Virus record (IMG/VR): IMGVR_UViG_3300033508_000321
DNA length: 64,000 nt
Source: a virus
Strand: one strand, 5' to 3'
Shown here: piece by piece, positions 1 to 64,000 of the stretch
Layout of the letters: each line of letters opens with the position of its first letter
How positions within the stretch are numbered: the first letter of the stretch is position 1
The notes under the pieces: generated by a model
Told to the model about the DNA's origin: nothing
Seen by the model: the letters and a program-made list of their open reading frames with translations, nothing else
Database searches by the model: none
Translations under genes and position numbers: made by a program

Positions 1-513
1 ATAGTAACTTTTTCCGCCGCCGAAACCGTTGGAAATGTGCTGAATCTTAAAGTGGCAAAAGGTACAACACCAACAAAACTTTCAGCAGGTGAGTTATCAG
101 CATTTACGGCATACGCAAATGAAATCGGATTTGCCGGCACGGAAATAAACGTGATAAGTACCGATGGTGACCAGCTGTGGTTAGAGGCGAATTGTTATGT
201 AAATCCTCTGTTAATAAATTTGGATGGTACTAGCGTTGCTGATGCTTCACTGGTGGTAGAAGATGCTTTGAACAGCTACTTAGCAAACTTGAATTTTAAC
301 GGTGTTTTCTCACTGTTTGAGCTATACAATTACATGAATAGTATATCAGGTGTGACTAACTTTGTGGTGACCGTAGGTAACGTAAAAGCAGCTACTTCGC
401 TTGCGTATACAGATTTGCTTATTACCTCGAGTCGGAGTTATGTACCTTATGCCGGTTATTTAATCGAAGACCCTGTAAACCCTTATAATATAACGTATTA
501 TGCGAGTGTATGA
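1..513 (+). CDS. Tail/baseplate structural protein, C-terminal fragment (baseplate J-like by weak resemblance); 5' end outside window
   Basis: Frame 1 is open from nt 1 (IVTFSAAETVGN...), so the GTG at 37 in the ORF track is not the true start. Lies directly upstream of fibre-like genes. Confidence 0.4.
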   Translation: MVTFSAAETVGNVLNLKVAKGTTPTKLSAGELSAFTAYANEIGFAGTEINVISTDGDQLWLEANCYVNPLLINLDGTSVADASLVVEDALNSYLANLNFNGVFSLFELYNYMNSISGVTNFVVTVGNVKAATSLAYTDLLITSSRSYVPYAGYLIEDPVNPYNITYYASV

Positions 514-979
514 TATAGATTACGCAAAACTTTTTGCCGGACTTTGGCCGTGGTTTATTCGTGGTGCAACATGGGTAGATTTCATGCTATCGTGGATTAA
601 CCCGATTTCGTATGTTAACTCACTTTTTACTTCGCAAGTGGATGAGGTTCGTGATACTTTGCTTTATGATAGTAGGGTAATTTACTTGCAAAAAAGGTTG
701 TGGACGTTGTACGATAATTCAGAGGCTACGTATGTAGAAAAGCACATCATTGACCGTAACCCGGTACTTAGTCAGATAAGCGAACAGCGAACGTCTTTTA
801 CGTATCAGATTAGTGAATCTTTACACGCTTACTTCTACCAACAAAACGATGTGCTGAACCAAATAAATTACACAGTACATTTACCCGCCGCTTTATCTAC
901 TCTCGAAGATCGTATCCGAGCAACGGTGGTGCAATATAGGCAATCAGGAACGCAGTTCGACTTGGCTTTTGACTTATAA
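500..979 (+). CDS. Hypothetical tail/baseplate-associated protein
   Basis: ATG overlaps the upstream stop. Position between a J-like fragment and a fibre-like gene. No motif recognised. Confidence 0.4.
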   Translation: MRVYDIDYAKLFAGLWPWFIRGATWVDFMLSWINPISYVNSLFTSQVDEVRDTLLYDSRVIYLQKRLWTLYDNSEATYVEKHIIDRNPVLSQISEQRTSFTYQISESLHAYFYQQNDVLNQINYTVHLPAALSTLEDRIRATVVQYRQSGTQFDLAFDL

Positions 980-991
980 AATAAAGGAATT

Positions 992-1801
992 ATGAATAAA
1001 TTTATCAATACTTTTACCGGTGGTCTGGACTTATTTCACGATGATATACGTTGGAATGACTATGCGTACCGTGGTGCTTTGAACAATCTACTGAATAGCT
1101 TCGCTATTGATACCAACACGAACTTTGTGATCAGCGGTTGTGTACCTACCTATACACCCGGTGTTTCATTGGCTGTTACCGATGGGTATATTTACTTGAA
1201 TGGTGAGGTTTTACAAGTTGAAGCACAAACGTTTTTAAACGACGGTGCTGATTTCAAGTATACCAAGGTAACTACGTTCGATACTACAGGAAACCGTGTT
1301 ACGAAAGCGGGTGCATCTGTACAAACTTATCAAAAAAACCGTGGTGTGGTGAGTGCCGGTGCTGCCGGAACTACTGAGTTGAATGCTCGTATAGTAACTA
1401 CGCTAATAGACAAAATAAAACTGGCATTAGAACTGACTTACGATACGTGGGTACAACCTACGTTTGAATCAGGTTTTGCGCATTCTACCGGCGAAGCAGA
1501 TTTTGGTGTTTGGTACAAAAAAACCAAAGAAGGGAACTTGTTTATTCAAGGTGCTATGGTACTTTTAGCGGATAAAACGGGTGACGATCTTTTATTCACT
1601 TTACCTGCCGGTTATCGTCCTAGCGATGTTAACACACTACCAGCGAGTACTGTTTACAGATTCCCGTTTATTGGTGATACTGGCGGTGGCGTAAGTACAA
1701 ACATTTTGGCCATAGATGAAACAGGCGCAGTTAAACTGGAAAACCCAGCGTTAACTGGGTACAAGTATTTCTTTAATCACATTATACCTTTGGATGTATG
1801 A
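992..1801 (+). CDS. Putative tail fibre / receptor-binding protein
   Basis: 269 aa, Gly/Thr/Asn-rich. Position in the tail-fibre block. Call by context only. Confidence 0.4.
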   Translation: MNKFINTFTGGLDLFHDDIRWNDYAYRGALNNLLNSFAIDTNTNFVISGCVPTYTPGVSLAVTDGYIYLNGEVLQVEAQTFLNDGADFKYTKVTTFDTTGNRVTKAGASVQTYQKNRGVVSAGAAGTTELNARIVTTLIDKIKLALELTYDTWVQPTFESGFAHSTGEADFGVWYKKTKEGNLFIQGAMVLLADKTGDDLLFTLPAGYRPSDVNTLPASTVYRFPFIGDTGGGVSTNILAIDETGAVKLENPALTGYKYFFNHIIPLDV

Positions 1802-2121
1802 TAGTAGTTTTCCCATCAATAATTCCGAACGGGTACAAGGCTATGGCTTTGTATCCTTTTATTTTCGTATCTGAGCCAAAAGGTACGTACGTATTTAAAC
1901 TTTTGAGCAAAGGTCTGGAATACTCAAAAGCGGTAGGACGGTGGGAAAGAATGATTGCGCATGAAAGAGTACACCACAAACAACAAAAAGAATTGCTTTT
2001 CATTGGCTTTTTACTTGTATATTTGTACTTTCACTTGCGTTATGGATATAGACACAACCCAATGGAAAAAGAAGCCGTACACGGTAGAAAAAAACGCTTT
2101 GGCTGGACTGAGTACATATGA
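1798..2121 (+). CDS. Small HExxH-motif protein with hydrophobic segment (putative minimal metallopeptidase-like)
   Basis: Motif AHERVHH (HExxH), then a hydrophobic stretch LLFIGFLLVYLYF, then NPMEKEA. ATGA overlap with the upstream gene. Confidence 0.4.
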   Translation: MIVVFPSIIPNGYKAMALYPFIFVSEPKGTYVFKLLSKGLEYSKAVGRWERMIAHERVHHKQQKELLFIGFLLVYLYFHLRYGYRHNPMEKEAVHGRKKRFGWTEYI

Positions 2122-3545
2122 TAACAGATAAGGAAATAGAGGAACTGGTAACAGGTTTGTATAATGGTACGGTGAGCATCTTGCGCTTGCCGCAAAATCT
2201 TTTTGCCGCCACTTATCTCGAGTTAATGGGTGGTGTGACTAAAGGTTTTGGAATACCCGAATTTGAAACACCGGCACACGATGTACTCACTAAGCTAGGC
2301 AATAATATCAGCTCTTTTTCCGGCTGTAAGACGTTCAAAGAAACTTATGATATGCAGCAACTTCTTTTCGATTCACAGGGCTATAAAAAGCCTTTTAATG
2401 TGTTCAAGAATGAAGTAATGACCGTTTACACGAATTACAACGAACGTTATTTACAAGCTGAGTACAACACCGCTATAAATTCCGCTTTTTCTGCTGCTGA
2501 CTGGGTAGAATACGAAGCGGATAAAGACATATTCCCACTTCTTCAGTACAAAACAGTACATGATGGTAGGGTACGGGAAGACCATGCAAAACTGCATAAC
2601 ATAGTGAAGCCGGTAGATGATCCTTTTTGGGATACTTTCATGCCGTGCAACGGTTGGAATTGTAGATGCAGGGTAATAAAATTAACAGAATTTGAAGCCG
2701 AAGAAACACCACTTTCAGAGGATAAGCTAAAAGAACTTACTGAAGGTATTCCTGATATATTTCAATTTAATCCGGGCAAACGAGGTGAGATATTTTCGCA
2801 AAGTCATGATTATTTTAATGCCAATACACTACCGCCAAAGGTACGTACGTATTTCACCGAAGAACGCAAAACCAATTTCGGGTTCGTTACACCACCAATA
2901 CAGGGTGTAACCTCACCGATTCCGCAAAAAATCGTTACTGACTATACCCATGCTGTAGAAGAAGTTAACGACTGGTATCTTACTTTGGGTGAAGTTGACC
3001 GTAAAATACTACGGCAGTACACAACCTATGGGGATGTTATTATGAGTAATTACCTACGGGGCACATTAAAAAATAGCGGTGACGTTCGAACTATCATAGA
3101 TGTTAACGGTGTTCCGGTTCTTGTTGGTGGTGGTAAACCGCCAAAGAAAACACTGGAAATGATCGCAAAAGATTTAGCCAATAAAACTACCGATTTGTAC
3201 AAGAAAGCACCTAAATTTGTAGGTACTTCCTACCGTGGGTTGGAGTTTAATAAACGTAACGATTTATTGGCTAAGTTTGAATCGCTAAAACCCGGAGATG
3301 TATTTGTCGAACCCGGCTTTATGAGTACTACACAAACTATAAAGGTTGGTTTAGACTTCTCAGGTGCTGCGGAAGGTGCTTTGATTGAAATAAAAAATGC
3401 TGAAGGCTACGCCATAAAAAGTTTTTCGCGGTTCAAAGGGGAGGAAGAAATACTACTGATGCCCGATACAGTATTAAGATTTGTAGAAAAAGAACGCATA
3501 ACAGTAAACAGAGATAAATACATATTTGAGTATGTCAAACAATGA
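2118..3545 (+). CDS. MuF / SPP1 gp7-like minor head (head morphogenesis) protein fused to a C-terminal ADP-ribosyltransferase domain
   Basis: N-terminal half has the MuF signature HDGRVREDHAKLHN...DPFWDTFMPCNGWNCRCR. C-terminal half has the R-S-ExE ART triad: TSYRG (R at 3234-3236), FMSTTQ, GEEEILL. Confidence 0.75.
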   Translation: MITDKEIEELVTGLYNGTVSILRLPQNLFAATYLELMGGVTKGFGIPEFETPAHDVLTKLGNNISSFSGCKTFKETYDMQQLLFDSQGYKKPFNVFKNEVMTVYTNYNERYLQAEYNTAINSAFSAADWVEYEADKDIFPLLQYKTVHDGRVREDHAKLHNIVKPVDDPFWDTFMPCNGWNCRCRVIKLTEFEAEETPLSEDKLKELTEGIPDIFQFNPGKRGEIFSQSHDYFNANTLPPKVRTYFTEERKTNFGFVTPPIQGVTSPIPQKIVTDYTHAVEEVNDWYLTLGEVDRKILRQYTTYGDVIMSNYLRGTLKNSGDVRTIIDVNGVPVLVGGGKPPKKTLEMIAKDLANKTTDLYKKAPKFVGTSYRGLEFNKRNDLLAKFESLKPGDVFVEPGFMSTTQTIKVGLDFSGAAEGALIEIKNAEGYAIKSFSRFKGEEEILLMPDTVLRFVEKERITVNRDKYIFEYVKQ

Positions 3546-3738
3546 TTCACCATTAAGCAAAGATTTTGAGCCGGTTTTTACGCAGTGCAACACGTGTAAA
3601 CATTTCTATAGGGAAAATGCTGATATTTCGTGTAAAGCATTTGAGAAAATTCCTATGAGTATTCTCACCAATAAAATAAAACACGATAAACCAATAGAGG
3701 GTCAAGAAAACAAAGTAGTGCATGAAAAAGCTAGGTAA
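3532..3738 (+). CDS. Small Cys-containing protein directly downstream of the ART domain (possible immunity/partner protein)
   Basis: The ORF track starts at TTG 3526. The first ATG is at 3532 and overlaps the MuF-ART stop by 14 nt. Contains CNTCKH...C. Confidence 0.4.
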   Translation: MSNNDSPLSKDFEPVFTQCNTCKHFYRENADISCKAFEKIPMSILTNKIKHDKPIEGQENKVVHEKAR

Positions 3739-4225
3739 TTTCGGTTTTCTCGAGGGTAATGCTAAAGGATTTCACGCAACAAAACTTCGTCTTGCGAAAA
3801 TTCTACCCAATACCGCTTTAAATCACTTTTTAGAAGGGTTTGAACTGGGTGGGTATAAAACCGATGCATCCGAAAGTGGGTGGCCTAAAAGAAAAAAGAA
3901 TTACCAAATGAAGAAACGTGGTACACGTGTACCGGGTCAAGTTCGTAGCGTAAATCGTGACCGTGCTTTGCTTGTTAAATCGGGTGCTTTACGTCGCTCG
4001 TTAAAAGTTACAGATTCAAGTCCAAATCTTATGCGTATAGCATCACGTGGTATCAGATATGCAGCTATTCATAACTTCGGTCTGATGGGAAAAGCATTCG
4101 GGAAATGGCCTTTTAAGATGCCTAAACGTGAGTTCGTGGGTAAAAGCAGAGAACTAGACTTGAAACTGAATAAAATCATCATAGCCGCTTTTAAACGCTA
4201 CATGAGTAGCTTAAAAAATCCTTAA
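3722..4225 (+). CDS. Virion morphogenesis / tail completion protein (Mu gpG-like)
   Basis: Motif ALLVKSGALRRSLKV...IRYAAIHNFG is typical of the Mu G / virion morphogenesis family. The MuF-then-G order matches Mu. Confidence 0.55.
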   Translation: MKKLGNFGFLEGNAKGFHATKLRLAKILPNTALNHFLEGFELGGYKTDASESGWPKRKKNYQMKKRGTRVPGQVRSVNRDRALLVKSGALRRSLKVTDSSPNLMRIASRGIRYAAIHNFGLMGKAFGKWPFKMPKREFVGKSRELDLKLNKIIIAAFKRYMSSLKNP

Positions 4226-4253
4226 AAATTAGGCTTTTAAAACAGTCTAGGTT

Positions 4254-4261
4254 TATATTTG
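4254..4261 (+). promoter_or_regulatory. Bacteroidota-type -7 box TAtaTTTG upstream of 4287
   Basis: Exact TAnnTTTG match 25 nt before the ATG, in a 61-nt intergenic gap. Confidence 0.45.
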
Positions 4262-4286
4262 CATTAAAATTAAAATTAAAATCTCT

Positions 4287-4838
4287 ATGGTTGTTTTCGA
4301 TATATACCGAGCCATACGTACAGCATTAGAAGCATCTACCATCATTGAGCACATTGGCTGGTATAATGACCAGATCAATAATGAAGAGCTTGAAACAGCC
4401 TACAATCATCCCGCCGTTTTTATCGAATTTCCTGACAATGCTTGGGAACAGCAAATGCATAGCACGTTCGGTAATACCGGTGCTCAGGCAAATGGTTACA
4501 TTCAAATAAACGTACACGTGGAATTTACCCTGCTAAATGATATTAGTGATGAGGTTGATTACATGGAAAGCATCGTAGAAGAGGTTTATTACCGTTTGGT
4601 AGGTCTTTCCGGAACTAATTTTACCACATTCAAACGTTTTGCCGATGGTGGCACACCAACAGCATCACGTGTGTACGAATGGGTACTAAAATTTTCAACA
4701 ACCGGCATAGAAGAAGGTAAAGACTTAGGTGCTATAGATGTAACAGAGGGCGATACAAACCCAATAGACTTAGTGCTGAACACCGATTTAGATATTGATA
4801 ACCAGATAATACGTACAGGCGATGGCAATTACATTTGA
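4287..4838 (+). CDS. Hypothetical structural protein
   Basis: 183-aa ORF in the structural block with its own -7 box. No motif recognised. Confidence 0.45.
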   Translation: MVVFDIYRAIRTALEASTIIEHIGWYNDQINNEELETAYNHPAVFIEFPDNAWEQQMHSTFGNTGAQANGYIQINVHVEFTLLNDISDEVDYMESIVEEVYYRLVGLSGTNFTTFKRFADGGTPTASRVYEWVLKFSTTGIEEGKDLGAIDVTEGDTNPIDLVLNTDLDIDNQIIRTGDGNYI

Positions 4839-5088
4839 GCGGCTAACTGATAGCCGAAAAATTACCGTAAAGCGAGATGGTATTGTACAAAGAACGTTCG
4901 ATGTGCAAGACAACGTAAGCATTTTGAGCACTAAAGAGGCGGGGGTAGAAAACCCAAACATGGTGCGCATGCTGAATAACTTAGAAGTGTACGAGTTTGA
5001 CTGGAGAGAAGTGACCATAACACCTACCCCCGGTAGTAGAAATGAACTGGTACAAACTTTGATCTTGAATTTTTTTTTTTTGACGTAG
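4822..5088 (+). CDS. Upstream segment of a fibre-like structural gene split by a T12 tract
   Basis: Ends ...LILNFFFLT* right after the T12 run. The downstream frame is open from 5046 and protein-like well before its first start codon. Confidence 0.5.
   Translation: MAITFERLTDSRKITVKRDGIVQRTFDVQDNVSILSTKEAGVENPNMVRMLNNLEVYEFDWREVTITPTPGSRNELVQTLILNFFFLT
5070..5081 (+). other. T12 homopolymer: candidate -1 frameshift / transcriptional slippage / phase-variation site
   Basis: 12 consecutive T. A -1 shift (or +1 T) joins frame of 4822 to the frame of 5082-6407. Confidence 0.6.
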
Positions 5089-6407
5089 GTCTTATTGGTA
5101 ACACCCCTTTAAAAGTAGCTTATTATGAAGCAATTACAACAACTAGCGGACAAATCACGAAACCGACTGGATCAACAATCCTCCTCGACCAATGGTCTAA
5201 CGGGGTTGATGCGTTGGTTTGTAAAATCGTTGGTGGAAAACCAGATTTTGAGGATTCCGGTGTGGACGTTCTCACTTTTGACGTTGATGGTAATTATACA
5301 ATTAGTGCAGCTTTACCTTCTAATCCGGCAGCATTAATATTTTACTTATCCGTACCGCTCAAGTTCATGGGTAATTTAGACATAAATTACACCATTCAGT
5401 ACGTTGAGTTATCTTACACAGGGTTAGACCATAGCACGCTAATAAATCGTGACGTTGCGGGAAATCATACACTGGTAAAACCGCTAGCAGATTCAACTAC
5501 CGCATTTATGATGCAAAAAGCGGATGGTACACCTATATTTATTTTCGATAGTACGAGTGAAAGTATAAGTATAGCAGGGTTACTTGACGTACTAAAGCAA
5601 ATTAGTCTTGGTGGAACGGATCTTGTAATATCGGACAATGGTAATATAAATGCATACGGCAGCCGTATGATGAGCTTTGCCGATGGTACGCTGTATGACA
5701 TGCAGGCAACTAACAGGGTAAGTATTGACTTCGTAAATCGTATACTTCAACGTATGTGGACAATCACCGGAACGAGTAATGACGGTAGCACACGTATTTT
5801 ACAAGGAAATAATTCGGATAATACCACTGTATTTGCGGTAGACACCAATGGATTTGAGCTCGATCAGTATGACGACCTATTGCCATCTGCCCAGTGGCTA
5901 GCCACCAGCGGAGCACCGAGCCCAGACTTAGTGACTGCAACCATTGGTGGGGTAGTATTCAGCCTGTGGGCATTCGATGGGGGAAATACAGCAGAAAGTA
6001 TGACTTCGTACTTCGAAGTTATACATGGGATTGATATTGACATTCTAAATGCCGATACACTACTTGCAGAAATTCATACACATGGGATGCCCAGTACTAA
6101 CGCTGCCGGTGTGGTGAAGGTATTTTTCTCGATAGTGTACCTTCCGGTAGGTGGTGTCCCTCAGTTATTGGGTACTTTCAGCACGCTTATTACCATCGCG
6201 CTAAATCAGCAGTATTTCCACAAGCTGGGTGGCGTAGAAATACCTAAACCTACCTCCGGTTACGGTATTGGTGACCAAATACTGGTGAAGTATGAGCGAA
6301 AGCCTAACGATGCTCAAGATACATACGGTGCAGACTGGCTATTCTTGCAGTGTGCGTTGCATATGCCATTCAATTCCAGAGGTAGCCGCCAAAGATATGT
6401 GAAGTAA
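5082..6407 (+). CDS. Downstream segment of fibre-like structural protein (tail/head fibre-like)
   Basis: Frame open 5046-6407. The first canonical start is only TTG 5214, yet 5082-5213 translates to plausible protein (DVGLIGNTPLKVAYYEAITTTSGQITKPTGS...). Fibre-like motif STTAFMMQKADGTPIFIFDSTSESISIAG. Confidence 0.5.
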   Translation, partial: DVGLIGNTPLKVAYYEAITTTSGQITKPTGSTILLDQWSNGVDALVCKIVGGKPDFEDSGVDVLTFDVDGNYTISAALPSNPAALIFYLSVPLKFMGNLDINYTIQYVELSYTGLDHSTLINRDVAGNHTLVKPLADSTTAFMMQKADGTPIFIFDSTSESISIAGLLDVLKQISLGGTDLVISDNGNINAYGSRMMSFADGTLYDMQATNRVSIDFVNRILQRMWTITGTSNDGSTRILQGNNSDNTTVFAVDTNGFELDQYDDLLPSAQWLATSGAPSPDLVTATIGGVVFSLWAFDGGNTAESMTSYFEVIHGIDIDILNADTLLAEIHTHGMPSTNAAGVVKVFFSIVYLPVGGVPQLLGTFSTLITIALNQQYFHKLGGVEIPKPTSGYGIGDQILVKYERKPNDAQDTYGADWLFLQCALHMPFNSRGSRQRYVK

Positions 6408-6444
6408 AAACACTTAAAAATTCTGATATTTCCCCCGCCACCGT

Positions 6445-6452
6445 TAGCTTTG
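6445..6452 (+). promoter_or_regulatory. -7 box TAgcTTTG upstream of 6472
   Basis: Exact TAnnTTTG 19 nt before the ATG. Confidence 0.45.
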
Positions 6453-6471
6453 AACCATAAAAATTAAAATC

Positions 6472-7179
6472 ATGGATATTCTATCTTTTTTCAAGTGGAC
6501 TAACGAATTTTTGGCATTAATCGTTGCCATTGGTGGTAGTGGCGCTACACTTTTTGGCCTTATATACAGTCACTTGAAACGTCAAAAAGCGGAGGAAAGC
6601 ATCGCTGAGAAACTCAGTAGTATTGACTTACAACAAAATGAGAAATTACAACAGATGGACGCAAGCGTACAAGAATTGGCTGTTATCGTTACCAACACGC
6701 AAGAGATTTTAAATATATTGCAAAAGGAAAAGCTAGATAAGGCTTTTTTGGATAACCTCAAAGTAAAAATTTCTGATTTGGGTGATACGATTATGAAGGT
6801 ACATCACCTAGATAATGCTTTCGAAAGTCTGATAGTAGAAGCAACCGAAAAAGCGGGTAGTGTGTTCAAGGATATTTGGCGCACAGGTTACGTGAATTGG
6901 GATACTGAGGTACTAGCACGAAAAATTACATCTGCTATGCGTAGCCTACGTACTTATTACACTGGACACGTGGTTACACCGCCAGAGGTTATCGAAGAAA
7001 TTCAACGTAGGGTTGCACAACCAGCCATAAAAAGGTTGCTTACCAGTTTGGAAATGTTCAAATCAGGTCAGTACAATGGTTCTACATCAAAAAAGTACGA
7101 GGAAGTAGTACTGAATTTTTGCCGGGAAATGATTGAAGGCGGTATAGAAATAAATCATTCTATTCAAAAGCGGACTTAA
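6472..7179 (+). CDS. Membrane-anchored coiled-coil protein (moron-like insertion in head module)
   Basis: N-terminal hydrophobic helix FLALIVAIGGSGATLFGLIY, then a Q/E/K-rich helical region. Own promoter. Convergent with the only - strand gene. Confidence 0.5.
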   Translation: MDILSFFKWTNEFLALIVAIGGSGATLFGLIYSHLKRQKAEESIAEKLSSIDLQQNEKLQQMDASVQELAVIVTNTQEILNILQKEKLDKAFLDNLKVKISDLGDTIMKVHHLDNAFESLIVEATEKAGSVFKDIWRTGYVNWDTEVLARKITSAMRSLRTYYTGHVVTPPEVIEEIQRRVAQPAIKRLLTSLEMFKSGQYNGSTSKKYEEVVLNFCREMIEGGIEINHSIQKRT

Positions 7180-7675
7180 GGTCAGTTAACACTTTTTGAG
7201 TGAGCGTATCTGGTAAGAATTTGCCGGATATTTTTATTTCCGTTTTTTCGATGCCGTTTGCTATGAATGTACCTACTTCGATTTTATCAAGATTCTTAGT
7301 GTATTGGATTACCTCGTCAAGTAGTTCATCATTTAAACAGCGTACCTCTGGCTGTAGCCAATCGTAATGATAGTGGTAAGCCTTCAAAACACCGTCAATA
7401 AACTTATAGGTTGATTTTACGATTTTAGGAATTTTCACATCCTTCGAATAAAAATAAAGTCTGGCGGTGGTAGGTGTGATGCTGTACATATCGGCAACCT
7501 CTTTCAAGTGATCCGGGTAGCGAAATGGTTTTTTATCTATGCTGTGCTGAATAGCTCGATCCCGCATTTCCATTTTTATTGCGTAGATAAGCATACTACG
7601 ATCTGATACTAAACCGCATTCAATCCCATCCCGGATAGTTGGTACTGTATCGAAAACAAGCCTATGGTATTTCAT
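7160..7675 (-). CDS. Putative HTH DNA-binding regulator (only - strand gene in window)
   Basis: 171-aa ORF. HTH-like segment LKEVADMYSITPTTARLYFY. 3' end overlaps 6472-7179 by 20 nt. Divergent from the protease gene. Confidence 0.5.
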   Translation of the reverse strand: MKYHRLVFDTVPTIRDGIECGLVSDRSMLIYAIKMEMRDRAIQHSIDKKPFRYPDHLKEVADMYSITPTTARLYFYSKDVKIPKIVKSTYKFIDGVLKAYHYHYDWLQPEVRCLNDELLDEVIQYTKNLDKIEVGTFIANGIEKTEIKISGKFLPDTLTQKVLTDLKSAFE

Positions 7676-7778
7676 GAAAAATATTTTTTTGTAAAATTAA
7701 GTGAATTTTAACAAAAATGTATAAAAATTTTGTATCGGGCACGCTAAGAATTTACTTTGTTAAAATTTTGTTATTGAT

Positions 7779-8963
7779 ATGATACAAAACGCAAAAAATG
7801 CTACTCTAAAGAACGGCGTGTACAGCATTAACATCTTTGGCGAAATCAGAGATTCAAGTTGGTTAGCTGAGGTTATTGATATGTGTCAACGTGAAACTGA
7901 CATAAGCACTATAGAGCTGCGCATTAATTCTACGGGTGGTTACGTGGTGGATGGTTTTTCCGTTGTTTCTGCTATGCTAAATTCAAGTAAGCCAATACGT
8001 ACCGTGAATGAAGGTGTGGCCGCTTCTATTGCCGCTGTTATTTTCTTAGCCGGAAACGAACGTTGGATGCGTGATTATGCAAAAGTAATGATTCACGATC
8101 CCAGTATGTGGGGCGAAGAAATCGAAAAAATGCCCGATGGTAAAAACAAAACCGGGTTAATAAATCTTCGTGAAATGATAGCGCAGTTTATCACGTCACA
8201 AAGTGGAATGAACCTACCTACCGTACGTAAGAAAATGAATGATGAAACTTGGTTCACCGCACCTGAGTGCAAAGAACTGGGTATGGTAGAAAAGATACTC
8301 ACTACCAAACGGAAAGTAGCACTGCCCGAAAATTCAATGGATGCTCTCTTAATGGCAACTAATATACTTAATTTTAACAATTTGAATATGATTCGTGAAT
8401 TTTTTAACCTGCCAGAGGACGCTTCGGAAGAAATGATCCTCGATGCGGCTAAAAACTTGCAAAACGAAGCAGCAGAGGCAAAAGGCAAAGTTTCAGAAAT
8501 GGAAAACAGCCTAAAAGACTTGAATGCTTCAATAGAGAGTTTGAATGCCAATGTGACAAACAAAAATTCGGAAATCGAAAATTTGAAAGCCGAAAACGCT
8601 TCAAAACTCGAGGCAGTTACAAACGAACTTACCAGCGCAAAAAACGAACTGGAACAGTTGAACGGTGTTGTAGCTGAGCAAGAGGTAGAGGCCGCAATAA
8701 AAGCCGGAAAATTCACCGAAGCCGATAAAGAAACGCTGCTCGTATCTGCCAAAAACAACTTGGATACTTTCCGCAAAATCGCTGCCAGTGTACGCACTAA
8801 CGTACCAAAGATTACTGACGTGATTAACAAACCTGCGGTTACTGAATCCAAAAATGATTGGGGCTACAGCGAATGGTCTAAAAAAGACCCAGAGGGTTTG
8901 AAAAAACTGCAAGCAGAGAACCCTGCAAAATTCAAAAATTTACTTGACAAATACCTAAACTAA
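7779..8963 (+). CDS. Prohead protease (ClpP/S49-like) with C-terminal coiled-coil scaffold region
   Basis: INSTGGYVVDG...GVAASIAAVIFLAG...MIHDPS (Ser/His ClpP-like motifs). C-terminal E/K/A/N-rich coiled coil. Confidence 0.75.
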   Translation: MIQNAKNATLKNGVYSINIFGEIRDSSWLAEVIDMCQRETDISTIELRINSTGGYVVDGFSVVSAMLNSSKPIRTVNEGVAASIAAVIFLAGNERWMRDYAKVMIHDPSMWGEEIEKMPDGKNKTGLINLREMIAQFITSQSGMNLPTVRKKMNDETWFTAPECKELGMVEKILTTKRKVALPENSMDALLMATNILNFNNLNMIREFFNLPEDASEEMILDAAKNLQNEAAEAKGKVSEMENSLKDLNASIESLNANVTNKNSEIENLKAENASKLEAVTNELTSAKNELEQLNGVVAEQEVEAAIKAGKFTEADKETLLVSAKNNLDTFRKIAASVRTNVPKITDVINKPAVTESKNDWGYSEWSKKDPEGLKKLQAENPAKFKNLLDKYLN

Positions 8964-8970
8964 ACAAGCA

Positions 8971-9327
8971 ATGAGCGCAGATGCTAATTCTCATTTTGTA
9001 AGTTTTCCCTTCGGAGGTTTCGAAGAGGTAGACTTGACCGCTACGGGTGCACAAGCTATCGCCGTTGGTGGTAGTAACCTCTTAATAGATGGTGTATCGA
9101 CCGTAGCTACTGGAAATAGAACCCTAAACCTGACCGTTGGTAGCAACGTGACCGTGGGTACTGCTATTTTCCTGAAATCGAAAACCACTGGCACAGAAAC
9201 TACCGTATTTGGCACAGGTTTCACAGCCCCTACTATTACCGGTGTAGCTGGTAAAACTTTCTCATGTATGTACGTTTACGATGGTGCGGCTTTCCGCCCT
9301 GTTGGGACAGCAGTTCAAAACGACTAA
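8971..9327 (+). CDS. Hypothetical head protein (possible decoration protein)
   Basis: 118 aa, between the protease/scaffold and capsid genes. Confidence 0.35.
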   Translation: MSADANSHFVSFPFGGFEEVDLTATGAQAIAVGGSNLLIDGVSTVATGNRTLNLTVGSNVTVGTAIFLKSKTTGTETTVFGTGFTAPTITGVAGKTFSCMYVYDGAAFRPVGTAVQND

Positions 9328-9340
9328 TATTTAATCGAAT

Positions 9341-10258
9341 ATGGCAACAGAAGTATTAAAAAGGTTGTTTAGCCGTGAAATCGCATCAAACCTTTTTCCC
9401 GACAACCAATTTTACAAGTATTCAAAGCTCGTTGGTGGTGTAAACCCTGACGTGGCCGTGGTAGAAATACCAAACGCAGGTGCAGTTCCTACTGTAGTAG
9501 TTAACCCTACCGTTTACCCTTTGCAGATTGTAGAGCGTAAAGACGACCGCCAAACTTTCAACGTGGATTTGTTTGCAACAAAACCTACCCTTTTGACTGA
9601 CGAAAATCAGTTGGTTGTAAGTTACGACAAACGTGCCGATGTGTTGAAAGACCATACAAGTACTTTGAATAGCGAAATCGCTTTTCGTATAGCTCACGCA
9701 TGGGCAAGTGGTATACCCGCAGGTGGACTTTTCCCAACAACCGGTACAACTACCCGTAGTGCTTCACTACCCTCAGCAACCGGTACACGTAAACGTGCAA
9801 TCGCTGCCGACATACAAAAAATTCAGGAATACATGGACAAACAAGACGTGCCAATGGATGGCCGTTACGCTGTTCTACCTGCTGAATTGTATGGTGACCT
9901 TGCATTGGTTGACGAGTTTATCTCGTACGACAGACGTGGTTTGGTTGACATGGTGAAAATGGGTCTGATTGGTGAGATTTACGGTTTCCGTATCTTCAAA
10001 CGTAGCTCAGTGGTTCTTGCAAACGCTTCTAGTGGTGCATTGAAAGCCATAGGTGCTGCTGCCGCAACTACCGATTCATACGCTGGTCTTTTCTGGCATG
10101 AATCTTTTGCTTGGAGAGCAGAAGGAAACGCAAAAATCTACATTAACCCTGATCAAGCCGAGTACCTTGGTACTGTTATGAACGCCGCAGTTCGTGCCGG
10201 TGGTGCTACTTCTTACCTTGACGGTAAAGGTGTTGCAATGCTTTATCAAGCAAGCTAA
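9341..10258 (+). CDS. Major capsid protein
   Basis: 305 aa. Canonical position after the protease/scaffold. No family-specific motif verified. Confidence 0.6.
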   Translation: MATEVLKRLFSREIASNLFPDNQFYKYSKLVGGVNPDVAVVEIPNAGAVPTVVVNPTVYPLQIVERKDDRQTFNVDLFATKPTLLTDENQLVVSYDKRADVLKDHTSTLNSEIAFRIAHAWASGIPAGGLFPTTGTTTRSASLPSATGTRKRAIAADIQKIQEYMDKQDVPMDGRYAVLPAELYGDLALVDEFISYDRRGLVDMVKMGLIGEIYGFRIFKRSSVVLANASSGALKAIGAAAATTDSYAGLFWHESFAWRAEGNAKIYINPDQAEYLGTVMNAAVRAGGATSYLDGKGVAMLYQAS

Positions 10259-10476
10259 TGACCGAATTAACAAAACTATCCGGGGCGTATTTTGAAAAAG
10301 ATACGTCTCTGGAGGTTATGTTTGCAACCTCTGATGGAAATTTCTTTTACCAAGAAACATATGCTACTGAGCATTCGAGGAAAAAAGGGATTGAAAAAAT
10401 CAAAATAACCCGGGAAGACTGGGAAAAAAGTAAAAACATACCCAAAATAAACAAAAATGGCATTAACAATAAATAA
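10258..10476 (+). CDS. Hypothetical protein
   Basis: ATG overlaps the capsid stop. 72 aa. Confidence 0.35.
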   Translation: MTELTKLSGAYFEKDTSLEVMFATSDGNFFYQETYATEHSRKKGIEKIKITREDWEKSKNIPKINKNGINNK

Positions 10477-12070
10477 GAGTGCTAACGGTTTGGGAAGGCT
10501 ACTGCCCGGTACTTCTCATGTATCGGGTTTGCTTTTTTACAGCAATACCTTACCGTCAGGCTTTTCATCTGGTAGCCGTATCAAAAAACTGTATTCATTA
10601 CAGGATGCGGTGAATCTGGGTATAACTGGCAATAGCTCCGATGAAACGAAAGCCGCAACCGGTGGAACAGTCTTGATGACTGCCGTAGGTTCAAGTGGTG
10701 ACGTTTCTAGTATCACTGTTAACGGTGGTGTATTGGGTTCGTATACGCATGGTGCTAGTGAAACTACCACTACCCTAGCTACCGCCCTTGCCGCCGCAAT
10801 TAACACCAACACGTTTAAACATGGGTGGACTGCTTCATCTGCAACCGCTACCGTGACCGTTGTACCGCCTACCGGCTTAGGTGCTTTCTCTCTTACTTTG
10901 GCTCTGGCTACAAGTGGTACAGCAGCAGCTACCGTTACTCAATTAAGTGGTGGTGCGAGTTCAAAACTTGATCCGTTGTATTATCACATTTCCGAATTTT
11001 TCCGCTTAAATTCTCAGGGTATTCTTTACGTTGGTATTTATGCTGAGGGTTCGTACACTGGTGCTGAAATAAAAACGCTGCAAGATTACTCAGGTGGTGA
11101 GATAAACCAAATAGCTGTATACGTACCCGCCGTTACTTTTGCTTCGAGCCTTGTAACTGCTTCACAAACTTACGTAGATACCGTATACAACGAAGGTAAA
11201 CCTTTGATGGTTACTTTAGCCGCCGATTTTACCTCACTTGCTATAGCTACATTGCCGAACATTACTACTTTGGACAGTGAAGGTGTACACGTGAATATTG
11301 GTGTAGATGGTTACTGGACTAGCCCCGTTTGGGCAGCAGCCGAAACATACGTTACCGGAACTCTGGTTAACTTCTGCGGTAAGATTTACAGCGCAAAGAG
11401 TAACGCAACCGGTGCTCCACAAAGCCCGTTGAATACTCAGTATTGGGCTGAAATCAGCAAAAACTATCAGGCTATCTTTGGAAAATCCGTACCCGCTCTA
11501 GGTACTGTACTCGGTGCAATGTCATTGGCGAAAGTTAGTGAAAATATCGGATGGGTACAGAAATTTGACCTCTCAGGTACAAACGTATTTCAAAGTGGCG
11601 GTCTGGTATTTGGTACTGCTTATCGTGATTTAACAGAAAATCAGAAAACCGATATTACCAATAAGCACTATACGTTTATTGAAACTCACTACGGTATTTC
11701 GGGTAGTTATTTCACCGATTCGTGGACTGCTACACTTCGTACTAGCGATTATGCAACGATTGAAAACAATCGTACAATTAACAGTCTGATACGTAGTGTA
11801 CGCCCAGAGGTTTTGCCCTTGCTCAAATCACCTTTGTTTGTTACAAGTGCGGGTAAACTTACCAATGGCACAGTGGCAATCTTCGAAAATTCCGTGAAAC
11901 GTGGTGCAGATGTGCTCACAACTTCGCAGGATATAAGTGCTTACAGTGTACTCATTAACCCGGATCAAGATGTGTTAACTACTTCGCAAGTTGTGGTGAC
12001 GCTTCGTGTTGTACCGGTTGGTGTTGCACGTGAGATAGTTGTTAACATTGGATTTACAACCGCATTATGA
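10457..12070 (+). CDS. Putative tail sheath protein with CBM5/12-like insertion
   Basis: 537 aa immediately before the tube-chaperone-tape measure series. Internal YVTGTLVNFCGKIYSAKSNATGAPQSPLNTQYW motif (11321-11452). Confidence 0.5.
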   Translation: MALTINKSANGLGRLLPGTSHVSGLLFYSNTLPSGFSSGSRIKKLYSLQDAVNLGITGNSSDETKAATGGTVLMTAVGSSGDVSSITVNGGVLGSYTHGASETTTTLATALAAAINTNTFKHGWTASSATATVTVVPPTGLGAFSLTLALATSGTAAATVTQLSGGASSKLDPLYYHISEFFRLNSQGILYVGIYAEGSYTGAEIKTLQDYSGGEINQIAVYVPAVTFASSLVTASQTYVDTVYNEGKPLMVTLAADFTSLAIATLPNITTLDSEGVHVNIGVDGYWTSPVWAAAETYVTGTLVNFCGKIYSAKSNATGAPQSPLNTQYWAEISKNYQAIFGKSVPALGTVLGAMSLAKVSENIGWVQKFDLSGTNVFQSGGLVFGTAYRDLTENQKTDITNKHYTFIETHYGISGSYFTDSWTATLRTSDYATIENNRTINSLIRSVRPEVLPLLKSPLFVTSAGKLTNGTVAIFENSVKRGADVLTTSQDISAYSVLINPDQDVLTTSQVVVTLRVVPVGVAREIVVNIGFTTAL

Positions 12071-12504
12071 ATACAGTACCCTTAATTAATGGCCGTGCGT
12101 ACGACTATGCATCCATTGAGTTGATTTTAGCAGGTTCGCCGCTAGTTTCCGTTTCTTCTATCTCATACGTAGAATCACAGGAAAAAATGAATAACTACGG
12201 TTTGGGTACATTACCAACAAGCCGTGGCCGTGGTACGAAAGAAGTGAGCGTATCTATGGACATTTCAATGAATGAGGTTGAAAACCTACGTACTGCCGTG
12301 TTTGCTTTGGATTCACTCAGCAAAGGTTCTTTGCTTTCTTTACCCGCTTTCGATATTTTGGTTTCGTTCTTCAATGGTCAAAGTGTAGTGGTTCACACAG
12401 TGAAAAATTGTGAATTTACTGACGATGGTGTTGAAGGTTCAACCGGTGATGGTGAGCTGAAACGTTCTTTCAATTTGATTGCTTCACACGTGGAATACCG
12501 ATGA
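12067..12504 (+). CDS. Putative tail tube protein
   Basis: 145 aa between the sheath-sized gene and the chaperone pair. ATGA overlap. Confidence 0.55.
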   Translation: MNTVPLINGRAYDYASIELILAGSPLVSVSSISYVESQEKMNNYGLGTLPTSRGRGTKEVSVSMDISMNEVENLRTAVFALDSLSKGSLLSLPAFDILVSFFNGQSVVVHTVKNCEFTDDGVEGSTGDGELKRSFNLIASHVEYR

Positions 12505-12809
12505 AAAAAACAAAAGTAATTCGCAAAGAGGCTTTGCCGGTACAAGCGTTTGAAATCGTGGTGAGCGGTGTAGCATACGAATATGTTATACAGCAACCTA
12601 CCTTTGAACAGCTATCACTAGCTACCTCGCAGATGATAAAATCAGGTGGTACTATGGATGTAGTTTCGCCCGGAAAAATCATTTTCGATACGTGTTGTGT
12701 AGAGCATACCGAAGGTATGGAATTAGAACCCTCAGTACTCATAAAAATCTGTATAGGTTTAACGACCGAATATGTACAGGGTTTTGATTACGAGATTAAA
12801 AAAAAATAG
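12501..12809 (+). CDS. Tail assembly chaperone (short, in-frame product)
   Basis: 102 aa directly upstream of the tape measure gene. Ends in the slippery run ATT AAA AAA AAA TAG. Confidence 0.6.
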   Translation: MKKTKVIRKEALPVQAFEIVVSGVAYEYVIQQPTFEQLSLATSQMIKSGGTMDVVSPGKIIFDTCCVEHTEGMELEPSVLIKICIGLTTEYVQGFDYEIKKK

Positions 12810-12976
12810 ATGTTGAAACGCTGCCGGAGGCTGTTAGTTTCCGGCACGTTTTCGCTCTTATCCGCTTTTACTATCACGTTAATCCCGAAGATTTGGACAT
12901 GGAAACATACGTAAAATTACTTTCAGAATTGACTTGGTTAAGCAAAGTGGGTGTTCTTGGTGTAAAACTTTCATAA
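12501..12976 (+). CDS. Tail assembly chaperone, long product via -1 frameshift at A9 (12798-12806)
   Basis: The -1 frame is open with no start codon from the A9 run to TAA 12974-12976 (57 codons: KIDVETLPEAVSFRHVFALIRFYYHVNPEDLDMETYVKLLSELTWLSKVGVLGVKLS). Confidence 0.55.
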
Positions 12977-13001
12977 TGTTACTCTTACCAGTAACATTTT
13001 T
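12977..13001 (+). terminator. Terminator-like hairpin between chaperone and tape measure genes
   Basis: TGTTACT-cttacc-AGTAACA followed by TTTTT. Confidence 0.3.
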
Positions 13002-13012
13002 AATTTAAAGCT

Positions 13013-14716
13013 ATGGCCAATATAGTAGAATACATCATAAAATTAAATGACCGCTTCGCACCGGTGCTCGATAAAACGCATTCGAAGTTAAAAACCTTTG
13101 AGAGCAGTTTATTTTCGGTAAATAGCACAGTACTTTCGCTCGGTGCTGCTATTGCCGGTATTGGTGTAGGTAGTAAAATCATTTCTGCTACATCCGATTT
13201 CGAGCGTTTTAACGCCGTTTTAACGAACGCATTTGGTGACGCTACAAAAGCAGCATCCAGTATGCAAATGATAACGGACATAGCAAGTAAAACGCCTTTC
13301 GAGATAGATAAATTAACCGAGAGCTACGTAAAACTTGTTAACCGTGGTTTTGTACCCACACGTGAGGAAATTATAAACCTAGGTGACTTAGCTAGTTCGC
13401 AAGGCAAAGAATTTGACCAGTTAACCGAGGCACTTTTGGACGCAGAAACAATGGAATTTGAGCGCCTAAAAGAATTTGGGATAAAAGCATCGAAAGAGGG
13501 TAATAAAGTAAAAATGACTTTCAGAGGTGTAACCACTACAATGGATGCGACTGGTGAAAGTGTGCGTAACTATGTACTAGGTTTAGGGCAAGTAAAAGGA
13601 ATTTCCGGATCGATGGCTGCTATCTCTGGTACGTTGGGTGGTAGGCTTAGCAATTTACAAGATTCATTAACACAATTGGCATTAAAAGTAGGTCTGGCAC
13701 TCTCGAAAGAACTAAAAGGGTTTATTGACTGGTCAATAGAATTGATCTCTAAGTACACACCGGCTATAGTTGCGGGTGTTGGTGCTATGATTGCAAAGTT
13801 CAAAGTTTTCGTAGGGTGGATTCAAGAAAATAAAGATATGCTGATGGGATTAATCACCGGTTTTGCCGCTTTTATTGCCATATATAAGACTCTAGGCATG
13901 GTTAGTCAGTCTATCACGTTGTTTCAATCTATAATGGCGTTTGCTGCCGCAAATCCTATTGTATTGATAGTAGCAGCCGTTGCCGGATTAATTGCATACA
14001 TGGTACATCTGTACAAAACAAGTGAATCATTTCGTAAAGTTGTGGATGACCTTTGGTCTTCAATAAAAGGGTTAGCTACTCAATTAAGCAAAGCATTTGC
14101 CCCTGCATTGTCTAAAATATGGGATATGTTCAAAAAACTTTGGGCAATTTTAAAGCCTATTGTAGACAGAGCACTTACCGGGTTGCTTGGATACATTAAC
14201 ATGATAATAACGGCATTCGGTAAATTGGTTTCTTTTTTTACCGAAACAAAAATAGGTACATTCATAGTTGACGTGCTGCTAGCACCATTAAAGCTAAGTA
14301 TTATGTACGTAGAAAAGCTATTTTCGCTCGTAGAGTGGGGCATGGAAAAACTCGGTTTGATGCAAAAAGAACAAGCAAGTGGTATAACTACTGATGAGGA
14401 CATGAATTTGATCGATCCGAACAGAAAGTACCGTATGGCAGGCCTACATAATGGTGGAAATACTCTTGCAGGAAATTTAAACGCTGCAACCAATACAACA
14501 GCAAATGGTGGTGTGAATGCTATAACGAAAAATGCAAGTGGTGTGAGTGAAATTACCAATGCAGCACCAAAAGTGTTTAACGTGAACATAGAAAAGCTAA
14601 TTGAGAATTTCGATATCAATACCACTAACATAAAAGAAAGCGGCGCACAGCTAAAGGAAATGATTAAAAAAACGATTTTAGAGGCGGTAACAGATGTTTC
14701 ACTTCAAATGAATTAA
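13013..14716 (+). CDS. Tail tape measure protein
   Basis: 567 aa. TMP core motif ASKTPFEIDKLTESYVKLVNRGF...LGDLASSQG. Central hydrophobic helices. Position after the frameshifted chaperones. Confidence 0.8.
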   Translation: MANIVEYIIKLNDRFAPVLDKTHSKLKTFESSLFSVNSTVLSLGAAIAGIGVGSKIISATSDFERFNAVLTNAFGDATKAASSMQMITDIASKTPFEIDKLTESYVKLVNRGFVPTREEIINLGDLASSQGKEFDQLTEALLDAETMEFERLKEFGIKASKEGNKVKMTFRGVTTTMDATGESVRNYVLGLGQVKGISGSMAAISGTLGGRLSNLQDSLTQLALKVGLALSKELKGFIDWSIELISKYTPAIVAGVGAMIAKFKVFVGWIQENKDMLMGLITGFAAFIAIYKTLGMVSQSITLFQSIMAFAAANPIVLIVAAVAGLIAYMVHLYKTSESFRKVVDDLWSSIKGLATQLSKAFAPALSKIWDMFKKLWAILKPIVDRALTGLLGYINMIITAFGKLVSFFTETKIGTFIVDVLLAPLKLSIMYVEKLFSLVEWGMEKLGLMQKEQASGITTDEDMNLIDPNRKYRMAGLHNGGNTLAGNLNAATNTTANGGVNAITKNASGVSEITNAAPKVFNVNIEKLIENFDINTTNIKESGAQLKEMIKKTILEAVTDVSLQMN

Positions 14717-14722
14717 CAAAGT

Positions 14723-15316
14723 ATGGCAGTATTCAAGCAACTAACCGCAAACGCAGTAGAACTCAGCATACGTGCTAAAGGAATTATCACATCATTAGTA
14801 CAGCCTTTGCTTTTCAACGTACAGGCTTTGCAACGTGATACACCAGATCGTTTTTCCGATTTTTTTGGTACACCGGTGCTCGGTTCTATGCTTTTCCCAC
14901 AGGGTGCGTATGTTGATTTGACGGGAAATACCATAGCGTACCCGGACTTGAATTTCAACGAGGCAATAGTAGAAGTAAGTAAAACGAATAACATAGAAAG
15001 CACCCCACTACCGGGTAGAGATGGTACGATAAAAGAGTACATTTCTGCATCCGATTACCAAATAACCGTAAATGCTTTGCTAGTTGGTGAGGGTGAGCAG
15101 TCACCGTATGATTTGGTTACCACTTGTAACTCCGTTTTTTCCGCTACTCAGGCTATTGAAGTGTATAACGATTTACTCATAGCTTTGGATGTTACGACCG
15201 TGGTTATTCAATCGGTTACGTACCGCCAAAATCAGGCATTTTCAAACGTTTTGGGTGTTACTATCACAATGACCTCGGATAAAAACGTTAACTTAGAAGA
15301 AAATGCTACGACCTAG
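14723..15316 (+). CDS. Baseplate/tail protein (post-tape-measure)
   Basis: 197 aa. Call by position only. Confidence 0.4.
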   Translation: MAVFKQLTANAVELSIRAKGIITSLVQPLLFNVQALQRDTPDRFSDFFGTPVLGSMLFPQGAYVDLTGNTIAYPDLNFNEAIVEVSKTNNIESTPLPGRDGTIKEYISASDYQITVNALLVGEGEQSPYDLVTTCNSVFSATQAIEVYNDLLIALDVTTVVIQSVTYRQNQAFSNVLGVTITMTSDKNVNLEENATT

Positions 15317-16274
15317 TATAAAAATACAAATCGGGCAAACGGTTTTTACTTCGGTAGAATCGGTCACAATTACCCAAACATGGGAAGAGATGACCGATAC
15401 CGCCATGTTTCGCCTACCTTCTACACTCTGGAAACGTGGCATTAATCTGAAAACGCTGTTTCCATATGGAACTGCCGTTACTATTTGGATGGGTGTGGAT
15501 AGAAATTTAGTCGAAATTTTTACTGGTTACGTTACTGCAATAAAGCAGGATTCAATCAGTGAGTTTGCGTGTCAAGATGCTATGTACCTGCTGAAAAAAA
15601 GCACCGTAAAAAGCTATTTTAAATCGAACGTTAGCTTAAAACAGTTGCTTTTAGATCTTGAAATACCCGCAACGGCGAATGTTGAAGTACCAAATCTAGG
15701 TACAGTGAAGTTTCAAAACGTAAACAAAGCTCAAATACTTGACAAACTCAAAGAATACGGACTTTATACGTTCAATCGTAACGGCTTGCAAGTTGGCTTT
15801 CCTTACCTGTTAACGGGTAGCGAGTACAAGTTTTACTTCAATGGCGCAAAAGCAAGCATAATTGATAATAGTTTGAACTACGAAGAAGTAGAAGTAAATC
15901 AGATTTACCTGAAAAGCACATCGTTTTTGGCAGATGGTAGCAATATTGTGCTTTATTCCTACTACCTGAATGGAAACATCGTGAGCAGTACTGAAAAGCC
16001 AGATGATGGTGATTCACGAAATGCTTTTTTCTACGGTTTATCATACTCAGAATTAAAGCAGGTGAGCGAAGAACGTTTGCGCAAAATAAACTATGATGGT
16101 TATAGTGGTACTTTTAGCACTTTTATTTTGCCGAAAATTTATTTTGGTGATAAAGTAACGCTAGTAGATAACCGTTATGCTGAGCGTGAGGGTACGTACC
16201 TTGTAAAAGGTGTAGAACGTACGTATAGTACAGGTGGTGCACGTCAAACAATAATGTTAGATGCGAAAGTATGA
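15303..16274 (+). CDS. Baseplate hub protein (P2 gpD / late control D-like)
   Basis: 323 aa. C-terminal GTYLVKGVERTYSTGGARQTIML resembles the gpD family ending. Position is consistent. Confidence 0.55.
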   Translation: MLRPSIKIQIGQTVFTSVESVTITQTWEEMTDTAMFRLPSTLWKRGINLKTLFPYGTAVTIWMGVDRNLVEIFTGYVTAIKQDSISEFACQDAMYLLKKSTVKSYFKSNVSLKQLLLDLEIPATANVEVPNLGTVKFQNVNKAQILDKLKEYGLYTFNRNGLQVGFPYLLTGSEYKFYFNGAKASIIDNSLNYEEVEVNQIYLKSTSFLADGSNIVLYSYYLNGNIVSSTEKPDDGDSRNAFFYGLSYSELKQVSEERLRKINYDGYSGTFSTFILPKIYFGDKVTLVDNRYAEREGTYLVKGVERTYSTGGARQTIMLDAKV

Positions 16275-16810
16275 GAGAAATAATAAAGCAACTTTTTGCC
16301 GATTTTTTTAATCAGCATGAAATTTACTCACGTTATGGTGTGGTTACTCAGGTTAATTCTGATAACACGTGTAGCGTAAGTTTTGAGGGTTTTGCGTCTA
16401 TGGAAAACATACCCTTTGCCGGAATTTCTGGCAATGATGGCATAGTAATAAAACCGAAATTGAATACTAAAGTACTGGTGACGTTTACCAGTTTTCAGAC
16501 CGCTTTTATTTCTTACGTTGTAGAACCTGATACCATACAATTTAAAAATGAAAGTGTTAAAATTCTGTTATCTGATAAAGTCATTTTTAATGCTGGTGAG
16601 AACGATGGTACAGTGCTAATAAATCCATTATTGGAAAAAATAAACCGCTTAGAAGGTCAGATAAATGACCTTAAAACGCTTTTTTCATCATGGGTAGTAG
16701 CACCCGGTGATGGTGGTTTAGCGTTGAAAACCATACTTGCAACGTGGTACGCTGCTCAGATAAGCGAAACAACAAAAGACGAAATAGAAAATAAAACTAT
16801 ACTGCAATGA
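16271..16810 (+). CDS. Baseplate spike/assembly protein (gpV-like)
   Basis: 179 aa following the hub gene. Call by context. Confidence 0.4.
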   Translation: MREIIKQLFADFFNQHEIYSRYGVVTQVNSDNTCSVSFEGFASMENIPFAGISGNDGIVIKPKLNTKVLVTFTSFQTAFISYVVEPDTIQFKNESVKILLSDKVIFNAGENDGTVLINPLLEKINRLEGQINDLKTLFSSWVVAPGDGGLALKTILATWYAAQISETTKDEIENKTILQ

Positions 16811-17109
16811 ATGATATAATTTTTGATAATGGGGACGTGCAAATAAGCAACGGCGATTTCGTGGTTAGTGACAGCACGGCGCAGGAAACTGAGTTAATCA
16901 TGTACGCTAACCTCGGTCAGTTACCTCTTAATCCTTTGCTCGGTGTTAACATTCAGAGCATGATCAACGGCTCAGCTAATCGTATGGCATTAACTGCCAT
17001 AGTTAGAAAAAATATGAAAAACGATGACTTAGAAGTAGAAAATCTTAATATTGCACTCACTACCAACGGTACGCTTAGTGTGGATGTTAACACAAAACGG
17101 AAAAAATGA
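16807..17109 (+). CDS. Baseplate wedge protein (gp25 / gpW-like)
   Basis: 100 aa. LGQLPLNPLLGVNIQSMING resembles the gp25-like core. Position is consistent. Confidence 0.45.
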   Translation: MNDIIFDNGDVQISNGDFVVSDSTAQETELIMYANLGQLPLNPLLGVNIQSMINGSANRMALTAIVRKNMKNDDLEVENLNIALTTNGTLSVDVNTKRKK

Positions 17110-17414
17110 CTCGTGCTTTACCCGGACAAACGCTTTTAGATGTTGTACTTCAAAACGCTGGTACGTTGGAGGCTATAGGTGATTTTTTGCGGGAAAATCC
17201 CTTATTTGACTTATCAGCAAACATACAAGAGGGTACAGCGTACCAGTATTCAGGCGCTACGGTTGATCGTGATGTGCTGGACACATTTATTCGTACAAAT
17301 CACAAACCGGTGGCAATACAAAGTACGATTGAATTTGGTGAGGGTGGTGATTACATCTCTACCGATGGAATTTATTACAAATCTACTGATGGGATTTACT
17401 ATTTAATAGCATAA
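17106..17414 (+). CDS. Small tail protein, LysM-like N-terminus; C-terminal STDGIYYK duplication
   Basis: PGQTLLDVVLQNAGTLEAIGDFLRENPL resembles LysM/gpX. Tandem 21-nt duplication at about 17359-17400. Confidence 0.35.
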   Translation: MTRALPGQTLLDVVLQNAGTLEAIGDFLRENPLFDLSANIQEGTAYQYSGATVDRDVLDTFIRTNHKPVAIQSTIEFGEGGDYISTDGIYYKSTDGIYYLIA

Positions 17415-17419
17415 AGAAA

Positions 17420-18598
17420 ATGGCAGGGGAAAAATTTAATTTTTGGAGTAAAAAACCCGGTGGAATAACCGGTACGGAAATATGGCCGATACAAGGTGCA
17501 AGTGGCGCACCCGGTGATAACTGGTCTTTGGATGGTAATGATATGGCTGCTTTTACAAAAGAGTATCTAAACGGTATATTACCCACAACAATCGGCACGG
17601 GTGGCGACTATACCAATGTTGCTGCTGCTATAGCAGCAGGGCTTACAGATTCACAAAAAAGGAATATTGTTTTTGTGAGTGATGTGACTGAAAATACAAG
17701 TTTTATTTTAGGTGGCTCTATTACTGCACCTATTGGGATAGATATGAATACGTATAGATGGAATCTTGGCGCAACAACATGTACAATTGATACCGTTGTA
17801 ATACAAAATGGAACAATAACTGGAACAGGCATAATGTTTTCTTTCGCATCTCAATATAGAAATGCCAGATTTTCAAGAGTTTCATTCAATACTAATTCAT
17901 CTGGAGGTGCAATTTCAATACCTACTCGTATATTTGGGGGCTCTTCAAACTCGTATCTACACATGCAATATTGCAATATAAAATTAGGTAATAACTCTAC
18001 AGGCTTTTGCGATGGTGCTTTTGAGGACATTAATATTGATTTCTGTGATTTTTATGGTGGTGGTAGTAGCTCCTCCGCTATATTAAGAGCTACATCAATA
18101 GCTTCAATCACAAATTGTATTTTTTACAATGCCTTCGACATTATATACATCAATGGATTATTCGCGAATAATCAGAATTCTGGTAATGACCAGGCCTTTT
18201 CTGCGAATAGAATAGAGACTGTATCCAATGCAGTTGCAACACCGAATATCGCAAATTGTAAATTTCCAAGTACAGCTTTATACATCAACACTGGCACAGA
18301 TACAACCGCAGCAAGAGTAAGTAATAGTAGATTTCTTGGTTACTTATCTACTAGCCCAAAAAAAGATTGCTATTTAAGCAATGTTGTTTTCCACGATACT
18401 AATAGCATTACTATGGGTGGTAACACATCTAACTGTACATTTATGGGCCCGATTGTACTAAGTAATAATTCTCGCTCATCAACTTGTACGTATAATAGCA
18501 CCCTAACAATTAATACTGGCACAACTGGGGTTAAGATATATGGAAGGATATCTGTAGGAGCTTATACTGACAGCGGAACGGGTACAGTAGACCTTTAA
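17420..18598 (+). CDS. Right-handed beta-helix protein (tail spike / depolymerase-like)
   Basis: About ten 20-25-aa repeats with an N-C-x-F style pattern (ITNCIFYNAF, IANCKFPST, VSNSRFLGY, LSNVVFHDT, TSNCTFMGP, SSTCTYNST). Confidence 0.5.
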   Translation: MAGEKFNFWSKKPGGITGTEIWPIQGASGAPGDNWSLDGNDMAAFTKEYLNGILPTTIGTGGDYTNVAAAIAAGLTDSQKRNIVFVSDVTENTSFILGGSITAPIGIDMNTYRWNLGATTCTIDTVVIQNGTITGTGIMFSFASQYRNARFSRVSFNTNSSGGAISIPTRIFGGSSNSYLHMQYCNIKLGNNSTGFCDGAFEDINIDFCDFYGGGSSSSAILRATSIASITNCIFYNAFDIIYINGLFANNQNSGNDQAFSANRIETVSNAVATPNIANCKFPSTALYINTGTDTTAARVSNSRFLGYLSTSPKKDCYLSNVVFHDTNSITMGGNTSNCTFMGPIVLSNNSRSSTCTYNSTLTINTGTTGVKIYGRISVGAYTDSGTGTVDL

Positions 18599-18610
18599 AA
18601 ATATAGAACT

Positions 18611-19117
18611 ATGAAATACATATACAGAGGACATACAGCAAGTTCAATCACTTTTCGTGCGATAAGCGATAATGGCAATATTACAGATTACGGGGTTTTT
18701 GACTTTGAAGAACCTTTGCGCCCTTATTTTTCTCAGCTATTTGCGAAATTCGTAGGCACTGGGAAATTCGTAGATGACGGTACTTTTAATAAAGCGTGCG
18801 CCGATTACCTATTATTGTTAACCTGGCAATTTGATGATCGTTCTTTGCGAGTTAGTATACCGAATGACCTGATCACAAAAGCACAGGTAGCAGCAGCAGC
18901 CGGAACGGGTGATATGTTGGACTGGTTAGGGCAGATAATCGAACAAGTTTACCCTTTGCACTCGAATAGAATTGTGGTTACGGATGTTTATGCGGTTATT
19001 TACTTGAATTACATTCTACCCGAGCACGAACCTATTTTGCGCCATTTTTCCGAAATTTCAATAGAGTACAAACCCGAAGTAGCAACTATACCCGAGGGTG
19101 AAATAAATATCGTATGA
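18611..19117 (+). CDS. Hypothetical protein
   Basis: 168-aa ORF at the end of the late operon. Confidence 0.45.
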   Translation: MKYIYRGHTASSITFRAISDNGNITDYGVFDFEEPLRPYFSQLFAKFVGTGKFVDDGTFNKACADYLLLLTWQFDDRSLRVSIPNDLITKAQVAAAAGTGDMLDWLGQIIEQVYPLHSNRIVVTDVYAVIYLNYILPEHEPILRHFSEISIEYKPEVATIPEGEINIV

Positions 19118-19380
19118 AACTGAATTTTCGCAAAAATTTAAAAGGTAACTTAGAAGCAGACCTACCGGTAGAGGAATTATGCTCAGATAAGGCGTTTTTA
19201 GACGCTCTGAGCAAAGTTCTACCAAAAGATGATACTTATATCATGCTTGAAAAGATAATCGCTAGAATCGAAAGAAAAACCAATGAGAGGATCGCATACG
19301 TTTACTTTGTCCTCGGTACATGGATTTTCTCTATGATTTTAGTAGGTGGATTCTTTGAGATGCTCAGGAATATTCATTGA
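19114..19380 (+). CDS. Small protein with C-terminal transmembrane helix
   Basis: IAYVYFVLGTWIFSMILVGGFF. Last gene before a strong terminator. A holin role is speculative. Confidence 0.4.
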   Translation: MKLNFRKNLKGNLEADLPVEELCSDKAFLDALSKVLPKDDTYIMLEKIIARIERKTNERIAYVYFVLGTWIFSMILVGGFFEMLRNIH

Positions 19381-19400
19381 CGTTTCGAAGATTCCACAAC

Positions 19401-19427
19401 AAAAAAGCCCGTTTTACCGGGCTTTTT
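19401..19427 (+). terminator. Rho-independent terminator closing the structural operon
   Basis: AAAAAGCCCG-ttttac-CGGGCTTTTT. Confidence 0.7.
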
Positions 19428-19612
19428 CTATTTAAAACTAACCAAAACGAGTAAAAATATTATATAAACCAGTGAAAAAATATGAGAAGCGCACCAACCT
19501 AAAAGTGCTTGGGTTAACTAACCCGATACAAAGGTAAAATTTTTGCGCAAAGGTTTACGTCATTAACAAAATTTTAACATGATGGACTATTGACAAATAC
19601 AAAAATCGGGTT

Positions 19613-19620
19613 TATCTTTG
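19613..19620 (+). promoter_or_regulatory. -7 box TAtcTTTG for the tRNA gene
   Basis: Exact TAnnTTTG ending 9 nt before the tRNA 5' end. TTAACAA/TTAACAt dyad at 19563-19580. Confidence 0.5.
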
Positions 19621-19629
19621 TAACATCAT

Positions 19630-19700
19630 TGCGGGATAGTGTAATGGTAAAACGCTGGTCTCATAAGCCAAAGCTGGTAGTTCGATTCTATCTCCCGCAA
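19630..19700 (+). tRNA. tRNA-Met (anticodon CAT; could also be an Ile2/initiator type)
   Basis: Manual fold. Acceptor TGCGGGA/TCCCGCA. D stem GTGT/ACGC. Anticodon loop CTCATAA. T arm GGTAG-TTCGATT-CTATC. No encoded CCA. Confidence 0.75.
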
Positions 19701-19726
19701 CTTAGATTCATCCTAAGTTTGTTTTT
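19701..19726 (+). terminator. Hairpin plus T-run after tRNA
   Basis: CTTAG-attcatc-CTAAG followed by TTTGTTTTT. Confidence 0.5.
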
Positions 19727-19740
19727 CTGTTAGGTTTTAG

Positions 19741-19773
19741 CCCCCGTGATAAAAAAATTTTGCGGGGGTTTTT
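19741..19773 (+). terminator. Second terminator hairpin
   Basis: CCCCCG-16 nt loop-CGGGGG followed by TTTTT. Confidence 0.55.
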
Positions 19774-19804
19774 AAAAAACTTAGAATGATGTAAAAAATA
19801 TTTA

Positions 19805-19812
19805 TATATTTG
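19805..19812 (+). promoter_or_regulatory. -7 box TAtaTTTG for the replication-module transcript
   Basis: Exact TAnnTTTG. About 175 nt upstream of the ATG at 19989. Confidence 0.45.
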
Positions 19813-19886
19813 TACTGCAAGATTCCGACTATTGTAGTTCTAAAAAAGTGTAAGATGTTTGAAAATTTTGGTAATTATAATCTCAG

Positions 19887-19970
19887 CCCAAATAGGGTAG
19901 GTAAAGAAGAAAACGGATTTGACACTGTTTGCCGTTTTTCTTGCTGTCGGAAGCACCTACTCTATTTGGG
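19887..19970 (+). promoter_or_regulatory. Long imperfect hairpin in the 5' leader (attenuator or small structured RNA)
   Basis: 16-bp outer stem CCCAAATAGGGTAGGT / ACCTACTCTATTTGGG (one G-T). Inner stem GAAGAAAACGG / CCGTTTTTCTT. Followed by TTTTACTTTTT. Confidence 0.45.
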
Positions 19971-19988
19971 TTTTACTTTTTATACGCT

Positions 19989-21074
19989 ATGGAAGAATTT
20001 GCTGTAGATGATTTACAGATCGTAAACTTGAAACGTGTTTACGCTTGTGGGATTAAACCCGGTGATTTGAGCATCCCTGCATTGGTAATATTTTTTTACT
20101 TTGGTAAGGTTGCTGCCGTTAGTCATAGACTCGAAGATCGTGAGTACTTTTGGGTAGCACATGGTAAGGTTATAAAAGATAACCCGTACCATGAGTTCAC
20201 AAAAACAATCATTCAAAACAACGTAACGAAGTTGATAAAATTTGGGTTGTTGGAAAGGCACTCAAACGTACGAGAGCTAAATAGGAGCTACTACAGATTG
20301 ACTAATTTAGGTAAAACCGTTATTTTAGGTGATAGTGCTGATGATAACACGTTTTTTAAAAGCAAGAAAAAATACGGCGCAGTTAAAAAAGTGGCAAAAA
20401 AACCTAAGATAACCGAAACAAGTAAAACCTATCATAAAAATATGACAGGTAACGAAAAACCTATCATAAAAAAACGACACGAATATAATAATATAAATAA
20501 TAAAGAATATATTAATAAGATTATAGAAGAAGAAAAAGAAAAGGCTTTTTTCCGAAAAAATCTTATTACACATTTTCCAAAAGATCAGAGAGAGAATATC
20601 GATGTAAATGATTTGGAAACTGCTAAAGATGATCCATACCTACAGGACTTACTTACTGATGAGCTAACTTTTCAAATTAAGTACGATATAAAAGCAGATG
20701 AAAAAACATTACAATACAGAATGTATAACGAAGATGCTGTACATGAATTTTGTGGTTTACTCGTATTGTTTAACCCCGATTATATGCGTAACTATGACAT
20801 TTGGGATGCTTACCAGTTGTACATTCGTAGGCGAATTTTTGATGACCTAGACACCATACGAGCTGTTATTTATTCTACGATGCAATCTCATTTGATTGAA
20901 GAAAAACCCTATTTGTTTACCCCGATTTTTTGCCTAAGGCGTAGCGTATTTTTAGCAAATAAAGCATCCGCAGGTGAAGAGAAAATAACCCACTACAGAA
21001 ATGTAGATATTAACGATTTTATGAAATCCTACCCAACAGAAAACACTTATCCGAATGGCTACGAATTACCATGA
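19989..21074 (+). CDS. Winged-helix DNA-binding protein, replication-initiator-like
   Basis: Start moved to ATG 19989 (MEEFAV...) after the leader hairpin. N-terminal wHTH-like region (NNVTKLIKFGLLERH...YYRLTNLGK). First gene of the replication module. Confidence 0.45.
   Translation: MEEFAVDDLQIVNLKRVYACGIKPGDLSIPALVIFFYFGKVAAVSHRLEDREYFWVAHGKVIKDNPYHEFTKTIIQNNVTKLIKFGLLERHSNVRELNRSYYRLTNLGKTVILGDSADDNTFFKSKKKYGAVKKVAKKPKITETSKTYHKNMTGNEKPIIKKRHEYNNINNKEYINKIIEEEKEKAFFRKNLITHFPKDQRENIDVNDLETAKDDPYLQDLLTDELTFQIKYDIKADEKTLQYRMYNEDAVHEFCGLLVLFNPDYMRNYDIWDAYQLYIRRRIFDDLDTIRAVIYSTMQSHLIEEKPYLFTPIFCLRRSVFLANKASAGEEKITHYRNVDINDFMKSYPTENTYPNGYELP
20399..20472 (+). repeat. Iteron-like direct repeats inside the initiator-like gene
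   Basis: AAAACCTATCATAAAAA at 20424 and 20456 (17/17), read in different codon phases (KTYHKN vs EKPIIKK). Related AAAACCTAAGATAA at 20399. AT-rich tract 20473-20545 follows. Confidence 0.45.
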
Positions 21075-21588
21075 TTTATTAATTAAATTGGGTATGTTAC
21101 CCAGACACGCTAGGACTGAATTTACAGACCTAGAAAAAACAAAACTTACTGATTTTGTACTAAATTACCCGATTGAGTCACCACATAGCTTTATAGTGCA
21201 AGGTTCTGACGGTATAGGCAAAAATACTGCACTTAGTATGCTTGTAAAGCGTGCTATTGAGTACAACAAATTGAATGAGTGTATAAATTTTGGCGGCGAA
21301 AAAATACTGGTTCGCAGAATGCCGAAATTTATCTATTCATGGGTAGGTGTAAAACCAGAGGATTTAATGAGCGGTGATATGCTTGTAATACCTAACTTCG
21401 AACAATGCCCGTTTGTAAATGATTTACCCGGAATACTGGCGAAAAGGTCTGCTAATCCGTTATTTTTTGCGTTAATGAGTTGTGGTTTACGTACGAACCC
21501 TAAATTGGTAGAATCATTCTCGCAAGTATGTACAATTTACACCACTAAGGACGTAAAAGCATTCACCAGAACAAGCAAAGAATTATGA
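21055..21588 (+). CDS. P-loop ATPase (helicase-loader-like by context)
   Basis: Walker A GSDGIGKNT. Sits between the initiator-like and helicase genes. Confidence 0.45.
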   Translation: MATNYHDLLIKLGMLPRHARTEFTDLEKTKLTDFVLNYPIESPHSFIVQGSDGIGKNTALSMLVKRAIEYNKLNECINFGGEKILVRRMPKFIYSWVGVKPEDLMSGDMLVIPNFEQCPFVNDLPGILAKRSANPLFFALMSCGLRTNPKLVESFSQVCTIYTTKDVKAFTRTSKEL

Positions 21589-23063
21589 TAATAAGAAACT
21601 CAATGCTTCGCATACCAAACGGTATAGTGAGCGAAGAACAATTGGTTGACGATCTAAGCATTGACAATCCGAAATACGCAAGCGCAAAAAGGTTTTCACG
21701 TTACCCTGTTAGTATTCCAAAACGTTTGTACTTTTTTGCGAAATATCCCGATGGTAGCTACTTAGTACCCAGAAACTACCCGATACATAGACCGATGGTG
21801 CAACAGGTGAGTTTGGGTGTACCCATCACTGGTGAAATAAATTTCACGGCTCGAGAAGGTCAAACTGAAATCTTCAAAGAAATAGAGGAAAAATTGGCGG
21901 AAAATGTAACTGATTTTCTTCTTCATGTAGACACCGGCAAAGGTAAAACGATGCTCGCATTGTGGATGATTAACCGTTACAAACTACGTACACTGGTGGT
22001 AGTACCTACACGTGCACTAGGCTTACAATTCGTTGATAGGGTAAAGCAGTTTTCAAACTACTCAGCAGGTTTTTTCGCACCCGGAAAACCTTTGTACGAT
22101 GTGACTATAGTTACATATCATTTGCTTGGTGGTGCGAAAGAAAGGGCGGCAAAAGACCCGGATTTTTACACGAAATTTGGACACGTGATATTTGACGAGT
22201 ACCACAACGCAGGTGCTACGCAGTTTCACAAAGTAAACGAACTAGCAGCGTGTAAATACCGAACTATGTTAACAGCTACTTTTCGTAGGAAAGACGGCAT
22301 GGACAAGGTATTGAAATACCATTTCGAGCACACAATCACGTGGAAAGACTCAGACCGCAATTTTGTAGATGTTTACCCGGTTATGATAACCGATATTGAT
22401 CTGAATAAAGATTTTAACGGTTATGGCACACGTGCAACGGCACTACGAATGCTTAGAAGAAATGACATCGTAAAGGTTAACGGTATGGTGGGGCGTATAG
22501 ATGGGCTAAGACCTTACATTTTTGATTCGCCTAACGGTACTTTCGAGCTAGATTTAACGGATAAAGTATATCTGAGCAATGGGTTCTCGCACGTGATGTT
22601 TGAAACTAACTTGAGCAATGATGAAAAATTGCGGGAAAAAGCCCGGAAATTTATTGATGGTTTACCGAGTAAAAATATACTTGTATTGAGCAGTAGATTG
22701 AAACAACTAGAGGATCTGGACTCACTGCTCAAGAAAAAAAGCGGGGTGTTAAAAGGTAAGATAAAGGACAAAGAATATATAAAATATTTGCGGGATGATG
22801 CCGATGTAGTTTTGGGTATAGATAAACTAGCCAAAGAGGGTATGGACTTACCACGAATGGACACGCTGGTGTTTTTAACCTCTTACCGTGATATAGAACA
22901 GGCTTTAGGTAGGGTAACACGTGAGTACAAAGGCAAGACCCGGGTAAGTGTTTACTTTTTCATTTATGATAGCCCGTACAGCAAGCTATTCTATGGAAGA
23001 AACGGGGCGCAAAAAATGTTCGAAAAGTTAGGTTGTACCATGATGCCAATGTTTGAAATCTGA
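21585..23063 (+). CDS. SF2 DEAD/DEAH-box helicase
   Basis: Walker A DTGKGKT. Walker B FDEYH. TAT motif (LTATF). C-terminal helicase lobe. Confidence 0.7.
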   Translation: MIIRNSMLRIPNGIVSEEQLVDDLSIDNPKYASAKRFSRYPVSIPKRLYFFAKYPDGSYLVPRNYPIHRPMVQQVSLGVPITGEINFTAREGQTEIFKEIEEKLAENVTDFLLHVDTGKGKTMLALWMINRYKLRTLVVVPTRALGLQFVDRVKQFSNYSAGFFAPGKPLYDVTIVTYHLLGGAKERAAKDPDFYTKFGHVIFDEYHNAGATQFHKVNELAACKYRTMLTATFRRKDGMDKVLKYHFEHTITWKDSDRNFVDVYPVMITDIDLNKDFNGYGTRATALRMLRRNDIVKVNGMVGRIDGLRPYIFDSPNGTFELDLTDKVYLSNGFSHVMFETNLSNDEKLREKARKFIDGLPSKNILVLSSRLKQLEDLDSLLKKKSGVLKGKIKDKEYIKYLRDDADVVLGIDKLAKEGMDLPRMDTLVFLTSYRDIEQALGRVTREYKGKTRVSVYFFIYDSPYSKLFYGRNGAQKMFEKLGCTMMPMFEI

Positions 23064-23296
23064 TGTTTTGGAATCGCAAGCCTTTGAAGTATTTAGAATA
23101 TAACAAGGCGCTGGACGTGTTTAGAATCGTGGATAAACCGACTGAGGAACTGAATTACATGGTAATTTTGAGACGAAAAAATCGGGCAAAACTAGAGGAA
23201 TTTATCCGTGAAATTGAATACATAGCCCCACATATCCACCCGAAAAAGAAATTTGAATTAATACTTAAACGATCACTACTAAAAGAGAACAAATGA
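23063..23296 (+). CDS. Hypothetical protein
   Basis: ATG overlaps the helicase stop. 77 aa. Confidence 0.45.
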   Translation: MFWNRKPLKYLEYNKALDVFRIVDKPTEELNYMVILRRKNRAKLEEFIREIEYIAPHIHPKKKFELILKRSLLKENK

Positions 23297-23715
23297 ATAG
23301 AGAAATTAAATTTAGAGCGTGGGATTTAACAAGAAAAACCATGCTGGCAGATGTACAAGAGTATAAGCAGATTATTTTTACCATGCATAGCAATGTTCCA
23401 GATTGCATCACTTTTGGTAATATTTGCAATAGTAAAACTGAGGTGGTTATGCAAGCATCCGGACTGGTGGATAAAAACGGGTGGGAAATTTTCGAAGGTG
23501 ATATACTACAAAGTACACACCAGTACGATAGAGTACGTTTTTACAAAGTTTTTCATAAACCGGGTGGATTGTGCGTAAATGACTTTCAAGACGATTTTAA
23601 AAGATCTCCGGATGAGATTGCTTTCTACGGGGCACTCGCAGACCCTCAAAATGCTAGTTTTTTATCTTCGTGTGAAATCATAGGAAACGTATTTGAAAAC
23701 CCGGAATTGATATGA
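23293..23715 (+). CDS. YopX-family protein
   Basis: N-terminal REIKFRAWD and C-terminal EIIGNVFENPEL are the YopX hallmarks. Confidence 0.7.
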   Translation: MNREIKFRAWDLTRKTMLADVQEYKQIIFTMHSNVPDCITFGNICNSKTEVVMQASGLVDKNGWEIFEGDILQSTHQYDRVRFYKVFHKPGGLCVNDFQDDFKRSPDEIAFYGALADPQNASFLSSCEIIGNVFENPELI

Positions 23716-23921
23716 TATTAAGATACGAAGAAATAATAAATCACGATGTGCATTCACACATATACGAGGTTACTTTTATGATTCGTGACGGTGAAATTTG
23801 GCGGGAAAAACTAGAGGTTTATTCCGGCGAAGAAAAACACCAATACGATGCAGTACTAAGAAGGTGGGAAAAGGACTACCGAAGTCACAAAGTACGCTTA
23901 GTTGCTGTGACTGATATTTGA
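23712..23921 (+). CDS. Hypothetical protein
   Basis: ATGA-coupled 69-aa ORF. Confidence 0.45.
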   Translation: MILRYEEIINHDVHSHIYEVTFMIRDGEIWREKLEVYSGEEKHQYDAVLRRWEKDYRSHKVRLVAVTDI

Positions 23922-23950
23922 AAAAAATGTAAAAATTTTGTGCATTTTTT

Positions 23951-23971
23951 ACACATATTAAAAATATGTGT
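23951..23971. promoter_or_regulatory. Perfect 9-bp inverted repeat ACACATATT-AAA-AATATGTGT (operator-like)
   Basis: Read directly. Lies in the 150-nt gap upstream of dut. Confidence 0.4.
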
Positions 23972-23995
23972 TCTATGTGGGCAAAATCTATATTT

Positions 23996-24053
23996 TTAAC
24001 AAATCAATAACAAAGTAGTTAACAACCCTTTAACAATTGATGATTTAAATTTG
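23996..24053 (+). promoter_or_regulatory. dut promoter: four TTAACAA-type heptamers plus -7 box TAaaTTTG
   Basis: TTAACAA 23996, ATAACAA 24007, TTAACAA 24019, TTAACAA 24030, N9, then TAaaTTTG 24046-24053. Confidence 0.5.
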
Positions 24054-24071
24054 TATCAAACAAAAGCAACA

Positions 24072-24479
24072 ATGATAAAAGTAAACAAAGATTTAAATTA
24101 CGCAACACCGGGTGCAAGCGGCTTCGATATAGAGGCCGCAGAAAAAGTGATAATTAACGCAGGTAGGACAGTAAGGGTAAAAACCGGCTTGCGAGTTTCT
24201 TTGCCCTACGTAGTAGAATTACAAGTAAGACCAAGAAGCGGTTTATCTTCGCAAGGTATATTCGTTGTATTGGGCACAGTGGATAGCGATTATCGTGGCG
24301 AAATTTCAGTGATAATTCACAATTCAACTGATGAGTTCTTTTTAGTAGAACCCGGAATGCGTATAGCACAGGGTGTTTTTTCCTATGTAGAACGTGAATT
24401 TACTGTTGTACCTGAGCAAGAAATTTTGGCGGAAAAAACCGAGCGAGGCGAAAATGGTTTTGGCAGTACCGGAATTTAA
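24072..24479 (+). CDS. dut: dUTP diphosphatase (dUTPase)
   Basis: GASGFDI, RPRSGL, GTVDSDYRGEI, RIAQ, ERGENGFGSTG motifs. Start set to ATG 24072, downstream of the -7 box (the track start 24051 is a TTG inside the promoter). Confidence 0.85.
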   Translation: MIKVNKDLNYATPGASGFDIEAAEKVIINAGRTVRVKTGLRVSLPYVVELQVRPRSGLSSQGIFVVLGTVDSDYRGEISVIIHNSTDEFFLVEPGMRIAQGVFSYVEREFTVVPEQEILAEKTERGENGFGSTGI

Positions 24480-24540
24480 AAAAATGGTATTAACAAACAG
24501 TTAACAACAACCAAAGAAAAACATAGATAATTTTACACCT

Positions 24541-25452
24541 ATGAAAAAAGCAGAAACACTTAGGCTCGATAAAACCACATTAGGGTTGCTCAAGAAGATG
24601 CGACCGGAAAGTGGGTTTTTTGTATGCAATGGCAGTTACATCATTGCGGAAAAAATATATGACGGACAATTGTGCCTTATAGGCTTAGCTTATGAAAGTG
24701 ATAAAATGACCATACCCTACGCACTGGTAGAAATGGCTAAAAAGTCACTCGTGCTGTTCTACGGCAGTAATGCGCTGGTGGATGATTTCGCAGTAAACTG
24801 GGATGCATGGGAACCATACGTTGAACCAGATTTCAAACCCAAAGGCGATGTGTGGATAGACGATGAAGTGGTAACAAACCTACAGCTATTGAAAGCGAGC
24901 ACCGGTAGTAAAATGGAAGCTGTACGTGTCTTTGCTGATTTAGCCGGAAACGTTATCTTTGATAACGGCCTTGCATACGTTTCCAGTGGTCATTACGTCC
25001 ATGTACAACACACACCGGTAGAAGAAAAATTTGCAATGCGGTTAGGTGCTATTCAGCACATACCAAACACCGGGTGCTTTTATGGTAAAACCGAAAAAGC
25101 TACGTATTTCTACAACGAAAATATAGCGGTAAAAATTTCGGATATGCCTAACTTGAAACTACCTGAGTACACAGTAGTAAAAGGGTTTTTCGAAAAGGAA
25201 TACGAGAAACTGCTAACCATAGATAAACAAACGGTGGTTAATCATTGTAAAGTAGCTTTGGCGAAAGAACCTGAAAAAAGGCAGCATAATAGCCTTGTGA
25301 TAGAATTAACACTTGAGGATATAACTATAAAAGTACGCCCAAAACAGATTTTGAACCTCTTAGCAGGTGTTTTGGATGACGTGCTTACTCTCGAACATAC
25401 GACAAATTTCTTTTTAATAAACAGTAATATTTTAGTAGCTAAAATCAATTAA
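24541..25452 (+). CDS. Hypothetical replication-module protein
   Basis: 303-aa ORF preceded by a TTAACAA dyad (24490/24501). No motif recognised. Confidence 0.5.
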   Translation: MKKAETLRLDKTTLGLLKKMRPESGFFVCNGSYIIAEKIYDGQLCLIGLAYESDKMTIPYALVEMAKKSLVLFYGSNALVDDFAVNWDAWEPYVEPDFKPKGDVWIDDEVVTNLQLLKASTGSKMEAVRVFADLAGNVIFDNGLAYVSSGHYVHVQHTPVEEKFAMRLGAIQHIPNTGCFYGKTEKATYFYNENIAVKISDMPNLKLPEYTVVKGFFEKEYEKLLTIDKQTVVNHCKVALAKEPEKRQHNSLVIELTLEDITIKVRPKQILNLLAGVLDDVLTLEHTTNFFLINSNILVAKIN

Positions 25453-25456
25453 ACAA

Positions 25457-25945
25457 ATGGCAACACAATTCATTTTAACAGACCCAGAAATTCGAGTAAT
25501 TGACAGCAAGGTATACGCATACTTGCATGACCTACCAAAAACAGAAACGGTAGAGGTAGTGGATGATACACAACCGAAAGCCGAGGTGGTAAAACCTGAA
25601 GTAAAACCAGAGCCTAAAGTTGAACCAAAGGTTGAACCAAAGGTTGAACCGAAAGTAACGGAAACACGAAGCAAGAAAGCAATCGAAAAGACGGTGGAAA
25701 AATCTGAATCAAACACCGTATGGGACTGGTCAACTATCGGACGTGGTGAAATGTTCACACTCGAGCACGCAGATGGCAATTGCGAAGTGGTAGCCGAAAG
25801 CGTAAAAACATTGGCGGGCGAAACTACAGTTTTCGTAGAAGTACTAAAAAGTGAAAACGAAAACCTAACGGTAGGTAAAAAATACGAACTATCTACCATT
25901 GACGATTTCGGTGATTTCATCTTTAAAACAGGTAACGTATTATGA
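25457..25945 (+). CDS. Hypothetical protein with (V/K)EPK repeat linker
   Basis: 12-nt tandem repeat GTTGAACCAAAG x3 at 25619-25654 encodes VEPKVEPKVEPK. Confidence 0.5.
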   Translation: MATQFILTDPEIRVIDSKVYAYLHDLPKTETVEVVDDTQPKAEVVKPEVKPEPKVEPKVEPKVEPKVTETRSKKAIEKTVEKSESNTVWDWSTIGRGEMFTLEHADGNCEVVAESVKTLAGETTVFVEVLKSENENLTVGKKYELSTIDDFGDFIFKTGNVL

Positions 25946-26385
25946 AAAAAGTAGGCGAAGAGTTCGACAAAGCAACGGTAGTAACCACTATCAATGCCGC
26001 AGCTAACAATCTGGAATTGGCACGAAAAAAAGCTAAGGAGATCAAAGAAATTGAGGATGACTCGAAAAACATTCTTAGCGAGTTTTTCAATCCAAAGTAC
26101 TCAGTTTTTCATGATAAAAAAGCTAAAAACGCAACGATTGACACCGGCGAATGGCAAGTGATAAACGAAAAGCGTGAATCATTGAAACAGAAAGCCGATG
26201 CACTGGCAAGCCTTGAGCAGATGATTGACAAAAAAGATTTGGCACGGTACACGGTAACTCAGGTAGTACTACCTGATGATGCGCTGGTAAACATGGTGCG
26301 GGGTGGCGTACTTACCGAAGAACAAGCAAACAGTTTGCTCGAGAGCAAAGTATCTTACGCACTCAAAGTAAAACGCTTAGCATGA
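25942..26385 (+). CDS. Hypothetical protein
   Basis: ATGA-coupled 147-aa ORF. Confidence 0.5.
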   Translation: MKKVGEEFDKATVVTTINAAANNLELARKKAKEIKEIEDDSKNILSEFFNPKYSVFHDKKAKNATIDTGEWQVINEKRESLKQKADALASLEQMIDKKDLARYTVTQVVLPDDALVNMVRGGVLTEEQANSLLESKVSYALKVKRLA

Positions 26386-26789
26386 AAGCAGTAGAACCGC
26401 AAACAGAAAAAATAACGCCTCTCTCTTACGAGAGGCTTATTACCCTCCCGCTTGTCAGTATCAATAGCATTAACAATATTTTCGGTCTGAAAGAAACCTC
26501 AGACATTAACGAAAAGTTGCAGAATATTATTGAAGCATCCAAAAAAGGTACGCCAAAGAACGTAGAAGCAATCATTAATGCTTATTCACAACGACGGGCT
26601 TATGTTACGATTGACTACACCAGAACCATCTCACCACAGAAATTTGAACCTATAAAACTGGGTGGTGGTGTTAGTATTCCGGTGGATTACACACCTGAGG
26701 AATTAAACCAAGCGATGAAAATTTGGCGGGAAACATTCCTAGAAATGAAAGAACTGGTAGACAAAGAAGCAAAGAGTATGCTATCATGA
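26382..26789 (+). CDS. Hypothetical protein
   Basis: ATGA-coupled 135-aa ORF. Confidence 0.5.
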   Translation: MKAVEPQTEKITPLSYERLITLPLVSINSINNIFGLKETSDINEKLQNIIEASKKGTPKNVEAIINAYSQRRAYVTIDYTRTISPQKFEPIKLGGGVSIPVDYTPEELNQAMKIWRETFLEMKELVDKEAKSMLS

Positions 26790-27352
26790 GAAAAACAAAC
26801 TTAGATGAGTTAAATGATGATCAACTGTACGGCTATATGTTAGCCGTACATGGTGACCGTGGCCGGGTACACTTAGCAAACTCAGATTCGAAGTACATGA
26901 AACGCTTGTACGAAAGCGGGTATGTGACGAAAGATGGTAATTTTTACTTGTTTGTTGCTACGCTCATTGATCAACCTGTGAGGTATGATTTCCCGGAAAG
27001 TTACAAGAATTTTTTAGAGGAATTTCGCAGCAATGCAACAACTTACGGAAAGGGTACGGTACAGCATAACAACTTGAGTAACCTCATCCTTAGTCGGGTG
27101 AATACCGGAATAATGAGTGATGTAGATTTATGCAAATTTGCTTCTTTGTTGGTTGCTATTCGTGACGAAAATCTTACTTTTAACCCATCTTACACGCCCA
27201 TAGCAAGCGAAAAAGCGGTGGCAAAGGGTATTTTATCTATGGCGGGGTTAAAAACGATTATAGACAACATGGTAGAATATTATTTATTTGACTCGAAAAA
27301 GCCCTCATCGTTAATTCAATACTATTACAATTTCAAAGCAGTATGCAGTTAA
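26786..27352 (+). CDS. Hypothetical protein
   Basis: Start moved to ATG 26786 (MRKTNL...), which overlaps the upstream stop as ATGA. Confidence 0.5.
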   Translation: MRKTNLDELNDDQLYGYMLAVHGDRGRVHLANSDSKYMKRLYESGYVTKDGNFYLFVATLIDQPVRYDFPESYKNFLEEFRSNATTYGKGTVQHNNLSNLILSRVNTGIMSDVDLCKFASLLVAIRDENLTFNPSYTPIASEKAVAKGILSMAGLKTIIDNMVEYYLFDSKKPSSLIQYYYNFKAVCS

Positions 27353-28536
27353 ATTTACTATACGCAGTAATCCATAAATCGGATACCAAGATTTTAGCCA
27401 GTATCAAAGAAGAATTTTTTGATGATGATCACAAAGAAATTTTGCGTTTCGTTCGATTACATCATGCGAAGTATGGTAAATTTCCTGATGCAGAAACTGT
27501 AGAGCAGGAATTTGAAATTGAGTTTGAAAGAACCTCTGATCCCGCACAATTTTGGTACGATAAATTACTGGTGAAATACCGTGAACGTTTGGTAGAGGAA
27601 GCGGTAAAAGAGGCGGTGAGGAAAAAAACCATCGAACCGTTCGCAGAAGCAATACAAAAATGGCATAAAGCCGATGGTAATGGCGAGGTAATAAACTACG
27701 GCGATAATACAGACGAACGCTTGCAGGTGTATACCGACCGACTGGGTACAAGTGGTATAGCTTACCTTAGTACCGGCGTACCTGAATTGGATGATCTCAC
27801 TTTCGGAATCGGGAAGACTGACTATTGGTTAATCGGGGGGCAAGAGGGTGTTGGTAAAACATGGTGGCTGCTTCGCTTAGCGTACGGTATGAGTAACTCA
27901 GTACGTAGGTTGAAAGAAACACGTGGTAGACCGATATTTTTCATCAACAATGAAATGGACGTTACTGAATTGATTGAACGCGTAGATGCGATGCAAGCAC
28001 GAATAAGCTATACAAGGCTTACCACGGGCAAACTAAATGTGCAAGAACAGGAAACACTTAGAGACTATTTGAGCACGGTAAAAGCGAGGAAAAATAGCGG
28101 AAAAGAGATATTCCGAGTGGTGAATGATATTAACCGAGTATCGGAAATAGAACAGCTAATAAATCTATACAATCCGGCAATGATTATAGTGGATGGTATA
28201 CACTTAGTAAGTAAGTCTTTCGATTGGCAGGACATGATGACTGCTAACCGTGACCTGAAAGCACTCACACGCAGGTATAACGTACCAATTATTTCAGCGG
28301 CGCACCTGAAAGCAAAAGCGGGTGTAAAAGAAGATGAGGTAAACACCGATTCTTTTGCATACTTCAAAGGTGCTAGAGATGCTGATGTAAGTTTTGTCTT
28401 TTTTCAAGATGACCAAATGGCCAATGATGATGAAATCGGGCTAAAAATGGTAAAAGGGCGCAAAGGGCAAAAAGGTGCGATACTGTATAGGAATCACAGA
28501 GAAACAACCGAACAAACAATAATAAGAGTAGTATGA
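27343..28536 (+). CDS. dnaB: DnaB-like replicative DNA helicase
   Basis: Walker A GGQEGVGKT. Walker B MIIVDGIHL. DnaB-like N-terminal domain. Confidence 0.75.
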   Translation: MQLNLLYAVIHKSDTKILASIKEEFFDDDHKEILRFVRLHHAKYGKFPDAETVEQEFEIEFERTSDPAQFWYDKLLVKYRERLVEEAVKEAVRKKTIEPFAEAIQKWHKADGNGEVINYGDNTDERLQVYTDRLGTSGIAYLSTGVPELDDLTFGIGKTDYWLIGGQEGVGKTWWLLRLAYGMSNSVRRLKETRGRPIFFINNEMDVTELIERVDAMQARISYTRLTTGKLNVQEQETLRDYLSTVKARKNSGKEIFRVVNDINRVSEIEQLINLYNPAMIIVDGIHLVSKSFDWQDMMTANRDLKALTRRYNVPIISAAHLKAKAGVKEDEVNTDSFAYFKGARDADVSFVFFQDDQMANDDEIGLKMVKGRKGQKGAILYRNHRETTEQTIIRVV

Positions 28537-28802
28537 CAGTACCACAATATTACAAAGGGAAAATCTTGTACGAGCAAATAAAACGGCAGGGAAGCATGAT
28601 GGATTTCTTCTTCGATAAAGAAGCAGGTATAAAAGCAACCGAGGAAACTGCCATAGGTACGCTGGTACAGTTTCTTACCGGCGCAAAAAATATCGGTGAC
28701 GATGCCACTAAAAAACGTTTAGCTTTACAGGCAGTTTATGAGATAGCTACAATACTGAAAGAAGAACATACTGAGATGCTGAAAGAATTTGAAAACTTGT
28801 AG
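28533..28802 (+). CDS. Hypothetical protein
   Basis: ATGA-coupled 89-aa ORF. Confidence 0.45.
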   Translation: MTVPQYYKGKILYEQIKRQGSMMDFFFDKEAGIKATEETAIGTLVQFLTGAKNIGDDATKKRLALQAVYEIATILKEEHTEMLKEFENL

Positions 28803-28805
28803 AAT

Positions 28806-29684
28806 ATGATATTAGATCAATATATGCTACAGCTACAAGGCGCAAGAAAAACACCACACGGGTATAATAGCTACTGCCCGCACCCAGACCATGTACATAA
28901 GAATAGTAAGTCATTTCATGTGAATTTACAGAAAGGGTACACAAAATGTTTTTCGTGCGGAAAATTCATGCCGTTATTCGATTTTCTTATTGAAAGAAAA
29001 GTACCGTTTGACATAGCAGTAGATTACTTATTTGCAACGAAATTCGAGGACTTAGGGCTGCAAGAATTTACAAAGCCACAGCTAGGTACTAAGATACCGA
29101 AAAGCATGATAGACCGTGGTTTTTTAGTTGATACGCTTCTTCATTTTGAGGTTGGTTATGACGATGTAGAACAACGCACAACGATACCGCTCAGAATGAA
29201 TAACACGCTTTTCGGCATTGTTTTTCGTGAGTACCCGAAGAAGTTTTACACTAGTGAGGGTTTTTCCCGCCAAAATTTTCTGTACAACTACGAAAAAACG
29301 CAAAAAAGATACTACGTAGAAGGTTTTACTGACTGCTGGAAACTATGGCAACATGGTACACGAAATGTATCTGCAACACTGGGGACAAAGCCGGCAGAAG
29401 GACAGTTAAAACTGATGCGAAAGCATGACTTAGTGGTGATAGTACCTGATTACGATGTGCAGATGAAAAACGATGTTTTAGAATCGCCCGGAATATCGAA
29501 TGCATACTACATCTACGAGCATCTAAAATACGATACCGAAGTACACGTGGCTGTTTATGGTGCTACCGGCGACAAAATAGACCCGGGTGAAACAACACCC
29601 GAAAATTGGAAAAATCGGCGGGAAATACATTTTATGGAATTTGACTTAGAAATACAAAAAAACTTACCAAAATTAAGGCTATGA
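28806..29684 (+). CDS. dnaG: DNA primase (DnaG-like: CHC2 zinc finger plus TOPRIM)
   Basis: CPHPDHVHKNSKSFHVNLQKGYTKCFSCG zinc finger. YYVEGFTDCWKL and VPDYD TOPRIM-like acidic motifs. Confidence 0.7.
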   Translation: MILDQYMLQLQGARKTPHGYNSYCPHPDHVHKNSKSFHVNLQKGYTKCFSCGKFMPLFDFLIERKVPFDIAVDYLFATKFEDLGLQEFTKPQLGTKIPKSMIDRGFLVDTLLHFEVGYDDVEQRTTIPLRMNNTLFGIVFREYPKKFYTSEGFSRQNFLYNYEKTQKRYYVEGFTDCWKLWQHGTRNVSATLGTKPAEGQLKLMRKHDLVVIVPDYDVQMKNDVLESPGISNAYYIYEHLKYDTEVHVAVYGATGDKIDPGETTPENWKNRREIHFMEFDLEIQKNLPKLRL

Positions 29685-29794
29685 GTACTACAGAAATCAT
29701 TTTAACAATCATAACGTTAGCAGTTATGTCATTCACAACCGTAGGACTTTTCATGCTTGCAGAAATGTGGGCAAAAAAGAGCCGCAAGAAGTAG
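29681..29794 (+). CDS. Unlisted 37-aa single-pass membrane peptide
   Basis: ATGA overlap with the primase stop. MSTTEIILTIITLAVMSFTTVGLFMLAEMWAKKSRKK. Below the ORF-track size cut-off. Confidence 0.3.
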   Translation: MSTTEIILTIITLAVMSFTTVGLFMLAEMWAKKSRKK

Positions 29795-29798
29795 ATTA

Positions 29799-29843
29799 TT
29801 AACAACCAGTTAACAAATCACTAGCTATAAATTTATACTTTTG
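29799..29843 (+). promoter_or_regulatory. TTAACAA-N4-TTAACAA dyad plus -7 box TActTTTG
   Basis: Heptamers at 29799 and 29810, N19, then TActTTTG 29836-29843. ATG at 29892. Confidence 0.5.
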
Positions 29844-29891
29844 TAATGAAGGCACAACGCCGAATTTTTAACCATTTTAATAATAATTTTT

Positions 29892-30569
29892 ATGAAACCA
29901 GTACAAAAAAGTACACAAAACGAACAACCCACTTCATGGGATGATTTACGGAAAAAAGCAGAATCCACAGGCTTTAAAAAACGTGAGGACGAAAACGGAT
30001 TCTCAAAAGAAACCACAAATTTCTACGTTAGTGCGGACGACGGTAAAGCCGAAATTGTATTACTTGACCCCGGCACGTTTCCGCTAACCGTTCGGGTACA
30101 CAACGTGAAAATGAAAAGTAAAAACGGGAAGGAGTATTACCATACCGAAACCTGCCAGAAATCAGAGCAAGATCATTGCACGTTATGTGATGCAAAAAAA
30201 GCGGGAAATGGTGCGATTAGCGATGCATACGATGTATTCGCATTCACAGTGCTCGACCTTCGTGGTAAACGTGCCGAAGACGGAAAATTTGATGGCGAAC
30301 CAACACCCCTAATTTGGATGGCGACCAAAAAAATGCTGATGCAGCTAATCGAATTGAAAGAGCAATACGAAGACCTTAGTGGTTTGGTGCTCGAGGTAAA
30401 GCGCCTGAACAAAGACACCTATGTAACGGTGAAGATGGAGAAAGATCCAAAAAACCCACGTGTTCAACGCATGGTACAGTGGGAAGAAGAACTACCGGTT
30501 GCGCTACCAAATCGTGATTTCCTTTGGGAAGCACAAAGTGATAAGGATCTAGCTTGGTTACTAAAATAG
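29892..30569 (+). CDS. ssDNA-binding protein, T4 gp32-like
   Basis: GKAEIVLLDPG...VHNVKMKSKNGKEYYHTETCQKSEQDHCTLC parallels the gp32 region GQAVIRFLP...NGKWYIETC...CPVC (His/Cys3 zinc site). Confidence 0.6.
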   Translation: MKPVQKSTQNEQPTSWDDLRKKAESTGFKKREDENGFSKETTNFYVSADDGKAEIVLLDPGTFPLTVRVHNVKMKSKNGKEYYHTETCQKSEQDHCTLCDAKKAGNGAISDAYDVFAFTVLDLRGKRAEDGKFDGEPTPLIWMATKKMLMQLIELKEQYEDLSGLVLEVKRLNKDTYVTVKMEKDPKNPRVQRMVQWEEELPVALPNRDFLWEAQSDKDLAWLLK

Positions 30570-30575
30570 TGAGGG

Positions 30576-30598
30576 GCGGGGCTTAACCCCGCTTTTTT
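30576..30598 (+). terminator. Rho-independent terminator
   Basis: GCGGGG-cttaa-CCCCGC followed by TTTTTT. Confidence 0.7.
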
Positions 30599-30601
30599 AT
30601 T

Positions 30602-30829
30602 ATGTTACATCTCACACCAAAAGCGTATATTCAATTCATGGACTGGCTATCATTGTATAGCAATGAGATTGAAGAAAAAACCGGCCTAAATGCGTATGAT
30701 TACGTAGTACAGCCGGTAGGCACACCACTTGGACTTACAGTAGGTAAGTTTCCCGAACCTCTGGCAATGTATATCATTGCACACTGCACGCAGCAAGAAC
30801 CAGTAACAAAATTAAAGAAGATATGGTAA
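30602..30829 (+). CDS. Hypothetical protein
   Basis: 75-aa ORF overlapping the polA start by 7 nt. Confidence 0.4.
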   Translation: MLHLTPKAYIQFMDWLSLYSNEIEEKTGLNAYDYVVQPVGTPLGLTVGKFPEPLAMYIIAHCTQQEPVTKLKKIW

Positions 30830-32838
30830 ATAAACTGATGCAGTGGTTTGAAGAAAACTATCGAATAATTAACACGTTGGATGATTTTTTGGCGTTTAAT
30901 CTCGGAAAAGAATTTTCGTTTGATACCGAAACCACCGGGCTTAATCCTACAATAGCAAACCTGATTGGTGTTAGCTTTTGGGATCACAAAAATAGCCCGG
31001 TATTCGTACAGTTTAACTTTGAACATTTTTTCATTGGCCAAGTACCAGACCCAAAAAACGGGCGCAAAAAACTGAGTTTGAAAGTACCCTACAAAAAAGA
31101 GGATGCCATAAATTTAGCTGATGCACTGCCGCACCTGAGAGAGATATTTACAGACGCAAAAATCGTTGGCGCAAATAGCAAGTTCGATGCCAAAATCATG
31201 ATGCGATACGGCATTAAGTACGATATAATGGGTGATACCATGATAGCATCATTTTTAGCGGATAGCAGTACCGATAATGACCTGAAAAGTAATGCCCGAA
31301 GATACTTAGACCTTGACATGATAAGTTATGCAGAAACGGCGGGGGCGAAGAAAATCAAAGGTTTTCTAAATGTGGAATGGCCTAGCGTAGACTGGGAAAA
31401 ATACGGGCGGTACGGTGCTTTAGATAGCTATTCTACGTACCTTTTGCATGATAAATTACTGGTTGAAATGGAAAATGCCGGAAAAAGTAAATTTGCAAGC
31501 ATACCCGGCAGTGATGTTTTGAACTGTTACTATAACGTAGAACTACCTTTGATACCGGTGGTTGCCGATATGGAATTTTCTGGTGTGAAAATAGATAAGC
31601 AATTGATACGAAACATTGCCAAAGATTTGGACAAGGAAATTGAAAAATCGGAAAAGGCGATTTACGAAGCATCTGGGTGCAAGTTTAATATCGGAAGCAG
31701 TCAGCAATTAGGGGAAATCCTATTTACCCGAATGAAAATAAAACCAAAGAAACAAACGAAAGCGGGAAAAGACTCAGTAGATGAAGAAACGCTAAAAGAA
31801 CTTGCTTTTGATGGTCACAAAATAGCAGATTACTTGCTCAGGTATAGAAAATTGTTAAAACTAAGTGGCACGTATACTGACTCACTTATTGAACAAGTTG
31901 ATGCCGATGGTAGACTTCGGGCAGGTTTTAATCAAATTGGTGCTTTAACTGGCAGATTTTCAAGCAGTTCGCCAAATTTGCAGAATATACCGACGAACAA
32001 GAAATTTCGCATTCGTGATGCTTTTATTCCCGGCAATGGTAATGTTATAGTAGGTGGTGACTTTAGTCAATTAGAGCTGCGTACAATGGCTCACATGAGC
32101 AAGGACAAAGCACTGATTGAAGCCTATCATAATAACGAGGATATACACCAAAAAACGGCAAACGGTATTAATAAAGCTAACGGTTTATCCATTACCAGAT
32201 CAGAAGGTAAGACGTTGAATTTCAGTGTGTTGTATGGAATGTCAGCACCTACGCTGATGTACACGATTAACATGAAATTGCGTGAAAATTTCCATGAGGG
32301 TTCTATCACGTTCGAGGAAATGAATAGTAAGTTAATCACAAAAGAAACGGCGCAAAAGATGATCGACGGGTATTATTCTACCTACTCAGGATTCGAGAAA
32401 ATGGGTGCACATGAAGTACAGAAAGCGAAAAAGCGAGGTTTTGCCAGTACGTTATCCGGTAGAGTAAGACACATACCAGAGTTGAAAGATAAAATGACTT
32501 TCGGTAGTGGTAAGCGTTACACGATTTCAACATGGATACAAGGCTCAGCAGCCGATATTGTGAAAATAGGCATGGTAAAGGCTTACTACGCATTAAAAGC
32601 GGAAGGAATACCATTTAAACCACTTTTACAGGTGCATGATGAATGGATGCTCGAAGTACCGAGAAGTAAAGCAAAATTGGCGGAAGAAATCTTGAAACGT
32701 ACAATCGAAAATTCAATGTCAGACTTCGCAGTACCTTTAATCTTCGATACCGGAATTTATGAAACATGGGGTGAGGCAAAGTACGGAAAAAAGAAAAAAG
32801 ACGATGTAGCAATGTTAAAAATACTGGGAATCATATGA
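30823..32838 (+). CDS. polA: Family A DNA polymerase (Pol I-like) with 3'-5' exonuclease domain
   Basis: Exo I FDTETTGL. Motif A DFSQLELR. GRFSSSSPNLQNIP. Motif B KTLNFSVLYGMS. Motif C QVHDEW. Confidence 0.9.
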   Translation: MVNKLMQWFEENYRIINTLDDFLAFNLGKEFSFDTETTGLNPTIANLIGVSFWDHKNSPVFVQFNFEHFFIGQVPDPKNGRKKLSLKVPYKKEDAINLADALPHLREIFTDAKIVGANSKFDAKIMMRYGIKYDIMGDTMIASFLADSSTDNDLKSNARRYLDLDMISYAETAGAKKIKGFLNVEWPSVDWEKYGRYGALDSYSTYLLHDKLLVEMENAGKSKFASIPGSDVLNCYYNVELPLIPVVADMEFSGVKIDKQLIRNIAKDLDKEIEKSEKAIYEASGCKFNIGSSQQLGEILFTRMKIKPKKQTKAGKDSVDEETLKELAFDGHKIADYLLRYRKLLKLSGTYTDSLIEQVDADGRLRAGFNQIGALTGRFSSSSPNLQNIPTNKKFRIRDAFIPGNGNVIVGGDFSQLELRTMAHMSKDKALIEAYHNNEDIHQKTANGINKANGLSITRSEGKTLNFSVLYGMSAPTLMYTINMKLRENFHEGSITFEEMNSKLITKETAQKMIDGYYSTYSGFEKMGAHEVQKAKKRGFASTLSGRVRHIPELKDKMTFGSGKRYTISTWIQGSAADIVKIGMVKAYYALKAEGIPFKPLLQVHDEWMLEVPRSKAKLAEEILKRTIENSMSDFAVPLIFDTGIYETWGEAKYGKKKKDDVAMLKILGII

Positions 32839-33050
32839 GAGAATCAATAAGACTTGAAACCGGACATAAACTAGATTACTACTTCGGTGATCTGGTTTAC
32901 TTGAAATCAGACCCCGAACAAAGAATGCGGATAGTGGTAGGTGTACTGCTTAGCCCTGACAAATGCGTGTGTTATCAGTTAGCCTGTGGTGAGGTGGTAA
33001 GTACACACTATTATGTAGAAATTTCAACCGATAAAAACGTGATGTTATGA
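32835..33050 (+). CDS. Hypothetical protein
   Basis: ATGA-coupled 71-aa ORF. Confidence 0.45.
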   Translation: MRESIRLETGHKLDYYFGDLVYLKSDPEQRMRIVVGVLLSPDKCVCYQLACGEVVSTHYYVEISTDKNVML

Positions 33051-34270
33051 GTTTACAAGATCAGATTAAGAAGATAAACGAAATGTACGGTAAAAACGTA
33101 ATAAAACAGGGTAGTGAGCTACAAGCGGTGCTTAAAGTACCGATGCGTGAGCCTATACTTGACTACGTTTTGGGTGGTGGATTACCGACCGGCAGAATAA
33201 TAGAATTTCTTGGTGATGAGCATACCGGAAAAACTCGTGATAGTTACGTAGCCTTGGAACGTTTTCAGCATTTTTGCTTTGCTTGTGGTGGTTCTGATAC
33301 GTTGCAAGCAGAGTGGGAAAATAGCACCGGATTTCCAAAACTTGTATCTGCAACGTGCTCGAATTGCGAAAACCCTAGAACGTGTATTCAGGTCATTATT
33401 GACTATGAAAATACAACGGATAAAGACTTCTTGATAAAGTATTTTGACGTGGATTTAAACGGGGTTCTTTTCAACGTGAGTGATACACCGTCTATGCTGA
33501 TTAATACCGTAGAAACGTTTCTACGTAGCCCGGAAATCGGTCTTATCATTGTGGATTCAATGGGTAGCATTAGCAGCGATGCCGAAATAGATTCACGCAT
33601 GGAAGATATAAAAATGAATAGTGGCGCAAGAAACACAAATACTGCTGTACGTAAATGGCAAGCCGCTTTGAACTTCAACAGCAATAGCGTAGCACACCAA
33701 ATACCTACAACGTGCATAGTGATTAATCGAGAGTACGAGACCCTAAGCATTTACAGTGCAAAAGTACCGCAGGGTGGCCGTGGTTTACGCCATGCGAAAA
33801 GCATATCCATATCCCGAAAAATCAAAGAAAAGGTGCAAGTAAAAACACCGAACGGTGACGTGGTAGTAGGTATTCACCGGTTGATTGAATCAAAGAAAAA
33901 TAAGGCGGGAATGCCTTATCGAAAAGGTGAGGATTATCTGAATTTGGACATTAACAACCCTATTGGTTATGTTCGTGTAGATAGAGCAAGTCAGATTGTG
34001 GACATAGCTCTTCAGGAACGCATGGTAAAAAGTAGCGGCGGGTGGTTCCAGATTGGTGATGATAAATTTCACGGACGGGCGGAACTGATGAAAGAAATAG
34101 ATAATACCGAATTACCAAACAAAATAGATTTATTAGTATATGGAAAATCATTGGCTACAAGCGCAGGAAAAACCAAGCCGGAAACAAAGCCAGAAGCAGG
34201 AATTGAAACTGGCAAAAAGACTACAGGGAAAAGTAACAGCAAACTCGGGGGCGGCAAAAAACCAAAATGA
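33047..34270 (+). CDS. recA: RecA-like recombinase with inserted Cys4 zinc-ribbon and basic C-terminal tail
   Basis: GGGLPTGRIIEFLGDEHTGKT (Walker A), IDYENT, LIIVDSMGS (Walker B). Insert CFACGG...CSNCENPRTC lies between them. Lys/Gly/Thr-rich tail. Confidence 0.8.
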   Translation: MSLQDQIKKINEMYGKNVIKQGSELQAVLKVPMREPILDYVLGGGLPTGRIIEFLGDEHTGKTRDSYVALERFQHFCFACGGSDTLQAEWENSTGFPKLVSATCSNCENPRTCIQVIIDYENTTDKDFLIKYFDVDLNGVLFNVSDTPSMLINTVETFLRSPEIGLIIVDSMGSISSDAEIDSRMEDIKMNSGARNTNTAVRKWQAALNFNSNSVAHQIPTTCIVINREYETLSIYSAKVPQGGRGLRHAKSISISRKIKEKVQVKTPNGDVVVGIHRLIESKKNKAGMPYRKGEDYLNLDINNPIGYVRVDRASQIVDIALQERMVKSSGGWFQIGDDKFHGRAELMKEIDNTELPNKIDLLVYGKSLATSAGKTKPETKPEAGIETGKKTTGKSNSKLGGGKKPK

Positions 34271-34469
34271 TGTAGTGAGTAAAGATCACGAATTTGAGAT
34301 TAAGTACACCGATGCTGCCAGTTATAAGTTGAACATCTCAGACCTTGAGAAACTAGAGCGCAAATGTAGTATGAACCGTGAGCCGGTCTTTTTGGTGGAA
34401 TTCCGTCAAATTGGTAAGACCTATGCCATAGTAGAATTAGGATATTTAGAAACTCTGGTTAAGTTTTAA
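34140..34469 (+). CDS. Hjc-like PD-(D/E)xK nuclease (putative Holliday junction resolvase), overlapping recA 3' end out of frame
   Basis: ELKLAKRLQGKVTANSGAAKNQNDVVSKDHEFEIKY fits the Hjc-type pattern (SG...D...E-x-K). The SG and D residues are encoded inside the overlap. Confidence 0.5.
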   Translation: MENHWLQAQEKPSRKQSQKQELKLAKRLQGKVTANSGAAKNQNDVVSKDHEFEIKYTDAASYKLNISDLEKLERKCSMNREPVFLVEFRQIGKTYAIVELGYLETLVKF

Positions 34470-34613
34470 CAACTTATTTACAATTTTAGGAAACTTTGTT
34501 AAAAACTTGTTAATTTCTTATAGATTTTAACAAATCATTAACAAAGTTTCCTTTTATAATTTATTGGTGTTTAACAACTTATTAACAAATGCTGCTTTAT
34601 CTTTGTTGTATAA
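34466..34613 (+). repeat. Terminator/promoter module, copy A (of 4)
   Basis: 15-bp inverted repeat AGGAAACTTTGTTAA (34488-34502) / TTAACAAAGTTTCCT (34538-34552) plus TTTTATAATTT. TTAACAA dyad 34571/34582. -7 box TAtcTTTG 34598-34605. Confidence 0.85.
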
Positions 34614-34648
34614 ATTTTTAAACAGAAAACAACTAAAATTTTAAAATC

Positions 34649-35809
34649 ATGACAACAATCAATTTCAACCCAAAACGAACCACTCAGGTTAAAGACGATT
34701 TTCGTTTTTACAAAGTAATAGAATCAGCCTTTGAAATTAAGGCAGAGGAGGTAGCAATACCTTACGAAACGGTGTATTCGAGTCGTACGGGTATGACCAT
34801 GGCAATCAGAGCACGCATCCCCGCCGATGTACGTATAGTAGATTGTGAAACCCAGCGTACGAAATTCAACGACAAAATTTCACTGTCACAAATAGGACGC
34901 AAAGGCACACCAATGATTATCCTACATGAATGGAAAGATAGTCAAACCGTAACCTTTGCAATCAGCGAAGCAAAGTACGGTATATGGAAACAAGCAGAAA
35001 CTGAACTCAATGTTTTCTGTATATACAAGTCCGACAACACAAAGGATCATACATATCAACTTAATGTTCACACTTGTAAGAGGGATAACCTCCGTGAGCT
35101 GCATCGCATAATAAGCCCTATGGCTGGGTTTGACCAGCCAAAAATAGGTGAGGAGTCAATAAGTATATTCAAAAACTTGGTAGTTGACCGCTTCGATGAT
35201 TATTTCATCACATCGAAGGGGTGTGCGTACTACAAGTTTGGCAGGTACAATCCGCTGGTGGAGTTCGATATGCTAATTCCCGGAAATGATTATTGGGAAG
35301 TTGCGAACGAGACAGGAATGGATGAGCGTACGTACAACGTATTGAAGCGCATGCGTACTGAGTTTACGGTGGTTACATATGGTATGCTATATGCCGAAAT
35401 AACCATGACCCACCTTGAAATAGGTGAGGATTTTGCTGTATTTACAAATGGTAAAAAACAGCTATATATCTACGAAGGCAGTACACAGTACTATGAGTAC
35501 GAGGATGAAAAAGGCGAATGCACAGCATCTGAAATGCGTTACAGCTGCCGCAAAAAAGAAATTTTTTACTTGCGTAGCCAGAATGACGCCGCAAGAATTT
35601 TAGAAAAAATAAATAGTATATCAGACGATACCGTTTTTACGGTAACTGATTCGTATCTTGCTGGTAACTGCGCGGTTGGTACCAGCAATTTTATGAAAAA
35701 ATATAATTTAAAAAGCCCCATCAGTATTGGTGACCTAAGGCAGCACCCTCAGTATGTCGAGTTGCTAAGTAACGCTAGATTTCTAGCGGTGCTAGTTGGG
35801 AAAGAGTAG
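34649..35809 (+). CDS. Cassette 1 cargo: 386-aa protein of unknown function
   Basis: Long ORF between module copy A and the GGGGCGAAAGCCCC hairpin. No motif recognised. Confidence 0.6.
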   Translation: MTTINFNPKRTTQVKDDFRFYKVIESAFEIKAEEVAIPYETVYSSRTGMTMAIRARIPADVRIVDCETQRTKFNDKISLSQIGRKGTPMIILHEWKDSQTVTFAISEAKYGIWKQAETELNVFCIYKSDNTKDHTYQLNVHTCKRDNLRELHRIISPMAGFDQPKIGEESISIFKNLVVDRFDDYFITSKGCAYYKFGRYNPLVEFDMLIPGNDYWEVANETGMDERTYNVLKRMRTEFTVVTYGMLYAEITMTHLEIGEDFAVFTNGKKQLYIYEGSTQYYEYEDEKGECTASEMRYSCRKKEIFYLRSQNDAARILEKINSISDDTVFTVTDSYLAGNCAVGTSNFMKKYNLKSPISIGDLRQHPQYVELLSNARFLAVLVGKE

Positions 35810-35817
35810 TAAAAAAC

Positions 35818-35831
35818 GGGGCGAAAGCCCC
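35818..35831 (+). terminator. Cassette 3' hairpin GGGGC-GAAA-GCCCC (copy 1)
   Basis: 5-bp GC stem with a GNRA loop, 9 nt after the stop. Followed by only TTT, so terminator function is uncertain. Confidence 0.4.
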
Positions 35832-35928
35832 TTTAAAACCTAGATAATTATGTTTTAATATGAATTTTTTAGATATAGAAGTTTCGGAGAAACTTATACT
35901 CTGTAAGTAATTAATAAGCTAAAGTAAC

Positions 35929-36162
35929 ATGATACACGATTTGGACAACGTTTTATTAAGCCCTCGTATAGAGGCAACATGGCTGACAATGCTAACTACT
36001 ATGAGTAGTGAGCTTATGGAGAAATACCCTGATTTAACACTGGGTGAAGTACCCGACGAACAGTTACGGGTACTACCAAGTGGTAATGCCGAGTTATTCA
36101 TCCAAGTTCGTGAAAGCGAACTGAAACTAGCAGTACCAAGGGACGAATACGCAATAGTTTAA
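35929..36162 (+). CDS. Hypothetical protein
   Basis: 77-aa ORF upstream of the AAA+ gene. Confidence 0.45.
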   Translation: MIHDLDNVLLSPRIEATWLTMLTTMSSELMEKYPDLTLGEVPDEQLRVLPSGNAELFIQVRESELKLAVPRDEYAIV

Positions 36163-36170
36163 ATAGTGTA

Positions 36171-37322
36171 ATGGAAAAACTAGTTTACGTAAAAAAAAGG
36201 GAGGGGAACTGGTATGTAGAACCAAATACCCTAATAAGTCAGCCTAGCGTTAGCAACATAAACCAATGGTATGACTTCGATATTTCAGGAAAGAGAATGA
36301 TCCTCAGACCGCAGCATCCCGGTTACAATGATGGTGACATAATCGGCTTTAAATCCGCCGCTTTTTTTCCTGATGATGACTACGTAGGTGCAGGTGCAGA
36401 ATGGACAGAGGTATGTATTTCCGGTGTATGGAAACACGAACCATACTTCGAGAAATATCCATCGGCAAAACCAAAAATTCGTGAGTTGGATATCTTGAAA
36501 AAGAACATCGAACCGATGACAATAGAAGCAAGTGGATTTGCTATTGATACCGATTTGTGGTACTACCTGCTACTACTGATGAAACAAGGTAAGCAGGTGC
36601 TACTAAGCGGTGCGAGCGGTAGCGGAAAAACGGAGCTACCGATGTACTTAGTTAAACATTTGAACGGATTGAAAAACGTTAGCGCACGAAAACTTGATAT
36701 CTTTGATATGGCAGTGAGTAACCCGGAGGCGAATTTCAAAGGTCAGATGCATATGGTTAACGGTACAACCGAATTTGTATATAGCAGATTCGCAAAAAGG
36801 ATTCAAGAACCTCACCAAGTGATAGTACTGGACGAGGTAAACCGTGGTGACTTGGACGTGCAAAATATGCTGATGCCGTTGTTCGATGGACGTAGAACTC
36901 TATTTGTAGAGCGTGGACATACCGAAGAGATAAAAGCACACCCCACTACCGTTTTTTGGGCGACTGCCAATGTAGGTAACGAATTTGCGGGTACAAACAT
37001 GATTGACTTAGCATTCCTGCAACGTTTTCATGTGGTAGAAGTGCCATTTCCAAAACCAGAGGACGAAGTAAAAGTACTCGAGATGCGTACTAGGGTTGAA
37101 CATGATTCGGCTGTAAAACTGGTAAAATTGGCGGGAAAAGTTCGTGAAAACCCTAGTATAAAACCAATATCCACACGCCAGTTAATTTTTACATCTGAGC
37201 TAGTCGTGGCAGGTTATCCAATAGTGAAAGCAATAGAACTTTCAATCCTTACTCAGTACCCTACTGATGGGTTTTCAGGCGGTGACCGTGGAATAGTAAA
37301 AGCAGAAATTTTGAAGCTATGA
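36171..37322 (+). CDS. AAA+ ATPase, MoxR/CobS-like
   Basis: Walker A LLSGASGSGKTE. Walker B VIVLDEVNRGD. ATGA-coupled to the vWA gene. Confidence 0.75.
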   Translation: MEKLVYVKKREGNWYVEPNTLISQPSVSNINQWYDFDISGKRMILRPQHPGYNDGDIIGFKSAAFFPDDDYVGAGAEWTEVCISGVWKHEPYFEKYPSAKPKIRELDILKKNIEPMTIEASGFAIDTDLWYYLLLLMKQGKQVLLSGASGSGKTELPMYLVKHLNGLKNVSARKLDIFDMAVSNPEANFKGQMHMVNGTTEFVYSRFAKRIQEPHQVIVLDEVNRGDLDVQNMLMPLFDGRRTLFVERGHTEEIKAHPTTVFWATANVGNEFAGTNMIDLAFLQRFHVVEVPFPKPEDEVKVLEMRTRVEHDSAVKLVKLAGKVRENPSIKPISTRQLIFTSELVVAGYPIVKAIELSILTQYPTDGFSGGDRGIVKAEILKL

Positions 37323-38992
37323 GAGTATTCGATGCATTAAAAACTGACTGGCTTGGACGTGGTGAAAACTATGTGAAACGTGCAGAATTAACTTTTGATT
37401 TGTTAACGCTTGAACCTTATTCTACTTTCATGTACAAAATACCGGCGGGTGCAGTTAGTTTCGTACAACCGCTCACCACTAAATTTGTCAGCACGATAAA
37501 ACCGGTGACGATAAAGTATAGCGATAAAGGTAGCAGCACTGATGGTAAGCAAATTATAATCAGCACCGAGCCAGAGGCTACTTTAGAACCACAGAAAGCG
37601 TTGGACGTGATGATCGGTCTGGGATGCCGTGAAGTAGCGCACATCATGTATACAACATTTGAGGTGGAGAAAAATGAGGTTTTGCGAGCGATTATAAACA
37701 TTGTAGAGGATGAACGTATAGAGGATCGAATGGTAACAGATTTGCCCGGCGTTTTTCCATTCTTACAGCGTGCAAAAGCGTTCTTTTTTGACAGAATACC
37801 CGATGCGCCTAAAAACGAATTACAAGAGATATTTTTGGCCTTTTTACGCTTAGTACGTTACCCTGCTACACTACCCGAGGAATTAGCTGATAAGTATAAT
37901 GATGTGCTGGAACAGATACTTGAAATCTTGACACCGTACCCGAGCACGTTCGAAGAGGTAAAAATTGCATCGAAAAAAATATACGAACTGTTTCTACAAT
38001 TCATGGACGAGCAAGAAGAACAGCAACAACGGAATGAGCAAGGCGAAAGTGAGGATGTGGAAGAGGGCGAAGGGCAAAGCAGTGGTGAGGAATCTACTGA
38101 GGAAAAAATGCTACGTATGCTGAAAAGTTTGGCGCAAGCATTAGAACCAGAGGTAGAAGGTGAAAAGCCAGAGGATACTCGAATACTACCAACCGAGGGC
38201 ACGTGTGATGTATTTTCGGTAAGGTGGCAAAAACCCGGCGGAATGATAAAAGGTAAACCTGACTTAAGTAGCGTAGCAGCTATCCGCCGTGAATTTCTAC
38301 CGATTGACTATACCAAGAAACACGTGCTACACAATAAAAATAGCGGTAGCTTAGATGATACTGAACTGGTACGAGGCTTTGCCGGTAGTAAGAACATCTA
38401 CGAGGTAACATCATACGGAAAAGCCGATATTTTGAATCTTGTTCTTTTGGTGGATCAATCTGGTAGCATGGATGGTAGCCGAATAGAAATGGCAAGAAAC
38501 GTAGCTATAATCGTGAGGGAAGCAACACGTGGATTTTCATTTATTCGCTTTTTTGCTTATGGTCATTCTACTGAGGATAGTGGTAGACCTACACCTACGG
38601 ACTTAGATATTTTTTGCGAAAAGGGCGTGGATAAATTGGATTCGATACAAGCGAAAAATGCTTGCAATCGTGATGGTAGCGCAATCATGGAGGTTACTGC
38701 TCGAGTACAAGCATTAAGCCCCTACAAAACTGTTATTCTGATGATCAGCGATGGCCAACCGAATGCCTTAGTACCACACGGGTTTACGGATGAAAGTTTT
38801 ATACGTCACGCAGTAAAATTTGCGGAAAAACGGAAAACCAAAATAGCACACATAAGCATGGTAGGTTTATCGTGGAAAAACGTATACGCATACGAGATGG
38901 ATGCAAGCAGTAATTTTACCATGAAAATGGTACTGATGCTTAGACAGGTATTGAAAGATAATTTTGCTCAAAATGTGTTAACAAAACTTTAA
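37319..38992 (+). CDS. von Willebrand factor A (vWA) domain protein, CobT-like
   Basis: Central acidic tract EEQQQRNEQGESEDVEEGEGQSSGEESTEE. MIDAS motif LLVDQSGSMDGSR. Confidence 0.75.
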   Translation: MRVFDALKTDWLGRGENYVKRAELTFDLLTLEPYSTFMYKIPAGAVSFVQPLTTKFVSTIKPVTIKYSDKGSSTDGKQIIISTEPEATLEPQKALDVMIGLGCREVAHIMYTTFEVEKNEVLRAIINIVEDERIEDRMVTDLPGVFPFLQRAKAFFFDRIPDAPKNELQEIFLAFLRLVRYPATLPEELADKYNDVLEQILEILTPYPSTFEEVKIASKKIYELFLQFMDEQEEQQQRNEQGESEDVEEGEGQSSGEESTEEKMLRMLKSLAQALEPEVEGEKPEDTRILPTEGTCDVFSVRWQKPGGMIKGKPDLSSVAAIRREFLPIDYTKKHVLHNKNSGSLDDTELVRGFAGSKNIYEVTSYGKADILNLVLLVDQSGSMDGSRIEMARNVAIIVREATRGFSFIRFFAYGHSTEDSGRPTPTDLDIFCEKGVDKLDSIQAKNACNRDGSAIMEVTARVQALSPYKTVILMISDGQPNALVPHGFTDESFIRHAVKFAEKRKTKIAHISMVGLSWKNVYAYEMDASSNFTMKMVLMLRQVLKDNFAQNVLTKL

Positions 38993-39050
38993 CAAGCGTA
39001 CGGGTAAGTAACTAAGTGAAATACAACTATATTTACAAGAAATAAACAAC

Positions 39051-39869
39051 ATGGCAAATCCATTGAAGGAAATAAAGAAAATGATAGATGACCCGATGCA
39101 AGCGGTTGTGTATGATTTGCCCTCAGGTACGAGGGATGAGTATAAAGACCGTTTGCGAGATTTTAAGGGTATGATTGACCAGTATTTAGATGGTCAGATA
39201 CGTAGTAAACACATTGCTTTGGCCGCTTTTGAACTGGCATTCTGGCAATTTAAACGTAGCTACGGTGGTGGTTTTCACCCGAGTGAAGTAAGTAAAGGCG
39301 ATTACTGCAAAAGAAAATTGTACTTCGAATACGTAGGTACAGAACCTGAAAAAAGTCGGAGTTTCAGTCAGCAAACTATGCGTATCTTTAATCTCGGTAC
39401 TATGGTGCATTTGTATATGCAGTATGTACTGTTGAAAGAAAAAGTAATTACCGATTTCGAAGTGCCGGTGGTGAGCAAAACCCTAGGAATAAACGGTAGT
39501 GCTGATGGTGAAAACACGGCGGAAGAGATAACGTTTGAAATAAAAACGATGTCTTCATTCATCTTCGCAAAACTGGTTGAACCGGTAAAGGAACACGTCA
39601 GACAGGCAACAATGTACGCTTATCCTAGAGGTATGAAACGTATAAGACTAATTTATGTGAATAAAGATTCGCTCGAGTTAAAAACGTTTTTAGTGCCCTT
39701 AGATATGGATTTCCTGAATCAATTTGCCGAGGTAGTATTCGAGTTAAAAACGCTGAAGAAAGAAAACGAAAAAAGCGGGGTGGAAACCCTACCTGAAAAA
39801 CGCTGTAAAAATCGCATGGATAACCGAGCACTCGAATGTCCGTTTGCCAATAAATGTTTTGAAGCATGA
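39051..39869 (+). CDS. Cas4/RecB-family PD-(D/E)xK exonuclease with Cys cluster
   Basis: N-terminal Cys (DYCKRKLYF). GSADGE...ITFEIKT (D...ExK). RQATMYAY (QxxxY). C-terminal CKNRMDNRALECPFANKC. Confidence 0.7.
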   Translation: MANPLKEIKKMIDDPMQAVVYDLPSGTRDEYKDRLRDFKGMIDQYLDGQIRSKHIALAAFELAFWQFKRSYGGGFHPSEVSKGDYCKRKLYFEYVGTEPEKSRSFSQQTMRIFNLGTMVHLYMQYVLLKEKVITDFEVPVVSKTLGINGSADGENTAEEITFEIKTMSSFIFAKLVEPVKEHVRQATMYAYPRGMKRIRLIYVNKDSLELKTFLVPLDMDFLNQFAEVVFELKTLKKENEKSGVETLPEKRCKNRMDNRALECPFANKCFEA

Positions 39870-40369
39870 AAAAAGCGGTAAAATATCCATTTTTAGACGA
39901 TATACCCGAGGATCTGGTATTAAAGATAGAACGCCTGTATAAAATATATGCTAAGCTAGGTTTACAAGAGCAAAGCGATGTACCGGACACGCTAATGAAT
40001 TACCCGAGCACGATTTCTTCACTCAGTACGTATGATGTTGCGGATTTACACGCAAATTATACAGCATGGTCAGGTTTTACAAGCGATAAATTCAAATACT
40101 TAATGGCTGCTACTTTGGTGTTAAAATCGGAACTCGAAAGCAAGATAAACCAGAAAATAGCCATTACCACATACCCAAAAGGTGTGACCGCATTAGAGAA
40201 AAAAGCAAGGGCGGCAAATGGTACAAACGTTATTCAGTTAAAGGAAAAACTAGAGGAATTAGAAGCACTAGGCGAAATGATAAAAATTGAACGTGAAAGA
40301 CTTGATATGCAGGTTATGGCATTACGTAGTGAACTAAGAAGAAGGGAAGCAGAATATGGGAACGCATAA
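39866..40369 (+). CDS. Hypothetical coiled-coil protein
   Basis: ATGA-coupled. C-terminal heptad-like E/L/K-rich region. Confidence 0.5.
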   Translation: MKKAVKYPFLDDIPEDLVLKIERLYKIYAKLGLQEQSDVPDTLMNYPSTISSLSTYDVADLHANYTAWSGFTSDKFKYLMAATLVLKSELESKINQKIAITTYPKGVTALEKKARAANGTNVIQLKEKLEELEALGEMIKIERERLDMQVMALRSELRRREAEYGNA

Positions 40370-40799
40370 AGGAACTTGGAAACATTTTGAACGTGAAGTA
40401 GCCGCTTACTTCGGATCTCACCGTGTACCGTTATCCGGGATGAGTAATTACATTCAAAAAGGTGATGTATTGCATGAGTTTCTTCATGTAGAATGCAAGT
40501 ACAGGGCACAGTGGCCGAAGTACGTACCCTTGGAATTTGCCGGGCGACTTATCATAAATGGTGAGTATGTGATGTGGTGCAAACCGGTAGGTAAGAACGG
40601 TAAAAAAGGCGAAGAAATAGTAGCTGAAGCAATCTTGAGGGAGGGTACATCACTGGAGGTATTATTTGCTTACACAGAAAAAGAAGCGGCGGAAAAAATT
40701 CCGGTGGTAGCGCTAAAGAAAAAAGGGCACGTAGGATTTGTGCTGATGTGCAGAAAAGAACATTACGAAAAAGTAAAAAGTTATGTGGTACAAAATTAA
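40356..40799 (+). CDS. Second Hjc-like PD-(D/E)xK nuclease
   Basis: FEREVAAYFGSHRVPLSGMSNYIQKGDVLHEFLHVECKY has the same SG...D...E-x-K pattern as 34140-34469. Confidence 0.5.
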   Translation: MGTHKGTWKHFEREVAAYFGSHRVPLSGMSNYIQKGDVLHEFLHVECKYRAQWPKYVPLEFAGRLIINGEYVMWCKPVGKNGKKGEEIVAEAILREGTSLEVLFAYTEKEAAEKIPVVALKKKGHVGFVLMCRKEHYEKVKSYVVQN

Positions 40800-41172
40800 C
40801 AAAGAGAATTTAGAACCTACCATGCAGGTAGCACACCGACCAAAAATAACACCGCTAGAGGTGTTCAGAAAATTGGCGGCAGAGGTAACAGACGATGCAC
40901 TTATAACGTATTTAGAAGTGCTTAGGAAACGTTTCTACGTAGAAGAAAGAATACTTGTACACAATGTCGGTTTGCTCACACACATGGAAAAAAACAACGT
41001 GCTGAGCGAAGTTGTAAACCGTATTCAGCATCTAGGATTGAAGGGCGAAATAAAGCGGGAAAATGTGCTGGCGTTTCTTGCTTTGCTCAAATATCACTAC
41101 TCAATAAACGTAGAAAATTTGGGTGGAAAAGATCGTTTAACAGTGTTAAATTACTTTTATGAGCGTAGCTAG
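40783..41172 (+). CDS. Hypothetical protein
   Basis: 129-aa ORF overlapping its neighbours by 17 and 14 nt. Confidence 0.5.
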   Translation: MWYKINKENLEPTMQVAHRPKITPLEVFRKLAAEVTDDALITYLEVLRKRFYVEERILVHNVGLLTHMEKNNVLSEVVNRIQHLGLKGEIKRENVLAFLALLKYHYSINVENLGGKDRLTVLNYFYERS

Positions 41173-41458
41173 GGTAGAAAGCATAAAGCTATCAGAGGTA
41201 ACACATGAGCGTGATTTCGTACTCAAAACGCTGGGTTTTGCTAATCGTCAGTGGGAAAGTAGTAGGCTGCAGCTTACTTTTGGCGAGGCACTGGGTGTTT
41301 TTCGGGCAGTTACTGAGCTAGGGTCGTTTGTTGGTATGTCAGCGCACACGCCTCAGATGTTTATTTTTGTTGACGTGAACATAAAGAGTCACGCAGCAAT
41401 GGACATGGTAGCCAATTTAGAGTACAGATGTAAAGTAAAAACGGCAAAAGATTTTTAA
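41159..41458 (+). CDS. Small paralog 1 (C-terminal LEYRCKVK motif)
   Basis: Shares the C-terminal (L/I)E(Y/F)xC(K/R/E)(V/I)K motif with the next three ORFs. Confidence 0.5.
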   Translation: MSVARVESIKLSEVTHERDFVLKTLGFANRQWESSRLQLTFGEALGVFRAVTELGSFVGMSAHTPQMFIFVDVNIKSHAAMDMVANLEYRCKVKTAKDF

Positions 41459-41462
41459 TGTT

Positions 41463-41759
41463 ATGAGTTTCCAAACCTACGCAGGTAAACAAGCAATGAA
41501 AGACATAGTTTTTTCTTTCGAGGACTTAGCTCGGAAGGTTACATGGGTAAAAGGGCAAGCACCAACAAATGCAGAATACGAAAAACGGGCGAAAATAAAC
41601 GGGAAACTGACCATGTATAGAGATTGGGTAAAAGCACCTACAACAATAGGTACGGTAGACTATATAAGTGATACCGGATGGCATTTCACAAACTCAGGTT
41701 TGGACGTAATTAGTTGGGATAAACTTGTAAACCTTGAGTACCTATGTCGAGTGAAGTAG
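41463..41759 (+). CDS. Small paralog 2 (ends NLEYLCRVK)
   Basis: IVFSFEDLARKVTW aligns with MVFSVDDLYKKVSY of paralog 3. The stop lies inside the next gene's first 16 nt. Confidence 0.55.
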   Translation: MSFQTYAGKQAMKDIVFSFEDLARKVTWVKGQAPTNAEYEKRAKINGKLTMYRDWVKAPTTIGTVDYISDTGWHFTNSGLDVISWDKLVNLEYLCRVK

Positions 41760-42016
41760 ATTGGATGTTAACATCAGCTAAAATGGTTTTTTCGGTGGAT
41801 GATCTATACAAGAAAGTAAGCTATGCTGTAATGGTGAAAGGTACAGATTTTAGAGAGATAATGAAAGAGGGTATAGCTGATAATTTCTGGCTGCTCAGAG
41901 GCGTTTTAAGCTGTGGTGTAGTTACGAAATTTAAAGTCGGTGAAATACATTACCCAAATACAGTTGTGAAGTTTGCCCAACTTAAATACATAGAATACCA
42001 ATGCGAGATAAAATAA
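41744..42016 (+). CDS. Small paralog 3 (ends YIEYQCEIK)
   Basis: 16-nt overlap at both ends. Confidence 0.55.
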   Translation: MSSEVDWMLTSAKMVFSVDDLYKKVSYAVMVKGTDFREIMKEGIADNFWLLRGVLSCGVVTKFKVGEIHYPNTVVKFAQLKYIEYQCEIK

Positions 42017-42234
42017 TATACGATGCCGATTCAGTTTACAGAATTTCCGGGAAAACGGTTCTTGACTTAGAAGATGGAAAAAGTAAACGGCGGGTGGGAA
42101 AACCTTATTTCTTGCAAGATTTAAGAATGTTCAAAACCATAAACAAAGAGATAAACATAAAAATGCCGGGAAGCGAGTATTTCGTGAAAAGAAAAGCGGC
42201 GGAAATAATGGAATTTATATGCGAAGTGAAATAA
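42001..42234 (+). CDS. Small paralog 4 (ends IMEFICEVK)
   Basis: 16-nt overlap at both ends. Confidence 0.55.
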   Translation: MRDKIIYDADSVYRISGKTVLDLEDGKSKRRVGKPYFLQDLRMFKTINKEINIKMPGSEYFVKRKAAEIMEFICEVK

Positions 42235-42587
42235 CACTTGACCCAAATAGTACTCTCAGCGATTACTATTCAATGTTTTGTGCTGACGCACAAATTACAA
42301 ATAAGAAAAACACCATGAAAACAATGACTCGGACAGAAAAAAGAAATACTTTATTACTTGCTAAAGTAACAGTAAGCCCACTAACGGTGGAATCAGAGAA
42401 AGCCTTTTTTAAAAGCCGGGTTAAAGAGCAGCATTTAGCTCTTATTGTGACTGATGATAACCTTTGGAAAGGATACCAGAGTTACAACGCTCTGATGAAA
42501 GAATCGGGTGATACCGATTACAAACACCTAACTTCTAAAGAAGTATTAGTACTGAGGGAGGAAATAAAAAAGGAATTTAACTTATGA
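42219..42587 (+). CDS. Hypothetical protein (starts in the conserved 16-nt junction)
   Basis: Starts MRSEI, like paralog starts MSSEV/MRDKI. The body is not obviously paralogous. Confidence 0.5.
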   Translation: MRSEITLDPNSTLSDYYSMFCADAQITNKKNTMKTMTRTEKRNTLLLAKVTVSPLTVESEKAFFKSRVKEQHLALIVTDDNLWKGYQSYNALMKESGDTDYKHLTSKEVLVLREEIKKEFNL

Positions 42588-42967
42588 TTGTTACCCTATT
42601 CCATGATTACGAAGTAGTAAAAAAGCTACGTACCTCAACACTTGTGCGCATCTTTTTTGACCGCAAAGGTAAGAATACTGATGTATTTTACCTATCCGCT
42701 AAACAACTGGATAAGCTGCATGCATCATACAGCAAAGTACAAAATTCAAGGGTAAAAGATACCCACGGGTTGGTTGTTATTGATGATGATAGATTTGTAT
42801 GGTCTGGTGTTGAATTTCCTGATTATTCAGACCGTGAAAACCTTTGTAAGCATTTTTCTGGCGGTTTTTCATCTATTTACGAGAAAGTAGAAGTTACAAA
42901 GGAAACGCACACCCCCGAAGAAGTAAAACCCGTAGAAACAAAACCGAATGATGATCTTGTTAGATGA
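42584..42967 (+). CDS. Hypothetical protein
   Basis: ATGA-coupled 127-aa ORF. Confidence 0.5.
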   Translation: MIVTLFHDYEVVKKLRTSTLVRIFFDRKGKNTDVFYLSAKQLDKLHASYSKVQNSRVKDTHGLVVIDDDRFVWSGVEFPDYSDRENLCKHFSGGFSSIYEKVEVTKETHTPEEVKPVETKPNDDLVR

Positions 42968-44144
42968 CCAGGCAAAAGCATTTGAAAAGCTAAAAACCCT
43001 TAAAGTAGGTGCACTTTTCATGTCACCGGGTGCGGGTAAAACCCTAACAGCCTTTGAGCTTATTCATAGTGTAGAAGGTATTAACTACGTGTTATGGTTA
43101 ACACCCTTTCAGACGAAAGAAAATTTGCGCAAAGAATTAACAGAGTATGGTGGTTTTGACTTTGCCCATGATGTAGTGGGTATAGAAACACTTTCATCAT
43201 CTGATGCTGTTTATCTGAAATTAAGTAAGAAGATACAAGAGCATAACACATTTATAGTGTGTGATGAAAGCCTGAAAATAAAAAATTTGGCGGCAAAGCG
43301 TACCCAAAGAATCCTAGAACTGAGCAAATTTTGTGAGTACAAACTCATATTGAATGGTACACCGCTAAGCAAGAATGTAATGGATTTATGGGCACAGTTA
43401 CAATTCCTTAGCCCTAAAATACTAAATATGCCTTTGGCTCAGTACAAGAGTGTATTCGTGAAATACACCACCATCACGAAGAAAATAAACGGCTATAAAG
43501 TAACAAGGGAGTTTATCGATGGCTACGCCAATATTGATTACCTGTACTCACTTATTAAACCCTACGTGTACGAGTGTGACCTTACAGTAAATGTAGAAAA
43601 ACATTATGTAGAGTACATTTATGAGGTAGGTGAAGAAGCAAAAGAAGAGTATAACAGGTTAAAAAAGTTCATGTCTGAGCATGAATATTTGCTTTTCAGG
43701 AATAACAACGTATTCTTGGAACTGATACAAAACTTACAAATGGCTTACTGTACAGTACCTGAAAAATTCGAACTCCTGGGGTGGGTGCTTACTCAGGTAG
43801 AACCAAAGAAAACCATTGTTTTTTGTAAATTTATACGTAGTGTTGAATCCATTAGTAAGAAATTTCCATACCTTAAAGTACTGACCTACGGTAAACACGC
43901 ATACGGGTTAAATTTGCAGGAATATAATACGGTTGTATTTTGGGATAAAACCTTTGATTATGCGTTACGATTACAAGCCGAAAGGCGTATCTTTAGAACC
44001 GGGCAAACTGATATTTGTACGTATTATGACCTAACAGCTAGTACGGGTTTGGATAACATGATAAACGGAAATATAGAGCGGAAAGAATCCATGCTCAGTT
44101 ACTTTAAGAAAATAGCATTTAAAACTTTTATTGAAAACTTATGA
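42948..44144 (+). CDS. SNF2-family helicase/ATPase
   Basis: Motif I MSPGAGKT. Motif II VCDESLKIKN. Motif III LILNGTPLSKNVMDLWAQLQFL. Motif VI RIFRTGQT. Confidence 0.75.
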   Translation: MMILLDDQAKAFEKLKTLKVGALFMSPGAGKTLTAFELIHSVEGINYVLWLTPFQTKENLRKELTEYGGFDFAHDVVGIETLSSSDAVYLKLSKKIQEHNTFIVCDESLKIKNLAAKRTQRILELSKFCEYKLILNGTPLSKNVMDLWAQLQFLSPKILNMPLAQYKSVFVKYTTITKKINGYKVTREFIDGYANIDYLYSLIKPYVYECDLTVNVEKHYVEYIYEVGEEAKEEYNRLKKFMSEHEYLLFRNNNVFLELIQNLQMAYCTVPEKFELLGWVLTQVEPKKTIVFCKFIRSVESISKKFPYLKVLTYGKHAYGLNLQEYNTVVFWDKTFDYALRLQAERRIFRTGQTDICTYYDLTASTGLDNMINGNIERKESMLSYFKKIAFKTFIENL

Positions 44145-44689
44145 AAAAAGCAGCGTTTAAAAGCCCTGTGTACAGTGTTGTAGCTGTACCGATTTATAAA
44201 ATTGAGGCAAATAACTACAATCCAAACCACGTTGCAAAGCGTGAAATGGACTTACTCTACCAAAGCATAAAATGTGATGGGTACACTATGCCTATTGTAT
44301 GTTTCTATGATGATGAAAGGGATAAATACATTATCGTGGATGGTTTTCACCGTTATACGATTATGCTCAAATACAAAGATATTTTTGAGCGAGAAAATGG
44401 TATGTTACCGGTATCAGTTATTCACAAAGATCTAAGTGACCGAATGGCTTCAACAATTCGTCATAACAGGGCACGAGGTAAACATGAAGTGGAACTGCAA
44501 GCATCTTTAGTCGGGATGTTAAAATCTGGGTGGGATGAGCTAAAAATAATGAAAGAGCTGGGCATGACCTTAGAAGAAGTACAACGTTTGATAGGTTTAC
44601 GTGGTATAGCAAGTGAGATAAAAGGTGTACCTTATTCAATCGAACGCCAAATAATAGAAGCAGGGGAGGACGTTACTGATGAAGATTAA
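44141..44689 (+). CDS. ParB/Srx-fold N-terminal domain protein (IbrB-like)
   Basis: YNPNHV...IIVDGFHRYT...IRHNRARGKH. ATGA-coupled to the SNF2 gene. Confidence 0.65.
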   Translation: MKKAAFKSPVYSVVAVPIYKIEANNYNPNHVAKREMDLLYQSIKCDGYTMPIVCFYDDERDKYIIVDGFHRYTIMLKYKDIFERENGMLPVSVIHKDLSDRMASTIRHNRARGKHEVELQASLVGMLKSGWDELKIMKELGMTLEEVQRLIGLRGIASEIKGVPYSIERQIIEAGEDVTDED

Positions 44690-45260
44690 ATTTATAGTAA
44701 TGACCAGCGAGGATCCTAAAAGGATTGAAAATGTACAAAAAATGGAAATTCCGGACTTAGTAATTTACAGGGGTGATAACGATGACGTATTTCAAAAGTA
44801 TCTTAATTGTTTTATCCTAGAATCTGAGTATGATGGCGTGCTAGTACTTGAGGATGATGTACAACTTTGCTGGGATTTTTATACTAAAGTGTTAGGTATA
44901 ATTCAAAAATATGCCAGTGATGTGATTAGCTTTTTTGAAAAGCCTAATTCTAGACAGGTACTTGAAAAAGGTTTTAGGCCGGGGCGTGACTTTATGTTCA
45001 ACCAGTGTAATTATTACCCTAAAGCTACATGTGAGTTATTTTTAGGTTCGGAAAACGTAGCTGAGTTTAAAAACTCATATTTCACTAAATACAAAGTTTG
45101 GGTAGCCCCGATCGATATTTACATAGCACACGTGCTAAGTAAATACAAGTTAGAGTACCTTATGTACTTACCTTTTTTGGTGCAGCATTTACCCTTTAAA
45201 TCTATTTTGGGTAACAGGTCTACCAAACGTCAAACCAAATTTTTTATAGATGACCTATGA
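44679..45260 (+). CDS. Glycosyltransferase family 25-like protein
   Basis: MKIKFIVMTSEDPKRIENV... and VLVLEDDVQLCWDF resemble the GT25 N-terminus and EDD motif. Confidence 0.45.
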   Translation: MKIKFIVMTSEDPKRIENVQKMEIPDLVIYRGDNDDVFQKYLNCFILESEYDGVLVLEDDVQLCWDFYTKVLGIIQKYASDVISFFEKPNSRQVLEKGFRPGRDFMFNQCNYYPKATCELFLGSENVAEFKNSYFTKYKVWVAPIDIYIAHVLSKYKLEYLMYLPFLVQHLPFKSILGNRSTKRQTKFFIDDL

Positions 45261-46414
45261 AAAGAACTACAACGCTGGGCACGGAAAACGTGTTGGAATC
45301 TACACTAAAACGTATTGCTTACCTGTTTGATCACTATGATAATATTTCCTTATCATTCTCTGGTGGTAAAGATAGCACTGCTTTGTTTCATTTGGTGAAT
45401 AACGAGGCTGTGAAACGTGATAGGAAATTTATTCTATACTTTCAAGATCAGGAAGCAGAGTATCAGGGTACTATTGACCTAATGGAATGGGCTATGACTA
45501 GGCCAAACGTAATACCACTTTGGTATCAAGTACCGATTTTTATGACCAATGCAGCTAGTCACCAACAACTATTTTTGTGGGCGTGGGGTGAGGGTGAAAA
45601 ATGGGTGCGAGAAAAGCATCCGATGGCCATACAATCTATTGATGGAAAATATCCTAAGCGGTTTTATAAGTTTAACTTGTGGGTAGGTCAGCAACTAAGA
45701 AAATTGCCCGGAAATCATGTATCAATAATCGGATTAAGAGCCGAAGAAAGCCCTGATAGACGTTTTGTGATGTTTGGCGAAGACAGTGATTTGTTTTGGT
45801 TACGTAGAAAAACAGAGCCACATAAAGCATATCCTATTATTGATTGGGCATATACCGATGTGTGGAAGTACCTTATTGAAGGTAGTTACAGGTACAATAA
45901 CGTGTATGATAAGATGTATATGCTAGGTGGTAATTTACGCCAATTCAGGGTTTCAAATTTGGTGCATGAAAAGGCATTCCGGTGTTTAACTGATTTGCAG
46001 GAATTAGAACCTGAAACGTATGATAAGTTAGAAGAACGTTTGCAGGGTGTACATACGGCAGCTATCTATGGCAAAGAAGCCTTGATTTATTCGATAAAAA
46101 CCTTACCGGAAAGTTTTAAAACATGGAAAGAGTACAAGGATTTTCTACTAAGTAGTATACACCCAGACCTGAGCAAATTGTTTCGTTATCAATGGTCACG
46201 TTTTGGTGATACGGACGATGTACGAGCTTGTAAATACATGGTAAAACGTATTCTATTATGCGACTGGGAGGGTAACATCAAAGAACAGGATTGGATGAAA
46301 TACTACCCTGAGTGGACTGTTAATAAATTCAACTACACCAAGGAACAGATACTAGAAAAAAATAGGCAGAAACGTGAAGATCCAGTAATAAATAAATGGA
46401 TGGCCAAGCTGTGA
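45257..46414 (+). CDS. PAPS reductase-family PP-loop ATPase (IbrA/DndC-like)
   Basis: PP-loop SFSGGKDSTALFHLV. C-terminal FRVSNLVHEKAFRCLTDLQELEPETYDKLEERLQGVHTA resembles the IbrA C-terminal extension. Confidence 0.65.
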   Translation: MKRTTTLGTENVLESTLKRIAYLFDHYDNISLSFSGGKDSTALFHLVNNEAVKRDRKFILYFQDQEAEYQGTIDLMEWAMTRPNVIPLWYQVPIFMTNAASHQQLFLWAWGEGEKWVREKHPMAIQSIDGKYPKRFYKFNLWVGQQLRKLPGNHVSIIGLRAEESPDRRFVMFGEDSDLFWLRRKTEPHKAYPIIDWAYTDVWKYLIEGSYRYNNVYDKMYMLGGNLRQFRVSNLVHEKAFRCLTDLQELEPETYDKLEERLQGVHTAAIYGKEALIYSIKTLPESFKTWKEYKDFLLSSIHPDLSKLFRYQWSRFGDTDDVRACKYMVKRILLCDWEGNIKEQDWMKYYPEWTVNKFNYTKEQILEKNRQKREDPVINKWMAKL

Positions 46415-46420
46415 AATGTT

Positions 46421-46448
46421 AAAACGCTGCTTAATTGCAGCGTTTTTT
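46421..46448 (+). terminator. Rho-independent terminator
   Basis: AAAACGCTGC-ttaatt-GCAGCGTTTT followed by TT. Confidence 0.7.
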
Positions 46449-46472
46449 ATTATTTTTGTTAAAATAAATGCA

Positions 46473-46480
46473 TAGATTTG
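46473..46480 (+). promoter_or_regulatory. -7 box TAgaTTTG
   Basis: Exact TAnnTTTG 17 nt before ATG 46498. Confidence 0.5.
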
Positions 46481-46497
46481 TAAAAATTTTACATTTT

Positions 46498-47373
46498 ATG
46501 GACATAAACGAATTAAAAGAACTCATAAAACCCGCTTTTGCAAGCGTCGGTAAACTACCAAAAGAAGAGGCGAAGAACTACGGTAATTACAAATTGATGC
46601 CGGTAGAGATATTGGTGAAAGCGGGTTGGAATTACAAGCAAGAAAACCCGTATACGAGTGATAAACTAAACGCTAATTTAAAGCGTAACGGGCAGGTAGA
46701 AAATATACAAGTACGATTACTTGATACAGGTTACTACGAGGTAGTAAATGGTAACCACCGCTTAGATGAAATCATAAAACTTGGGCGCAAAATGGTGGTG
46801 GTTTATGACCATGGAAAAGTAAGTTTAGCCGAGGCGAAGCGTATTGCCATTGAAACAAACGAAACGAAATTTAAAGCGGAAGAAACGCTTTTGGCGGAAG
46901 CAATCCGAGAACTCGAAGCAGAATTTGGCTTAGAAGACCTAGAGCAAACATTACCATTCTCGGATGAAGAAATGGAAAAAATGATGTCGGAAATGGATTC
47001 TGAGTTTGAGGAACCAACACAGGGTAATTATACACGCAAGATTGAATCGCCTACCTATGAGCCAAAGAATGAAAAACCGCACACCATAGACTTGTACGAC
47101 AAAAGCAAGTATGAGCAACTTTTAGAGGGTATAGAGGGTAGCTCAGCAGATCCAGAGGTTAAGATGTTTCTAAAAATTGCGGCGGCAAGGCACATAGTTT
47201 TTGACTATTCTAAGATAGCCGATTTTTATGCGCACAGCGATGCACAGGTACAACGTTTGATGGAGGATTCAGCACTCGTAATTATAGACTTTAATAGAGC
47301 TATTGAGCTAGGTTTTGTGCAGTTATCGGAGAATATAGCAAAACAATACACAGAGGATTATGGAAAAGCCTAA
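46498..47373 (+). CDS. Second ParB N-terminal domain protein with acidic C-terminal half
   Basis: Start moved to ATG 46498, downstream of the -7 box. YYEVVNGNHRLDEI...IAIETNETKF ParB-like motifs. Confidence 0.65.
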   Translation: MDINELKELIKPAFASVGKLPKEEAKNYGNYKLMPVEILVKAGWNYKQENPYTSDKLNANLKRNGQVENIQVRLLDTGYYEVVNGNHRLDEIIKLGRKMVVVYDHGKVSLAEAKRIAIETNETKFKAEETLLAEAIRELEAEFGLEDLEQTLPFSDEEMEKMMSEMDSEFEEPTQGNYTRKIESPTYEPKNEKPHTIDLYDKSKYEQLLEGIEGSSADPEVKMFLKIAAARHIVFDYSKIADFYAHSDAQVQRLMEDSALVIIDFNRAIELGFVQLSENIAKQYTEDYGKA

Positions 47374-48223
47374 AGATTTTTGCATTTTTATTATCTCACA
47401 TGGTAGGCCTGATAAGGTAATGACGTGGAATACTTTGAAAAAAGTTGGTAATACATCACCAGTTTACATTGTTATAGATGATACGGATAAAACATCGGAA
47501 AAATACTACACTAATTTCGGTAAAGAAACAGTAGTGATGTTCGATAAAGAAGCGATAGCCAAAACTACGGATCATGGAGATAATTTTTGGAACCTACGCA
47601 CAACTACTCACGCACGAAATGCTTGCTTCGACATAGCTAAAAAATTAGGGTACACGTACTTTTTAGTGCTAGACGATGATTATACCTACTTTGCGTACAC
47701 GGCAGACGATGCCTTTAACTACAATAGTAAGGGCACACCAGTAAAAGATATAAATAAAACTTTTTGTTTGTTTATCGATTTTTACAAGAGTATTCCAGCA
47801 CTTAGTGTATGTTTTGCTCAAGGGGGCGACTTTGTGGGCGGCGAAAATTCTGCTGTATTTAAAAAAGAACTATCAAGAAAGGCTATGAACTCGTGGTTTT
47901 GTTCTGTAGATCGCCCCTTTAAATTCATAAGTAGGTTGAATGAGGATGTTAACACTTACTTGTGTCTGGGTGCCACAGGCGGTTTATTCTTTACAGTTAC
48001 GTGGATAAGACTTGAGCAGATACAAACGCAGCTAAATTCAGGTGGAATGACGGAGGCATACCTAGAAGGTGGTACATACGTAAAATCATTCTACACAGTG
48101 ATGTACTGTCCATCTTTTGCTAAGGTAGGATTAATGGGTAACACCAATAAAAGGTTGCACCATAGAATATCATGGAATAATGCAGTACCTAAGATTGTAA
48201 ATGAAAATATTAGAAAAATATGA
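47360..48223 (+). CDS. GT-A-like glycosyltransferase (DxD)
   Basis: FIISHGRPDK...VYIVIDDTD...YTYFLVLDDDYTYF. Fold call by motif only. Confidence 0.35.
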   Translation: MEKPKDFCIFIISHGRPDKVMTWNTLKKVGNTSPVYIVIDDTDKTSEKYYTNFGKETVVMFDKEAIAKTTDHGDNFWNLRTTTHARNACFDIAKKLGYTYFLVLDDDYTYFAYTADDAFNYNSKGTPVKDINKTFCLFIDFYKSIPALSVCFAQGGDFVGGENSAVFKKELSRKAMNSWFCSVDRPFKFISRLNEDVNTYLCLGATGGLFFTVTWIRLEQIQTQLNSGGMTEAYLEGGTYVKSFYTVMYCPSFAKVGLMGNTNKRLHHRISWNNAVPKIVNENIRKI

Positions 48224-48714
48224 AAAAGAAAGAAAAAATTTGGGCGGAGGTTCAACCAAAAATATACGATGAAAAATACCACGATATAAAGATGGAAGAA
48301 TTGGTGATGGAAGGGTTAACGTTGCAAGAAATTGCAGAAAAATTGGCGGTAGAATATCGAACATTAACAAAATGGTTAGTACGTTACCCATCACTGGCAG
48401 AAGCATTCAATCGTGGACGTATACCGAGAGATTTGGCGGTGGAAAATGCCCTTTACAAGAGAGCTATTGGATATACGTATGAAGAAAAAATAGCTGAGTC
48501 AACTGGTACGATGGAGGAGGCGGAGGGGAAAAAAAGGGCGGGAAAATTCCGAAGAGTAACAAAACATATGCCACCAGATGTAGAAGCAATAAAGATGTGG
48601 TTAAGTAATAAAAAACCACACCTGTGGTCAAACACTCAAAAGATAGATGTAACATCGAAAGGACAACAAATGCCGATTGTAATGATAGGTGCACCACCGG
48701 AAGAGGAAAAATAG
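48220..48714 (+). CDS. Terminase small subunit
   Basis: HTH GLTLQEIAEKLAVEYRTLTKWL. ENALYKRAIGYTYEE and PPDVEAIKMWLSNKKPHLWSN are typical small-terminase motifs. Confidence 0.65.
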   Translation: MKKKEKIWAEVQPKIYDEKYHDIKMEELVMEGLTLQEIAEKLAVEYRTLTKWLVRYPSLAEAFNRGRIPRDLAVENALYKRAIGYTYEEKIAESTGTMEEAEGKKRAGKFRRVTKHMPPDVEAIKMWLSNKKPHLWSNTQKIDVTSKGQQMPIVMIGAPPEEEK

Positions 48715-48847
48715 GCGTATATACTCGCCGACCAATTTCGGAACTCATTCTTATAACTGATTGAAAATGTTATCGTGTAAGTGTTATTTCAGATATTTAT
48801 TAACAAAGTGCGTACCCCGTTAACAATAGTTTTTGTATACTTGTCAG

Positions 48848-48882
48848 CCTGTTAGAGTGTTACAAACTTTAACAGGTTTTTT
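48848..48882 (+). terminator. Rho-independent terminator in the 259-nt gap
   Basis: CCTGTTA-15 nt-TAACAGG followed by TTTTTT. Confidence 0.55.
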
Positions 48883-48900
48883 AATTTTGTATGCTGATAA

Positions 48901-48946
48901 TTAACAAGCTATTAACAATAAGTAAAAAGTTAATTAACTATTTTTA
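48901..48946 (+). promoter_or_regulatory. TTAACAA dyad plus TAttTTTa box upstream of 48974
   Basis: Heptamers at 48901 and 48912, N20, then TAttTTTa 48939-48946. An exact TAatTTTG also lies at 48882-48889. Confidence 0.45.
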
Positions 48947-48973
48947 CATGGTCACTAAATATGTTAAAAACCG

Positions 48974-49261
48974 ATGGCAAAACTACAAAAACATGACACA
49001 GTGCACGTTATGCAATGCACTGATTTACAATCAGGTAAGACCGTAGGAAAACACTACGGATGCATAGAAGAAAGCAAGGGTCTGGTCGGATACATCGTTA
49101 AGTTATTCACACACAGGCACAAAGGAAATACACCGGCAGACAAATGCAAATGTCATGGCCGTTTGAAAGGACTGATAGACGAAAACACGTTTATCACAGA
49201 ACCGAAGTTCTACGCAAGTAAGCACAATATCACTAAAATCAAAGGTTATTATGAAGAGTAA
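48974..49261 (+). CDS. Hypothetical protein
   Basis: 95-aa ORF, first gene after the promoter region. Confidence 0.5.
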   Translation: MAKLQKHDTVHVMQCTDLQSGKTVGKHYGCIEESKGLVGYIVKLFTHRHKGNTPADKCKCHGRLKGLIDENTFITEPKFYASKHNITKIKGYYEE

Positions 49262-49517
49262 TTTTTTACGAAAAATTTTAGCTGTAATTTTTGCACCCAA
49301 AAAATGCAAAACGTTAGTGTACAGTATGGTTAACCCGGCGGAAATTCTCATCGAAGATGAGGAAATCCTAGACGAATATTTAGATTATTTTCACATTGGA
49401 AGTAAGGTTTATCTGTATAAATTTAATTTATGGGTAGCCAATTCCGATGCGTACATGGTACAGCTGGGTGAAGTATACCCGGCAGTGATAAAAAATGGTA
49501 AAATTTACAAGAAATGA
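49251..49517 (+). CDS. Hypothetical protein
   Basis: 88-aa ORF with 11-nt overlap. Confidence 0.45.
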   Translation: MKSNFLRKILAVIFAPKKCKTLVYSMVNPAEILIEDEEILDEYLDYFHIGSKVYLYKFNLWVANSDAYMVQLGEVYPAVIKNGKIYKK

Positions 49518-49771
49518 AACAACAGTTTAAAGATTGGCGAGCCGTGAAAAACGCAATAGAAAGCGGTAAATTATGCATGAAACCCACAGCACTCGAAAGG
49601 TATTTCACAGAAAGAAACATTTACTTACCTAGCATCATGCATCTACTAGCACCAAAAGGTATAGCAGCTAGGGGCAAATCTGCCGATGCGCTTTTTTCCG
49701 CCGTTTCCTTTAACGATCCTGCTTATTTGGATGCAATTATCCAAGATAAATACGAACGCTTAAACACATAA
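49514..49771 (+). CDS. Hypothetical protein
   Basis: ATGA-coupled 85-aa ORF. Confidence 0.45.
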   Translation: MKQQFKDWRAVKNAIESGKLCMKPTALERYFTERNIYLPSIMHLLAPKGIAARGKSADALFSAVSFNDPAYLDAIIQDKYERLNT

Positions 49772-49859
49772 ACCGTGAATTGCGTAGATCCATTTTTGGG
49801 CACAAATGAAACATTAAGCCCAAAGCAAATAGAAAAAATCGAACAAAAAGCAAACGAAA

Positions 49860-50444
49860 ATGAAAGAATTGAAAGAAGCACTAACGAACCTAGCCCGGTA
49901 CTGGGCAACACAACTGAGTAAAGCAGGCGTAAGCCCTGTTTTCCCGGAACCAAAAACAGCTACAGAAGTTAGCATCATGCAAGGACATTTGCAGTGTCCA
50001 CCGGATGGTGTAGTACTTTTTAGCATAAATCCCGATACCTATGATGTAACGGTGAAAAACGATAAAGGCGAAATGCATTTTCCCGCCGGTGAAATTTACG
50101 ACGTAATAAAAAGATGCGGCCAAAGTTTGGGTAAACACAAGTTCGGTAACATCGACAAACCCGGATTGAACATGCAAAAATTCTTTGTCCAGATGCTCAG
50201 ACAAAAGCGTGAATACGTAGTACAGTACTTAGATTTTTGTGAAGAGTACGAAAGACTGCATAATGAGTTTTACTCAAAGCAGCCCAAAGATAATAATGCA
50301 TTTCGTTGGACAGCCGATTATAATGCTCATAGGGATATAGATGCTTCACTTTTGGCACGTCACCCATACTATGAAGAGTTTAAACGTGCATACCAGTATC
50401 GTGATTTAATCAAAGCAAATTTACGGATGTGGCGGGAATCTTAG
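49860..50444 (+). CDS. Hypothetical protein
   Basis: 194-aa ORF. Confidence 0.5.
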   Translation: MKELKEALTNLARYWATQLSKAGVSPVFPEPKTATEVSIMQGHLQCPPDGVVLFSINPDTYDVTVKNDKGEMHFPAGEIYDVIKRCGQSLGKHKFGNIDKPGLNMQKFFVQMLRQKREYVVQYLDFCEEYERLHNEFYSKQPKDNNAFRWTADYNAHRDIDASLLARHPYYEEFKRAYQYRDLIKANLRMWRES

Positions 50445-50692
50445 AGAAGAAAAAATCGGCAAAAGATAGGGTACTCAAAATGGCGTACCCTGTAGCCGAT
50501 AAAAGGGTAAGCGGAAAAGACCTTTTAGAGCAGGGTTTAATCTTGCGAAAATTTAAACGCAAAATGCTATGTTTTGCAGAACTCACAACCGGCGAAACGC
50601 TGGTAATACCTGAAGCATTTTTTAACATGATAAACCTGCATAAAAATGACCGAAAACGAAAAGAATCTGCTCAATCAAATAGCAGGCCTTAA
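50429..50692 (+). CDS. Hypothetical protein (start uncertain: GTG 50429 or ATG 50480)
   Basis: ORF overlaps the next gene by 47 nt. Confidence 0.35.
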   Translation: MAGILEKKKSAKDRVLKMAYPVADKRVSGKDLLEQGLILRKFKRKMLCFAELTTGETLVIPEAFFNMINLHKNDRKRKESAQSNSRP

Positions 50693-50903
50693 AGATGAAA
50701 TTACCATGCTCGAGTATGAGCTGGCAAGGCTAAAAGTGGAAAAAATGAGCTTTAATACTATGCTGCAATCCGAGTTAAAAAAGCAAAGATTCCTGATAGC
50801 AGAAAAAGCGGACGTGAAACAAGAAGTATTACCTGATGAAACCGTAGTATGGGTAGTAGACAAAGATTCAATTTATAATAACCCTTTAATACTGATGAAA
50901 TGA
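50646..50903 (+). CDS. Hypothetical coiled-coil protein
   Basis: 85-aa ORF, LKDEITMLEYELARLKVEK. Confidence 0.45.
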   Translation: MTENEKNLLNQIAGLKDEITMLEYELARLKVEKMSFNTMLQSELKKQRFLIAEKADVKQEVLPDETVVWVVDKDSIYNNPLILMK

Positions 50904-51280
50904 GCACACGTGCCTACATAGCAAGAAAAATAGATGATGGTTTTGAGTACATCTACTGCCACAATTCCGGTGAAGAAGACATAGCAGTATTGATAGACGA
51001 TTACGGTACTGATGAAAAGGTAAAAGAACTAATATCCCTTGGTGACATTTCATCTTTGGGCTCGAAAGTAATCCCAAACCCAGGAAGACGTCACACATTC
51101 GAACATCCACAAAAAGACGTAACCGTAGCCTATTACCGAGACCGCAACGAAGGCTGGTTACGAGTGAAACCGGGCAGAGTACCAGCGTTACACGAGCTGT
51201 TAGGTATAGCAGAAAGAGGAGGAATAGACTTTGTGTTTACATTTGACAATGGTGTATGGGCTAGTTATGAGATAGTTTAA
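50900..51280 (+). CDS. Hypothetical protein
   Basis: ATGA-coupled 126-aa ORF. Its stop lies inside module copy B. Confidence 0.5.
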   Translation: MSTRAYIARKIDDGFEYIYCHNSGEEDIAVLIDDYGTDEKVKELISLGDISSLGSKVIPNPGRRHTFEHPQKDVTVAYYRDRNEGWLRVKPGRVPALHELLGIAERGGIDFVFTFDNGVWASYEIV

Positions 51281-51424
51281 CAACTTATTTACAAATTGAG
51301 GAAACTTTGTTAAAAACTTGTTAATTTCTTATAGATTTTAACAAATCATTAACAAAGTTTCCTTTTACAATTTTCTGGGTGTTAACAACTTATTAACAAA
51401 TGTTACTTTATCTTTGTTGTATAA
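51277..51424 (+). repeat. Terminator/promoter module, copy B
   Basis: Same architecture as copy A. -7 box TAtcTTTG 51409-51416. Dyad 51382/51393. Confidence 0.85.
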
Positions 51425-51442
51425 ACAAATAAGAAAAACACA

Positions 51443-51766
51443 ATGGAAACTCAATTAGCAATCAGAACCAGACAACAAGAAATAGCTCAAACTATACTGG
51501 AACAACTAGGTGGATTAAATCGTTTAAATGCGATGTTAGGCTTAAAAGACTTGATGGTAAACGGTTATGGCCTCAGTTTCAAAATCAGCGTAAAAGCAGC
51601 CGCAAACTATGTAAACATCACATTAACCAGTGATGGTCTGTACTACGTAGAATTGGGTAAAATTCGTGGCAAATCTTACAACATAGTAGCTAACTTTCAA
51701 GGCGTGTATGCTGACCAATTGAAAAGCATAATCGAAGATACAGCAAAAGTAAGACTATCATTATAA
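51443..51766 (+). CDS. Cassette 2 cargo: 107-aa protein of unknown function
   Basis: ORF between module B and hairpin copy 2. Confidence 0.6.
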   Translation: METQLAIRTRQQEIAQTILEQLGGLNRLNAMLGLKDLMVNGYGLSFKISVKAAANYVNITLTSDGLYYVELGKIRGKSYNIVANFQGVYADQLKSIIEDTAKVRLSL

Positions 51767-51773
51767 AAACAAA

Positions 51774-51787
51774 GGGGCGAAAGCCCC
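51774..51787 (+). terminator. Cassette 3' hairpin GGGGC-GAAA-GCCCC (copy 2)
   Basis: Identical 14-mer, 8 nt after the stop. Confidence 0.4.
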
Positions 51788-51816
51788 TACTTAAAACAAC
51801 AGAAAAACACCAGAGC

Positions 51817-51978
51817 ATGAAAACTTTTGAAATCGAATTTACTACCTTAGGTGGTAACACGCAATCAGTATTGGTAGACGCTTACTCGCAGCTACAAGCA
51901 ATTCGCACATTTGAGAAAAACTATGCGGTGGATGAGATACTGAACATTGAAGAAATAGAAATCCCAGAAATAGACTAA
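51817..51978 (+). CDS. Unlisted 53-aa ORF
   Basis: MKTFEIEFTTLGGNTQSVLVDAYSQLQAIRTFEKNYAVDEILNIEEIEIPEID. Fills the gap before the methyltransferase. Below the track cut-off. Confidence 0.4.
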   Translation: MKTFEIEFTTLGGNTQSVLVDAYSQLQAIRTFEKNYAVDEILNIEEIEIPEID

Positions 51979-51979
51979 T

Positions 51980-53485
51980 ATGTGGAATCAAGATTTTTTC
52001 CCCACGCCGGCAGAGGTAGTATCACAGATGCTACTCGGTGAGGATTTAATCGGCAAAATAATTTTAGAGCCTTCAGCAGGTAAAGGTAACATAGTGGACA
52101 TATTGGTAGAACGTGGTGCAAAAGAAGTGTTAGCGTGTGAGCAAGAACCACAACTACGTAGAATACTCAAAGGCTGCAAAATCTTAGCCGCTGATTTTCT
52201 CACTCTTACCAGTGAGGCTGTTAGCCACATTGACTACATCATAGCAAACCCACCGTTTTCAGAGCAAGAAAAGCACATACAGCACATGATCGATATAGCA
52301 CCCGATGGTTGCATCATTGTAACGTTGTGCAACTCGAATTTAACAAACGCAAATACTACCTCACGCCATAGAATAATGAGCTACGCAAGTCAGTATGGCT
52401 ATTCGCAGGATTTGGGTAGCGTTTTTAGTGATGCTGAGCGCACAACGGATGTAAGCGTTTCAATGCTCAAAATTTTTAAACCGAAAACGGCGGAAAATGA
52501 GTTTGATGGGTATTTCGAATTAGACGATACACCAGAGGAGGATGGCGAAGGCATTATGAGCTATTCAATCATTCGGGAGTTCGTTAACCGATACGTAGGT
52601 GCGATAAAAGATTTTGACTCAGTATACGAAGCCCAAAAGCGGATGAATAACCTAATACAGCCATTCAATAGCAGTATCGTTTTTTCCGCTCACGATGACA
52701 AAACACCACTAACACGTGAAGCATTCAAAAAGCAATTACAAAAAGCGGCGTGGAAAATGATTTTTTCGAAAATGGATATGCATAAGTACACTACCGAAAA
52801 GCTAATGACGCAGTTAAATAAATTCGTAGAACGTCAGCAACACGTGCCCTTTACCGTTAAAAATGTGTGGAAAATGATCGACATGATTGTCGGTACACAT
52901 GATTCCCGGATGCAGTCTTTAATCGTAGAAATCTTTGATAAAATCACAGCACACACACCCGATAATAAACTGGTGCAAGAAGGGTGGAAAACCAACAGCG
53001 AGTATATTGTTAACAAGCGATTTATTCTACCTTCGCACGATGTTCGAATGGGTTACAACGGTAAACCGGATTGGAACTGGAACCGAAATAATTATTTCTT
53101 AGATGACCTCACAAAAGCACTTAGGCTTGTAATGGGCAACGAGTTGGGAAAAGCAGCGAGAGCGGAATTTATTAAGTTAGAAGGTATACGTCCGGTGCAA
53201 TGGTATGCCGTTGGTAGCTGCAAATGTATGCTTGAAAATGATGGTACAATTCGTGAAGAACCCTTGGGATTCTCAGAGGTAATAAAATCGGCGGAATGGG
53301 GTGAGTGGTGTAGTTTCGGATACATAAAATTCAGATGCTACAAGAAGGGTACAGTACACGTGGAATTTCAAACAGAAGAAGTTTGGGCAAAATTTAACAA
53401 CGTAGCAGCAAAAGCAAAAGGATTTCAGTTAGCAAGCAATTTCAAACCAAATACTAAAAAGAATGGAAATAAGTTTAATTCCTAA
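51980..53485 (+). CDS. N6-adenine DNA methyltransferase with long C-terminal extension
   Basis: FFPTP (motif X), ILEPSAGKGNI (motif I), IIANPPFS (motif IV). About 330-aa C-terminal region of unknown role. Confidence 0.75.
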   Translation: MWNQDFFPTPAEVVSQMLLGEDLIGKIILEPSAGKGNIVDILVERGAKEVLACEQEPQLRRILKGCKILAADFLTLTSEAVSHIDYIIANPPFSEQEKHIQHMIDIAPDGCIIVTLCNSNLTNANTTSRHRIMSYASQYGYSQDLGSVFSDAERTTDVSVSMLKIFKPKTAENEFDGYFELDDTPEEDGEGIMSYSIIREFVNRYVGAIKDFDSVYEAQKRMNNLIQPFNSSIVFSAHDDKTPLTREAFKKQLQKAAWKMIFSKMDMHKYTTEKLMTQLNKFVERQQHVPFTVKNVWKMIDMIVGTHDSRMQSLIVEIFDKITAHTPDNKLVQEGWKTNSEYIVNKRFILPSHDVRMGYNGKPDWNWNRNNYFLDDLTKALRLVMGNELGKAARAEFIKLEGIRPVQWYAVGSCKCMLENDGTIREEPLGFSEVIKSAEWGEWCSFGYIKFRCYKKGTVHVEFQTEEVWAKFNNVAAKAKGFQLASNFKPNTKKNGNKFNS

Positions 53486-53678
53486 AAGTGGGTACGAGCA
53501 CATGATAAAATTTGCGGTGCAACGTGGTGAGGTAGAAAATACAATCTACTATACCGATGGCACAATAGGCATAGAGGTAGAACCTGACGAGGCGGATGCT
53601 CAGGTAGCGTACATAAAAACGGTGCTGCTTAAGTACGATGTTTCGGAAAACGATTACACTTTGAGATATGAGCCTTAG
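53463..53678 (+). CDS. Hypothetical protein
   Basis: 71-aa ORF. Confidence 0.4.
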   Translation: MEISLIPKSGYEHMIKFAVQRGEVENTIYYTDGTIGIEVEPDEADAQVAYIKTVLLKYDVSENDYTLRYEP

Positions 53679-54243
53679 TAAGAAAATCATAAAAGAATAC
53701 GGCATTGACGTGAATAGCGGGGAAACTGTAGAGGTTTTCCCCCCCACGATTGACGATATACTTATTGAGTATGCCATACGTTTACGCCGCCGTGAGCGTT
53801 TTTTCTTTCACCGGACGTATAAACGTAATCTTTCGATGCGTGGAATGTACTTAGCGCAGATAAAACGCCTTAAAGCGGAAAATGTGAAGTTAAAGTATGA
53901 TATGTTCGCATTGCAAGTTGAAACCGATAAAAAGATAGTGCAAACGTTGAAGCACCCGATACCCAAACCACCGGTAAAACGGGCGGTAAAAAATTCTGGT
54001 GAAATACCGAAAACCGTTAAAAGCATATTGACTGGCTATACAATGGTAGAGGGTGACGTGATAACTACCTTCATAAAACGCTGGGATGCATACTCGCATG
54101 AAATAAAAATGGTAAAAGTAAAGGGTGCTTACTTGTTTAACTTTTGTTTGTACGAAGGTGAAAAAATAAAAACCCGCAGCAAACTAACTACCGCTTCAAC
54201 CGCAGTTATTACTAACGAATTAAAGCAAAGAATGTACGTATGA
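53668..54243 (+). CDS. Hypothetical protein
   Basis: 191-aa ORF. Confidence 0.5.
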   Translation: MSLSKKIIKEYGIDVNSGETVEVFPPTIDDILIEYAIRLRRRERFFFHRTYKRNLSMRGMYLAQIKRLKAENVKLKYDMFALQVETDKKIVQTLKHPIPKPPVKRAVKNSGEIPKTVKSILTGYTMVEGDVITTFIKRWDAYSHEIKMVKVKGAYLFNFCLYEGEKIKTRSKLTTASTAVITNELKQRMYV

Positions 54244-54515
54244 TAAACCAGAAAATTAAAGATGCTATTGAGAATGGCTATTTAGATGATAGCGTATGCG
54301 TTAACCCCGATGGTTATTTTGTAACCGTAGAAGTTAAGTTACGCATACCGAAGAGTTTTATGCACCAAGTTCATACAAGGCAGATAGAGAAAGGATTGAA
54401 GAAGTACGGTAAAACCATTGACGATTGCGAACCGGATGAGCATCCGTGGGAACTGATGGCGATTGAAGAAATGATCGATTTATTGGCATATTACTTTAAA
54501 AACAAGCAACAATGA
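54240..54515 (+). CDS. Hypothetical protein (weak MazG-like resemblance)
   Basis: KKYGKTIDD...WELMAIEEMIDLLAYY. Low-confidence similarity only. Confidence 0.3.
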   Translation: MINQKIKDAIENGYLDDSVCVNPDGYFVTVEVKLRIPKSFMHQVHTRQIEKGLKKYGKTIDDCEPDEHPWELMAIEEMIDLLAYYFKNKQQ

Positions 54516-55171
54516 AAGTAGAAAGATCATTGCGTGTACTAATAACGCATGAAGAAAGTCAAACAGTAATGGAGGCGTTTTTGAATGCCGGACATGATGC
54601 GTATAGCTGCGACTTATTGCCAGCAAGTGGTAAATACCCTGAAAGGCACTTGCAGATGGATTGCTTTGAGGCCATAAAATTTATTAAACCGGATTTTTTA
54701 GGGATGCACCCGGAGTGTACTCGATTAACAGTTGCGGCAAATAAATATTACAAGCCCGAATATGCTGAAAGGTTTCCAGATATACACACGCAGCGAGCCG
54801 AGGCGGTTGACCATTTTTTGAAATGCGCCGAAGCACTAGAGCACGTTGGTACGGGTTACATTGAAAACCCAATAGGCATAATGAGCAGGTTGCATAAAAA
54901 GCCAACTCAAATAGTACAACCTTATCAATTCGGACATTCTGAACGTAAAAGCACTTGTTTATGGCTTGCCGGATTGCCTACGTTGTACGCCACTAAAGTA
55001 GTTGAGCCTGATATAATCGTGCATAAAAGTGGTAGAACTGACAGCCGCTTGCACTACGAAACTCTTAAACTGCCAAGAGAGGAAAGAAGAAAAGCACGGT
55101 CAAAAACATTTCCGGGTATCGCTCAGGCAATGGCCGAACAATGGACTAATTATTTACTTAATAAATTATAA
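54512..55171 (+). CDS. Phage-type DNA C5-cytosine methyltransferase-like protein (divergent motifs)
   Basis: LRVLITHEESQTV...GHDAYSCDLLP...GMHPECTRL...YIENPIG...QPYQFGH...KSTCLWL...RSKTFPGIAQAMAEQW match the short phage Dcm-like family as I recall it. PEC replaces the usual PPC. Confidence 0.55.
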   Translation: MKVERSLRVLITHEESQTVMEAFLNAGHDAYSCDLLPASGKYPERHLQMDCFEAIKFIKPDFLGMHPECTRLTVAANKYYKPEYAERFPDIHTQRAEAVDHFLKCAEALEHVGTGYIENPIGIMSRLHKKPTQIVQPYQFGHSERKSTCLWLAGLPTLYATKVVEPDIIVHKSGRTDSRLHYETLKLPREERRKARSKTFPGIAQAMAEQWTNYLLNKL

Positions 55172-55173
55172 CA

Positions 55174-55992
55174 ATGAAAGTAGAAATTTTAGCAGATTCA
55201 CTGCACCGAGGCCACCGCCTCACCACTTTCCGACTCACGTTTCCTCAAATCATAGTAAAGGAAATGCTTCGGCATAGAATGTTTTCTTTCGCAAGTCTGA
55301 GTATGCGGGCTATTGGCTTAGATAGAAACATAGAAAAAATAAAGGCGGATATGTGGCGACCTTTGAGCTGGTTACCTGAGCACAAAGGTATGTGTACTGA
55401 TGAGGTAATTGAAAACCGGGAAGAACTGGACGAGCTACATAATGAGCTATTCCAAATCACTATGCGATACGTAAGACAGTTGCAGCAAAGAAACGTATCC
55501 CACCAAATCGTTAACCGGTACATAGAACATTTCGGGCAAGTGCAGATGATTGTATCAGCAACCGAATGGGAAAACTTCTACAAGTTACGCAGGGGTAAAC
55601 GTGCTGAGCAGCACATAAAACTTTTGGCGGAAACGATGTACGATGCTCAAAATACGAGTACACCATACACGTCCGATGACCGCTTCTGGCATATGCCATT
55701 CGTTGGTGGTATAGAAGAAAACGTGGCGAAAGTAGCACGTGTTTCGTTTAGTCAAGATAAGGTATTCACACCAGAGGAAAATAAAAACTTGTACAAGAAA
55801 CTTTTAGCAAGCGGTGAAATGTCACCATTTGAACACGTGGCCGTGGCAATGGGTAGCCGTTACTATGATTATTCACGAACCGTTACCGGTGGTTTAGAGC
55901 ATGGATGGGATAAAAATTTCCGTGGTTTTATTTCTCTTCGCACGCTGGTGGAAAACCCTTTGAACGTAGACTACGTGGAAATGGCAGTGTAG
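55174..55992 (+). CDS. thyX: ThyX-like flavin-dependent thymidylate synthase
   Basis: RHRMFSFASLSMRA fits the ThyX signature RHRxxSxxxxSxR(Y), with Ala in place of Tyr. Confidence 0.65.
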   Translation: MKVEILADSLHRGHRLTTFRLTFPQIIVKEMLRHRMFSFASLSMRAIGLDRNIEKIKADMWRPLSWLPEHKGMCTDEVIENREELDELHNELFQITMRYVRQLQQRNVSHQIVNRYIEHFGQVQMIVSATEWENFYKLRRGKRAEQHIKLLAETMYDAQNTSTPYTSDDRFWHMPFVGGIEENVAKVARVSFSQDKVFTPEENKNLYKKLLASGEMSPFEHVAVAMGSRYYDYSRTVTGGLEHGWDKNFRGFISLRTLVENPLNVDYVEMAV

Positions 55993-55994
55993 TT

Positions 55995-56142
55995 TTAACA
56001 ACTTATTTACAATTAAAGGAAACTTTGTTAAAAACTTGTTAATTTCTAATAGATTTTAACAAATCATTAACAAAGTTTCCTTTTATAATTTATTGGTGTT
56101 TAACAACTTATTAACAAATGATGCTTTATCTTTGTTGTATAA
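55995..56142 (+). repeat. Terminator/promoter module, copy C
   Basis: Differs from copy A at about 4 positions by manual alignment. -7 box 56127-56134. Dyad 56100/56111. Confidence 0.85.
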
Positions 56143-56160
56143 ACAAATAAGAAAAACACC

Positions 56161-56487
56161 ATGAGAACTTTAACAAGCAGTTTCACAAGATTAGAGGAAA
56201 ACACACTTTTTTCCGCTGAATTTCAACAAGCATTAACAGAAGTGCAAAATATGGTACTGGGATTAAGCCCAATGAAAGCCGAACAGGGAAAGTTATACGC
56301 AGCGGAAGCAGCCGGGGAACTTTCCGAGTACGAGGTTGACAAGCTGGTAGAAACTACCATAGTTGAGCACAAGAAATTCACGGCAAAGTTCTACAAATTG
56401 GAACTTAACGATGATGACCAAGGGCAGTATTCAGCTACCGAGGGTGCGTTTTTTGCCTCCGGTGTAGCCACACTAACAATATACTAG
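56161..56487 (+). CDS. Cassette 3 cargo: 108-aa protein of unknown function
   Basis: ORF between module C and hairpin copy 3. Confidence 0.6.
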   Translation: MRTLTSSFTRLEENTLFSAEFQQALTEVQNMVLGLSPMKAEQGKLYAAEAAGELSEYEVDKLVETTIVEHKKFTAKFYKLELNDDDQGQYSATEGAFFASGVATLTIY

Positions 56488-56501
56488 TAGTCACAAACAA
56501 C

Positions 56502-56515
56502 GGGGCGAAAGCCCC
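56502..56515 (+). terminator. Cassette 3' hairpin GGGGC-GAAA-GCCCC (copy 3)
   Basis: Identical 14-mer, 15 nt after the stop. Confidence 0.4.
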
Positions 56516-56531
56516 TTTAAAAAACTAAAAA

Positions 56532-57284
56532 ATGGAAAAATTAATTTTAAACCCAGTTTCAAGGGCGCACAGGAGAAACCGCCAAAGTAGAACAATTTTG
56601 GTTACCAAAACTAAAATTTATACTTTCAATGGTCAAAGTATTGACGGCGTTTGCGTTTCAGAATTAGTAGATGCAAATAAAAACGGCAAGTGGAGTACCA
56701 AAGATTATGCTGTTATTCTTGCAGAGGGTGTTTCTGTGATACACTTAAAGGAAGACTGGGAAACATGCGAATACATAAATGATGTATCGTCTGTTAAATC
56801 AATGGCTAAGGCATTAAACCTCGAAAATTCAGCACCGTCTATCGTTGCTGAGTACATAAAAAGTGAATTGCCTGACGCATGGGAACGACACCTCAGTTTC
56901 AAGAAACGGGTGGCAGCATTAGACGATGCGGGTATATCAGAAACTCTCGAGATAGAGTACAACTATGAGTTCAGGAATAATAGATGTGGGCATCTGCACT
57001 TGCTGCTTGATGAGAAAGTTTGGGATTTCAAAGAAATACCCGGAAAGCTAGTTATAAAAGAAGAAAACCATTATTCAGGACGTGGCGGAGGCGGATGCCA
57101 TTACAAGTTAATAATTGATGCCAGTATCAAAGTAGAAGAACTGTACGAAAGCGATTACGGCGATGATGCCCTTGATACTAGAGGCTGGAAAAAAGAGTAT
57201 AATGGGGGGTGGGTAAAAGAAGTTGTTGCCGTAAACTCAAATTCTCCATTTGCGAATTTAGCACATATGCTCAATAAAAAATAA
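56532..57284 (+). CDS. Hypothetical protein
   Basis: 250-aa ORF. Confidence 0.55.
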   Translation: MEKLILNPVSRAHRRNRQSRTILVTKTKIYTFNGQSIDGVCVSELVDANKNGKWSTKDYAVILAEGVSVIHLKEDWETCEYINDVSSVKSMAKALNLENSAPSIVAEYIKSELPDAWERHLSFKKRVAALDDAGISETLEIEYNYEFRNNRCGHLHLLLDEKVWDFKEIPGKLVIKEENHYSGRGGGGCHYKLIIDASIKVEELYESDYGDDALDTRGWKKEYNGGWVKEVVAVNSNSPFANLAHMLNKK

Positions 57285-57307
57285 ATTAGCTTTTGAGGTT
57301 TAGTCAG

Positions 57308-57315
57308 TATCTTTG
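57308..57315 (+). promoter_or_regulatory. -7 box TAtcTTTG upstream of lysozyme gene
   Basis: Exact TAnnTTTG. ATG at 57362. Confidence 0.45.
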
Positions 57316-57361
57316 TGTTTTCTCTGGGATAAATACCCGGCTAAACACTAAATTTCAAAAT

Positions 57362-57838
57362 ATGAAACTAATTTTAACAATCATTTTTTCCGCCTTTTTT
57401 CTTTCAGCATACGCACCAAGTGAAAAGGTAAGCTACTCAATCATGAGTCACTACGAAAGCATAGTGCAGTACATAAAAGACCATGAAGGTTTCTCTAGTA
57501 CAGTGTATAATGATAACGGTTATCAGGCCATAGGGTACGGTGTAAGGCTTTTAAACCTGAGCTACGTACCTGATACGGTGGACAAAAAAGCGGCGGAAAA
57601 AATGCTTAGAGCGGTGTTCGATAAAAACATACAGTACATAGAACACCACTACCCTAGATTACCAGAAAATAAAAAATTGGCCTTAGCTCATCTCTCATAT
57701 TGTGTGGGCATTGGTACAGTGATAAAGTATAATGGAATTTTGCCGGAAAAAACATTCGGCCAAAGTATAAACCTACGTAATTTTGAAAAACGTATATGGA
57801 CACAATTAGTAAGGAAGAGTTTATTGAAGCGGTTTTAA
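57362..57838 (+). CDS. Lysozyme (GH24/T4-lysozyme-like) with N-terminal signal/anchor sequence
   Basis: Start moved to ATG 57362, downstream of the -7 box. MKLILTIIFSAFFLSAYA signal-like peptide. HEGFSSTVYNDNGYQAIGYG catalytic-region motif. Confidence 0.7.
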   Translation: MKLILTIIFSAFFLSAYAPSEKVSYSIMSHYESIVQYIKDHEGFSSTVYNDNGYQAIGYGVRLLNLSYVPDTVDKKAAEKMLRAVFDKNIQYIEHHYPRLPENKKLALAHLSYCVGIGTVIKYNGILPEKTFGQSINLRNFEKRIWTQLVRKSLLKRF

Positions 57839-57969
57839 AAGGCATTATACCGCACCTGAGCACGTATGATGCTACGCATCTGCTACAGCAAGTAGAAAGC
57901 CTGTATGGTCGGAAAACCATTGAAGAAGCCATCTTATTTTTACAAATGACTTACACCGGCAGAGTATGA
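57796..57969 (+). CDS. Unlisted 57-aa ORF bridging lysozyme and dam-like genes
   Basis: MDTISKEEFIEAVLKGIIPHL... Overlaps the lysozyme 3' end by 43 nt. Its stop overlaps the next ATG (ATGA). Confidence 0.3.
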   Translation: MDTISKEEFIEAVLKGIIPHLSTYDATHLLQQVESLYGRKTIEEAILFLQMTYTGRV

Positions 57970-58394
57970 ATGATGCAATGTTTAGCAGTAAGAGGCATGA
58001 CTACGAAACACCGTTGGATTTTTTCGCTTTGCTCAATGAGCAGTACTTCTTCGATTTGGATGTGTGTGCAAGCAGTGCAAATACCAAGTGCTCGAATTTC
58101 TTTTCGGTAGATGATAACGGTCTGGAAAAAGAATGGTACGGAACGTGTTGGATGAATCCACCCTATGGTCGTGAAATCGGGAAATGGGTAGCAAAAGCGG
58201 CAAGCGAAGCCGAGAAAGGAATTACCATTGTAGCGTTGCTACCTGCCAGACCAGACACGAAATGGTTTCACCAACACATCTACGGTAAACACGAAATACA
58301 GTTTATCAAAGGGCGTCTAAAATTTGTTGGTGCCCCTAGCTCAGCCCCGTTTCCTTCAATGCTCGTAATATTTCGCAAAGAATGGAAGCAGTAA
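57966..58394 (+). CDS. Phage-type N6-adenine DNA methyltransferase (Dam family)
   Basis: ETPLDFFALLNEQYFFDLDVCAS...CWMNPPYGREIGKWVAKA...LLPARPDTKWFH...APFPSMLVIF. Confidence 0.8.
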   Translation: MNDAMFSSKRHDYETPLDFFALLNEQYFFDLDVCASSANTKCSNFFSVDDNGLEKEWYGTCWMNPPYGREIGKWVAKAASEAEKGITIVALLPARPDTKWFHQHIYGKHEIQFIKGRLKFVGAPSSAPFPSMLVIFRKEWKQ

Positions 58395-58454
58395 TAACCG
58401 CCTGTATACTGGGCACGATTTTTATAGTTTGTTTAATTGATTATACGTTATTAG

Positions 58455-58664
58455 ATGAAAAAGACGATTGAATCAGATTTGCCGGTACACGATAAAATAC
58501 GCATAGCGCACGTGCATGGTATTCGAGAATTTAAACTCATAGCAAAAAACACGCAGGAAATTGCATCTGCAAAAAACATAGCAAGTCAGCTACGCTACAA
58601 AGTAAAAGAGAGCCGAAATTGGTTTACCGGCGTGGTTACATTAAAATTCAAATGGACGTTATGA
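58455..58664 (+). CDS. Hypothetical protein
   Basis: 69-aa ORF. Confidence 0.45.
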   Translation: MKKTIESDLPVHDKIRIAHVHGIREFKLIAKNTQEIASAKNIASQLRYKVKESRNWFTGVVTLKFKWTL

Positions 58665-58900
58665 GTGATCTGAATGCACTAAAAGAGGGTAAGCTATTAC
58701 AAGTAATAAACAAAGTTTGGCGTTTCCCTGATTGTGAGGAATCCTACAAGCAGCGTATTGAACGTGGTAAAATAGTGGATGTAGAAATAATTTCCGGTAA
58801 ACATTGCGCTGTAGAAGATACAGGCGACCTATGGAAAATATCAAAGACGATTTACGAGTACTTTAAAAACTTAAAGAATCACGTGGAAAATACTGAATAA
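58661..58900 (+). CDS. Hypothetical protein
   Basis: Start moved to ATG 58661 (MSDLNAL...), ATGA-coupled. Confidence 0.45.
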   Translation: MSDLNALKEGKLLQVINKVWRFPDCEESYKQRIERGKIVDVEIISGKHCAVEDTGDLWKISKTIYEYFKNLKNHVENTE

Positions 58901-58946
58901 ATTATTCGACTGGGATTACGTAGCAGTAACAGGTATTTTCAAGGGT

Positions 58947-59213
58947 GTGTACCGGGTAAGAACCCTACCAAGTGGGGTAGTAGTATACGAAGGTAGTGCA
59001 TACACACCAATAGAAAACTGGGCAGAAGTTCTTTGGCTTACTTGCACACAGGAAAAGTATGGTTTTGTGAGATGCGGAATACCGGACATACAAAACCCGA
59101 TAACGTCAGAGCACGCTGTATGCAAATACATACCCGGTACATCTTCAATCATGGATGTAGCGGTTGAATGGTTCGAGTCACGTTATCCCGGACAATTCAG
59201 AAAAACATCATGA
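58947..59213 (+). CDS. Hypothetical protein (start uncertain)
   Basis: GTG 58947 is the first canonical start, but the frame is open and protein-like from 58875. Confidence 0.4.
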   Translation: MYRVRTLPSGVVVYEGSAYTPIENWAEVLWLTCTQEKYGFVRCGIPDIQNPITSEHAVCKYIPGTSSIMDVAVEWFESRYPGQFRKTS

Positions 59214-59455
59214 AAATAATAGAGATTAAAGGCGGCAAAATAATATCAGATGGGAGACTTTGGTCAAAAGTTAGGAGAAACTTTGACTTAGGTAACCAAA
59301 TACTAGACGTGTTGTACTATACTAACAAGGCATTCGAGCCCGTCAGCATTATTGTAAGTGGTAAAGATGAAACTGAGCAATTTGTCTTTGAAGTACGCCA
59401 AAAGTACGAAAATACTAACCTGAGTTACTTACTCAATTACTGTGGTATTAAATGA
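59210..59455 (+). CDS. Hypothetical protein
   Basis: Start moved to ATG 59210 (MKIIEIK...), ATGA-coupled. Confidence 0.45.
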   Translation: MKIIEIKGGKIISDGRLWSKVRRNFDLGNQILDVLYYTNKAFEPVSIIVSGKDETEQFVFEVRQKYENTNLSYLLNYCGIK

Positions 59456-60243
59456 AAACATTACACTACAAAAACTACACGATGGTAATAGGTGAGCCAG
59501 AATGGCCACACTGTTATGTGGATGTTATAAAAAGCGATGGCAGAGGTAACGTTCAAACTCGTAAGATAGATGAACCGATTTATCCGGTATCCTACCAACA
59601 TAGAGAAAAGAACATTTCATCAGGTCTTACCGTTGCTATTCCAGTGAGCAAGTATGCTGAGAAAATACCTGTTTTATTTGCCGAATTTAAAGCCTTGGTA
59701 GAAACCAGAAGAACGGAAAGACTCGAAAGGGTTGTAGAAAAACGCAAAGAACTGGCAATCGGTAGAACATACCCTAGGTTAACACATTTCGAGTTTAAAA
59801 ACGTAACGGTACACATCATAGAAGATTTTCGTGGTAAGATGTGGGATGTAAAAGAACCTTATTTGGGTAAGTCCTACCAGCTATTTTTCAATAAGCGTAG
59901 ATTGTACCCACACATTAACGAACCAGTAGAACACGAACTTTCCGCCGATTTTATCCTAGGTGCTTTGCACCCGGGTAGATTAGAAGATTACGGACACGTG
60001 TACCAAGATTTTTTGGGTGAGAGAAAACCTTACAGCGAAACAACATACAAAGAAGCTATAAACCTGCTACCCATGTACGAGTTTCTAGGGTATGAAGTAA
60101 AATTTCGTGGTGAGGTATTAAAAATACTGGACTTAAATTTTAAGTTCGGTGTGCGTGATTACCTCGAGTACGAGGTGTTAGGGGAACTAGATACCTGGGG
60201 TATGTTTACAGCATTACAAAACAAATTAAAATACTTATCATGA
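59452..60243 (+). CDS. Hypothetical protein
   Basis: ATGA-coupled 263-aa ORF. Confidence 0.55.
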   Translation: MKTLHYKNYTMVIGEPEWPHCYVDVIKSDGRGNVQTRKIDEPIYPVSYQHREKNISSGLTVAIPVSKYAEKIPVLFAEFKALVETRRTERLERVVEKRKELAIGRTYPRLTHFEFKNVTVHIIEDFRGKMWDVKEPYLGKSYQLFFNKRRLYPHINEPVEHELSADFILGALHPGRLEDYGHVYQDFLGERKPYSETTYKEAINLLPMYEFLGYEVKFRGEVLKILDLNFKFGVRDYLEYEVLGELDTWGMFTALQNKLKYLS

Positions 60244-60569
60244 AGGAGTTTATTATTTGTGCCGCAAATTATTATAATGACGGCAAAGTTTACGAACAGC
60301 AGCCAAAAAATATAGAAATTGGTTTTGTTGTTTGTGGTAGAGGACACCATAATTGTATTTTTGTTTTTGCGCAAATTGCCGGATTTCCCTACAACGAATT
60401 TTGGCAAAATGTAAGCAATAATGAAATTCAAGGTTTTATTACTAATACAAACCGGTTCGTAAACCGAAAAGAGGCGTATCATATTGCCTACAGTGCTGAT
60501 CAAATTACCGGACCAACTAAAGGTTGTCCCACGAATAACATAGGATTAACAAGTGAAGATTTATACTAA
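60240..60569 (+). CDS. Hypothetical protein
   Basis: ATGA-coupled 109-aa ORF. Confidence 0.5.
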   Translation: MKEFIICAANYYNDGKVYEQQPKNIEIGFVVCGRGHHNCIFVFAQIAGFPYNEFWQNVSNNEIQGFITNTNRFVNRKEAYHIAYSADQITGPTKGCPTNNIGLTSEDLY

Positions 60570-60581
60570 AACGCATAAAAA

Positions 60582-60833
60582 ATGAAAGAAGAACAAACAG
60601 CAGATGCTTACGTACAACATGTATTTTCCGTAGCTGAGAAAATGCACAACGCAATACTGAGTAACCAAGCGTATTTAGACCACATAGAAGGTGAAATTCG
60701 TAAACAGGTAAAAGACCCGGAAGCCCGCACAAAATTTTTCTACCAAACGGTAGCAGAAGAAGCATGGCGACACGCAAATGCTTTCGTGGGTGTATCAAAA
60801 AACCTAAAAGAATTAGGACTATGGAAACCATAA
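60582..60833 (+). CDS. Hypothetical protein
   Basis: 83-aa ORF. Confidence 0.45.
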   Translation: MKEEQTADAYVQHVFSVAEKMHNAILSNQAYLDHIEGEIRKQVKDPEARTKFFYQTVAEEAWRHANAFVGVSKNLKELGLWKP

Positions 60834-61039
60834 TAGTACCGGGTGGTACAATCACTTTAGGCAATAGCGATTTTAAATGCCCTAAATGCGATTTTTTGCA
60901 TACTGAAAAGGATTACTACAAGCAACTAGACAAAAGCAAGTCTGGTGTAATAAAAAAGCTGTGTAAAAGTTGTAAAACGTGGTTAGGCATTACCGTGGAT
61001 ATGCAAAGCGATGTGCGAGTCTGGTTACACACGAAATGA
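60821..61039 (+). CDS. Small zinc-ribbon protein
   Basis: Start moved to ATG 60821 (METIIVPGG...). CPKC...CKSC. Confidence 0.45.
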   Translation: METIIVPGGTITLGNSDFKCPKCDFLHTEKDYYKQLDKSKSGVIKKLCKSCKTWLGITVDMQSDVRVWLHTK

Positions 61040-61045
61040 AGTTTT

Positions 61046-61077
61046 AAAAGCTATTTAGTAAATGAGTAGCTTTTTTA
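61046..61077 (+). terminator. Rho-independent terminator upstream of terminase large subunit
   Basis: AAAAGCTA-13 nt-TAGCTTTT followed by TT. Confidence 0.55.
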
Positions 61078-61081
61078 TTTC

Positions 61082-61089
61082 TATATTTG
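61082..61089 (+). promoter_or_regulatory. -7 box TAtaTTTG for terminase large subunit
   Basis: Exact TAnnTTTG 17 nt before ATG 61107. Confidence 0.5.
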
Positions 61090-61106
61090 CGGTAAATACC
61101 CGTTGT

Positions 61107-62678
61107 ATGCTCACTTCACCGCAATATTATTTCACCTCTACCGTACGTCCGATTAACTTATTCATGGCAGGTTATGGCTCAGGAAAAACCCGAAGCATGG
61201 GTGATCTTAGTTTGTATTTCATTTCTAATTTTCCAGAAATTATTGGACTCATTGCCGCAAATACTTTTTCGCAGTTAACACGTTCAACGTTATTCCGGGT
61301 TTATCAGGTATGGGAAGAAAATGGTGTTGGTGAGTACAGCGAAAACAACCCAAAGGGTCAGTACGTAATGGGTAAGATTCCGCCCCGGCATTTTAAGCGT
61401 TCGAAATATCGCTTGGATGATTATTCGAATGTAATAAGTTTCATTAACGGTGCTATAGTTTTCAAAGGTACACTGGAAAATTACAAGGCGTTGGATGGTA
61501 TGGAGGTCGGGTGGGCTATGTTGGATGAAACGAAAGATACGAGAAGCGAAGCATTGGGGGTTATTATTTCCCGACTTCGTCAGCACGGTGTGTATTTGAA
61601 AGAAAATCATATCATGGAACGGGATAAAAAAGCGGGAGATTATAGCCCATTCTCAAAAACCATAACTGACTATCCTATTAACCCTCTGTACGTATTCACC
61701 GCACCGGCAAAAGAACCATGGTTAAATGCGTTTTTCCACATCTCAGACCTAAGACCAGAGGACATTAAGCCCCGCCTTTTTTCACCACCGCATTATTACC
61801 ATCAGGTAACAGACCATCAGCAAATCATGATTGCAAGCACGTACACGAATGAAAAGAACCTGCCGAGTAGTTACATACCTTCGCTTGCTGAAAGCATGGG
61901 AAAAGCGTTCGTAGATATGTTTATTTACAGCTACCCGTTCTCAGCATCGGGTGGTGAGTTCTACAAAGATTTTAACCGTGAAAAACACGTTGGTACGTGT
62001 GAGTACGATCCGGCGTTACCACTTCATATAACATTCGATGAAAACGTAGTACCATACCAACCTGCCGGTGTATGGCAGACGATGGGAAAACGTGTACGCA
62101 AGATTGCAGAAGTACCGATGGAACCACCTAGGAATAATATTTTTGAGCTATGTAAAGAACTGGGTGTAAAATATGGCGGACATAAAGCCGGGGTGTTTAT
62201 CTACGGTGATGCTACGAGCTTAAAACGTGATAGCAAGCAGCGATTAAATGAAAACTTCTTTACCATTGTAAGGCGTGAGCTGTACGAGTGGAAACCGGTG
62301 ATGCGAATACCATTACAGAACCCGGATGTCGTACATCGGGGTAGTTTTGTGAATGCAATTTTGCGGGATAAAATATTCGGCATTGACTTACTCATAGATG
62401 AATCGTGCCGGAAAAGTATCGAAGATTACGAATTTCTCAAAGAGGATAACGAGGGTAAAAAGCGCAAAGAAATGTACACCGATCCATTAACAAAGGTAAG
62501 CTACCAGCGGTGGGGTCACTTCTCGGATGCGGATGATTACTTCTTACTGGAATATTTCAGACATGAATACAACGCATTTTTGAAAAAAGCTAAAAATAAA
62601 AATACCGAAATACAAGAAAGTGAGCAGATGGACAGAATACTTCGCCGGATGCCTACACGTATAAGTAAGAAATTTTAA
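61107..62678 (+). CDS. Terminase large subunit
   Basis: Start moved to ATG 61107, downstream of the -7 box. Walker A GYGSGKTRS. Walker B WAMLDETKD. C-terminal nuclease-sized domain. Confidence 0.8.
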   Translation: MLTSPQYYFTSTVRPINLFMAGYGSGKTRSMGDLSLYFISNFPEIIGLIAANTFSQLTRSTLFRVYQVWEENGVGEYSENNPKGQYVMGKIPPRHFKRSKYRLDDYSNVISFINGAIVFKGTLENYKALDGMEVGWAMLDETKDTRSEALGVIISRLRQHGVYLKENHIMERDKKAGDYSPFSKTITDYPINPLYVFTAPAKEPWLNAFFHISDLRPEDIKPRLFSPPHYYHQVTDHQQIMIASTYTNEKNLPSSYIPSLAESMGKAFVDMFIYSYPFSASGGEFYKDFNREKHVGTCEYDPALPLHITFDENVVPYQPAGVWQTMGKRVRKIAEVPMEPPRNNIFELCKELGVKYGGHKAGVFIYGDATSLKRDSKQRLNENFFTIVRRELYEWKPVMRIPLQNPDVVHRGSFVNAILRDKIFGIDLLIDESCRKSIEDYEFLKEDNEGKKRKEMYTDPLTKVSYQRWGHFSDADDYFLLEYFRHEYNAFLKKAKNKNTEIQESEQMDRILRRMPTRISKKF

Positions 62679-62822
62679 CAGCTTATTTACAATTTTAGGA
62701 AACTTTGTTAAAAACTTGTTAATTTCTTGTAGATTTTAACAAATCATTAACAAAGTTTCCTTTTATAATTTATTGAGTATTAACAACTTATTAACAAATC
62801 ATTTATTGTCTTTGTTGTATAA
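62675..62822 (+). repeat. Terminator/promoter module, copy D (variant -7 box TGtcTTTG)
   Basis: Same palindrome and dyad (62780/62791). The -7 position reads TGtcTTTG at 62807-62814. Confidence 0.8.
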
Positions 62823-62839
62823 CAAAACAAAAAAACACA

Positions 62840-63061
62840 ATGGAAAACAAAGTAAAAACATTCGGGGAACTTACACAAGGCACTGTTATAAATTATCGTA
62901 ATAACGTGGTAGCGGATGATACCAATTTCGTAGTGCTTCGCCAGTACGAGAATAGATTTGGTAAGTGGACAGAAGTTTTGAACTTAGATACCTACGAAAA
63001 AGATTTTTTTACCCAGCATACAAAAACTCAGAATCTCTGGACAATAGTAAAAGAAAATTAA
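62840..63061 (+). CDS. Cassette 4 cargo: 73-aa protein of unknown function
   Basis: ORF between module D and hairpin copy 4. Confidence 0.55.
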   Translation: MENKVKTFGELTQGTVINYRNNVVADDTNFVVLRQYENRFGKWTEVLNLDTYEKDFFTQHTKTQNLWTIVKEN

Positions 63062-63066
63062 AAACC

Positions 63067-63080
63067 GGGGCGAAAGCCCC
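63067..63080 (+). terminator. Cassette 3' hairpin GGGGC-GAAA-GCCCC (copy 4)
   Basis: Identical 14-mer, 6 nt after the stop. Confidence 0.4.
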
Positions 63081-63103
63081 TTACGTATACGGAAAATTCA
63101 ATA

Positions 63104-63493
63104 TTGTTCGATACGCTTATAGCTGCTGAGCAGCATTTAAAAACTGATGGATACAAAAAAGTCGGGATGCGAATACACCAAAGCGTAACCTACTACGGTT
63201 ACAGGAATAAAGCAGCCCACATTAAACTTCTTGCTTTGTGGAGAGACCCCAGTAGCGGAAAACAGATGTACGAAGTAACGTGGGTAGAAAAAATAATCGT
63301 GCTCGAAACAAGCGGTAAACATAGCGAGGTTTACACCGCAAAAGTTAAATTCTTTGATGGCGAAGAAGCCGCAGAATTGTACTGCGAACTGGTAAACGAA
63401 CAACCTATGGCAAGTTGGTGGACTCGCGCTAAAGTGATAAAAGCGGACAAGGAATACTGGCTTGGCGAAAATGATATTTACGAACGTTCATAA
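63104..63493 (+). CDS. Hypothetical protein (start TTG 63104 or ATG 63167)
   Basis: 129-aa ORF followed by a strong terminator. Confidence 0.45.
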   Translation: MFDTLIAAEQHLKTDGYKKVGMRIHQSVTYYGYRNKAAHIKLLALWRDPSSGKQMYEVTWVEKIIVLETSGKHSEVYTAKVKFFDGEEAAELYCELVNEQPMASWWTRAKVIKADKEYWLGENDIYERS

Positions 63494-63501
63494 AATAAAA
63501 A

Positions 63502-63530
63502 ATACCGGAATAAACGTCCGGTATTTTTTA
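63502..63530 (+). terminator. Rho-independent terminator
   Basis: ATACCGGA-ataaacg-TCCGGTAT followed by TTTTTT. Confidence 0.7.
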
Positions 63531-63595
63531 TTTTTCGTAAAATTTTGGCAATCAGCTAAACTTTAGATTAAATTTGAGCAAATTTAATTTGCATC

Positions 63596-64000
63596 ATGGG
63601 TTACTTAAGAATAGAGGATTATAGCAACGTGATAAGGCAAACGGATTTAACTGATATCCTAAAGGGTGACCAGTACATTCGTTCTGAGGTTGAACTTGCT
63701 GTACGTGAACAGATGGAGGTTTATCTTCGCCATAGGTACGATTTAAAGCGGTCTTTTCCCGAAATTTTACCCTTCGATATTGCAGATGTCTACCACGAAA
63801 ACTCACTGGTAGAGTATACCGAAGATGCTTATGTGAATACCACAACATACGTAATTGGTGACCGAGTTTCGTACACTGCCAATATCTACGAATGTATACA
63901 AAATAGCACTGGAAATTTACCTACGGTTGTTACTCATTGGGTTTTGGTATGTGAGGATAAAGCACTGTTTTATGCGAATCGTGATACTACCGGAAATTTA
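63596..64000 (+). CDS. Structural (fibre-like) protein with CBM5/12-like motif, N-terminal fragment; 3' end outside window
   Basis: ATG 63596, with the frame open to the window edge (135 codons, absent from the ORF track). YVIGDRVSYTANIYECIQNSTGNLPTVVTHW matches the chitin-binding-type Y-x2-G-x-x-V-x-Y...Y-x-C...P...W pattern. Confidence 0.5.
   Translation, partial: MGYLRIEDYSNVIRQTDLTDILKGDQYIRSEVELAVREQMEVYLRHRYDLKRSFPEILPFDIADVYHENSLVEYTEDAYVNTTTYVIGDRVSYTANIYECIQNSTGNLPTVVTHWVLVCEDKALFYANRDTTGNL

What the first reader, a model, noticed from the sequence alone, without database searches (positions are those of the whole stretch)
4822..6407. Fibre-like structural gene split by a T12 homopolymer: programmed -1 frameshift, transcriptional slippage, or phase variation
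ORF 4822-5088 ends 5 nt after a run of 12 T (5070-5081). The adjacent frame is open from 5046 to 6407 and has no canonical start until TTG 5214. Even so, 5082-5213 encodes ordinary-looking protein (DVGLIGNTPLKVAYYEAITTTSGQITKPTGSTILLDQWSNGVDA...).

A -1 ribosomal slip on T TTT TTT, or one extra T or U, would fuse the two parts into a protein of about 528 aa with the junction ...LILNFFFFDVGLIGN...

Runs of 9 or more A or T are known to cause RNA polymerase slippage and slipped-strand length variation. The downstream part has fibre-like sequence (STTAFMMQKADGTPIFIFDSTSESISIAG). The tract could therefore set the ratio of a short to a long structural product, or switch a fibre on and off in the population.
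Basis: seen in the sequence. Interest (0 to 1): 0.65.

Follow-up and report, generated by a model that had tools for sequence, protein, structure and literature searches.

The report
Conserved slippery T-run in phage fibre gene
A phage fibre-like gene is split here only because a run of T that is exactly ten long in every in-frame relative is twelve long in this copy. The run is conserved so strictly, and varies so readily between near-identical phages, that it looks like a built-in slippage switch rather than a programmed ribosomal frameshift.

Summary
In detail: T12 at 5070-5081 splits a gene into an 88-aa ORF (4822-5088) and a frame open to 6407. The split is not the gene's normal design.

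Four assemblies of the same phage carry this gene. Their backbones differ by about 0.05% outside two recombinant patches. Two have T10, giving one 527-aa ORF with junction NFFFDVGL. One has T11 and the window has T12. The tract is the only indel in 15 kb.

Eight diverged lineages of the family (N-terminal domains 20-42% identical) all carry exactly xxT TTT TTT TTT at the end of the N-terminal domain. This holds even where TTT is the minority Phe codon. Both alternative frames stop within 4 codons or fewer.

Structure prediction shows a modular fibre/adhesin-like protein: N-terminal domain, a widespread beta-sandwich, and a C-terminal carbohydrate-binding-like jelly roll.

Best reading: a conserved slippage-prone homopolymer at a domain boundary. 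It would act as a heritable ON/OFF contingency tract, as a Thermus-dnaX-like transcriptional slippage site yielding anchor-only and full-length products, or both. The window holds an out-of-frame allele.

A programmed -1 ribosomal frameshift is not supported. A consensus error at the homopolymer cannot be excluded without reads.

The parts
4822..5069 (+). Coding sequence of the N-terminal domain (aa 1-83), up to the tract. The model shows beta strands followed by a helix at residues 73-85 that ends in FFF. This is the presumed virion-anchor domain.
   Evidence: HMM match of frame 4810-5085 to profile positions 1-76.
5070..5081 (+). T12 homopolymer. It is an out-of-frame (+2) length variant of a tract that is T10 in all in-frame relatives. 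It supplies the wobble T of Asn83 and the three Phe codons.
5082..5088 (+). Tail of the short product in the T12 allele: the last base of TTG (5080-5082), then ACG, then TAG (5086-5088). The product ends ...NFFFLT*.
5082..6407 (+). Distal part of the gene in the -1 frame (aa 87-527 of the intact protein, stop at 6405-6407). It has no nonsense or frameshift change, and at most 1 nucleotide differs from the in-frame alleles.
5106..5393 (+). Middle beta-sandwich domain (aa ~95-190, KVAYYEAITTTSGQI...NPAALIFY). It is a widely shuffled module found at the N-terminal end of hundreds of fibre/tailspike-like proteins.
   Evidence: pLDDT above 91.
5856..6383 (+). C-terminal jelly-roll domain (aa ~345-520). 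It resembles carbohydrate-binding modules and Eph ligand-binding domains, and is also a widely shuffled module.
   Evidence: (pLDDT above 95).
5214..6407 (+). The 397-aa TTG-started ORF reported by gene callers. It is most likely an artefact of the frameshift, because it would begin inside the beta-sandwich domain.

Best explanation
The region 4822-6407 is one gene for a modular fibre/adhesin-like virion protein. It has an N-terminal anchor domain, a beta-sandwich, a variable middle and a C-terminal glycan-binding-like jelly roll.

At the end of the N-terminal domain the family carries a homopolymer of exactly ten T (xxT TTT TTT TTT, read as ..FFF). This run is kept at the nucleotide level. 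The window carries a +2 length variant (T12). Standard decoding of it gives only the 88-aa N-terminal domain.

The tract most likely works as a slippage site at two levels.
- (a) DNA replication. Slipped-strand mispairing produces heritable, reversible T10/T11/T12 alleles. These switch the distal binding part of the fibre ON or OFF while the anchor domain is always made. This is a contingency locus.
- (b) Transcription. The host RNA polymerase slips on a run of 10-12 T, so every allele yields a mixture of mRNAs. Stop codons lie within 4 codons or fewer in both other frames, so the mixture encodes two defined products: anchor-only and full-length. This is the logic of Thermus dnaX and of tssM. 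The T12 allele would therefore be leaky, not null.

Shown here: one gene; T10 conserved; length polymorphism among near-clonal assemblies; nearby stops; domain boundary; fibre-like fold.
Inferred, not shown: that the polymorphism lies in the DNA and not in the consensus calling; that RNA polymerase slips here; that either product ratio matters; that the N-terminal domain is the anchor.
For: 1. One gene. P0001 and P0167 are 527-aa single ORFs that are 99.8-100% identical to the window's two parts, with junction NFFFDVGL = T10.

2. Hypervariability.
- The four assemblies have T10, T10, T11 (L011) and T12 (window).
- The tract is the only indel in 15.2 kb against L001 and in 5.1 kb against L011.
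- All 37 other homopolymers of 6 nt or more, including an A9, are concordant.
- Backbone divergence is about 0.05% outside two recombinant patches.
- The gene has 0-1 SNP and no decay downstream of the tract.

3. Nucleotide-level conservation.
- Eight lineages, with N-terminal domains only 20-42% identical, all have exactly T10.
- TTT is only 23-30% of Phe codons in two of these genomes.
- The preceding codon is AAT, GAT, TCT or GCT, so the amino acid differs but the wobble base is always T.
- The joint probability given the amino acids and local codon usage is about 6e-10. For the wobble T alone it is about 1e-3.
- T10 is the longest stretch identical in all four first lineages. Only 20% of invariant amino-acid columns share a codon across them.
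- It is the longest homopolymer in every locus.
- A sister N-terminal-domain clade with ..DFF.. uses GAT TTC TTT or GAC TTT TTT, so it has no long run.

4. Two-product architecture.
- One extra T gives an immediate stop in 7 of 8 lineages.
- Two extra T, or one fewer, gives a stop after 2-4 codons in 8 of 8.
- The tract sits at the end of the N-terminal domain (helix 73-85).
- Downstream architectures differ between lineages: middle plus C domain, middle domain only, C domain without middle, or other.

5. Precedents.
- Thermus dnaX: a single ORF, slippage, nearby stops in both non-zero frames, and two products (PMC5009743).
- tssM: a run of 11 A, with both forms and their ratio required (PMC4256274).
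- Bacterial RNA polymerase slips on runs of 7 or more T, with a bias toward poly(T) (PMC6260861).
- Contingency loci in phages T2 and T4 (PMC12633550).
- Hypermutable polyG tracts in Campylobacter phages (Sorensen 2021, as cited in PMC10877375).

6. Fibre-like nature. The model has pLDDT 79. The C-terminal domain resembles carbohydrate-binding modules, Eph ligand-binding domains, the Fbs1 sugar-binding domain and tailspike carbohydrate-binding domains. The best viral matches are tail fibre, host-specificity and collagen-fibre proteins.
Against: - No reads were available, so T11 and T12 could be consensus errors at the longest homopolymer in the genome.
- The sister lineage P0003 shows T10 in all 4-8 contigs, so variability was seen in one lineage only.
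- Enrichment of early off-frame stops is statistically modest. For +1T the binomial p is about 0.003, but Fisher's combination gives 0.40 under a proper conditional null. For +2T, Fisher gives 0.028.
- The lineages are not fully independent.
- FFF is also conserved as protein, so part of the conservation reflects amino-acid constraint.
- One lineage (L017) has the tract interrupted (AAT TTT TTT GTT), so the run is dispensable there.
- There is no direct evidence for the virion location of the protein, or that the N-terminal domain alone has a role.
Confidence: 0.6

Rival explanations
1. Consensus or assembly artefact. The real genome has T10 and a plain 527-aa ORF. T12 here and T11 in L011 arise from polymerase stutter or base-calling at the longest homopolymer. 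The conserved T10 would still be real, but the split would not be.
For: The tract is the only discordant site and also the longest homopolymer. An in-frame contig with the window's exact protein haplotype exists (P0167). The downstream frame is perfectly intact.
Against: All 37 other runs of 6-9 nt agree between assemblies. The T10 of the P0003 lineage was assembled as T10 in four contigs from different samples, including a sample numbered close to L011's. A +2 error would have to be the majority call. Two different wrong lengths in two assemblies would need error rates above 50%.
Confidence: 0.25
2. An ordinary inactivating frameshift in a dispensable accessory gene. T12 and T11 are real but are simply loss-of-function mutations at a mutation-prone run. 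The tract has no selected role, and the full-length protein is not made from this allele.
For: Long homopolymers are mutational hotspots. The gene sits at different positions in related phages, like an accessory cassette. One lineage interrupted the tract.
Against: Neutral hotspots should be removed by synonymous TTC changes. Instead T10 is kept in 8 of 8 in-frame lineages against codon bias. There is no secondary decay downstream in either out-of-frame allele. No other large fibre gene is recognisable in the tail module, so the gene may not be dispensable.
Confidence: 0.1
3. Programmed -1 ribosomal frameshift on U UUU UUU, with two overlapping ORFs as the designed arrangement.
For: The T12 allele contains a formal slippery heptamer. 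A -1 slip would give NFFFFDVGL and a 528-aa product.
Against: Homologues in eight lineages are single ORFs. The T11 allele would need +1 or -2, not -1. No downstream hairpin or pseudoknot is present (z = +0.95). No two-ORF arrangement is conserved anywhere.
Confidence: 0.03
4. The T/U10 run is conserved for a reason other than slippage. It could be a short conserved junction that promotes recombinational swapping of modules downstream of the N-terminal domain. It could also be an RNA-level signal, such as a pause site, an RNase site or a protein-binding U-tract.
For: Architectures downstream of the tract are mosaic. The tract lies exactly at the module boundary.
Against: Ten bases of homopolymer is very little homology. 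No flanking nucleotides are conserved. No upstream hairpin makes it a terminator. This reading does not explain the length polymorphism or the early stops.
Confidence: 0.05

Closest known systems
Thermus thermophilus dnaX (tau/gamma) programmed transcriptional slippage
   Same: The long product is encoded in a single ORF. An A/T homopolymer lies inside it. Stop codons lie nearby in both non-zero frames, so slipped mRNAs yield a defined short N-terminal product (PMC5009743).
   Different: Here the gene is a phage structural gene and the run is T10 on the coding strand. No RNA or protein data exist. The window allele is itself out of frame, which is not the dnaX design.
Citrobacter rodentium / Yersinia tssM transcriptional frameshifting
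   Same: The gene is interrupted just after a long homopolymer (A11). Slippage restores the frame. Short and full-length forms are both made, and their ratio matters. The gene belongs to a contractile-tail-like machine (PMC4256274).
   Different: In tssM the interrupted form is the fixed genomic state. Here the in-frame T10 is the family norm, and T11 and T12 are variants of one lineage.
Contingency loci (simple-sequence-repeat phase variation), including phage examples: T2/T4 homopolymer loci and Campylobacter phage polyG tracts
   Same: An intragenic homopolymer changes length between near-identical genomes and toggles the reading frame. The phage context is the same (PMC12633550; Sorensen et al. 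2021 Cell Rep 35:109214, as cited in PMC10877375).
   Different: This is poly-T, not polyG or A runs of 6-9. The tract is conserved at exactly the same codon positions across eight deeply diverged lineages. It lies at a domain boundary, so the OFF state still yields a folded N-terminal domain. No switching rates or phenotypes were measured.
Lambda G/GT-type tail chaperone -1 frameshift
   Same: A structural-module gene yields two products from a slippery homopolymer. This phage itself has such a site (A9 at 12798-12806).
   Different: G/GT has two overlapping ORFs conserved in all relatives, and frameshifting extends the protein. Here relatives have one ORF, and slippage truncates it.

Membership tests
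Contingency locus (SSR-mediated phase variation) | Simple sequence repeat within the reading frame, long enough to slip (homopolymer of about 7 or more) | tested here: met
   T12 at 5070-5081; T10 or T11 in relatives
Contingency locus (SSR-mediated phase variation) | Repeat length differs among otherwise near-identical genomes or populations | tested here: met
   T10, T10, T11 and T12 in four assemblies. The tract is the only indel, and the backbone differs by about 0.05%. Caveat: these are consensus sequences, not reads.
Contingency locus (SSR-mediated phase variation) | Length changes switch the ORF between in-frame and out-of-frame | tested here: met
   T10 gives 527 aa, T11 gives 86 aa, T12 gives 88 aa
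Contingency locus (SSR-mediated phase variation) | High-frequency, reversible switching with a phenotype | not testable with these tools
   Needs reads, passage experiments and a host
Programmed transcriptional slippage, Thermus dnaX type | Run of 9 or more A/T inside a long ORF, conserved at nucleotide level in homologues | tested here: met
   T10 in 8 of 8 in-frame lineages against codon bias, joint p about 6e-10
Programmed transcriptional slippage, Thermus dnaX type | Stop codons close by in both alternative frames, giving a defined short product | tested here: met
   Stops lie within 4 codons or fewer in both frames in 8 of 8 lineages. Enrichment over the null is only modest: binomial about 0.003 and Fisher 0.40 for +1T, Fisher 0.028 for +2T.
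Programmed transcriptional slippage, Thermus dnaX type | Heterogeneous mRNA lengths at the run, and both protein products detected | not testable with these tools
   No transcriptome or proteome available
Programmed -1 ribosomal frameshift cassette | Slippery heptamer X XXY YYZ | tested here: met
   U UUU UUU is present within the tract
Programmed -1 ribosomal frameshift cassette | Downstream stimulatory RNA structure at 5-9 nt | tested here: not met
   5082-5160 folds at -7.5 kcal/mol, z = +0.95 against shuffles
Programmed -1 ribosomal frameshift cassette | Two overlapping ORFs conserved among homologues | tested here: not met
   All eight lineages are single ORFs
Phage tail fibre / receptor-binding protein | Modular architecture: conserved N-terminal attachment part and exchangeable distal binding domains | tested here: met
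   The N-terminal domain is combined with different downstream modules. The middle and C-terminal domains occur in over 1000 proteins of varied architecture, including beta-helix and Laminin_G_3 proteins.
Phage tail fibre / receptor-binding protein | Structural similarity to known fibre or tailspike binding domains | tested here: inconclusive
   Foldseek gives carbohydrate-binding-module and Eph ligand-binding jelly rolls with target TM-scores of 0.4-0.5. BFVD top hits are tail fibre and host-specificity proteins with low global TM-scores. No Pfam, PHROG, PDB-sequence or cultured-phage match was found.
Phage tail fibre / receptor-binding protein | Presence in the virion and a role in adsorption | not testable with these tools
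   Uncultured phage. The gene lies in the head/neck part of the structural module here and between the tube and chaperone genes in L015.

The most novel reading that the evidence does not exclude
A family of phage fibre/adhesin genes has a deeply conserved poly-T slippage switch built into the hinge after the virion-anchor domain. It would serve as a dnaX-like two-product device that sets the ratio of bare anchors to full fibres. It would also serve as a heritable ON/OFF contingency tract for the distal glycan-binding module. This would be the first homopolymeric contingency or slippage tract in phage structural genes shown to be conserved across lineages whose proteins have diverged to 20-40% identity.
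Probability: 0.4. Interest if true: 0.75.

Novelty: new variant of a known kind. Interest (0 to 1): 0.6.

Why it matters
If the tract is a selected slippage site, it shows that phages can hard-wire stochastic control of a host-recognition module. That control would act on fibre ON/OFF state, or on fibre occupancy per virion. The device would persist through deep divergence and module swapping. This links three topics that are usually treated separately: bacterial-style contingency loci, transcriptional recoding, and the modular evolution of fibres.

Practically, it warns that annotation pipelines split such genes into a small ORF plus an artefactual TTG-started ORF, as happened in two of the four assemblies. 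It also gives a compact hypothesis that can be tested directly with read pile-ups, a reporter construct and virion proteomics.

Tried and rejected
Searches that found nothing:
- Megablast and tblastn against 50,697 cultured-phage records gave no match.
- Pfam, PHROGs and PDB sequence searches found no family for this protein.
- The viral-contig scan with the N-terminal plus middle-domain profile found no relatives.
- The genome-contig scan found none.
- An N-domain-only homologue search returned only the two truncated products of this lineage. No out-of-frame alleles were therefore found in other lineages.

Analyses that were poor or inconclusive:
- The first AlphaFold run, with 7 sequences, was poor (pLDDT 44).
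- A 106-sequence whole-protein MAFFT alignment misaligned the domains and was dropped. It was replaced by a domain-trimmed alignment.
- dN/dS across alleles was impossible because the gene has only 0-1 SNP.
- A first test of off-frame stop proximity used a weak null. It was redone with a conditional null and gave only modest support.

Ideas rejected:
- The T-run is not an intrinsic terminator or attenuator. There is no upstream hairpin, and the scan found no terminator at the site.
- No -1 frameshift stimulator is present.
- The window holds no paralogous copy of the gene.
Full report
**Observation.** The sequence is as described.
- T12 lies at 5070-5081.
- An ATG-started ORF at 4822-5088 encodes 88 aa ending ...LILNFFFLT*.
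- The -1 frame is open from 5046 to 6407, with no start codon before TTG at 5214.
- A run of ten or more T is not unexpected from composition alone. Dinucleotide-preserving shuffles give a mean of 4.8 T10 matches, against the 3 overlapping matches of this single tract. Chance cannot be excluded from the window alone, so the case rests on comparison with relatives.

**Context.** The window is a nearly complete genome of an uncultured tailed phage with a contractile-tail gene set. Nearly all called genes lie on the + strand.
- Around the finding lie a Mu F-like minor head protein fused to an ADP-ribosyltransferase domain (2118-3545) and a Mu G-like neck/tail-completion protein (3722-4225).
- Further downstream are a ClpP-type prohead protease/scaffold (7779-8963), the major head protein (9341-10258) and the sheath (10457-12070).
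- The tape measure follows at 13013-14716, then the baseplate hub proteins.
- The large terminase is at 61062-62678.
- The phage encodes its own family A DNA polymerase and a DnaB-like helicase. No phage RNA polymerase was seen among the ORFs scanned (not every ORF was scanned), so host RNA polymerase presumably transcribes the gene; this is an inference.
- No cultured phage has similar DNA or a similar protein.

**It is one gene.** A homology search with the fused sequence returned P0001, a 527-aa single ORF that is about 100% identical over its whole length.
- Its contig (L001, JGI 3300002026) has AAT TTT TTT TTT GAC, that is T10, with junction NFFFDVGL.
- L001 matches the window at 99.06% over 15.2 kb with exactly one gap, which is the tract.
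- A second relative, L011 (JGI 3300033516), has T11 and encodes an 86-aa product ending NFFF*. Again the tract is the only indel in 5.1 kb.
- A cluster look-up found a fourth assembly, a 21,137-bp contig. Its 527-aa protein (P0167) is residue-for-residue the window's sequence with T10.
- The lineage therefore shows T10, T10, T11 and T12.
- All 37 other homopolymers of 6-9 nt in the overlaps agree.
- SNPs are confined to two recombinant patches (14744-16407 against L001, 3699-4102 against L011). Elsewhere divergence is about 0.05%.
- The gene itself differs by 0-1 nucleotide, and its distal frame is intact in both out-of-frame alleles.

**The tract is conserved as nucleotides.** Word-based and exhaustive profile searches, together with contig look-ups, gave eight lineages that carry the N-terminal domain followed by FFF. 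They are L001, L002, L003-6, L010, L012-13, L014, L015 and L016.
- Their N-terminal domains are only 20-42% identical. Leu80 and FFF are the only invariant residues.
- All eight nonetheless have exactly xxT TTT TTT TTT.
- In the L002 and L003 genomes TTT is only 23-30% of Phe codons.
- The preceding residue is N, D, S or A, always with a T-ending codon.
- Given the amino acids and local codon usage, the joint probability is about 6e-10. For the wobble T alone, which is free of amino-acid constraint, it is about 1e-3.
- In a codon alignment of four lineages, only 20% of invariant amino-acid columns share a codon. T10 is the longest stretch identical in all four.
- T10 is the longest homopolymer in every locus.
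- A sister N-terminal-domain clade ending in ..DFF.. uses GAT TTC TTT or GAC TTT TTT.
- One further lineage (L017) has the tract interrupted as T7-G-TT, read as NFFV.
- These lineages share ancestry, so the probabilities are upper bounds on significance. Synonymous sites elsewhere in the gene are clearly saturated.

**Consequences of slippage.**
- One extra T gives an immediate stop (TGA or TAG) in 7 of 8 lineages.
- Two extra T, or one fewer, gives a stop after 2-4 codons in all eight.
- Under a null that conditions on the preceding T's, an immediate stop is expected in 30-39% of cases. That gives a binomial p of about 0.003, but Fisher's combination gives only 0.40. For the other frame Fisher gives 0.028.
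- The enrichment is suggestive, not decisive. The architecture is nevertheless the one described for Thermus dnaX: a single ORF, slippage, and nearby stops in both non-zero frames (PMC5009743).

**What the protein is.**
- A 55-row domain-trimmed alignment gave an AlphaFold model with mean pLDDT 79.
- The N-terminal domain spans residues 1-86. It has beta strands and a helix at 73-85 that ends in FFF (pLDDT about 76).
- A short linker follows, then a beta-sandwich at 95-190 (pLDDT above 91).
- A poorly predicted middle region follows, then a jelly roll at 350-520 (pLDDT above 95).
- Foldseek against the PDB matches the jelly roll to EphA2 ligand-binding domains, to carbohydrate-binding modules (CBM27, 35, 36, 28, 30, 16), to the Fbs1 sugar-binding domain, and to carbohydrate-binding domains of phage tailspikes.
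- Against predicted viral structures, the best matches are tail fibre, host-specificity J and collagen-fibre proteins.
- The beta-sandwich and the jelly roll each occur in hundreds of proteins of different architecture: 1,125 hits at E of 1e-3 or below. These include beta-helix tailspike-like and Laminin_G_3 proteins.
- 'Fibre/adhesin-like, glycan-binding' is thus a reasonable inference. The protein's location on the virion is unknown.
- The gene sits in the head/neck part of the structural module here. In L015 it sits between the tube and chaperone genes. It therefore behaves like a movable accessory cassette. Even so, no other large fibre gene is evident in this phage's tail module.

**Mechanism.** RNA folding shows no terminator hairpin upstream and no frameshift-stimulating structure downstream. 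Together with the single-ORF state of all in-frame relatives and the existence of a T11 allele, this rules out a designed -1 ribosomal frameshift.

The best-supported reading is a selected slippage-prone homopolymer at a domain boundary, acting at two levels.
- At the DNA level it behaves as contingency loci do. Such loci have been reported in phages T2 and T4 (PMC12633550) and in Campylobacter phages (Sorensen 2021, cited in PMC10877375).
- At the RNA level, bacterial RNA polymerase is known to slip on runs of 7 or more T (PMC6260861). Runs of 9-11 A or T produce two functional length variants in dnaX and tssM (PMC5009743, PMC4256274).
- Either way the N-terminal domain is always made, and the distal binding part is made in a fraction of virions or of the population.
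- The T12 allele of the window would then be a low-expression state, not a dead gene.

**What remains open.** Without reads I cannot show that T11 and T12 are real alleles and not consensus errors at the longest homopolymer.
- Against error: all other homopolymers are concordant. Two different wrong lengths would each have had to win the consensus. The co-occurring P0003-lineage phage has a stable T10 in four assemblies from different samples.
- For error: an in-frame contig of identical haplotype exists.
- I put the artefact reading at about 0.25.
- Even if it is true, the nucleotide-level conservation of T10 across the family stands and still needs an explanation.

**Verdict.** Its phase-variation and transcriptional-slippage options are supported in outline. 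Its ribosomal-frameshift option is not supported. The true in-frame product is 527 aa (FFF), not 528. The feature is best filed as a new variant of known slippage and contingency devices, found in an uncharacterised family of phage fibre-like proteins.

Noticed in passing
window 12501-12976 (A9 at 12798-12806): ORF 12501-12809 lies between the tail tube gene and the tape measure gene and ends ...GAG ATT AAA AAA AAA TAG. The -1 frame is open from the A-run for about 57 further codons, to about 12976. This looks like the classical G/GT-type tail-assembly-chaperone -1 frameshift on A AAA AAA. The A9 has the same length in L001.
   Followed up: partly
window 2118-3545: The Mu F-like minor head protein carries a C-terminal ADP-ribosyltransferase domain (PF03496, E = 2.5e-7; PF01129 weak). 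It may be a virion-packaged, injected effector.
   Followed up: no
window 14744-16407 and 3699-4102: Divergence from the sister contigs is confined to patches. Against L001 there are 127 SNPs in 1.7 kb over the baseplate-hub genes. Against L011 there are 24 SNPs in 0.4 kb of the Mu G-like gene. The rest differs by about 0.05%. This indicates recent recombinational mosaicism on a clonal backbone.
   Followed up: partly
window 5106-5393 and 5856-6383; proteins P0008-P0165: Two domain families have no Pfam, PHROG or PDB-sequence match. One is a beta-sandwich (KxAYYEEITxxSGxIxxP...NPAALIYY). The other is a C-terminal jelly roll (..HxHG..ST...GSRQRYxK). Both are widespread (1,125 proteins at E of 1e-3 or below) and are shuffled among fibre/tailspike-like proteins of 90-1,500 aa.
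   Followed up: partly
L015 4001-5188; L012 5001-6569; L003 10001-11215: The homologous gene occupies different slots in related phages. It lies between the tube and chaperone genes in L015. It lies downstream of the Mu-type portal, after three further ORFs, in L012. It lies upstream of the head genes in L003. It therefore behaves as a mobile cassette within structural modules.
   Followed up: partly
window 7160-7675 (- strand): A 171-aa ORF on the minus strand is the only long reverse-strand ORF that was also called as a gene in the relatives (L001, L011). It lies just before the protease gene and has no family match.
   Followed up: no
window 19630-19701: A single tRNA-Met (CAT) gene lies at the boundary between the tail module and the replication module.
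   Followed up: no
L011 1526-2719 and the window's own contig (P0166): Gene callers annotated the distal part of the frameshifted gene as a separate 397-aa protein starting at TTG. The database stores it with a leading L. This is an annotation artefact that hides the split gene.
   Followed up: yes

Follow-up and report, generated by a model that had tools for sequence, protein, structure and literature searches.

Promoter-linked TTAACAA direct repeats in a Bacteroidota phage and their likeness to bacterial Pho boxes

Introduction

Pho boxes, which are read by PhoB in E. coli and by PhoP in B. subtilis, are 7-bp direct repeats with a 4-bp spacer and an 11-bp period. They lie on the coding strand, either replacing the -35/-33 element or just upstream of it, and arrays of two to four of them are present at strong promoters. 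In many phyla, their core, TTAACA, precedes pst and pit genes. In all these respects, they are like the TTAACAA-N4-TTAACAA dyads of the phage described here. Unlike the Pho boxes of bacteria, however, the phage dyads precede dUTPase, replication, recombination, DNA-modification and tRNA genes, and not genes for phosphate acquisition. They also differ from classical Pho promoters in that 13 of the sites are perfect consensus copies, the core promoter is of the Bacteroidota -7 type, and the binding of PhoB is here a prediction. The consensus of B. subtilis PhoP is TT(A/T/C)ACA-N5. That of WalR/YycF is TGT(A/T)A(A/T/C)-N5-TGT(A/T)A(A/T/C) (PMC5405149). The two consensus sequences overlap, and the predicted YycF sites TTAACA-N5-TTTACA before pstS and phnD of S. 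epidermidis (PMC5405149, Table 3) may be PhoP sites.

Phage Pho boxes are already known from cyanophages; the pstS promoter of P-SSM2 is one that is bound by host PhoB. The host PhoB also binds promoters of cyanophage S-PM2d, including that of the DNA polymerase (PMC10976474). As in the proposal made here, host PhoR/PhoB controls phage genes in these systems, with replication and recombination genes among the targets. The cyanophage boxes are few and degenerate, their prediction is unreliable according to the authors, and a minority of genes is affected (PMC10976474). In contrast, near-perfect boxes head most non-structural units here, and the design recurs across many Bacteroidota phages.

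In other phages, the activator is the phage's own. At the middle promoters of T4, which have a MotA box at -30 and use AsiA as well, and at the CII promoters of lambda (TTGC-N6-TTGC), the activator site replaces or straddles the -35 element while a -10-type element is kept, as is the case here, and the CII site is a direct repeat like the dyad. MotA and CII are, however, phage-encoded, whereas the search for an activator in this phage found none, and its site matches the box of a host regulator. UP elements, as present at strong promoters of phage early genes and of rRNA, share with one class of dyads (31-32 nt from the -7 box) a location at about -60 to -44, upstream of -33, at early-looking phage promoters. 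Unlike UP elements, the dyad has a sequence-specific core with an invariant C and variable spacers, its other classes lie at -39 to -22, and the bacterial boxes accompany Pho genes and not tRNA genes, the stable-RNA genes covered by the search.

Almost nothing is known about promoter architecture and regulation in Bacteroidota phages, and literature searches for TTAACAA or TTAACA combined with phage, Flavobacterium or Bacteroidetes did not turn up any account of promoters of this kind.

A phased dyad at phage promoters

The window, which is the whole stretch of 64,000 nucleotides analysed here, makes up the complete phage genome of about 66.4 kb together with a further 2.3 kb. The exact dyad TTAACAA-N4-TTAACAA (pattern TTAACAANNNNTTAACAA) occurs 17 times in the whole window, 13 times on the plus and four times on the minus strand, against 0.00 in 100 dinucleotide shuffles. 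The occurrence is therefore non-random, as had been proposed from a sequence-only reading, and all ten sites listed in that reading were recovered, including the one-mismatch copies at 19574 (TTAACAt) and 24007 (ATAACAA). The same reading had named the outcome that would speak against it, namely a dyad equally common in coding DNA or on the minus strand; the opposite was observed, with copies between genes or at gene ends and a ratio of 13 to 4 in favour of the plus strand. This placement holds for all 17 dyads. The single heptamer is found 69 times in the window, where 31.5 copies are expected. The only spacing between heptamers below 20 nt is 11 nt (n=13), and 31 of the 52 plus-strand copies are intergenic although 94% of the window is coding. 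The spacers of the dyads are variable and contain G+C (CCCT, ACAG, CCAG), while the C of the core is invariant; 13 dyads have the perfect consensus.

Every dyad outside the palindromes of the repeat modules described below lies on the coding strand, and a Bacteroidota -7 box, TAnnTTTG, follows it at 9, 19-20 or 32 nt. There are 11 dyad loci, dispersed, co-oriented with transcription and in register with the -7 boxes. In the non-structural part (19.4-64 kb), most transcription units are headed by dyads; the scan of the window found none on the plus strand of the structural block. Those outside the repeat modules are as follows.

7757..7774, minus strand: one-mismatch dyad ATAACAA-AATT-TTAACAA, 57 nt upstream of TAATTTTA; absent from the earlier list
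19563..19580, plus strand: dyad TTAACAA-AATT-TTAACAt, 32 nt before the -7 box TATCTTTG (19613-19620); heads tRNA-Met (19630-19701)
23996..24036, plus strand: dUTPase promoter with four phased heptamers at 23996, 24007 (ATAACAA), 24019 and 24030, in steps of 11, 12 and 11
24046-24053, plus strand: -7 box TAAATTTG of the dUTPase promoter, 9 nt past the last heptamer
24490..24507, plus strand: perfect dyad, 20 nt before TAATTTTA (24528-24535); heads the unit 24541-29684, including DnaB and primase
29799..29816, plus strand: perfect dyad, 19 nt before TACTTTTG (29836-29843); heads the unit 29892-34469, including PolA and RecA
38978..38995, plus strand: perfect dyad overlapping the stop of gene 37319-38992, 32 nt before TATATTTA (39028-39035)
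48901..48918, plus strand: perfect dyad, 20 nt before TATTTTTA (48939-48946); heads the unit 48974-51280

The mRNA of the unit 24541-29684 would be near-leaderless, since its ATG stands 5 nt past the -7 box. The unit headed by the dyad at 38978 (39051-46414) encodes a Cas4-type exonuclease, SNF2, a ParB-like protein and PAPS reductase, and a terminator-like hairpin (48846-48878) precedes the dyad at 48901. The minus-strand dyad at 7757-7774 lies 81 nt upstream of the ATG of the sole minus-strand gene, 7160-7675, and its membership of the set is uncertain. An Rfam scan of the window returned tRNA only.

The three distance classes that had been described earlier hold, except that the box after the dyad at 62780, TGTCTTTG, is one mismatch away from TAnnTTT(G/A). 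The gap from the dyad end to this box is 9 nt for the dyads at 24019, 34571, 51382 and 56100, 19-20 nt for those at 24490, 29799 and 48901 (the dyad at 29799 has a second -7-type box at 11 nt), and 32 nt for those at 19563 and 38978. Four of the five cases in the 9-nt class are copies of one 183-nt repeat, and the independent loci thus number about seven plus the repeat family. The largest gap, 32 nt, equals 9 plus 23, and 23 nt is exactly how far apart the dyads at 23996 and 24019 lie in the dUTPase promoter; a single helical register therefore runs throughout. It had also been suggested that a heptamer takes the place of the -33 element, and this is borne out for the 9- and 20-nt classes. 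The dyad of the 9-nt class spans about -39 to -22, while that of the 31-32-nt class occupies about -60 to -44, with a -33 element (TTTG) downstream of it. A scan of the window with the sigma-70 consensus was uninformative for host promoters of the Bacteroidota type.

The TTAACAA pairs are real promoter elements, and the pattern supports their prediction as protein-binding sites in a fixed helical register to the -7 box. The label of an early/middle regulon is too narrow to be sure of. The large terminase and lysozyme genes lie downstream of repeat module 3, and no other promoter was recognisable for them.

Four repeat modules

Each of the four copies of the 183-nt repeat carries eight heptamers, in both orientations.

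34462..34644, plus strand: module 1, with an imperfect dyad at 34466, the promoter dyad 34571-34588, the -7 box TATCTTTG at 34598-34605 and a conserved leader; drives gene 34649-35809, which ends at the hairpin GGGGCGAAAGCCCC (about 35818)
34488-34552: hairpin palindrome of module 1, with an inverted dyad at 34496-34513 (minus strand) and a direct dyad at 34527-34544, then TTTTATAATTT
51273..51455, plus strand: module 2, with dyads at 51277 (one mismatch), 51307 (minus strand), 51338 and 51382 and a -7 box at 51409-51416; drives gene 51443-51766, followed by the hairpin GGGGCGAAAGCCCC (51773-51788)
55991..56173, plus strand: module 3, with dyads at 55995 (one mismatch), 56025 (minus strand), 56056 and 56100 and a -7 box at 56127-56134; drives gene 56161-56487, followed by the same hairpin GGGGCGAAAGCCCC (56502-56515)
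62671..62853, plus strand: module 4, with dyads at 62675 (two mismatches), 62705 (minus strand), 62736 and 62780 and a degenerate -7 box TGTCTTTG at 62807-62814; drives gene 62840-63061, followed by the same hairpin GGGGCGAAAGCCCC (63067-63080)

That two further dyads, one inverted and one direct, form the arms of a palindrome had been noticed before, and the arrangement was found in all four modules. An imperfect fourth dyad at the start of every module (34466, 51277, 55995 and 62675) had been missed. Across the four modules, the heptamers and the length of the 9-nt gap are invariant, while the sequence of the 9 nt varies. As RNA, the hairpin at 34488-34552 folds with -25.7 kcal/mol (z = -5.8), and UUUUAUAAUUU comes next; in all four modules, the palindrome has the make-up of an intrinsic terminator, that is, a stable hairpin with a U-run just past the upstream gene. 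The 4-nt spacers within the stem are not complementary, and so the heptamers, and not the stem, are the conserved part. The palindrome probably terminates the upstream unit and adds boxes to a strong promoter. In a metagenome contig, L243, module 3 is 98% identical and a deletion variant of module 4 is present.

The same design in other phages

A sister phage, L244, is 97% identical to the window phage. All five orthologous dyads are the same in both except for one base at heptamer position 7, which is changed from t to c in the L244 copy of the 19563 dyad; the dyads at the dUTPase promoter, 24490 and 29799 are identical. No close relative was found among GenBank phages by DNA or by PolA. By these criteria, IMG/VR yielded only L001 and L002, which are syntenic but distant (about 33% identity) and lack the dyads, so that they allow no footprinting across intermediate distances.

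A scan of IMG/VR for two heptamers gave, among the matches listed, mostly single chance matches and is informative only for contigs with several. The combination of dyad and promoter at fixed distances is present in dozens of IMG/VR contigs, including a 161-kb jumbo contig. In these other phages, the gap measured from the second hexamer peaks at 20-21 nt (13 loci) and at 31 nt (24 loci). At least seven lineages use the dyad and have no detectable protein in common in the stretches compared, which were parts only of most contigs; a search for proteins shared among the dyad-using phage loci likewise found nothing in common with the window. Long 11-bp tandem arrays are seen in IMG/VR contigs such as L053.

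In a cultured phage, Larrie of Tenacibaculum, 17 dyads are present where 0.045 are expected. A -7 box follows 15 of its 16 arrays at 31-32 nt, and 13 arrays are on the gene strand within a block of small ORFs that we infer to be an early region. If it is, the reader of the dyads would have to pre-exist in the cell. Larrie lyses its host in rich medium (PMC10013915), which was presumably phosphate-replete, and the paper does not discuss its promoters (PMC10013915).

Match to bacterial Pho boxes

Judged by its sequence, the dyad is of the direct-repeat type that is bound by response regulators of the OmpR/PhoB family (TTAACA-N5-TTAACA, 11-bp period). The 6-7-bp unit and the period of about 11 bp are seen in the 17 exact dyads, all with a 4-nt spacer, and in the four-heptamer array at 23996-24036.

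In bacterial genomes, more than 120 loci with three phased boxes were found. The first downstream ORFs of 80 triple boxes include six PstS, four PstC/A, two PstB, two PitA, one Na/Pi cotransporter and two OmpR-type regulators, and Pho genes (about 15 of the 80) thus form the largest recognisable group. Triple boxes stand ahead of pst, pit or phosphate-porin genes in many phyla, Bacteroidota included, and 15 to 17 OmpR-family regulators are encoded within the 8-kb triple-box loci. Among the Bacteroidota, L167, L136, L358 and L356 are examples with the box. In L167, four boxes are followed by a porin-like gene and PstS (1e-42), and in L136, three boxes by PitA and a phosphate porin (9e-33); in both, the gap to TAnnTTTG is 19 nt, as in the phage. 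In position, too, the two agree: the boxes are on the coding strand, at or abutting the -33 region, with gaps of 9, 19-20 and 32 nt in the phage and 19 nt in the Bacteroidota Pho promoters.

When porin-pstS promoters of Bacteroidales were picked by PstS homology alone, phased (T/G)TAACA repeats were present in three of six. Two Bacteroides pstS promoters were without TTAACA and appear to use another repeat unit, and several genes behind Bacteroidota triple boxes have no evident Pho function (these encode an S8 peptidase, a SusC-like receptor, GH16 and a 7TMR-DISM kinase). Because of these two observations, another OmpR-family regulator may read the box in some hosts.

Search for a phage-encoded reader

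The dyads had earlier been taken as the signature of a dedicated phage-encoded regulator. Their match to the bacterial Pho box, the failure to detect an OmpR-type domain in the phage and the same design in phages that share no detectable protein do not support this. A custom OmpR HMM, run with --max, found no such domain in any frame of the window or of the 2.3 kb beyond it, and none in L244 or the complete phage Larrie, while it recovered 17 bacterial regulators as a positive control. Nor does the box seem restricted to phages with an activator gene: with its spacing, it recurs in bacterial Pho promoters and in no fewer than seven phage lineages for which the stretches compared, parts only of most contigs, show no common protein.

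Two candidate binders had been named. The product of 7160-7675, thought to be an HTH protein, is an ORFan in which no HTH was apparent and which has no match in Pfam, PHROG or PDB sequences. That of 19989-21074, considered a winged-helix protein, has no match in Pfam, PHROG or PDB sequences, no usable structure match and no relative in IMG/VR; moreover, it is 49% identical in L244 while the dyads are kept. The AlphaFold models of gp7160 and gp19989 (pLDDT 35 and 37) were unusable. A Pfam scan of 60 concatenated small proteins gave no DNA-binding regulator, this format being less sensitive, with ParB_N visible only when proteins were scanned singly. Two ParB-like proteins are encoded by the phage, as is a small terminase that has an HTH. 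This terminase is gp48220, whose weak HTH was considered as a regulator and rejected for this reason.

Which protein reads the dyads

On balance, we favour the reading that PhoB-type boxes of the host act here as class II or class I activator sites. A dimer of a host response regulator, most likely the phosphorylated PhoB of the Bacteroidota host, would bind head-to-tail on each TTAACAA-N4-TTAACAA and bring the sigma-A RNA polymerase of the host to a promoter whose -7 box, TAnnTTTG, is retained. The heptamer at -33 in the 9- and 20-nt classes would correspond to class II activation, known from the Pho promoters of E. coli. The 32-nt class, with its dyad a turn farther upstream, would correspond to class I activation. 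Because 13 sites have the perfect consensus, they could capture PhoB~P even at low levels. With PhoB as the protein and activation as its effect, non-structural transcription of the phage would follow the phosphate status of the host or an infection-induced drain of phosphate. It is odd that a probably virulent phage should tie its replication genes to one nutrient signal, and this counts against PhoB. As Larrie lyses its host in rich medium, a strict dependence on PhoB activated by starvation is unlikely, at least for promoters with a -33 element.

The growth of Larrie in rich medium would suit a constitutive host factor, either a growth-active OmpR-family regulator like WalR of Firmicutes or, less likely, the C-terminal domains of RNA polymerase alpha on a UP-like element. 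The 31-nt-class dyad (about -60 to -44), upstream of the TTTG at -33, indeed has the position of a UP element, a two-component kinase or a regulator, and not pst, follows some of the triple boxes of Bacteroidota, and the WalR consensus overlaps that of PhoP. We nevertheless hold such a factor to be rather improbable, given that Pho genes are the largest recognisable group behind bacterial triple boxes (about 15 of 80) and that, in 120 loci containing three tRNA genes, the only stable-RNA genes covered by the search, no triple box was seen ahead of a tRNA gene. The invariant C and the variable, G+C-containing spacers point to reading in the major groove rather than of A-tracts, and the 9-nt-class dyad (about -39 to -22) is not at the UP position. 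The UP-element or stable-RNA idea was rejected on the invariant C, the G+C spacers, the 9- and 20-nt classes downstream of -40 and the lack of a tRNA association in the bacterial loci.

A phage-encoded protein of unrecognised fold, with gp19989-21074 as one candidate, could instead activate a middle-gene regulon through the dyads, much as MotA does at its T4 boxes and CII at its lambda sites; its specificity would mimic that of PhoB, so that the Pho regulon of the host might be turned on as well. The unit 19989-23921, of which gp19989 is the first gene, has a -7 box TATATTTG (about 19800) without a dyad and so could be expressed first. The N-terminus of gp19989 is winged-helix-like by eye (LNRSYYRLTNLG), most small ORFs are unannotated, and the lack of dyads in L001 and L002 makes the system lineage-specific. 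Yet the putative recognition helix differs between the window phage and L244 (TKTIIQNNVTKLIKFGLL versus SKQSLHRLIDRLIKSKLL), in a protein 49% identical, although the five orthologous dyads are the same but for one base and the flanking DNA is 97% identical, and gp19989 is without family, PDB or fold evidence. In the stretches compared, no protein common to the dyad-using phage loci was detected, the dyads of Larrie stand in a block resembling an immediate-early region, and an exact match to the Pho box in sequence, spacing, strand and 19-nt gap would need mimicry or coincidence. We regard such an activator as unlikely. Far less probable still are iterons for replication initiation, partition or packaging, with the palindromes as origins or pac sites bound by an initiator, a ParB-like protein or the small terminase. 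The eight heptamers per module in both orientations do resemble an iteron cluster, the phage encodes two ParB-like proteins and an HTH small terminase, and 11-bp tandem arrays occur in contigs such as L053. Instead of one promoter-independent cluster beside an initiator or partition gene, however, there are 11 gene-co-oriented loci at quantised distances to -7 boxes, and the same distances recur in other phages. The cumulative GC skew has no turning point, and it would be unusual for a 66-kb genome to have four origins or pac sites.

Implications

In the window phage and many other Bacteroidota phages, non-structural genes are probably driven by a nutrient sensor of the host and not by a regulator of their own. 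Whether Bacteroidota phages such as the 66-kb Mu-headed phage, the phage of the 161-kb jumbo contig and Larrie have in general dispensed with an activator for their host-polymerase promoters, using consensus host-PhoB boxes at fixed positions, is a more tentative proposition, which we regard as possible. If these are PhoB boxes, phage expression in abundant aquatic and gut bacteria would be wired to the nutrient sensor of the host, far beyond the few auxiliary genes of cyanophages, and phosphate limitation would be linked directly to infection dynamics. The pace or success of infection would depend on how much phosphate the host has, or on the phosphate that phage DNA synthesis itself withdraws, and this would act as a built-in timer.

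The arrangement TTAACA-N5-TTAACA at 9, 20 or 31 nt from TAnnTTTG also offers a rule for recognising host-polymerase promoters in uncultured Bacteroidota phages, and compact, strong and possibly phosphate-responsive promoter modules for Bacteroidota genetics. Larrie and Tenacibaculum larymnensis are a cultured pair suited to testing the idea. If it is true, flavobacterial phages would have in PhoB a general dependency factor of the host, and in lakes and oceans their transcription would be under the direct control of phosphate.

Dyad counts and register

The direct repeat TTAACAA-N4-TTAACAA (11-bp period; TTAACA-N5-TTAACA as hexamers), here termed the dyad, had been taken for non-random, and the counts bear this out. 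In the 64-kb window, TTAACAANNNNTTAACAA has 17 matches (+ strand, 13; - strand, 4), and none in 100 dinucleotide-preserving shuffles. The heptamer TTAACAA alone is found 69 times against 31.5 expected. With one or two mismatches allowed, extra dyads appear at 19563, at 23996 and, in imperfect form, at the start of each of the four repeat modules, and another site is added:

7757, - strand: dyad with mismatches (one or two allowed)

One 183-nt repeat accounts for four of the loci, so that the independent loci are 19563, 23996/24019, 24490, 29799, 38978, 48901 and the module family, with the 7757 site perhaps a further one. The heptamer is also enriched outside coding DNA: 31 of the 52 + strand heptamers are intergenic, though 94% of the window is coding, and just 6 of the 52 fall at positions below 19.4 kb. 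Where + strand heptamers stand less than 20 nt apart, the spacing is always 11 nt (n=13).

The sequence-only reading had described three classes of distance between the dyad end and the next -7 box, the Bacteroidota promoter element TAnnTTT(G/A), and a constant placement on the helix. Both descriptions hold, the distances being 9 nt, 19-20 nt or 32 nt, with two small corrections: the box downstream of the dyad at 62780 is TGTCTTTG, and the dyad at 29799 has a second -7 box, 11 nt away. In the four-heptamer dUTPase promoter, the dyads at 23996 and 24019 are offset by 23 nt. Since 32 = 9 + 23, a single register of heptamer positions, roughly -28, -39, -51 and -62 for a -7 box starting near -12, accommodates all sites. 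In the 9-nt class, as was also noted earlier, a heptamer sits where the -33 element (TTTG) would be; it lies some 20 nt ahead of the -7 box, and the same is true of the 20-nt class.

Genome and promoter layout

All genes in the window except one are on the + strand. The first part is structural and includes a MuF fusion, a ClpP/Mu-I protease-scaffold, a DUF2586 sheath-like protein and a tape measure:

1-19,380: Mu-like head and contractile-tail block
2118-3545: MuF-like minor head protein with a C-terminal ADP-ribosyltransferase toxin-type domain (PF03496, 2.5e-07), which may be an ejected effector

Past this block come tRNA-Met and then the non-structural genes. These encode a helicase, dUTPase, DnaB, primase, PolA, RecA, a Cas4-type exonuclease and SNF2; a MoxR-type AAA protein, VWA, two ParB-like proteins, a PAPS-reductase/DUF3440 protein and a TET-associated glycosyltransferase; and the small terminase, DUF4942, a ThyX-like protein, lysozyme, Dam and the large terminase. 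The small terminase (48220-48714; phrog_309, 1e-33) and the probable large terminase (61062-62678; weak phrog_2 match) are separated by 12 kb; each is in the non-structural part and distant from the portal.

Candidate DNA-modification genes lie within 44141-48223, 51980-53485, 55174-55992 and 57966-58394. One ParB-like protein and the PAPS-reductase/DUF3440 protein, with a single ORF (44679-45260) between them, form a putative IbrA/IbrB-type pair; the second ParB-like protein adjoins the TET-associated glycosyltransferase, and DUF4942, the ThyX-like protein and Dam complete the set. This gene content suggests that the phage DNA is modified, and modified bases, if present, could alter protein binding at the dyads. 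Four successive small ORFs at 41159-42234 (99, 98, 90 and 77 aa) look like a tandem paralogue family, with the C-terminal motifs LEYRCKVK, LEYLCRVK, IEYQCEIK and MEFICEVK.

The metagenome contig L243 (1-11107) is 98% identical to window 55698-64000, extends 2.3 kb past the window end and then rejoins it at position 1 (window 1-570). The genome is thus circular or circularly permuted, at about 66.3-66.4 kb; an identical copy of the protein encoded at 19989-21074 is found on a 66,454-bp contig. The window is nearly complete, short of only the three ORFs of the bridge, two of which encode a Mu gp36-like protein and a Mu-type portal. Among isolated phages, the relatives of the portal come almost entirely from those of Flavobacterium, Bacteroides, Porphyromonas, Winogradskyella and Elizabethkingia, in keeping with the -7 boxes and with A-rich leaders that lack a Shine-Dalgarno sequence.

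From 19.4 to 64 kb, almost all of the sizeable intergenic gaps present a dyad, a -7 box and a gene start in this order. The leaders can be very short, as the box at 24528 stops 5 nt ahead of the ATG. The structural operon has a canonical promoter at about 63,545-63,577 (TTTG, 21 nt, TAAATTTG), which carries no dyad.

Repeat modules as cassettes

The four 183-nt modules (34462, 51273, 55991 and 62671) are 82-91% identical. The heptamers and the 9-nt length of the gap are invariant in all four, and the gap sequence varies (ATGCTGCTT, ATGTTACTT, ATGATGCTT and ATCATTTAT). An inverted and a direct dyad form a hairpin (-25.7 kcal/mol, z = -5.8) that leads into a U-run and is probably the terminator of the upstream unit. 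The 4-nt spacers in its stem are non-complementary, which shows that selection acts on the heptamers and not on pairing. Each module also holds a promoter dyad at 9 nt from its -7 box and serves one gene, closed by a common hairpin:

about 35818-35831, 51773-51788, 56502-56515 and 63067-63080: GGGGCGAAAGCCCC hairpin, after the first gene downstream of each module

Thus, each module with its gene constitutes a promoter-gene-terminator cassette, with conserved signals at both ends. Their four genes are mutually unrelated; one matches phrog_9437. In L243 (6940-7160, against window 62736-62875), module 4 is without 44 bp, apparently because its two direct dyads have recombined with each other, and this deletion restores the consensus TATCTTTG box. 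A further 35 bp are missing there, and with them the start codon of gene 62840-63061. The repeats are, therefore, active in recombination.

The same design in other phages

The dyad, fixed gap and -7 box recur in IMG/VR contigs of at least seven lineages that, over the stretches compared, have no protein detectably in common with the window and mostly none among themselves:

L114, from a 161-kb contig: ten dyad promoters in 14 kb
L108; L305 (from a 125-kb contig); L262/L302; L309/L339/L345; L269; L354: further contigs with dyad promoters

Over the whole set of viral loci, the spacing between the second hexamer and the -7 box that follows it has peaks at 20-21 nt (13 loci) and 31 nt (24 loci). 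The consensus of the 31-nt class, (TTAACAAAAnn) x2-3, about 7 nt, TTTG, 20 nt, TATnTTTA, reads as a dyad immediately upstream of a normal -33/-7 promoter.

The cultured Tenacibaculum phage Larrie (ON950054.1, Cbastvirus, 77.5 kb), a phage with an RNA polymerase gene of its own, contains 17 hexamer dyads where 0.045 would be expected. Thirteen share the gene strand and fall within a 9-kb block made up of small ORFs, and 15 of 16 arrays have a -7 box 31-32 nt further on. From its make-up, this block would be an early region read by the host polymerase; if so, the dyad reader must be in the cell before infection. At 16737-20364, four + strand dyad/-7 promoters, back-to-back with gene-strand promoters, face gaps of 300-1100 nt without an annotated gene and may serve non-coding RNAs or small ORFs that the annotation misses. 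Elsewhere, the IMG/VR contigs L053 (7654-7726), L315, L304 and L308 carry unbroken 11-bp tandem arrays of at least five TTAACAAGTTC-like units, which look more like iterons than promoters.

The dyad as a Pho box in bacteria

The B. subtilis PhoP box consists of TT(A/T/C)ACA repeats with a 5-nt spacer. In reverse complement, TGTTAA-N5-TGTTAA, the dyad fits the consensus of the OmpR-family regulator WalR/YycF, TGT(A/T)A(A/T/C)-N5-TGT(A/T)A(A/T/C) (PMC5405149). Predicted YycF sites, TTAACA-N5-TTTACA, ahead of S. epidermidis pstS and phnD (PMC5405149, Table 3) may be PhoP sites.

In a species-representative bacterial genome collection, more than 120 loci from many phyla have three phased boxes. 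The first same-strand downstream ORF of at least 80 aa, taken for 80 of them, encodes PstS (6), PstC/A (4), PstB (2), PitA (2), a Na/Pi cotransporter (1), OprD-type porins (3), OmpR-type regulators (2) or an S1/P1 nuclease, among others; 15-17 OmpR-family regulators lie inside the 8-kb loci. Two Bacteroidota loci among the triple-box set, and three from an independent sample of six Bacteroidales porin-pstS loci chosen by PstS homology alone, are as follows:

L167 (Bacteroidales): four phased TTAACA, 19 nt, TACTTTTG, porin-like gene, PstS (PF12849, 1e-42)
L136 (Spirosomataceae): three boxes, 19 nt, TAATTTTG, PitA, phosphate-selective porin (PF07396, 9e-33)
L358 (PstS-chosen): three phased TTAACA, 20 nt (hexamer count) upstream of TAATTTTG
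L356 (PstS-chosen): dyad and an extra TTAACA 9 nt ahead of TATTTTTG
L359 (PstS-chosen): GTAACA-N5-GTAACA-N5-TTAACA

TTAACA was not found in two of the six, the Bacteroides porin-pstS promoters L355 and L360 (2461-2708), and the sixth is ambiguous. L355 and L360 have TGTAAT-like units of 11-nt period in opposite orientation, which may be a genus-specific Pho-box variant. The association with Pho genes thus identifies phased TTAACA repeats as a Pho box in many phyla, among them, as judged from these loci, at least part of the Bacteroidota, with strand and spacing as in the phage.

The reader of the dyad

A dedicated phage-encoded regulator had been proposed, with the proteins at 7160-7675 and 19989-21074 as candidates; neither found support. 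An OmpR/PhoB effector-domain HMM, derived from regulators of the triple-box loci and run with all filters off, gave 17 bacterial matches as a positive control. It gave none in six-frame ORFs of the window, the 2.3-kb bridge and the related contig L244, nor in the other viral loci and the complete Larrie genome. The 7160-7675 product is an ORFan without a family or PDB match, and its structure model is unusable. The 19989-21074 product has one homologue, on L244 (2878-4370), only 49% identical although L244 is 97% identical to the window across 10.6 kb, and most positions of its putative recognition helix differ. The dyads are the same at all five orthologous sites, save a single base change at heptamer position 7 of the tRNA site. 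A protein that drifts while the dyads stay fixed is unlikely to regulate a dozen invariant sites. In L244, an additional 129-aa ORF directly precedes the homologue and the tRNA-Met sequence is different; the region is a local gene-replacement hot spot adjoining the tRNA.

On the Pho-box likeness, we lean towards a host PhoB-type regulator. Two subunits of such a regulator, a member of the OmpR/PhoB family and most likely PhoB~P, would bind each dyad as a head-to-tail dimer and recruit the sigma-A holoenzyme. In E. coli Pho promoters, the box takes the place of the -35 element and PhoB touches sigma region 4. By analogy, in the 9- and 20-nt classes, whose promoters are without TTTG, a heptamer would stand in for the -33 element; in the 31-32-nt class, the dyad would act from one turn further upstream.

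Larrie lyses its host in rich medium (PMC10013915), and tying replication genes to a single nutrient signal seems risky; both count against a strict starvation switch. Perfect-consensus sites might be occupied even at low PhoB~P, E. coli Pho promoters reportedly being ranked by affinity (PMC4447250); natural aquatic hosts may usually be phosphate-limited; or phage DNA synthesis itself might trigger the Pho response. A phage protein of unknown fold, which might mimic PhoB, is an unlikely reader given the same design in other phages, and another constitutive host factor is still less likely. That the dyads are non-transcriptional iterons is highly improbable. A general UP-element reading finds no support, as no triple boxes were seen beside tRNA genes in the bacterial triple-box loci, the core has an invariant C and the spacers contain G+C.

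Host PhoB control of phage genes is described in cyanophages, for P-SSM2 pstS and for several promoters of S-PM2d, the DNA polymerase and UvsX promoters among them (PMC10976474). The boxes on those genomes are few and degenerate, unlike those of the window phage. A literature search of incomplete coverage returned no description of the dyad promoter class in Bacteroidota phages. The scope of these promoters is much wider than one phage, and the dedicated regulator first envisaged is probably a protein of the host.
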